27,302 nt of DNA from a virus (lineage: Duplodnaviria > Caudoviricetes). The position numbers and the translations under genes were made by a program. The notes under the pieces are model-generated. The model was not told where the DNA came from, ran no database searches, and was given only the letters and a program-made list of their open reading frames with translations. The stretch is taken from IMG/VR virus record IMGVR_UViG_3300030095_003968, positions 1-27,302 of that record; one strand, 5' to 3'. Shown one piece after another: positions 1 through 27,302 of this stretch (positions within the stretch are counted from its first letter, which is position 1; each line of letters starts with the position of its first letter).

Positions 1-125
1 GCACCGTCACTTATAGGTATTACACTGCCTGCATTATAGTTATGCTTTAGTACGAGGTTATCTGTTACTATACCAGGTGTTGTAAGCTTCTGAATAGATA
101 GGCTATTTTTTAATCCTAAAGGCAT
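1..125 (-). CDS. Partial CDS running off the window edge; probable tail fibre / LamG-like receptor-binding protein N-terminus
   Basis: Not in the ORF track. ATG at 123-125, 3 nt after the stop of the 129..410 gene, open to position 1: MPLGLKNSLSIQKLTTPGIVTDNLVLKHNYNAGSVIPISDG. The MxLGLxNSL start and IVTDxLVL motif resemble, from memory, phage LamG/fibre proteins. Confidence 0.6.
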   Translation of the reverse strand, partial: MPLGLKNSLSIQKLTTPGIVTDNLVLKHNYNAGSVIPISDG

Positions 126-128
126 ATA

Positions 129-410
129 TTAACCTCTGTATGCTATAACTTTTCCACTAACAAGTGAAAAAACTGAGTATCTACCATAAATAGTAAGCCC
201 TGCTGGTATTGTAAAGTCAACAGCATCTGCCATTGTATTAGCAATATCAGTGCAATCACTAACATCTACTTCAGAATCTTCAATCGCTGTAATAGCAACA
301 AAAGGGCCTGTATGTTGTGCTGAATCGTCTATAAAAACTGAACCAGCCTGACCTAAAGCAGCATTATCAGCTTCTTGTTCTGTAAGGACTTGTAATCCTG
401 TCTCTGCCAT
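129..410 (-). CDS. Small beta-rich putative virion protein (93 aa)
   Basis: AGGAGA SD upstream. LGQAGS...GxFxAI...TIPAGLTIYG...LVSGKVIAY pattern that I recall from aquatic phage structural regions. Confidence 0.7.
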   Translation of the reverse strand: MAETGLQVLTEQEADNAALGQAGSVFIDDSAQHTGPFVAITAIEDSEVDVSDCTDIANTMADAVDFTIPAGLTIYGRYSVFSLVSGKVIAYRG

Positions 411-438
411 TATTTCTCCTAATTTGTATGTGCTAACG

Positions 439-450
439 TAATGGTTAACA
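439..450 (-). promoter_or_regulatory. Candidate late promoter/operator TGTTAACCATTA (copy 1)
   Basis: Intergenic 12-mer, identical at 23821-23832 and one mismatch from 21677-21688. Each copy lies just upstream of a minus-strand gene. This copy sits inside a 9-bp inverted repeat (429-437/452-460). Confidence 0.55.
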
Positions 451-471
451 TGTTAGCACAGAACTGTTTTG

Positions 472-573
472 TTAATCTTTTATCCAATTAACAGTAGTCG
501 GTGTAATTTCATCTACGGTCCACACTACATTATTAATTAAAATATCTTTTGTCCATGTAGTCGCTGTTGGCAT
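472..573 (-). CDS. 33-aa microprotein with three WxxD repeats
   Basis: Not in the ORF track. ATG overlaps the stop of 573..1055 (TAATG): MPTATTWTKDILINNVVWTVDEITPTTVNWIKD. Confidence 0.65.
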   Translation of the reverse strand: MPTATTWTKDILINNVVWTVDEITPTTVNWIKD

Positions 574-1055
574 TATGTACTTGCAATAAATATTTCTAAA
601 TCACAACTACCAGTATTAGCATCAGCTTGTACACTTTTTAAATCACCCAAAGCCACATCTGAATTAGCATCAGCGTTTTCAGTAGCATTCATAACGTCTA
701 CCATACCACCTGTATTATCAGCATTCCAAATAAAAGATTGGCCAGCGTCTAATTTAATGGCACATTCATCGTTGTTTTCATTTTTAAATGTTAATGTTAT
801 AAAATTAGTATCGTCAAGATTACTAAATCTCATGTATTTAACATTAGCAGGAATGTATTGTCCTGCGGCTACTACAGTATCGAATGTAACTATAGCTGCC
901 TCTGTTGTTGTTATTGTTTCAATTCTTCTAGTTACATTACCTATGCTAGAAAGAGAATAAGATTGAGAACCTCCGTAATCCCTTCCGTCCAAAGTCAAAG
1001 ACTCTTTTAAGGTAATTGTTAACGTAGAAGCTGCGAATGAACTTTTTCTACTCAT
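573..1055 (-). CDS. Putative virion structural protein (160 aa, beta-sandwich-like)
   Basis: AAGGAG SD; acidic and Thr/Ala/Asp-rich; KYMRFSNLDDTNFITL...KLDAGQSFI...CDLEIFIAS. Follows the ejection genes. Confidence 0.65.
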   Translation of the reverse strand: MSRKSSFAASTLTITLKESLTLDGRDYGGSQSYSLSSIGNVTRRIETITTTEAAIVTFDTVVAAGQYIPANVKYMRFSNLDDTNFITLTFKNENNDECAIKLDAGQSFIWNADNTGGMVDVMNATENADANSDVALGDLKSVQADANTGSCDLEIFIAST

Positions 1056-1058
1056 GTC

Positions 1059-4000
1059 TTACTCCTTTATTTTATTTAATATATTATCTATAGCTTCACC
1101 CTTATCCATACCTCTACGCATAAGAACTATAATTTGATTAGCATACTTTTCTGCTTTGGCTATTTCTAATTCACCTTTTTTACTTTCTTTATATCTTTTA
1201 GTTAACTCTTCTCTAATAACTTTTGTTTCTTCAAACCCTTTATCTTTTCTGCCTTCTTTATACACAACAAACTCTTTAGGGTCTATAAGTTCATAATCTC
1301 CATATTCACCTTTTTTAAATAACTCTGGGGCAATTCCAAAAAGTTGAGCTTTTTTAACAGAAGACTGTATAGTTTTAATCGTTTTTATTTTAGCAGCATC
1401 TGGCAATTTACTCCAAGAGCTTGTTAATTGTCCAGATTTAGATTTTACAAAGTAATTATTTTCATCAACTTTAACAACACCATCTTCCATCACATATTCA
1501 CTAGCAAGCTTATCCTCTAAAGTTTTAAAAAATTCTCTCCCTGCCGCAACTTCTAGCAAAAAAGCTTGTTTAGGAGTTAACTGTAAGAACTGTTTATAAT
1601 TTTTTATTTCAAAACTCATGTCACCAAGCTCTGGTGCTAACCTAATTATTTCATTAGCAACCGCATTATATGAATTGTTTTGTTCTCCCTTAATATTTCT
1701 TAATGCTAAAGTAGCACCTACAGGGTCAGGAATCCTTACAGGTTCACCAAATAAATTAACTTTAGGTACAGCAGTAGTGTTATCAATATATCTAAATTCT
1801 GTTAATAATGAATTGTACCAGTTGTCAAGTTCATCAACTCTCCATTTTTCTCTGTAAGGGTTTTCATACCTAATATCATCTTTAATTTTACCACCTTGCA
1901 TAATAAAATTAGGAATAGCACTACTTAAAAGTAATCTATTAAAATAGGTAACAGGGTCTTTACCCCTTTCTCCACCAGTAGTTAAACCTTCTACAAGGTC
2001 TAACAAATCATCCGTTCCTTGCATAAAAGGATTTTCTTTAAATTGTTTTATCCAAGCCTTTAAAACCGCCGCACTTCTGTCTTGGAAATTTTCATCTTCA
2101 TTTTTTTTCCAGGTGGCAGAAATGTTCATTATTGATGCTAAAGGCTCAAAACCAACTGTGCTAAAACTTTCTATTTCACCATCCCTATTTTCCCACCATA
2201 TTGAGTTTGGCTGGTAACCAAGCTTTTCTTTAAGCTCTCTAACAGGTTTTTCTTCTTCTGCCCAGTCACCTTCGTAATTATATTGACCATCACCCATCAT
2301 TTGATTCATCCACCACATAACAGTTGTCCCTACAGCAACTCTGGCAGTTTGGTCAGAAAATGCCCCCCAATTTCCTTTAGAAAAACCTTCTTTAGCAGCT
2401 TTAAAATATTTTGGTGTTGCCAAACCTAATGGAGTCATATTATAACCAACCTTCATTAAATTAACACTTGTATTAAAGAATGGAAATATTAATTGAACCC
2501 CTTCTGTGCCTTTACCAGTTCTTATCCTGTTAAACATTTTACCCCAAGTACCTAACTGTTCTTGGAATGTTATATACTCTGCACTTGTTTTAGCCTGCCT
2601 TACCATATCAGCATTTGGGTTAGCAATAAGTTCTTGAACTCTACTTTTATATTCTTTGCCGCTTAATTTTTCAGATTTAGCTATCCTATGTGCAAACTCA
2701 TGTAAAAATCCATTTTCAGATGGTTTTCTTACCATAGCATCAAGTAATACTTGAAGTCTTTGAGGTGTTGTTATAATTTTTCCAGCTATTCCACCTATTC
2801 GTGGTTTGCTGTACCAACCTTCATTTCTTGCTATTGCTGATTCTGCTATTGCTGCTTCCTTACCAAACAAAATATCTTTTAATAAGTTAGGCATACCTTT
2901 TGCGCTAAAAAATCCTTCAGTAAAATGTAAAGCATCTGACGCTTTTCTGTTAGCAAGAGGGTCCCATTTACCACCCCTTATACCATGGTCAAAATATGTC
3001 AAAGCCTCATTTATAGCACCTGACAATAATTTGTTTGGCATTTGTATAGCTAAATTAAAAGTGTTACCAGCCATACTTCTTGTTAATGAACTTGCCGCTG
3101 ATAATAAATTATTTCTTCTAAATTCTACAATCTTTTGCATAATTGTAGCTGGTTCTGATTCACTAAATATAGAATAAACCGCAGACAATTCATCTTTGCC
3201 AAGCATTGTAAGATTATCTATATTTACTTTACCACCGTTAATTTCTATTTGCATAGCATTTAAAGTACGACCAGCGTTAGAACGTATAACATGGTTAGCA
3301 CCTGCTACTTTTTTTATAATGTTACCTAAAGCGGGACTAGGGTTCGCTGTATATTTATTTATCATTTCTACAAGTAAAAACTGCGCACCAATTACATCTG
3401 TAGGGTTAGTCCTTACCATGGTATTTATATCACCATTTTTTAAATAAGCTCCATTATTATGCCCATCTATTAAAATTCTATTAATAAGATTTTCAAAATT
3501 CTTAGGCTCAAGCGCTAAAGCCACTTGTTGCTCATGACCAATATTTTTTCTAACAAACTCAGTGTAACCTTTATCCCCTATTTCATCAAGTAATGTCCTT
3601 AATACACCCTGAGAGTCTCTTGGAAGTTTAGATAAATTAATATTACCCATATGATTTACAGTTAAACCTTTGTTTGGTTTTACTGGGTCGCCTTCAACTA
3701 TAGGCATTTGTTTTGTTGTAATTATTTTCTTATTAAAACCATCCTTCATTGCCTGAGCATCAATCTTATTAAAATCACCATTCTTCCATGTTACTTGTGC
3801 ATTATCAATAAAATCATCCCACCTTTTACTGTAGTTAGTTTTACTGTCAAATACGTATTTTACTTCTGTTTCAAGCATTTTATTTGTACTCTCATCGTAG
3901 TACCTAAAATTAACTTTCTTTCCATTTTGGTACATTTTCTGCATCATTTTTACGTTTATTGGGTCATTTATATTAGCCCAATCAATAGTAAGGTGACCTT

Positions 4001-7000
4001 TTTCTAATACTTCTTTCTCAAGAGCTAACCTATTTTTGGCACCTAAGCTTACTTCTTGAGTTATAGGGTCTACAGGAAAATCTCCTTTTGAACCAAAGCG
4101 CTCTCTCCAATTAGCCATATCTTTTGCAGAAGAAAAGAAATTTGTATTTGTAGCATCAAACTCACCAAATCTGTCCATATGCTCTACAACAGAAGATACA
4201 TTATTAGAATTATTTACTCTTTTTCCAGCTATATAAGCAATATGACCATCTGCTGTTGTTATCTCAGTGTAAGCAGAAGTTGGTGGTTTATGGTCAGTAA
4301 CCTTATATTTAAAATTATTTATTTGAGGAGAATAAGAGAACACTTCTCCAAAATTATTTAAAAACGATTTTTGACCAAAGAATAAACTTATAGTTTGCAG
4401 TTCAGTAGCTGTAATATCACCAGTTAAAAAATTACCATTTTCAGCATTATTTTCATACCAACCCTTGGTATTTGCTCTGTGAATAGTTCTACCCTCTTTG
4501 CCTGCACTTACAATAAAATCATCTAAAAACTTTCTATTTATTTTAGCTATTTCTTCAGGCTTTAAATCTTTAATTTTGTTTAAATGTTTCTTTAGACTAT
4601 ACCCGTGAAAATTAATATCTTTCTTACCAATTTTGTTTAGTATAAACTCAACACCTTTTATGTCTGTTATTTCATTAGCAATAACGCCCCATTTATTTCC
4701 ATTAGTTTGATAATTAAATCTATCAGACTCTTTTATAAATGTTTTAAAAACTTTACGACTAACCATTGGAGATGTTTTTTCAACCATAAAGCTATTATCT
4801 TTAGGTTTAATAATTTTGCTCTTAACGTAGCTTAAAAGTTTTGGCGCCCATACCATTCTTTGGTCAGCATATCTACCAAAAGTATTAAAAAATGCGTTTT
4901 GCATAGCAGTTTCTGAAAACAAAGCTGGGTGAGCCGCCTCAGAAAATATTGACAACCCATCAATAAAACCCTGAAACTCTCCTTTAGGACCAAATCCGTT
5001 ACCACTTTTACCGTGATGAGTAAAATCATGTATAGCTCTAAATAAATCATTGTAAGTTAGCTGTTCACCTTTAGAAGTTTTTAAGCCACTTTGTTTTAGC
5101 ATAGGGAAAAGTTCTGTTATAACTGGATGAAATTCACCTTTAGCATTTAAAGTAGGCTCTTTTCCCATTTTTCCAGAAACCATAAATTTTTCAGGTAAGT
5201 TTTGAGCTTCGATAAATTCATTAACTGTTATATTCATATTCTCAACAGGACCAAAACCAGTTGTTGTTTGCCTTATATATAAATGACCTTTAGCCATATC
5301 TTTGTGCATTTCTGCAGAATTTTTATAAGGTTCGCCTTTACCTTTCCATAGCTCTACCTCAAAACCATTTTTCTTTAAAATTTCGTAAGCTTTAGGTAGT
5401 TCTTTAGTAAAAGCATTGTAAGATTCTACCATAGGAGCATAATCTGATTTATGCTCTAATTTATCAAAACTTTCTGCTAACTTCTGCTGAAGTTTTGGAA
5501 ACCAAGGTTCGTTTCCATTTATAGTAATATAACTGTCTTCTACAAATATGCCATCTTTTAAATTGTTAAGCTTTATTTCTTCTGACACCTCAAATAATTT
5601 TTGATTAGGTTTAGCAGTGTATATATTTCCAGCATCGACAGGTTGTTCAAATTTACCCCTACCTTTTCCAGGCTTAGGTGCTAAATCTTTACCAGGAAAC
5701 TTACTAGTGTAAGTTTTAAATTGATTATAATAATCAACCATTTTGCCGCCAGTAAATAAATCTTTATCCATTTTTTCAAGTTTTTCAAACCAATTAAAAA
5801 CATCTACTGCGTTATCTTCTTTTAAATTTCTCCACCCATATTGAGAGCCAGTATACACATATTCATCTTTTGCTCCAGCAACATCACCATATTCTGGCAT
5901 AATTTTTTTAGCAGTTAGCAACCCATTCAATGCTCCGTGACCACTTTTATCTAATTTTTTACCTGTGTATCTTTCTACCATAGAATTATTAACAGGCGTT
6001 TCTTTTAATACGCCTGGAACTTTATCACCTTTAACAGAAAAATAATTTATTTCACCCCCTTCAATTTTAATACCTGATGGTAATTCTCCTATATGGATTT
6101 TACCATCTTTAGACACCCTTATATACGCCCAATCTTTTACATTAGTTCTGTAGTCACTTTCTATTATGAGGTCACCATCTTTTTGGGTTGAACTTCTCAT
6201 TTGTTTATTAACCTCAATCTCACCAATTCTACCTTTATTAGCAGATTCTAATTCTATATTTTTTTGCTCTATTTTCTTTGTAACATTTTTAATGTTTATT
6301 TCATTTTTAAAAGTAGCACTTAAACCAGCAACACCAGTTTGACCCGTACCTTTTTGTTTTATTTCTGTAAACTTATTTAAATCTGAATTTAATGTTTCTA
6401 TTTCACTTTTTAAATCTTTAACTTGATTTTTATAATAACTTTCAGCATATTTTGGAGAAGGTTCTATAATGTCAAAAGTTACGTTGTCTAATTTTTTCCC
6501 TGTAATTGTCTCTATTTGTGGGACAGCGCTGTCTTGAAAACCATAACCTTGATATTCCATTATCTTAGCGTTTTGAAAAATTTCTTTAGCCATACCTGGC
6601 TCTTTTAGTTTTGCAGGCACATTAACATCTTTTACGAAAGCTGTTTCAAACTCTGCAAAGTTTTTATAATGTTTAGCATTAATTTTGTAAATATAGTTGT
6701 TTACATTTTCACTTATCAAAGCAGGTTGCTTTAACCTGTAATTAGGTTTAACACTTCTTGCAACATAATCCCAAGCAGTTTCTGAAGTAGGCAATGTATA
6801 AGTTTTTCCATCTCTACCTTTAAATGTAGAATATTTAACTTTTGTGTTAGCACCGTGCTTACCAATAGCACCTGACATTAAAAGACCTAATCCATTTACA
6901 GTTTGCTGGTAAGTATAATCATAAGAACTTAATTCTCCTTCATCATATTGTGTCCTTACATCTGACAAACCTTTAATTGATTGATAGGTCCCATGCGTTG

Positions 7001-8390
7001 CAAGGCCTAAAAAAACACCCATTGTTGCAACACCTGCGGCAACTTCTCCATATAATGTTGGCTCTGCAACAGCACCTGCCCAAAGTGGTGCTGTATATTT
7101 AAAAGCAGCAGTTAATAAAGGTTTTGTTCCTGCTAACACGCCCATAAAAGCTACTCCATCAGCACTTGTAAAATGTCTAAAAGTATCATACATACCGTTT
7201 ATTACAGCAGAAGGATGTGCTAAATTTTCACCAAACATTTTAACTAAAACTTCATCATCCATCATATATTCTTTATATCTATTTGCTTTAACTTTATCAC
7301 CACCAGCAAGTTCTAATAGCTGTTGATTAACATAGTCTCCATCAGGGCTATTCCAGTCAAAATCTTTAAACCTTTTGTTGTGTCTTCTTAAATTATCAAG
7401 CTGACTACTTACATCTTTTTCTATATCTTCGTAATCAAAAAAATCAGGGAATTGTAATTGAAAACCTCTAACAATTTCATCTATTACAGGTTTATCACTT
7501 ATTATAGCAGCCATTTCTGTGTTTGTTTTGTTTTCAATATCTATTACAGCGTCAATGTAAGCACTATCATCTAGCGTTAGCACAGCTTTAGCATAGTTCA
7601 TAAAAATCTTTTTACCATCTTCGTCGCTTACATTAGCATTATTAATAATATGTTTATTTACATCAGTAATTAAGTTAGTGTACAGCTCTTTAGTGTCAGC
7701 ATCAAAAACATCAGCCCAAACAGTTCCTTCTAACCAGCTTACATCTCCAAAGAGTCTTTGGTTAGGAATATTCATTGCTTTATCACCTATAAAAAACTTT
7801 TCATTTTTATCAAACTCTTCTGATAAAGCTTTAATCATTCCCTTGTCATTATTAATACTATACCCACGTTTTGATAAAGAGTTTTTAGCATTTTCTTTAA
7901 ATTCTAAAGCATAGTTTGAACTTGTGCTAACAAAAGTATTATCATTTTTTACATTAAGAAAAGAGTAGTCATTTTTAAAACCTTCCTTGTGCATCAAGTC
8001 TTGAATTAATCTGCCACCTCTTTTCATTCTATTGCCAATAATGTTTTCAACAGCCATAGTTATATGGTCTTGAGTTTCCTCATCAATTACATCATCACTT
8101 TTTTTAGCATGAATATATTTAACTAAATTTTGAGTATCTTTTAAAGCTGCGGCTGTTGCAGTATCTTCTTTCATTTTTTGTTGAGCAATAATAGAAAAAG
8201 GGTTAGCTTCTTCTGGCTCAATAACAGGGTCGACATTAACATTTTGCGTTTCGGGTGCGGGTGCTTGAGAAGATGAGACGTTAACATCGACCCCTGTAAT
8301 TTCTTCCTGAGGATTAGGGTTAGGTAAATCCAATTTCATGTTTGGATTTTTTATAGGATAACCAGATTCATCTAAATAGCTATCAGCCAT
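1059..8390 (-). CDS. Large internal virion / DNA-ejection protein (T7 gp16-like role), polyvalent, 2443 aa
   Basis: Last of three genes after the tail nozzle. Hydrophobic helices at about aa 410-510. The helical C-terminal region (EFRRNNLLS, PQRLQVLLD, ITFQEQLG, IFPFFNTSVN, GYQPNS, GFEPL) resembles the LPD38-like end of podophage internal proteins. Central cargo domains. Confidence 0.75.
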   Translation of the reverse strand: MADSYLDESGYPIKNPNMKLDLPNPNPQEEITGVDVNVSSSQAPAPETQNVNVDPVIEPEEANPFSIIAQQKMKEDTATAAALKDTQNLVKYIHAKKSDDVIDEETQDHITMAVENIIGNRMKRGGRLIQDLMHKEGFKNDYSFLNVKNDNTFVSTSSNYALEFKENAKNSLSKRGYSINNDKGMIKALSEEFDKNEKFFIGDKAMNIPNQRLFGDVSWLEGTVWADVFDADTKELYTNLITDVNKHIINNANVSDEDGKKIFMNYAKAVLTLDDSAYIDAVIDIENKTNTEMAAIISDKPVIDEIVRGFQLQFPDFFDYEDIEKDVSSQLDNLRRHNKRFKDFDWNSPDGDYVNQQLLELAGGDKVKANRYKEYMMDDEVLVKMFGENLAHPSAVINGMYDTFRHFTSADGVAFMGVLAGTKPLLTAAFKYTAPLWAGAVAEPTLYGEVAAGVATMGVFLGLATHGTYQSIKGLSDVRTQYDEGELSSYDYTYQQTVNGLGLLMSGAIGKHGANTKVKYSTFKGRDGKTYTLPTSETAWDYVARSVKPNYRLKQPALISENVNNYIYKINAKHYKNFAEFETAFVKDVNVPAKLKEPGMAKEIFQNAKIMEYQGYGFQDSAVPQIETITGKKLDNVTFDIIEPSPKYAESYYKNQVKDLKSEIETLNSDLNKFTEIKQKGTGQTGVAGLSATFKNEINIKNVTKKIEQKNIELESANKGRIGEIEVNKQMRSSTQKDGDLIIESDYRTNVKDWAYIRVSKDGKIHIGELPSGIKIEGGEINYFSVKGDKVPGVLKETPVNNSMVERYTGKKLDKSGHGALNGLLTAKKIMPEYGDVAGAKDEYVYTGSQYGWRNLKEDNAVDVFNWFEKLEKMDKDLFTGGKMVDYYNQFKTYTSKFPGKDLAPKPGKGRGKFEQPVDAGNIYTAKPNQKLFEVSEEIKLNNLKDGIFVEDSYITINGNEPWFPKLQQKLAESFDKLEHKSDYAPMVESYNAFTKELPKAYEILKKNGFEVELWKGKGEPYKNSAEMHKDMAKGHLYIRQTTTGFGPVENMNITVNEFIEAQNLPEKFMVSGKMGKEPTLNAKGEFHPVITELFPMLKQSGLKTSKGEQLTYNDLFRAIHDFTHHGKSGNGFGPKGEFQGFIDGLSIFSEAAHPALFSETAMQNAFFNTFGRYADQRMVWAPKLLSYVKSKIIKPKDNSFMVEKTSPMVSRKVFKTFIKESDRFNYQTNGNKWGVIANEITDIKGVEFILNKIGKKDINFHGYSLKKHLNKIKDLKPEEIAKINRKFLDDFIVSAGKEGRTIHRANTKGWYENNAENGNFLTGDITATELQTISLFFGQKSFLNNFGEVFSYSPQINNFKYKVTDHKPPTSAYTEITTADGHIAYIAGKRVNNSNNVSSVVEHMDRFGEFDATNTNFFSSAKDMANWRERFGSKGDFPVDPITQEVSLGAKNRLALEKEVLEKGHLTIDWANINDPINVKMMQKMYQNGKKVNFRYYDESTNKMLETEVKYVFDSKTNYSKRWDDFIDNAQVTWKNGDFNKIDAQAMKDGFNKKIITTKQMPIVEGDPVKPNKGLTVNHMGNINLSKLPRDSQGVLRTLLDEIGDKGYTEFVRKNIGHEQQVALALEPKNFENLINRILIDGHNNGAYLKNGDINTMVRTNPTDVIGAQFLLVEMINKYTANPSPALGNIIKKVAGANHVIRSNAGRTLNAMQIEINGGKVNIDNLTMLGKDELSAVYSIFSESEPATIMQKIVEFRRNNLLSAASSLTRSMAGNTFNLAIQMPNKLLSGAINEALTYFDHGIRGGKWDPLANRKASDALHFTEGFFSAKGMPNLLKDILFGKEAAIAESAIARNEGWYSKPRIGGIAGKIITTPQRLQVLLDAMVRKPSENGFLHEFAHRIAKSEKLSGKEYKSRVQELIANPNADMVRQAKTSAEYITFQEQLGTWGKMFNRIRTGKGTEGVQLIFPFFNTSVNLMKVGYNMTPLGLATPKYFKAAKEGFSKGNWGAFSDQTARVAVGTTVMWWMNQMMGDGQYNYEGDWAEEEKPVRELKEKLGYQPNSIWWENRDGEIESFSTVGFEPLASIMNISATWKKNEDENFQDRSAAVLKAWIKQFKENPFMQGTDDLLDLVEGLTTGGERGKDPVTYFNRLLLSSAIPNFIMQGGKIKDDIRYENPYREKWRVDELDNWYNSLLTEFRYIDNTTAVPKVNLFGEPVRIPDPVGATLALRNIKGEQNNSYNAVANEIIRLAPELGDMSFEIKNYKQFLQLTPKQAFLLEVAAGREFFKTLEDKLASEYVMEDGVVKVDENNYFVKSKSGQLTSSWSKLPDAAKIKTIKTIQSSVKKAQLFGIAPELFKKGEYGDYELIDPKEFVVYKEGRKDKGFEETKVIREELTKRYKESKKGELEIAKAEKYANQIIVLMRRGMDKGEAIDNILNKIKE

Positions 8391-9637
8391 TACTTACTTT
8401 CTATAAAATCTATTCGTGCTGAAGAAGGGTCAACTGTCTTGTCAGATACTACTGGTGCTGTTAAAAATTCTTTTTTACCATATTTTAATTCATCAAGATT
8501 AACATCTAATTGTTCAACAAGGTAATCTATAGTAGTATTTAAATCCTCTAGTCCAGATATAAAGGATGCGTGATAATTTTGTGGCTCTTCAAGAATACTA
8601 TCAATAGCTTTGTTAAATTTATTTATATCCATTCCTGTAGCCTTTTGTATATCAGAACTAACGTGACTAGCTGCTGCATATTCTATAAATTCATTTCTAT
8701 CTTTTATTTGTTCAATAGTCCAATTAACAGCCTCAGTTTCTCCAGTAGCAAAAGCTACATACCTGTCTCCTGTCGGACCACCACCTGGAACTAATTTAAA
8801 TTCTAAAGGCACAGCGTTCCATTGCGTATCAAACCCTGTAACATCTTTCATAATTTTAGCATACTTACTCACCAAGTTTTGATATTCTTTTTCAGCTTGA
8901 GCGTCAAAAACAATAATGGGTGAATTTCCAAGCTCTTCTTTTAAAAAAGCTTTTAAATCTGATGTCCCTTCATTTTGAGCTTTAAATCTACTCCATAAAA
9001 TAGAAGCGTCATATTGGTTTAATTTCTTTTTAAGTCTATCTAATTCTGATTTTATAGCAGGGTTCTGCGTAATAAGTTTATCTTCATTTCTAAATTGTTC
9101 TCTTATTTGTTTTATATAAGTATTATAATCATTATAAATACCTTTATCCATTGCATTATTAAATAATCTTACATTATCTACAACCGTAGATTTTTCATTA
9201 TCTTCTAATTTATCAAATATTTCATTCTTATATAATTTAGCTTCTGACTTTTCATTTTTAATATTTTGTTTTAGAAAAAAGTCGTCAACATTTTCAACTG
9301 GCGCAATACTGGCGGCCTGCACATTACCACCATTATCACCAATTATTTTTCTATAACCCTTTTCAGATTCTGTCATAAAAGAAATAATGTCTATGTCTTG
9401 ATTTCCAATAAGCTCTGGGTTTTGGATAAGATTTAAAATTTCGTCTGATTTATTTATAGTTTCTGTTTGCCAGCCCTTTAAAGGTGAACCATCTTCTGCC
9501 TTAAAAGAAGATACTCTTTTTTTATATGCAGTAATCCTGCTTTTTAAATCCGTAGAAATTTCTTTAGCTGTAGGTTTTTCCGTTTCTTTTTGTTCAAGAG
9601 GTTTAGATGCTAAAAATGCTTTTACAAAATCTGACAT
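8390..9637 (-). CDS. Putative internal virion/ejection protein (415 aa)
   Basis: Charged, helical composition; middle gene of the 286/415/2443-aa triplet; TAATG-coupled to the large gene. Function inferred from gene order only. Confidence 0.5.
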   Translation of the reverse strand: MSDFVKAFLASKPLEQKETEKPTAKEISTDLKSRITAYKKRVSSFKAEDGSPLKGWQTETINKSDEILNLIQNPELIGNQDIDIISFMTESEKGYRKIIGDNGGNVQAASIAPVENVDDFFLKQNIKNEKSEAKLYKNEIFDKLEDNEKSTVVDNVRLFNNAMDKGIYNDYNTYIKQIREQFRNEDKLITQNPAIKSELDRLKKKLNQYDASILWSRFKAQNEGTSDLKAFLKEELGNSPIIVFDAQAEKEYQNLVSKYAKIMKDVTGFDTQWNAVPLEFKLVPGGGPTGDRYVAFATGETEAVNWTIEQIKDRNEFIEYAAASHVSSDIQKATGMDINKFNKAIDSILEEPQNYHASFISGLEDLNTTIDYLVEQLDVNLDELKYGKKEFLTAPVVSDKTVDPSSARIDFIESK

Positions 9638-9638
9638 T

Positions 9639-10499
9639 TTATAATCCTATCATTTTTAATAACTGCATGTAACTTCCGCCTTTTTTACCCATTGCTTTTT
9701 CCAATATATCCCCTCCTACCGTTTTGCCAACAGTACCTAACGCACTTCCTAAAATATCCATAAAACCTAAACCGCCTCCAGCTTGCTCTTTAGCGATTTT
9801 TAGTGAGTTTGCAAGGTTGTCTTTATTCATCTGTACAGTAGAATATAATTGATTTAAATTTGTTTCTACATTTTCACCAGTAGTAGTTGCACCCAAATTA
9901 AGACCTGATATTTCTTTCAATAAATTAGCTACATTTGCTTCAGTTTGAGCGCCCATTTGAGTTCCAACAGAGCTTACATCTTCAACAACTTTCGATGTTG
10001 CTGAGGAAAGTTCCCCTGGGCTAGCTCCGCCAGCAAGTAAAGCGTCTTGAAGTATTTTTGCACTCGTGCTAACATTTTGACTAGCTTCTAATTTAGCTAA
10101 CTCACCAGTTTTTTCCATAGCCTCTGCACCCATAATAGACTGAGCCTGTATTTCTTTTTTCATTTTAGCTTCAGCTTCTAAACCTTCTTTTTTAGCTTTA
10201 TATTCACTTTCAGTTAAAAATATACCATCATCACCATAATTATCTTTACCCCAAGATATAAGGGTTCCACTACTTTCAGAAGTTGAAACTTTTTGCATTC
10301 CGCCCCACTCTTCACCAATCCTACCATTTCCAGTGTAAGCAACCTTTTGGCCATCTACTTCAAGGATATACCCTTGGTGAGAACGACTTCCAACCTCGTA
10401 TGCAGATTTACCATTAACTTTAATAATTTTAACTGTTTGACCTTCTGTATTCCTAAAGGTATCGACTACTGATGTTTTTTTTGAACTAAATCCTGCCAT
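9639..10499 (-). CDS. Putative ejection/pilot protein (286 aa)
   Basis: AGGAGA SD; Ala/Gln/Ser-rich helical middle and Gly-rich amphipathic C-terminus (GGGLGFMDILGSALGTVGKTVGG); directly after the nozzle. Confidence 0.55.
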   Translation of the reverse strand: MAGFSSKKTSVVDTFRNTEGQTVKIIKVNGKSAYEVGSRSHQGYILEVDGQKVAYTGNGRIGEEWGGMQKVSTSESSGTLISWGKDNYGDDGIFLTESEYKAKKEGLEAEAKMKKEIQAQSIMGAEAMEKTGELAKLEASQNVSTSAKILQDALLAGGASPGELSSATSKVVEDVSSVGTQMGAQTEANVANLLKEISGLNLGATTTGENVETNLNQLYSTVQMNKDNLANSLKIAKEQAGGGLGFMDILGSALGTVGKTVGGDILEKAMGKKGGSYMQLLKMIGL

Positions 10500-10507
10500 A
10501 TTTTCTC

Positions 10508-13500
10508 CTATTGCTTACCACTGTAAAAGCCCTCAATGATAATGTCTTCTATTTGTAAATCTATTAAAGAACTGTCTGCGTTCTGAACCAATTCATATTG
10601 AAAAGTTTTACCTTCTCTTTTGATTGGTATTTTTCTATTTTTTAAAGTGTTATGAGCAGGCAATAAAATTTCACCCACTTGATTACCGTCTGTGTAGACT
10701 TTTAATTTTATATTTGCGCCAAATTTATAGGTTATATACATATATTCTATGTATTTTCTTTGCGAAGGGTCGTCAAAAGTATGATTTTTTGATTTTATTT
10801 GGAAAGGTGACTCCTTTAAATGCACAACACTATCTGATGTAACTTCATTCCCGTTGCTATCATTAAATGTACTAGGAACTCTTGAAACTTTTATACCATA
10901 TACAGTTTGACTTAGATACTCTAAAAACCCAGTATCACCAATAAAAAAACTCCCAATTTTTGATAAATTGTTTGGCGATTCAGAATCGTCACAATTTTCT
11001 TCAATCCAAGAATTTCTATCAAAACTGTAAATGTATCTTAAGGCACTTTGAGCATTTTGTTCCGAAGTATCAGGAATAAATACAATATTATTTTTCTTAG
11101 GTGAATAACTTAAAATAGGATTTTTGAAAGTTAACTTTTGATAGGTATCTAATATAGGTAAAGAAAGTTGTTGACCTTCAGGTAACAAAAAAATACCAGA
11201 TTCATTTGCTACACACACACCTTTAGACGTGCTAACGACAGCACTTTTCCATTTAGTACCCATAGATGTTAGCACACCTACTTCATTAAAAGATTTAGAT
11301 GGGTCACACAAAAAAGTGTCGGATTCTTTAACTACAAATAAAACTCCATTAAAACCCTCTAAAGCAACTATAGGGTCAGCGTCAATTTTTCCTATTGTCC
11401 TTGAATTTGCCAAAGTAAATTCGTCAAATTTGTAAGGTGAAGTCCATAAAATTTTACCTCTTTCATTTACAGTCTGTTCATTTTCGTCCATAACATCTAC
11501 ATTACCAATAACTGATATACCAGAAATTTGAGTAGAACAAGACCATCTAACGGGAGCAAATCTATCTTTGGATGCTCTGTCAAGTCTATCCCTGTAATTT
11601 ATACCTTTAAATCCGTAATGAGGTATTCTTCTTGTTCCAATAACATCTTGACGAGGCAAAAAACCTTCTATAAAATATCCATAAGTACATGCGCTAGGAT
11701 TATTGAGATTAACATTACCAAAACTACCATCAGTATCAATAGGGACTACATAGCCTTGGCCAATACTAACGTCAGTAACACCAAAACCGTGCATAGGTGG
11801 ATATGAAAGAGCAAGACCTGCATCGTTAGCTAAATATTTTGTTCCGCTCATAAAAGTTTTAGCAGGAGGGAAAACGCCACTAGAAGGAATTGGCCTAAAG
11901 CTAGTATCTACAGTTATCATGTCATCAGTATAATCACCATTACTTATATCAGCTATTTTATACATGCCATTAACAGAAAGAGAAGTGTCTGCTGTAGCTA
12001 CAAAAATAAAATCTCCTTCTTTATAACCAAACCTGCCAAGCCTTACATTATTTATTCCTATTTTTATTGTATTAGCTGTACTGTCAAAAGTTAAATTTCC
12101 TAAAGTTTCTCCAGTAGATTTAGTATTTAAAGCAACACCTCCAAAAAAAGCTGTATCTTCTGTTGTACTTTGCCACCTATCACTAACGGTATTATTTAAA
12201 GAACCATTTGTAAGGTCTCTTTTGTTAACACTACCATAGTACGTAGTATGGATTAAATCAGTAGTATAATTCATTTGTATTTGAAACTGTTTACCTACCG
12301 CAGATGTTAATATTATTGTATCATTAGGACAAGCTACTGGGTTTCTTACGGTAATTGTTGGGTCTGTACCTGTTGGGTAACCCGTGGTGTTATTATCTTG
12401 GGGGCTAAGCACTACTCCCCATCTATTACATAAAGACCAATTATAGGTACTAGTAGAACCACCATCCCCAAGTCCAGTACCTTGATTACCTATTGTAAAT
12501 AAAGGTGAACTAAATGGAGTTTCAATCCAAGCACCAGTATTACCAGAAAAAGCTTGATTTTCTTCATAAAAAGATGAAGTGTCAGCTTGACTTTGATGAG
12601 TAAAAGCATTAGTTTCGTCATTTTGTAAAGTTTCAAACTCTCCAACATCCGTATAAGCTTGGTACGATTTTTTCATTAAACTAACTGGTGAATCTACTAA
12701 GCATGTATTTATATCATAAGAATTAACAAGATAAAAATCAGTTTCACCTTCAGGATTCCAATATAAATTAATTCCTGTAATCCTACTGTTCCAGTCTTCA
12801 GAAGAATTAGAACCATTATCTTCCATTTTTACATCTACAGCCTGAGTAGCTGTAGGACTGCCATCTAAAGTTCCAGAACCATAAAAAGAGGCTTCGTCAA
12901 AAAAACTTACAAATCTTTCCGCAGTTAAACCTTCTCCTGCATTCTGTACCGAACCAGGAACTACTCCTGGAAATACGCCTGTTTTTCCGCTACATGTTCC
13001 TGTATTTATTATATCTAATATTTGTTGACAAGTGAAAGTTCTGCCTCCACCATTGTCACACTTTAATTTTATTTCAATCTCACTTCCATCTCTTATCATT
13101 GCAATTTCAAAAGTGTTAGCACCCATTGTTCCAACATCAAAACCTGTAGTAGTATGCTCTATAGTAAATCTTATTAATTTACCTTTTAAACCTAATCTCT
13201 TATTTGTTTTTAACTTTAAATAATGAACATCTCCACTAGCATTTAAAATTGCGCTTATATTACCAGTGTCTTCCCTAGATGTGCAAGATTTTGCCCCTGT
13301 ATTTACAACTATAGATACAGCCCTAGCTGGTTGCGTCTCTTGAACAAAAAATATATCATCACCAGTAGAGGTTCCCGCATCCCCTGTATGTTCTTGAGGT
13401 GAAGTTCCTAAAACTCCCCTCATGACCGTAACAACATTATTACTAAAACCTCCAGCAAAACCATTTTGCCCCCTAATAACATACATTTTTTCAGAATTTA

Positions 13501-14620
13501 TACGTATGACTTTACCAATCAAACTTTGTAAATCGTCTCTGGTATCAAATTCTAAATAATTTTGAACTTTATTTACATCTTCATGTATTTTTTTAGAAAA
13601 CATTGTGTCTTCTTGTTCTAAAACTATATTAGGGGGTTTATAACAAGGAAACCCTGAAATACCTAAGTTACCAAACTCATCCCTAGAAAGCTCAGATTCG
13701 CTTGCATAATCATAAACATAGGTAACAGCATATCTGTCTTTTTCGCTAAATGTTGTTCTTGAATCAGTATCTGGCCACACCATAGCGTCTAAACAAAAAT
13801 TACCCCACCAATCCCTATCAGTATCTTCCCATACATCTCCTGTAAATCTTCTAGTATTTAACCAAGGGTCCTGCACAAACACCCCAACATCTCCTACATT
13901 TTTACAAATATTATCTCTATCTAAATAGCTAGTAAGTTTTACATTTGCAGGAGGTTTTATATGCTGGTCGTAAATTTCCCATTTGTTAATTTCTTCCGCC
14001 TGATTAGGTTTTGATGGACTTGGAGCCATCATATATAATTCATTACCATCTGTATTACTTGTTGCATCTTTTTGACCAAAAACATTTCTTTTTATATGGC
14101 CAAACCATTTAGAAATATTATTTGTATTCATATTTGAGTCAGATATTCTTACAGAGCCATTCCCAACAAAAAAATCAATATCAATATCTTCAGTAGGGTC
14201 TATCACCCAGCCAATATCATCAGACCACCATTCCCAACTATCTGCAAGCAAAACGTCACTATCTTTATCAGTATCAGATGCCTCATGTATTAATATACCA
14301 ATATCAGCAGTATCTTTTACCTGTACAAACATTAAATAATATGTTCTACCTTTGTTTTCTGGGACGTTTGGGTTTTTAGTAATTGTCCATGAACTTTTAT
14401 ATAAAATTACATATTCTTTTCCGTTAGTAGGAATTTCTGCATTAATAAAGTTTTCTGTAATTCTTATATCTTTTGCAGATTTTTTTATTTTTCCAGGGAA
14501 AAAATTAGATAAGTTTTTGTATATTAAAAATACATCAGATGGAATATCAAGCTCACCTAAATAAGTCGCAAAACCTTTAGCAAAATTAGCTACAGCTTTT
14601 CTAAAAGGTTGTCTAGGCAT
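10508..14620 (-). CDS. Tail nozzle / tail tubular protein B-like (packaged-DNA stabilisation), 1370 aa with inserted domains
   Basis: Follows the adaptor genes. Propeller-like C-terminal half (KILWTSPYKFDEF, PIVALEGFNGVLFVVKE) and terminal FQIKSKNHTFDDPSQRKYI...REGKTFQYEL...IEDIIIEG pattern typical of this class. Confidence 0.7.
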   Translation of the reverse strand: MPRQPFRKAVANFAKGFATYLGELDIPSDVFLIYKNLSNFFPGKIKKSAKDIRITENFINAEIPTNGKEYVILYKSSWTITKNPNVPENKGRTYYLMFVQVKDTADIGILIHEASDTDKDSDVLLADSWEWWSDDIGWVIDPTEDIDIDFFVGNGSVRISDSNMNTNNISKWFGHIKRNVFGQKDATSNTDGNELYMMAPSPSKPNQAEEINKWEIYDQHIKPPANVKLTSYLDRDNICKNVGDVGVFVQDPWLNTRRFTGDVWEDTDRDWWGNFCLDAMVWPDTDSRTTFSEKDRYAVTYVYDYASESELSRDEFGNLGISGFPCYKPPNIVLEQEDTMFSKKIHEDVNKVQNYLEFDTRDDLQSLIGKVIRINSEKMYVIRGQNGFAGGFSNNVVTVMRGVLGTSPQEHTGDAGTSTGDDIFFVQETQPARAVSIVVNTGAKSCTSREDTGNISAILNASGDVHYLKLKTNKRLGLKGKLIRFTIEHTTTGFDVGTMGANTFEIAMIRDGSEIEIKLKCDNGGGRTFTCQQILDIINTGTCSGKTGVFPGVVPGSVQNAGEGLTAERFVSFFDEASFYGSGTLDGSPTATQAVDVKMEDNGSNSSEDWNSRITGINLYWNPEGETDFYLVNSYDINTCLVDSPVSLMKKSYQAYTDVGEFETLQNDETNAFTHQSQADTSSFYEENQAFSGNTGAWIETPFSSPLFTIGNQGTGLGDGGSTSTYNWSLCNRWGVVLSPQDNNTTGYPTGTDPTITVRNPVACPNDTIILTSAVGKQFQIQMNYTTDLIHTTYYGSVNKRDLTNGSLNNTVSDRWQSTTEDTAFFGGVALNTKSTGETLGNLTFDSTANTIKIGINNVRLGRFGYKEGDFIFVATADTSLSVNGMYKIADISNGDYTDDMITVDTSFRPIPSSGVFPPAKTFMSGTKYLANDAGLALSYPPMHGFGVTDVSIGQGYVVPIDTDGSFGNVNLNNPSACTYGYFIEGFLPRQDVIGTRRIPHYGFKGINYRDRLDRASKDRFAPVRWSCSTQISGISVIGNVDVMDENEQTVNERGKILWTSPYKFDEFTLANSRTIGKIDADPIVALEGFNGVLFVVKESDTFLCDPSKSFNEVGVLTSMGTKWKSAVVSTSKGVCVANESGIFLLPEGQQLSLPILDTYQKLTFKNPILSYSPKKNNIVFIPDTSEQNAQSALRYIYSFDRNSWIEENCDDSESPNNLSKIGSFFIGDTGFLEYLSQTVYGIKVSRVPSTFNDSNGNEVTSDSVVHLKESPFQIKSKNHTFDDPSQRKYIEYMYITYKFGANIKLKVYTDGNQVGEILLPAHNTLKNRKIPIKREGKTFQYELVQNADSSLIDLQIEDIIIEGFYSGKQ

Positions 14621-14968
14621 TTAAAAATCCCTGTGTGTGCTTTGAATAATTTCTTCTCTTATAATTTTACTACCCATGCTAATCTCTTCTTTCATTTTTT
14701 CCCATTCTTCTTTATATAATGGGTATAATTGTGGTGCTAATCTTTTTACTAATTGCAAAACAGCATAGGCTACTAAAGCTTCTTGATGTTCTTCTAATAT
14801 AATTTTATTAGGTTCGTCATCTCCCTTTTCCATATCTGGAACTTCAGCAATATAATGTATTCTTATTTTTTTAATTTCTGTAGGTGTAGGATATATACCA
14901 ATAACATCATTACCCCATTGATAATAAAATTTACCTGTATTAAATAAATTATAATCTTTTACACTCAT
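14621..14968 (-). CDS. C-terminal half of a head-tail adaptor (tail tubular A-like) protein
   Basis: YYQWGNDVIGIYPTP...IRIHY...EEHQEALVAYA matches the adaptor C-terminal motif pattern. Confidence 0.7.
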   Translation of the reverse strand: MSVKDYNLFNTGKFYYQWGNDVIGIYPTPTEIKKIRIHYIAEVPDMEKGDDEPNKIILEEHQEALVAYAVLQLVKRLAPQLYPLYKEEWEKMKEEISMGSKIIREEIIQSTHRDF

Positions 14969-15249
14969 TATGTTACATCCAATTCTATTATATCATTATA
15001 GTCAACAACATCTATTTTGTCACCATCGTAATCAACTCTTAATATGTTGACTAAATCTGAAGGTAAATTATATCTTTCTTGGTCTTTAACAGAATTTGCT
15101 GAAGCGCTGACTCTATTTAATAAACCCATTTTATTTATTTTTTTTTGCGCTCTATTTATATAAAAATCAATTTCTTGGTCACTTACAACCTCTCTATCAA
15201 TATTACCTAAACCCATTCTTACTAATTCTCTTAATTCTTTTAATTTCAT
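14968..15249 (-). CDS. N-terminal half of a head-tail adaptor protein
   Basis: MKLKELRELVR...SDQEIDFYINRAQ...ERYNLPSDLVNILRV matches the adaptor N-terminal motif pattern. Confidence 0.7.
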   Translation of the reverse strand: MKLKELRELVRMGLGNIDREVVSDQEIDFYINRAQKKINKMGLLNRVSASANSVKDQERYNLPSDLVNILRVDYDGDKIDVVDYNDIIELDVT

Positions 15250-16242
15250 TTAAATCCCTTTAGATTTTAACTCGTTCAATGCAGGTTTAGACTCGTGTGT
15301 TTTTTTATCTTCAGGCATATATTTTAAATTTAAAGCTTGTAAATCTAGCAAATATTGTTGGAAATATATTTGAGACTCCTCTTCTTTTCCAATAGATATT
15401 AAGCTTTTATAACAAGCATAATCAACAACAAGCTTTTCTAAAGATTCTGGTAAATCACATTCAGTAGTACCCACAGTTTGAGGTTTTTTAATATATATTA
15501 TTTCTGCATCTACAAGAACATTTACAGAAATAGGTAATTGTATTTTTCCATTAAAAATTGCATACCATTTATTACCCTCTTCAGGATTTTTTGTTTTACT
15601 ATAAAAAGGATGCCTATCATCTTTTATATCCATTAATAAATCATAAGGAATTTTTTCAGCTCTTGTAATTCTATCCCCTGCAATTCTAGTCATATATCTT
15701 AAAACTAAAGGTCTTAAAAAGTTAGTAGGAGCAGTTAACTCAGTAGATGATGAACTTGTTTCAATCGTAGCATCTTCTACCATTTCTGTAGCCTCCGCCA
15801 TTAATAACTGGTCATTAGATTTGTTTGTAACATCTAATTGACCTTCTTTTATCCATTCCATTATATCTGAAAAAACTGGAGGTTCCATCTCAGTATCTGA
15901 TATTGTTACTACACAACCAGCAGTATTGGAAGACTCTACAGTTCTAGCACCAATCAATTCTACAGTAGCACCACTAGGAGTGTTTGCTGTAATACCTTGA
16001 GCTACACCAAAACCTGAATCTATAGATGCTTTAAAAGCAGTAGCCATAGCATTAGCTGTTGTAGAAGCTCTACTTACATTAAATTCTGCTGCTGCTGGAG
16101 TTGCTCTTAATATTAATTTAATACCATTAATAGTAATTGTATCAGCATCGACAGTATTGGTTGTAAATGTTAAACTGTGACTTCCTTGAGAAAGACCTAA
16201 TTTTCTTTTTACTTGAGTAGCTAAATTGTTTAATGTTGCCAT
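15250..16242 (-). CDS. Head-tail adaptor / ring protein with an inserted ~100-aa domain (330 aa)
   Basis: First gene after the capsid; DIMEWIKEGQ, LTAPTNFLR, WYAIFNGKIQL, YIKKP, LPESLEKLVVDYA. Confidence 0.7.
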   Translation of the reverse strand: MATLNNLATQVKRKLGLSQGSHSLTFTTNTVDADTITINGIKLILRATPAAAEFNVSRASTTANAMATAFKASIDSGFGVAQGITANTPSGATVELIGARTVESSNTAGCVVTISDTEMEPPVFSDIMEWIKEGQLDVTNKSNDQLLMAEATEMVEDATIETSSSSTELTAPTNFLRPLVLRYMTRIAGDRITRAEKIPYDLLMDIKDDRHPFYSKTKNPEEGNKWYAIFNGKIQLPISVNVLVDAEIIYIKKPQTVGTTECDLPESLEKLVVDYACYKSLISIGKEEESQIYFQQYLLDLQALNLKYMPEDKKTHESKPALNELKSKGI

Positions 16243-16258
16243 GTTTCCCTTAAAATGT

Positions 16259-16290
16259 AGTTAGCATGCTAATTGCTTAGCATGCTAACT
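16259..16290 (-). terminator. Perfect 14-bp hairpin after the major capsid gene; probable terminator, attenuator or mRNA-stabilising stem
   Basis: Minus strand AGTTAGCATGCTAA-GCAA-TTAGCATGCTAACT (GNRA loop), followed by ACATTTT, a weak U tract. Confidence 0.6.
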
Positions 16291-16310
16291 TTGATTATTC
16301 AGTCAGACGA

Positions 16311-17327
16311 TTAAGTCATGCTCGTAGCAGCAGCTACATTTTCTATGACACCAAAATCTTTACTGTTAAATTTAGATTTTGCCATTTCATAAATAATGCT
16401 TGCTGATACACTCAACTTATTACCTCTGTCAACTGTTTCTTCATGCCATGAGTGGTCACCACCAAATGCAACTAACCCAGCTTGTGCGCCCATAAATAAA
16501 TTTCTATTAGCGTTAATTGAGTTAACTGTCATTTTTTGTATTCCATCATGCTCATGAACAACAACACCATCCCACATACCTAATGCACCTGAGAATAAAG
16601 GATTGTCTCCACCTCTTGGCATTGCGTATTGTTGTGCGTTCTGCCATGTAGAATCATTTTTTAATTCTCTAGCAGTTTCAGGGTGAACGATAAGAACATA
16701 ATAATCTTTACCGCCAACTCTGATTGGTCGCATTTTAGGGTCAATTAATTTAGCCTTTGCAGACATAAAACTAATTGTTTTTGGTGTTAATATATCAGCA
16801 ACAGCTAATGATGATGCTGGTGTAGTTTGTTTAATTGTACCACCATCATTCCATACTAGATACGTACAGTCTGTGCCAAATGTATAAGTTGCAACACCTG
16901 AAGAATTAGATGCAACACCTGATAAAGTGTCAATCATATCTTTTTCCATAGTTTCAGCAAACCAGATTTTTAATGAGTCTAGTGCTTCTTTACGGTAATC
17001 AATTAAAACTTTTTTATTGTGCATTTTACCTGTAGATAAAACACCTTGTCTTAATTGGTCTAGTGTTATTGTTTGTGTGTAAGTGTCCATTGTCACTTCA
17101 TTACCTGCTAATGTGCTATCTCCAGTAATACCATCACCTTCAATCTTCATTTTAAGACCGATAGTAATATCTTTACCTTTTGCAGCTTTTAAGTCTGATA
17201 ATACATGAATCGCAGAACTTGAACCACCGAAAAAACGAGAAAAATAAGTATCATTTTTCGCTTCAGTGAACAGTTCCTTGGACCATCTTGATACCTCAAG
17301 ACCTGAATTCCATTGAACTTCAGCCAT
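16311..17327 (-). CDS. Major capsid protein, N4-gp56 / DUF4043-like (338 aa)
   Basis: AAGGAGA SD; WSKELF, DLKAAKGKDITI, GDSTLAGNE, MRPIRVGGKDYYVLIVHP, NPLFSGALGMWDGVVVHEH, DFGVI. Confidence 0.92.
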   Translation of the reverse strand: MAEVQWNSGLEVSRWSKELFTEAKNDTYFSRFFGGSSSAIHVLSDLKAAKGKDITIGLKMKIEGDGITGDSTLAGNEVTMDTYTQTITLDQLRQGVLSTGKMHNKKVLIDYRKEALDSLKIWFAETMEKDMIDTLSGVASNSSGVATYTFGTDCTYLVWNDGGTIKQTTPASSLAVADILTPKTISFMSAKAKLIDPKMRPIRVGGKDYYVLIVHPETARELKNDSTWQNAQQYAMPRGGDNPLFSGALGMWDGVVVHEHDGIQKMTVNSINANRNLFMGAQAGLVAFGGDHSWHEETVDRGNKLSVSASIIYEMAKSKFNSKDFGVIENVAAATSMT

Positions 17328-17341
17328 TTATTTCTCCTTTT

Positions 17342-17809
17342 TTATAGTGCTTCGACGTACTCAACAACTAGAGTTCCAGCTCCAGCTGTTTGTGCGCCAG
17401 CGTTTGTTAATGTTACATAACTATCTGTAATACATAAATGTCCAGCGTAGTTATTTGATGCGTGTGTAGAGGCGTCTGCTCTTGATATTCCAACAGCTTT
17501 AGAGTCTTTTGTAGACCCGTCTATCAGAATGTCAAGGTTTCCATCAGTTCCTGCTGCTCCAGAGACATTGGATATACCAATATCAACTAAGTTTGAGAAA
17601 GCTGTAGAGACAACCCAGTAACAATTAGTAACAGCACAACCCACAGGGAGTTTTGCTAAAACATACGTATCACCACTAGTAGGGATGTCAGTATGTGTTA
17701 GCTTAATTGCTACATTGTTTAACGGGCTTCTTTCGCCAGAGTTCACAGCACCAAGTATCGCATTTTTTGGATTTACTCCATCAGCTGCTAGCATACTATT
17801 GTTTGCCAT
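17342..17809 (-). CDS. Putative capsid cement/decoration protein (155 aa)
   Basis: LAKLPVGCAV...VSTAF...DIG...GAGTLVVEY jelly-roll-type pattern; adjacent to the capsid gene. Confidence 0.6.
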   Translation of the reverse strand: MANNSMLAADGVNPKNAILGAVNSGERSPLNNVAIKLTHTDIPTSGDTYVLAKLPVGCAVTNCYWVVSTAFSNLVDIGISNVSGAAGTDGNLDILIDGSTKDSKAVGISRADASTHASNNYAGHLCITDSYVTLTNAGAQTAGAGTLVVEYVEAL

Positions 17810-17820
17810 TTTTTGCTCCT

Positions 17821-18795
17821 TTAATTAATTCCAAGTAATTGGTTTCTTTTTTCTTTAGGAAGTTTAGCCCAGTCTTCAAAATTCATATTATCATAGTCTA
17901 CGTTGTCTGATTCAGACGAATTTACGTTTCCTAATCCTTTTTGAACTTTTTGACCTTCAGAGACTTTTTCCATAGTAGTTGTATCTACTTTTTCATCAGG
18001 CTCTGATGTGCTAACTTCTTTTGTTTGTTTTGAAAATTGACTATAGTCACCAGTTTTCATAGCATGTAAATGCTCTAAATAATTAGTAACTTGGTCAACA
18101 GAATCGACTTTTTGAAGTTGAAAACCAGTTTTTTGACCGTATTCCGCTAATTCTCCAATATAAGTATCGGATTCAAGGTTGTGTGATTTAATAAATACCT
18201 CACTTGCCTCTTTAGCAATATCTTCTACAGTTTTTTTCTGATTTATCTCTTCAGTGGCCGCCTGCTTTTCCTCTAAAGCTTTTAGTGCAATATCTCTTGA
18301 AAGTTCTTTAATTCCGTCTTCCGTAAATATATCATACTTTTTATCAACTTTAGGCTCATCACCAGCCAGCTTTTTGTCGCCATATATATCAGATTCAGCA
18401 TTAGGCGGTGTTTCCGCTTTTCTGCGAAGTTCTTCAATCTCAGCTTTATATTTGCCAATCTCTTCAGCCTGCTTCCCAGTGTGAGATGCTAAGTTTTTAT
18501 AATCCTTAACCATTCTCTCTTGCAATTCATCTGCTTTATATGTTGTACCATTAATCTGGTACTCCTCCTCCTTACTAGGACTTTCCTCTGCTCTATCTTG
18601 TTGTTCGACATTTTCCGATGTATCGGCCTGAACGTCTTCAACCTCTTTAGTTTCGGCTTCCTTCTCAGTTGGTTGGTAATCAGGGTCAAGGTCTTCTGGA
18701 GTTAGATGAGAATAGCCTTCGGCTACTTCAGTCTCATCTCCTGCTCTTACTTCCTCTTCATTTGTTTTGTCCTGACTAATTTTTTCTTCTTCCAT
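17821..18795 (-). CDS. Capsid scaffolding protein (324 aa)
   Basis: Between portal and capsid; very acidic disordered N-terminus, coiled coil (YKNL...GKQAEEIG), C-terminal DNMNFEDWAKLPKEKRNQLLG. Confidence 0.8.
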   Translation of the reverse strand: MEEEKISQDKTNEEEVRAGDETEVAEGYSHLTPEDLDPDYQPTEKEAETKEVEDVQADTSENVEQQDRAEESPSKEEEYQINGTTYKADELQERMVKDYKNLASHTGKQAEEIGKYKAEIEELRRKAETPPNAESDIYGDKKLAGDEPKVDKKYDIFTEDGIKELSRDIALKALEEKQAATEEINQKKTVEDIAKEASEVFIKSHNLESDTYIGELAEYGQKTGFQLQKVDSVDQVTNYLEHLHAMKTGDYSQFSKQTKEVSTSEPDEKVDTTTMEKVSEGQKVQKGLGNVNSSESDNVDYDNMNFEDWAKLPKEKRNQLLGIN

Positions 18796-18816
18796 AATTT
18801 TTCTCCTTTAGGATTG

Positions 18817-20694
18817 CTATTCGCCCTGTCCTTGTTGATTTTCCATCATTTCCGTGGCCTGCGCCTGTTGTTCAGCTTGGCCTAATTTATCTAATATGTC
18901 CTGTTTTCCAGGGAAGTCAGACATGTCAACTATTGCTTGAACTATAGTCATAACTGCCGCTGGAGGCATGGCTGTAGCATATTGCAACAACTCTTTTGCC
19001 GACTGTACAGAAGCTATTCTAGCTGTTGGAGATGTTTCTCCCTCATCAATCTGTACATCATATTTCATATTATAAAACTTTTCTATTAACTCTTTTGTTG
19101 CTTCTACTGTCCAATTTGGGTCTTTTTTATTTTGTATTCCAACTATCTTTGCTATTTTGTTTGGGTCATAAAACTGCTGTATATTTGACAATAATTGTTC
19201 AGCGACTTGTATCTTCGCTGTATTTAAATTATCAAAAAGTTCCTGCATAGTTGTTAGACCTTGCTGAATCCTTGTTTGTGCAGCTATTCCGCTTTCACGA
19301 GCATTTGTTGGTAAACCTACCAAACTGTCATTTATTCCACTAATTGCTTTAGCATCTTCTTCAGCCTGTGCTTCTAACCACTGATAATGACCTAATATAC
19401 CAATATAGTTAGCAGAGGAAGATTGTATTTTATCTTTTATATTTCCTCTTACACCGACCCAAGCCCCTGGAGTAGATAAAGCTTTAATTTGCTCTGCATC
19501 TACTGCACTCATTTGATAAAAGCCACCTCCTTTAGGCGCTCTATTTAATATGTCTGTAAACTGACTATGACGTTTATTTTTTTCGTCTTGTAAGTCTACT
19601 AAATTTTTTACTATACCAAAAGACTCCATTTGTTTCCCAGTGTCTTCCACATAAGCAAAAACTGGTACAATCGGAAACTTACCGTGCCTGTATGGTGATA
19701 CTACTTGCTTTCTCATCATTAGATTTCCAGAAAAAACATCTTGATATATAACTGTTCTTGGAACCTTTACAACAATAAAGTTTTGTTCCATTCCAGCATC
19801 TCTTGATTGCTGGGTTAAGTTAGCAGCTGCTTGCTCCGCTTCTTCTTTATTTTTGCCAGCTTCATACATATCTCCTTGAGGAGTAGAAACATACCAACCA
19901 AACTCAGTCTTTTTGGTCCAAAGCTCTACAACTTTAGCTCTTCTCTTTTCGTTATCAACAAAAGAAGACCAATCATTTATGTTTGGATTTGTAGGATAAT
20001 CATTTGTGTATTCAATAGCTGGATGAGGATATCTTTCGTCAGGTGCAAAATTAACCATCATAGCAATTTCTGCATTAGATTTACCCATAAATATATCTGG
20101 ATAAAGTAATTTTAATTGACCTATAGTTAACCATTTCTGTCTTGACATATATGTCCAATCAGACATATCAAGCTCTTTACCATCTGGGTCTTTGTATACA
20201 TTGTACACACTTTCATTTCTAACAACATTAGAAACTGTTAGCTCCCCAGGTAGCTGTTCAACAGAACAATCTATCCAACCTCTTCCGACAACAGATGCTG
20301 TTTTAAAAGCTCTTGAAAAAGCTTTCTGCAATCTTTTGTTTCTATCTTCATGCCTTAAAACAAGGCCAGCAATTCTGGCAAGATTTTCATCTTCAGATGC
20401 AACGGGGTAAACTTTATATCCGCTTCTAATTTGCTGTTCTAAACCAGCAACAGTATTAACCTTAGAGAATATAAAATTAAATGTTAAAGGCGGTCTTCCT
20501 TCACTTTCAAGAAGTGTTCTTTCTGCATCAGTCCATTGACCTGTTCCAGTGTAATAAGACATCCAATCTTTATATGCTTGTATGTCATTTTTGTTTCCAG
20601 CCTCAAGGAAAGAATAAACCTCCATAACTTCACGAAGCCTATTAGAATCGCTATTGTACAGTGCTGGTTTATATCCATCATCTTTACTTGCCAT
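18817..20694 (-). CDS. Portal protein, P22-like (625 aa)
   Basis: YYTGTGQW...GRPPLTFN, GRGW, VVELW, FPIVP, GIVKNLVDLQDEKNKRHS, ESGIA, YDVQID; Gln-rich tail. Confidence 0.92.
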   Translation of the reverse strand: MASKDDGYKPALYNSDSNRLREVMEVYSFLEAGNKNDIQAYKDWMSYYTGTGQWTDAERTLLESEGRPPLTFNFIFSKVNTVAGLEQQIRSGYKVYPVASEDENLARIAGLVLRHEDRNKRLQKAFSRAFKTASVVGRGWIDCSVEQLPGELTVSNVVRNESVYNVYKDPDGKELDMSDWTYMSRQKWLTIGQLKLLYPDIFMGKSNAEIAMMVNFAPDERYPHPAIEYTNDYPTNPNINDWSSFVDNEKRRAKVVELWTKKTEFGWYVSTPQGDMYEAGKNKEEAEQAAANLTQQSRDAGMEQNFIVVKVPRTVIYQDVFSGNLMMRKQVVSPYRHGKFPIVPVFAYVEDTGKQMESFGIVKNLVDLQDEKNKRHSQFTDILNRAPKGGGFYQMSAVDAEQIKALSTPGAWVGVRGNIKDKIQSSSANYIGILGHYQWLEAQAEEDAKAISGINDSLVGLPTNARESGIAAQTRIQQGLTTMQELFDNLNTAKIQVAEQLLSNIQQFYDPNKIAKIVGIQNKKDPNWTVEATKELIEKFYNMKYDVQIDEGETSPTARIASVQSAKELLQYATAMPPAAVMTIVQAIVDMSDFPGKQDILDKLGQAEQQAQATEMMENQQGQGE

Positions 20695-20824
20695 TATCTA
20701 CCATCATACAAGGGAAAGAAGATGTTTTTTTAGATTTCTTCTTACCCATGCCTCTCTTTTTTTTAATTTTATCTCCACGCATTTTAGAAACCTGAAGACC
20801 TTCATTAAACATTGTTTCAGCCAT
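20684..20824 (-). CDS. 46-aa Lys/Met-rich basic microprotein
   Basis: Not in the ORF track. TAATG-coupled to the upstream ORF, 11-nt overlap with the portal start: MAETMFNEGLQVSKMRGDKIKKKRGMGKKKSKKTSSFPCMMVDNGK. Confidence 0.7.
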   Translation of the reverse strand: MAETMFNEGLQVSKMRGDKIKKKRGMGKKKSKKTSSFPCMMVDNGK

Positions 20825-20955
20825 TAAGCTTTATCGTTCATCATACCTGGTGAATTTCCACCTTTACTCATTGGTGATTTTTTTTTCTTTTTAGTAGTTT
20901 TCATACTTGTCATGCTACCGCCACCACCGTAACCTTTTTTATTTCCTGCTGGCAT
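20824..20955 (-). CDS. 43-aa Lys/Gly/Met-rich basic microprotein
   Basis: Not in the ORF track. GAGG SD, ATG abuts the upstream stop: MPAGNKKGYGGGGSMTSMKTTKKKKKSPMSKGGNSPGMMNDKA. Confidence 0.7.
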   Translation of the reverse strand: MPAGNKKGYGGGGSMTSMKTTKKKKKSPMSKGGNSPGMMNDKA

Positions 20956-21126
20956 TTAATACCTCATTTTCTTGTCTTTATAGTTCATACCCATTCCAGT
21001 TTTGGAATTGATTTTTTCATTTTTAATAGAGCCAGAAGCGTAAGAAGTAACTGTAGCTCCCATAGGTCTATTTTTGTTTAGTCTGTCTAAGTTAGTAACA
21101 GATTTATCTGTCATCATTGGTTTCAT
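20956..21126 (-). CDS. 56-aa basic microprotein
   Basis: Not in the ORF track. AGGAGA SD: MKPMMTDKSVTNLDRLNKNRPMGATVTSYASGSIKNEKINSKTGMGMNYKDKKMRY. Confidence 0.72.
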   Translation of the reverse strand: MKPMMTDKSVTNLDRLNKNRPMGATVTSYASGSIKNEKINSKTGMGMNYKDKKMRY

Positions 21127-21134
21127 ATATTCTC

Positions 21135-21650
21135 CTATACGTCTTTAATTATTGCAGCGACAATCGCTTGAATTTTGTTACCACCAGTACCTGCGCCTGC
21201 TTTTTGCCCAGATATACCATGTAAATTACGAACCTGTAGCTCATTAAACTTTCCAAACCAAGATTCACCTGGACCAATCTCAACAGCATCAACAGTACTG
21301 TGAGCTACAGTACCACCGTCAAACAATACATATATACTGTCAGAAGTATTTGCTGTAGAACCATCATCTGTTTTACCTGTATGTTTAATATATATAAATT
21401 TAATTTTATCGGTAATAGCTATTGATGGCATTGTAGACCCTGCATCAACACCAGCAGCGGTTGTCCCTTTTTGTAAAAAAGTTTCTGTAGAAATTAAATC
21501 TGCGCTTGTTGTTGTTACATCAACAATCTTATAGTACCAACCTTCGCTAGAATCAGCGGGGGCATAAGATAATGTTTGTCCTGTAAGTGTTTTAGATATT
21601 TCATCTGGCAATATTTGTGCCGAAATGGTCATTATAGCATCATCTGCCAT
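21135..21650 (-). CDS. Putative virion structural protein (171 aa)
   Basis: AAGGAG SD; beta-rich; KFIYIKHTG...IYVLFD...EIGPGESWF, loosely like 573..1055. Confidence 0.6.
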   Translation of the reverse strand: MADDAIMTISAQILPDEISKTLTGQTLSYAPADSSEGWYYKIVDVTTTSADLISTETFLQKGTTAAGVDAGSTMPSIAITDKIKFIYIKHTGKTDDGSTANTSDSIYVLFDGGTVAHSTVDAVEIGPGESWFGKFNELQVRNLHGISGQKAGAGTGGNKIQAIVAAIIKDV

Positions 21651-21676
21651 ACAACTCCTTTATATAGGGCGTATTT

Positions 21677-21688
21677 TAACGGTTAACA
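21677..21688 (-). promoter_or_regulatory. Candidate late promoter/operator TGTTAACCGTTA (copy 2)
   Basis: Intergenic, 26 nt upstream of the 21135..21650 start codon; 11/12 match to the other copies. Confidence 0.55.
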
Positions 21689-21706
21689 AGTTATAACAAA
21701 AGTTTT

Positions 21707-23101
21707 TTATATAGTTTTCCAATTATCTTTCTTAATTTTTTTCTGTAGCCACTGGGGCGGTATTCTTTTAGCTTGCGGTCTAACCGATGTTTCAATGTGA
21801 TTTATCATGTATCTAAGCGCATCCATTGAGTGGTCATTCTTTTTCATAGGTTTTTCTGATATATTCTTTTTATCACCACCATAATCCTCCCATCTATAAT
21901 CTGTAACTTCTTCTATAAACGGGTCCATACATGCTCTATCAAAAACAAAGAACTTAGGTCTTTGAGTTGCATCGTCTAATTGCATATACTTAGCAACTCT
22001 GTCTATACCAGCAGCGACATCATTGTCAGCTTTTTCAAAATATATACCGTATTCTTCATATTGAGCGCCAATAGTTACATCAGTTGACATACCACCTCTG
22101 ACATGCCATATACTTGGGTCAGCAAGCCATCTAGTAATTTCCTGCGTACCTACTTTACGCCATATCTCCTCAGCATGAAAATCTATCCATTCATCTGCTT
22201 TATAGTGCATATCATATAAATATATATCATTAGTATCACTTACTGCAAAGAAAAGCGCAGCAGTCGGATTTCTGTGTCCATGGTCCATAACAACATATCT
22301 GTGCCACCATACAGGTATCTCAAAAGGTTTAATTACATGTGTATTTTCATCAAAATCACTCCACACCAATCCTTCAAAGTTATCCCAAGAGCCAAATACA
22401 TACCTACGTACCCACCTTTTAGGTTGCTCTAAACGGTCAACAATATAATCCCATGGCAAATAAGGATTAGCACAATGTAGTAATGTCACATCCTTTTGAC
22501 ATGTTGGCGCAGGCACATCCTCTTTCCATATAGTACCTTCTACAATCTTATAACCTTTACGACCACCACCTTTAATCCAACGTCTCCATACCCAGCTATG
22601 TCCATTTGGGTTAGCTGTAGCGAAGCTTCTCCTTGAGGCATTACGTCTACGCATCTGACCTATACAAGCAATCCATACATTCTCTGTTATCTCTTCAATC
22701 TGGTCAACAAAGACAGCACCAATGTTCATAGATTTCACTTTCTGCATAGCTTCACGTGATTCATCTAATTGCATATAAAAAATCTTACTATTGTTTAAAA
22801 ACTCTATTGTTTGACCTTGTCTGTCGTGACGCTTTATTAACTTAGGGTCTATAATATCAAATAAAGATACTAATGTTGATTTTTTTAGAGAACCTAGAGT
22901 TTTACGCCCTAATAGTATTACGTTGTTAGGAAATGACACAGCCTCAATAATAACTTGTACCATAAGCCAGTCAGTTTTTCCCCAACCAAGAGAGCCAGCA
23001 GCAAGAACATGCTTTTCCCTACTATCTATAAGTTCTTTTTGGTTAGGCAGAGCATCTGACGGGTCTCCGTTAGCGTCTTTAAATCCTATATATATATCCA
23101 T
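21707..23101 (-). CDS. terL: Terminase large subunit (464 aa)
   Basis: Q motif (PNQ), Walker A GSLGWGKT, Walker B VFVDQIEE, coupling motif TANP, RNase H-like nuclease motifs VMDHG, LADPS, NDHSMDALRY. Confidence 0.95.
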   Translation of the reverse strand: MDIYIGFKDANGDPSDALPNQKELIDSREKHVLAAGSLGWGKTDWLMVQVIIEAVSFPNNVILLGRKTLGSLKKSTLVSLFDIIDPKLIKRHDRQGQTIEFLNNSKIFYMQLDESREAMQKVKSMNIGAVFVDQIEEITENVWIACIGQMRRRNASRRSFATANPNGHSWVWRRWIKGGGRKGYKIVEGTIWKEDVPAPTCQKDVTLLHCANPYLPWDYIVDRLEQPKRWVRRYVFGSWDNFEGLVWSDFDENTHVIKPFEIPVWWHRYVVMDHGHRNPTAALFFAVSDTNDIYLYDMHYKADEWIDFHAEEIWRKVGTQEITRWLADPSIWHVRGGMSTDVTIGAQYEEYGIYFEKADNDVAAGIDRVAKYMQLDDATQRPKFFVFDRACMDPFIEEVTDYRWEDYGGDKKNISEKPMKKNDHSMDALRYMINHIETSVRPQAKRIPPQWLQKKIKKDNWKTI

Positions 23102-23159
23102 AAAGTCCCTTTTGGTAAATCAAAAAAATTTTAGAAGGCCTTTTGGCAATCTAACTTTA

Positions 23160-23273
23160 TTATCGCTGTATAAATTCGTACTCGCCTTGGCAGGGTGGTC
23201 TGCCCCCCCGTTTATCGCTGTATTTTTATTATATTATTGATTAATATTTCACCCATGTTAGCACTGTTAGCAC
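23160..23273. repeat. Repeat cluster in the terS-terL gap
   Basis: TTATCGCTGTAT direct repeat (23160-23171, 23212-23223) around a GGCAG/CTGCC stem (23189-23204) and a C7 run (23203-23209); tandem TGTTAGCAC x2 (23256-23273). Confidence 0.75.
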
Positions 23274-23277
23274 CGTA

Positions 23278-23814
23278 TTACTTCACCTGTGTGGCTATCT
23301 CTGTAAAATTATTCTTTTTATTGTTGTTGACGGTATTTTTCTTCTCATCGTGGCGGGTATAGCCAACAACGCCATCACCGAAGGCAATGTTGACCTGTAC
23401 ATTAGCACCAACATTCTTACCTCTGTCAGCGTAGCGGTCTCTGTCTAGTGACTTCAATCTAAATAGCCTTTCTACCATGTTCTTAGGTTCCAAGGCGTTG
23501 GTCTCTGATACCTCTTCTAATTTGATTAACTCAACTCTATCTAATATCTTACGTACTTTGTTATAAGCTGTATTGAATTTCTTGTCTACTTTGAGAGCAA
23601 CAGCTACATCAACAGCGTTGAAGCTTAGTGAAGCGGTGCTAACGCTTCCAGAAGCCAGCCAGTCAGTGAGAAAGTCAGCCTTCCATGGTTCAAGGTTGGC
23701 GGTGATAGCATTCAGGTCCTTTTTGGCGCTGATTTCATTGCTACGCAATATAGATTTGGTAGCTAGTTTTTCACTTGTTTCAGGTTTATCTTTATTTTTC
23801 TTCATAATTAGCAT
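23278..23814 (-). CDS. terS: Terminase small subunit (putative); the start may be the Met at 23803-23805
   Basis: Upstream of terL; HTH-like KADFLTDWLASGSVSTAS, DKKFNTAY, LFRLKSLDRDRYADR, VQVNIAF. Confidence 0.7.
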   Translation of the reverse strand: MLIMKKNKDKPETSEKLATKSILRSNEISAKKDLNAITANLEPWKADFLTDWLASGSVSTASLSFNAVDVAVALKVDKKFNTAYNKVRKILDRVELIKLEEVSETNALEPKNMVERLFRLKSLDRDRYADRGKNVGANVQVNIAFGDGVVGYTRHDEKKNTVNNNKKNNFTEIATQVK

Positions 23815-23820
23815 CCAGTT

Positions 23821-23832
23821 TAATGGTTAACA
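23821..23832 (-). promoter_or_regulatory. Candidate late promoter/operator TGTTAACCATTA (copy 3)
   Basis: Immediately upstream of terS, at the head of the minus-strand module. Confidence 0.55.
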
Positions 23833-24025
23833 CAATATAAACCAAGGTATAACTTCAGGACGGAGAATTACAATTAAATCATCATATCTAGGTTAAATAG
23901 TTACATGAATATGATAAATATGATAATAATATTAGGATATATAGTATAGATAGTATTAACTTACTCCGTAAGTCGATGGCACAATGCTACCGACGCTAAA
24001 CAAACAAAACGTCGACGGTGACGTT

Positions 24026-24040
24026 AAACAATACAAGGAG
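24026..24040 (+). promoter_or_regulatory. A-rich leader plus SD AAACAATACAAGGAG
   Basis: Identical 15-mer at 26455-26469; both copies precede plus-strand start codons. Confidence 0.7.
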
Positions 24041-24048
24041 CAATACAA

Positions 24049-25383
24049 ATGAAAGTAACAGAAAAAAGAAGAAAAATTAACAAACTAATCAACGAGGGCA
24101 AAGTCATGGAACATGGCGCTGTCTCATCGAGGGCCAAAGTCATCAGAAACCTTAATTCTGACCAGTGTGATTCGATTTTATTGAGAATGGAAATACGTTA
24201 CAGTGACTATCAGGACATACTAGAGAAGGAAGCTATAGCTACAATACCAGTGTCAGGCGGTATTGCTGGTGGTGACGGTGATAAGTCTCAACCTGAGCCT
24301 AGTTCTGACGGTGAGAGCGGAGATTCAAAGGCTGAGAAGCCAGTTCAACCTGATGCCATTGAGAAGCTGGCTGATGAGATACTGGGTGACATGAAAGCTG
24401 ACGAGGATGCTCAGCTTAGCGGTGCTAACTTTGTAACTGACAAAGGTATGCTTTCAGTTACAGACACAGCACAAAAATTAGGCATGAATCAAATGAAAGA
24501 GATTATCGTGGGTCATGCTAAGGTGCTAGATTCAGTAATTTCAAAAGTATCTAAAGCTAGTCCTGATGCTGGTCCATCAACCATGGAGGTCAAGGTTGGC
24601 ACGATATCAAAGCCTAAGACTGTAGAGGGTGTGCATCACCATCCAAAGTTTGCTGAGATAGTTGAGAAATTACAGCTGAACGCTGACCAGTGTGTCTACC
24701 TGTGTGGTGGTGCTGGTGCTGGTAAAACTACGCTAGCTAAACAGGTTAGTGAAGCTATGGAACTAGACTTTGGTTTCTTATCATGTACCGAAGGTATGTC
24801 TGAAGCGCACTTGCTGGGTCGTATGCTGTTTGATGGTCAGTATGTAGAGTCTGAATTTGTCAGGTTGTACGAGAATGGTGGTGTGTTCTTGCTGGATGAG
24901 ATGGACGCCATGGATTCTAATGTTGCTGTGGTTATAAACTCAGCGCTTGCTAACGGTCACGTTTCAGTACCAAACAGAAAAGATAACCCAACAGCGCTAC
25001 GTCATGAAAATTTCTATGTTATTGGTGCTGGTAATACTTGGGGTACAGGTCAGGGTTCAAATGTGTACAGTGGTAGAAATAAGCTTGATACAGCTACGCT
25101 GGATAGGTTTTGGGGTATAGAGTTTGACTATGACAAAAAGCTTGAGAAAATGCTATCTGTTGACTCTAAAATGTACAAGGCGCTGAACCTACTACGTAAA
25201 AATGTTAAATCTTACAGCCTGAACAGGGTTGTTGGAACACGTAGATTTGTAGATGCTGGACGTATTCATGCTAACGGTAAAGATGTGAAATACTTGCTTG
25301 ACCATGTGACCACTGGCTGGACTACTGAAGAAATCAACAAAGTTGGTTTAGATGATATCATGATGACAGTGGAGGGTAAGTAA
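24049..25383 (+). CDS. AAA+ ATPase, MoxR/CobS-like (AAA_5), with long N-terminal extension (444 aa)
   Basis: Walker A GGAGAGKT, Walker B FLLDEMD, sensor I AGNT, arginine finger LDTATLDRF, sensor II GTR. Confidence 0.92.
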   Translation: MKVTEKRRKINKLINEGKVMEHGAVSSRAKVIRNLNSDQCDSILLRMEIRYSDYQDILEKEAIATIPVSGGIAGGDGDKSQPEPSSDGESGDSKAEKPVQPDAIEKLADEILGDMKADEDAQLSGANFVTDKGMLSVTDTAQKLGMNQMKEIIVGHAKVLDSVISKVSKASPDAGPSTMEVKVGTISKPKTVEGVHHHPKFAEIVEKLQLNADQCVYLCGGAGAGKTTLAKQVSEAMELDFGFLSCTEGMSEAHLLGRMLFDGQYVESEFVRLYENGGVFLLDEMDAMDSNVAVVINSALANGHVSVPNRKDNPTALRHENFYVIGAGNTWGTGQGSNVYSGRNKLDTATLDRFWGIEFDYDKKLEKMLSVDSKMYKALNLLRKNVKSYSLNRVVGTRRFVDAGRIHANGKDVKYLLDHVTTGWTTEEINKVGLDDIMMTVEGK

Positions 25384-25384
25384 C

Positions 25385-26455
25385 ATGAGATTACAGGGAC
25401 TAGCATGGGAGCCAGCACAAGCTGGTGAATATAGAACATATGATGGCAAGAAAGTCTACATTGCCAACGGTACAGACGTCAGGTATGTTAAGACTATGAA
25501 CCGTAGTAATGCCACAAGCGATATGCCTAGACTGTTGCGCAAATTTGAGTTCAACAGTCAGCACGAGATGGTTGAATTTGTACGTGCTAATGATGGCCAT
25601 GTTGATGATGGTTCTAACTGTCGTGATAAAATACATCGTGAGTGGAACGACCACGCTAGAGCCAACGGTGCTAATGAGTATGAGAAGCAAATGTACTATT
25701 ATTATGGTGATGGTGACAGCTGGGCGTTTGGTAAGGCGGAAGCTAGCAATAGCATTGAGAAATGTGACAAGCTACTGACCGACGGTAAAACTACTCCTTC
25801 AATACGTAGAATCATGAATAAAACTATTAAACAGGTCAAGCTAGCTGGTGTTGATAAAATGCTGAATGAGCGCTTTGAATCTGTGAAGCGTAAGCGTGTA
25901 TGGTCTGAGGATGGTTCTGAACTAGATATTGATAGAGTTATGTCAGGTGACCCACAGCACTGGGTTAGCACTAAGCGTAACGGTAAGAAGAGAGTTATCA
26001 GGCTAGGCGTCAATGTTAGCATGTCAGGTGGCAATGGTGCTAGCACCTTTGCCAAGAATGTGGGCCTAGCTTACGTAGTTTGCGAAGCGCTTGAGAATCT
26101 AGGTTATGGTGTTGAGATTGTAGCTGTGGATGCTTGTTACTATAGCGGTGGCTATAACAAGTTAAGCAATAAACAAGATGAGACAGCCACTATTATTCCG
26201 CTTAAAAGGTCTGATGAGCCTGTCGATATTAACAGGGTTGGTTCTGTTGGATTTTCAGCCATGCTAAGATATTACAATTTTATTTGTGCTAGCATGATTT
26301 ATAGACAGGCTGGTGGTACTTGCTGGGAGACTAGTGATGAGATGAAAGCCTTCATGAATGTTGACTTACTGGTTGAGACAGCGTTTAGCACAGGCGATGA
26401 AAAAGAACAGGCGACTAGAGTAGTTAGAGCCATAGATAAAATCATTAATAAATAA
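25385..26455 (+). CDS. vWA/CobT-like partner of the AAA+ ATPase (356 aa)
   Basis: 1 nt after the ATPase stop; DGSELDIDRV, MIDAS-like GVNVSMS, EALENLGYGVEI, IPLK. Confidence 0.7.
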   Translation: MRLQGLAWEPAQAGEYRTYDGKKVYIANGTDVRYVKTMNRSNATSDMPRLLRKFEFNSQHEMVEFVRANDGHVDDGSNCRDKIHREWNDHARANGANEYEKQMYYYYGDGDSWAFGKAEASNSIEKCDKLLTDGKTTPSIRRIMNKTIKQVKLAGVDKMLNERFESVKRKRVWSEDGSELDIDRVMSGDPQHWVSTKRNGKKRVIRLGVNVSMSGGNGASTFAKNVGLAYVVCEALENLGYGVEIVAVDACYYSGGYNKLSNKQDETATIIPLKRSDEPVDINRVGSVGFSAMLRYYNFICASMIYRQAGGTCWETSDEMKAFMNVDLLVETAFSTGDEKEQATRVVRAIDKIINK

Positions 26456-26475
26456 AACAATACAAGGAGAACAAG

Positions 26476-26826
26476 ATGAATAAAATAAAAAATCAGGACT
26501 GGATAAAGCTTAATAAGAAAAAAACTTGTTTAGTTCAATTACATGATAAAAATCAAAAGCCAACACTGGAGGAGTTACAGGCCATGGTTGGCGGTCCCGT
26601 ACAAGTTGCTATGGATGACCAAGATTTAAGGGTTCAAATAATAGTTGATGAGGAGGGTAAATTAAAGGGTAAACCAATGAATGAAGAAGCCACTGAATAT
26701 TGGTTTAGATTATTACAGCTTGATACCAATCCTGATGAATATTATACATATGAAGAGTTTGTTAGCAAGGTAGACTGGATAGCTGGCGACGCCATTGTAT
26801 TGCATGGTGGTGCTAGGCTAGACTAA
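26476..26826 (+). CDS. DUF3846-like protein (116 aa)
   Basis: PTLEELQAMVGG, IVDEEGKLKGKPMN, IAGDAIV. Confidence 0.8.
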   Translation: MNKIKNQDWIKLNKKKTCLVQLHDKNQKPTLEELQAMVGGPVQVAMDDQDLRVQIIVDEEGKLKGKPMNEEATEYWFRLLQLDTNPDEYYTYEEFVSKVDWIAGDAIVLHGGARLD

Positions 26827-26901
26827 GTTGAAATACTGAACGCAGTGATGCGTGCAGTATATAGCGTAGGCTGGGAACCTTGCTACTGATGAGACAACCC
26901 A
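26827..26901 (+). ncRNA. Type II hammerhead ribozyme with pseudoknot; predicted cleavage after A26861
   Basis: Core GAAA 26830-26833, UA 26860-26861 and CUGAUGA 26886-26892. Stem III ATACTG/CAGTAT plus ACGCA/TGCGT with GUGA loop. Stem I TAGCG-t-AGG/CCT-TGCTA. Stem II GTT/GAC. Loop I TGGG is complementary to 3' CCCA. Confidence 0.9.
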
Positions 26902-26929
26902 TATAATCGTAAAATAAAGGAAAATAGCG

Positions 26930-27302
26930 ATGAAAAACAAAAAGACAGGTAAGAAGTCAATCAGCGTAGTTGTTGATGTAAAAAATAGTAAAATAGTTAA
27001 AAAATCATTCAATGTAGCTGAGGGTTCTATTATTGATTTACCAATCAGTATGGCTAGCTTAACGCTCAGGGGTGTTATTTTACAGCACAGGGCAACCATA
27101 GACAGCTTGAAACATCTATCTAGTATTATGGAAGAAGAAAATGATAAAGATAGTATGTCAATGTCAGCAATTAGGGCGCTTAAACATATAATCAGAACAA
27201 AGAAACATCGTGATTCGCTTGAGTTGTTGGGTGATATATTTAAAACACATCCTGAACTTGAGGGTTACGCTATAGCATTTAATGACAGTATTACACAAAT
27301 AA
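26930..27302 (+). CDS. Partial hypothetical protein running off the window edge
   Basis: Not in the ORF track. AAGGA SD, ATG at 26930, open to the window end (MKNKKTGKKSISVVVDVKNSKIVKKSFNVAEG...). Confidence 0.75.
   Translation, partial: MKNKKTGKKSISVVVDVKNSKIVKKSFNVAEGSIIDLPISMASLTLRGVILQHRATIDSLKHLSSIMEEENDKDSMSMSAIRALKHIIRTKKHRDSLELLGDIFKTHPELEGYAIAFNDSITQI

Follow-up and report, generated by a model that had tools for sequence, protein, structure and literature searches.

What is the 75-nucleotide element that lies between a DUF3846 gene and the next gene in the plus-strand operon of a tailed phage, and what would it do to the message that runs through it? Its letters suggest a self-cleaving RNA. 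Natural type II hammerhead ribozymes with a short stem II, a pseudoknot between loop I and the 3' tail, and locations in prophages were described by Perreault et al. 2011 (PMC3088659). Those authors reported that tandem prophage hammerheads cleave, that 14 of 18 consensus examples are active and, by mutation and compensation, that another type II example depends on this pseudoknot to cleave fast. They also proposed that phage transcripts are processed in this way into shorter mRNAs. In Desulfovibrio cells, cleavage was shown for three type II hammerheads located near phage-like genes (PMC8782182). A 2019 review calls the role of hammerheads in bacteria largely elusive (PMC6765202).

The locus

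The window is the whole stretch of viral DNA that we analysed, 27,302 nucleotides. The two sequencing runs that match it best are marine metagenomes.

Source virus record: 27.3 kb, estimated 68% complete
Minus strand: terminase, portal and capsid genes
24049..25383, plus strand: AAA ATPase gene, 444 aa, at the head of the operon (Pfam AAA_5, E 9.8e-16; phrog_249, E 3.3e-52)
25385..26455, plus strand: DUF7192 gene, 356 aa (Pfam DUF7192, E 1.4e-16)
26476..26826, plus strand: DUF3846 gene, 116 aa (Pfam DUF3846, E 9.4e-9)
26917..27302, plus strand: downstream gene including the SD-like AAGGA at 26917-26921, ATG at 26930, cut by the window end

The DUF7192 protein had no match in an NCBIfam search. 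The product of the downstream gene is 233 aa long in a near-identical strain (L181, 99.5% identical), and searches of Pfam, PHROG and NCBIfam gave it no family.

The DUF3846 gene stops with TAA at 26824-26826 and the element abuts that stop (0 nt). Lying on the sense strand, it takes up the whole gap between the stop and the next ribosome-binding site, with 15 nt from its 3' end to the SD; the placement in the initial annotation, from the first base after the stop to about 15 nt before the SD, is thus confirmed by the coordinates. A terminator-like site was looked for between the DUF3846 gene and the downstream gene, and none was found.

Several features elsewhere in the window deserve mention. 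A hairpin at 24008-24025, terminator-like on the minus strand, lies upstream of the ribosome-binding site of the AAA gene (region 24008-24048). The AAA and DUF3846 genes have leaders with a near-identical A-rich stretch in common, which ends in the SD (26455-26475 for DUF3846). On the minus strand, three neighbouring ORFs at 14621-16242 match the SU10_adaptor family; those of 93 and 115 aa cover consecutive parts of the profile (1-73 and 95-156 of 194) and may be a split gene. Two very large ORFs of the minus-strand virion region (2443 aa at 1059-8390 and 1370 aa at 10508-14620) have no Pfam match.

Architecture of the element

By the type II core criteria in the methods of PMC3088659, the 75-nt element at 26827-26901 lacks none of the hammerhead core nucleotides, and they stand in type II order (C3 U4 G5 A6 N7 G8 A9, G12 A13 A14, A15.1-U16.1 and H17).

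26827..26829, plus strand: 5' strand of stem II, GUU, positions 11.3-11.1
26830..26833, plus strand: core G12-A13-A14-A15.1 (GAAA)
26833..26860, plus strand: stem III, with 6 bp (26833-26838/26855-26860), an A26839·G26854 mismatch, 5 bp (26840-26844/26849-26853) and a GUGA (GNRA) loop
26859..26862, plus strand: cleavage triplet AUA at 26859-26861, with the cut predicted from core geometry at 26861/26862
26862..26885, plus strand: stem I, with 5 bp, a bulged U26867, 3 bp and a 7-nt loop at 26871-26877
26886..26895, plus strand: core C3-A9, CUGAUGA (26886-26892), and the 3' strand of stem II, GAC (26893-26895)
26872..26901, plus strand: predicted pseudoknot of loop I UGGG (26872-26875) with tail CCCA (26898-26901)

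Stems I and III both end in loops and stem II is open, which is the type II permutation. A complete type II core at these positions had been claimed before, and a direct check of the sequence bore it out coordinate by coordinate. The pairing proposed for the stems also stood, and two features had gone unstated. The strands of stem I are unequal (9 nt and 8 nt), so that the bulged U26867 is required. Moreover, the core-proximal pair of stem II (10.1-11.1) is a G26893·U26829 wobble rather than the usual G-C. The other core-adjacent pairs are present (1.1-2.1 is U-A and 15.1-16.1 is A-U).

Beyond the element, the leader at 26906-26931 has a conserved AUCGU and could form a weak hairpin that covers the start codon and has the SD in its loop, in all six sequences that we compared (the window and its five orthologs). 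This hairpin has 5-7 bp and -2.5 to -3.4 kcal/mol, and in L183 and L184 the same bases can pair with the core instead. It is too weak, and the lineages are too few, for us to call it a switch.

Chance, artefact and a false negative

Is the motif a chance match or an assembly artefact? The Rfam result would favour such a reading: we obtained no match at the gathering score, none at E<=10 in 23000-27302 and none with RF02276 alone, and the element lies below the gathering threshold of RF02276 Hammerhead_II (37 bits). Against it, both strands of the window were scanned with a type II descriptor, which matched once; with the observed stem lengths it matched in none of 200 dinucleotide shuffles (mean 0.0; the shuffle mean at the loosest setting was 0.115). 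The letters of the ribozyme are identical in contigs from all four DNA runs (two studies, one run possibly being the source sample) and are therefore not an assembly error. A fifth strain contig, of depth 4.5, has U at 26861 and may itself be in error. Conservation at five of five orthologous loci, set out below, refutes chance and artefact alike, and we give them practically no credence.

The Rfam miss is a false negative that reflects a limit of the model, because RF02276 fails equally on nine of 20 other structured type II hammerhead loci used as a benchmark (11 were matched). The orthologs L121 and L182, which have the canonical GUC triplet, are among those missed, as is the ortholog L183. 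We built a second covariance model, R1, from 60 non-orthologous phage hammerheads. In the window, R1 gave a match at 26823-26905 that scored 34.4 bits (E 1.1e-7 by rough calibration; the next match had E 0.55), and it matched the ortholog loci with 34-36 bits in five of five. The initial annotation had named the lack of a covariance-model hit as a refuting result; the check came out negative with Rfam and positive with R1. R1 leans on the hammerhead core, because its sequences were selected by pattern. The 60 had moreover been chosen from 66 with a pseudoknot of at least 4 bp, so that counts of pseudoknot pairs within them are partly circular; for the pseudoknot we rely instead on the family-wide test with shuffled tails given below.

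Further ribozymes had been thought worth seeking elsewhere in the genome and in relatives. Searches with the descriptor, Rfam and R1 found no second ribozyme on either strand of the window (68% complete), and one copy was found in a 30-kb relative (G001, 76% complete) and in each of the 8-kb loci L182-L184. In a blastn search against GenBank phages the ribozyme had only three short chance matches. Its 16-nt stem I motif matched 62 viral stretches, one of which is a ribozyme: the L121 contig again.

One hammerhead motif in three lineages

We collected orthologous loci in two ways. Searching with alignments of both upstream proteins identified a single related viral contig (L120/L121). Metagenomes scanned with the C-terminus of DUF3846 offered 64 candidate stretches, and these yielded four loci (L181-L184). 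Viral contigs searched with DUF3846 or the downstream protein singly yielded no locus. All five orthologous loci have the same gene order, with a hammerhead no more than 5 nt from the DUF3846 stop. They form three lineages: the window with L181, L121 with L182, and L183 with L184. The stop is 0 nt from the element in the window, overlaps stem II in L121/L182 and lies 5 nt away in L183/L184.

The pairing is preserved throughout. In six of six sequences, 20 of 20 pair positions of stems I-III and the pseudoknot are still paired, and CUGAUGA and GAC are invariant. Pairs I.1 and I.2 of stem I have changed on both sides among the orthologs; II.1, I.4, I.5 and PK.4 have changed on one side, and none is broken. 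From the sequences compared, firm two-sided changes are limited to I.1 and I.2, with only three lineages sampled. Four pseudoknot pairs are possible in all six sequences; within the clade a single one-sided change, from U-A to U·G, has occurred there, and none on both sides. A fifth pair is possible in two of the six only. In L121/L182 stem III has one pair fewer, and in L183/L184 a different 7-bp UNCG hairpin takes its place, with the junction intact; because it is shortened or swapped between lineages, its columns are aligned by structure rather than by descent. From stem I to the pseudoknot, the window shares 82-85% identity with the four distant orthologs; the corresponding values are 56-71% at the end of the DUF3846 gene and 48-59% at the start of the next gene. 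The assignment to type II hammerheads with a loop I/3'-tail pseudoknot, made in the initial annotation, is supported by these five loci and by the independent model R1.

Parts of the core vary. The 10.1-11.1 pair is G-C in four of the five orthologs, and the three lineages combine G-C with GUC (L121/L182), G·U with AUA (the window) and GAUAA with GUU (L183/L184). The last carries a U inserted in GAAA, the U13a variant (L183:4156-4225 and L184:4168-4237).

Conservation also bears on whether the stretch acts mainly as DNA, as an internal sigma-70 promoter for the downstream genes (TTGCTA-16-TATAAT, 26880-26907). This site has 10 of 12 consensus matches and is joint best in 23700-27302; the 13 sites found there are at chance level, however (10.0 +/- 3.2 in shuffles), and by eye the four more distant orthologs lack the TATAAT hexamer. 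Since a promoter would leave the conserved core and the pair-preserving changes unexplained, we regard it as highly improbable.

We rejected a general link between DUF3846 and ribozymes: among 61 loci (L120-L180) only the contig L120/L121 has a ribozyme after DUF3846. In one other of these, L173, a ribozyme lies 1.2 kb upstream.

In other marine contigs, from runs X3, X8 and X9, the half comprising stem I, core and pseudoknot (26864-26902) is shared, and stem III and the downstream leader are different. This module therefore also occurs in other gene contexts.

A wider phage family

How common are such elements? From 6 of 64 parts scanned, we estimate that about 1,300 IMG/VR stretches match a pattern for the form with G-C at 10.1-11.1. 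The scan returned 130 loci. Of these, 109 contain structured type II hammerheads, 137 distinct ones in all, with two or more in 20 of the 109. The triplet is GUC in 119 of the 137 and AUA in three. A pseudoknot of at least 5 bp is possible in 55 of 88 non-redundant members, compared with a mean of 15.5 and a maximum of 23 when the tails were shuffled. The G·U form is rarer, with 12 distinct structured members in 13 of 119 loci; three of the 12 have AUA, in unrelated phages. The U13a variant is found as 11 distinct examples in eight of 435 loci (L183, L184, L379, L393, L417, L418, L424 and L435), and L379, L424 and L435 hold two such hammerheads each.

Two further observations come from this survey. 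Some phage contigs (L286-L288, L253 and L285) hold three to six or more type II hammerheads, 300-900 nt apart, between small genes. An unrelated phage hammerhead at L248:497-554 has the same layout of a bulged-U stem I and a 2-nt linker, and Rfam misses it too.

Family members tend to begin at a stop codon. The start lies between -3 and +8 nt from an upstream stop (of an ORF of at least 50 codons) in 107 of 132 members and in 95 of 118 non-redundant ones, against 149 of 3060 random positions (4.9%) and 39 of 893 AGTY sites (4.4%); UAG overlaps stem II in 41 members. We did not find this adjacency discussed in the excerpts of PMC3088659, PMC6765202, PMC8782182 and PMC3138052, and supplements or subscription journals may cover it.

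Could the adjacency mean that translation gates the ribozyme? The stem II strand and GAAA would lie under a ribosome that terminates at the DUF3846 stop, cutting would thus depend on translation of the upstream gene, and weakened cores would keep a deliberate mixture of cut and uncut message. The family-wide counts fit such a scheme, as do the distances of 0 nt, overlap and 5 nt in the three lineages. So does the departure of two of the three lineages from the canonical core (G·U with AUA, and GAUAA with GUU), and in the window a competing helix takes in the stop codon. This helix is not the same across orthologs, however, and stop adjacency is no proof of regulation, because our pattern fixed the A before stem II that UAA and UAG supply and because compact phage genomes predict the same asymmetry: only the downstream side needs room for a ribosome-binding site (family median 20 nt to the downstream start codon). 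On balance we think translation-gated, partial cleavage unlikely.

Predicted folding and cleavage

Returning to a hammerhead that would cleave between the genes, we conclude that the conserved type II motif likely folds on the plus-strand polycistronic mRNA, and that the predicted cut at 26861/26862 would split AAA-DUF7192-DUF3846 from the downstream message. By core and architecture the element belongs to the class of Perreault 2011, and it would work in the same way.

The 2'-OH of A26861 would attack its phosphate in an internal transesterification, the established chemistry of hammerheads. The upstream piece would end in a 2',3'-cyclic phosphate and retain stem III as a 3' hairpin. On the downstream piece, a 5'-OH would head a 68-nt leader whose first features are stem I and the pseudoknot. 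The latter would keep stems I and II in parallel and compensate for the weak 3-bp stem II. The cut may then uncouple the decay and translation of the two halves of the message.

Folding predictions speak against robust activity. ViennaRNA gives the hammerhead fold -18.5 and the minimum-energy fold -22.2 kcal/mol (3.7 apart, the pseudoknot not being counted), using a method that ignores both the pseudoknot and the hammerhead core. The competing helix of the minimum-energy fold pairs 26823-26830 with 26862-26869, stop codon included, and differs between orthologs. Mean pair probabilities are 0.96 for stem III (which is in the minimum-energy fold), 0.09 for stem I and 0.0 for stem II.

Is the window copy then a decaying ribozyme, one with an active ancestor that has lost nearly all activity in this lineage and persists solely as a structured leader or stabiliser? 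The more stable misfold is consistent with decay, as are the rarity of the G·U form and of AUA in the family and the strain contig with U at 26861 (at its depth, possibly an error). Yet the core nucleotides are all intact; the changes in this lineage leave the pairs in place, those at I.1 and I.2 being two-sided; unrelated phages also combine G·U with AUA; and activity has been reported even with U·U at 10.1-11.1 (Perreault 2011, PMC3088659). We therefore judge decay very unlikely.

An active ribozyme need not be a fast one. Because the window has an AUA triplet and a G·U pair, its hammerhead would probably cleave more slowly, or less completely, than canonical GUC members. In engineered hammerheads, according to a review, cutting at AUA can lag behind GUC or GUA by orders of magnitude (PMC3138052). 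The GAUAA core of two orthologs may likewise make for slow cleavage. We found no paper on G·U at 10.1-11.1.

The effect of the new 5'-OH end on the downstream message would depend on the host and could go either way, stabilising it or doing the opposite. A 5'-OH end may protect a message in some hosts, and we found no paper on 5'-OH stabilisation. Cleavage by glmS leads to degradation (PMC6765202).

Discussion

The element adds one example to a class that has been known since 2011 and that many phage contigs contain. It shares with that class (PMC3088659; Rfam RF02276) the permutation, the core, the short stem II, a predicted pseudoknot of at least 4 bp, an intergenic position in a phage operon and a proposed role in mRNA processing. 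The window copy differs in its score below the RF02276 threshold, its long stem III with an A·G mismatch, its bulged-U stem I, its 2-nt linker to the pseudoknot, its G·U at 10.1-11.1, its AUA triplet and its occurrence, in the available sequence, as a single copy rather than a cluster. The U13a variant of Perreault 2011 (PMC3088659) has the same U that we find in L183/L184 and that is absent from the window copy.

Like the window element, HHphage of haloviruses HF1 and HF2 (PMC3088659) and the Desulfovibrio vulgaris type II hammerheads (PMC8782182) are associated with phages and lie just upstream of a start codon or near phage-like genes. For both there is evidence of activity in vivo, with data on transcript ends. 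HHphage has a core insertion near C3 that the window element lacks. Clustered prophage hammerheads bracket single genes; the sequences searched here showed one copy each, and the window, 68% complete, ends 400 nt downstream. RNase III cuts the T7 early polycistronic mRNA between genes; it is a host protein enzyme and leaves a 5'-phosphate and a 3'-OH. The likeness to our element is the cut between phage genes, and with unrelated chemistry it is an analogy only.

That phage hammerheads process polycistronic mRNA, as the initial annotation supposed for this operon, is plausible, and it is a published hypothesis rather than a new one (PMC3088659 and PMC6765202). A bolder generalization would make phage type II hammerheads in general translation-gated switches, with the stop built into or set against stem II, and would make this locus a natural allelic series of three core tunings selected for partial cleavage. 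We consider this doubtful. If it were true, partial cleavage at the locus would set the ratio of upstream to downstream protein.

In vivo work is limited because the phage is uncultured. For the family, the benchmark of 20 loci shows that many phage members escape the Rfam type II model (nine of the 20). For the phage, the locus offers one ribozyme that keeps its place in the operon across three related lineages, and its natural core variants can be compared in one assay.
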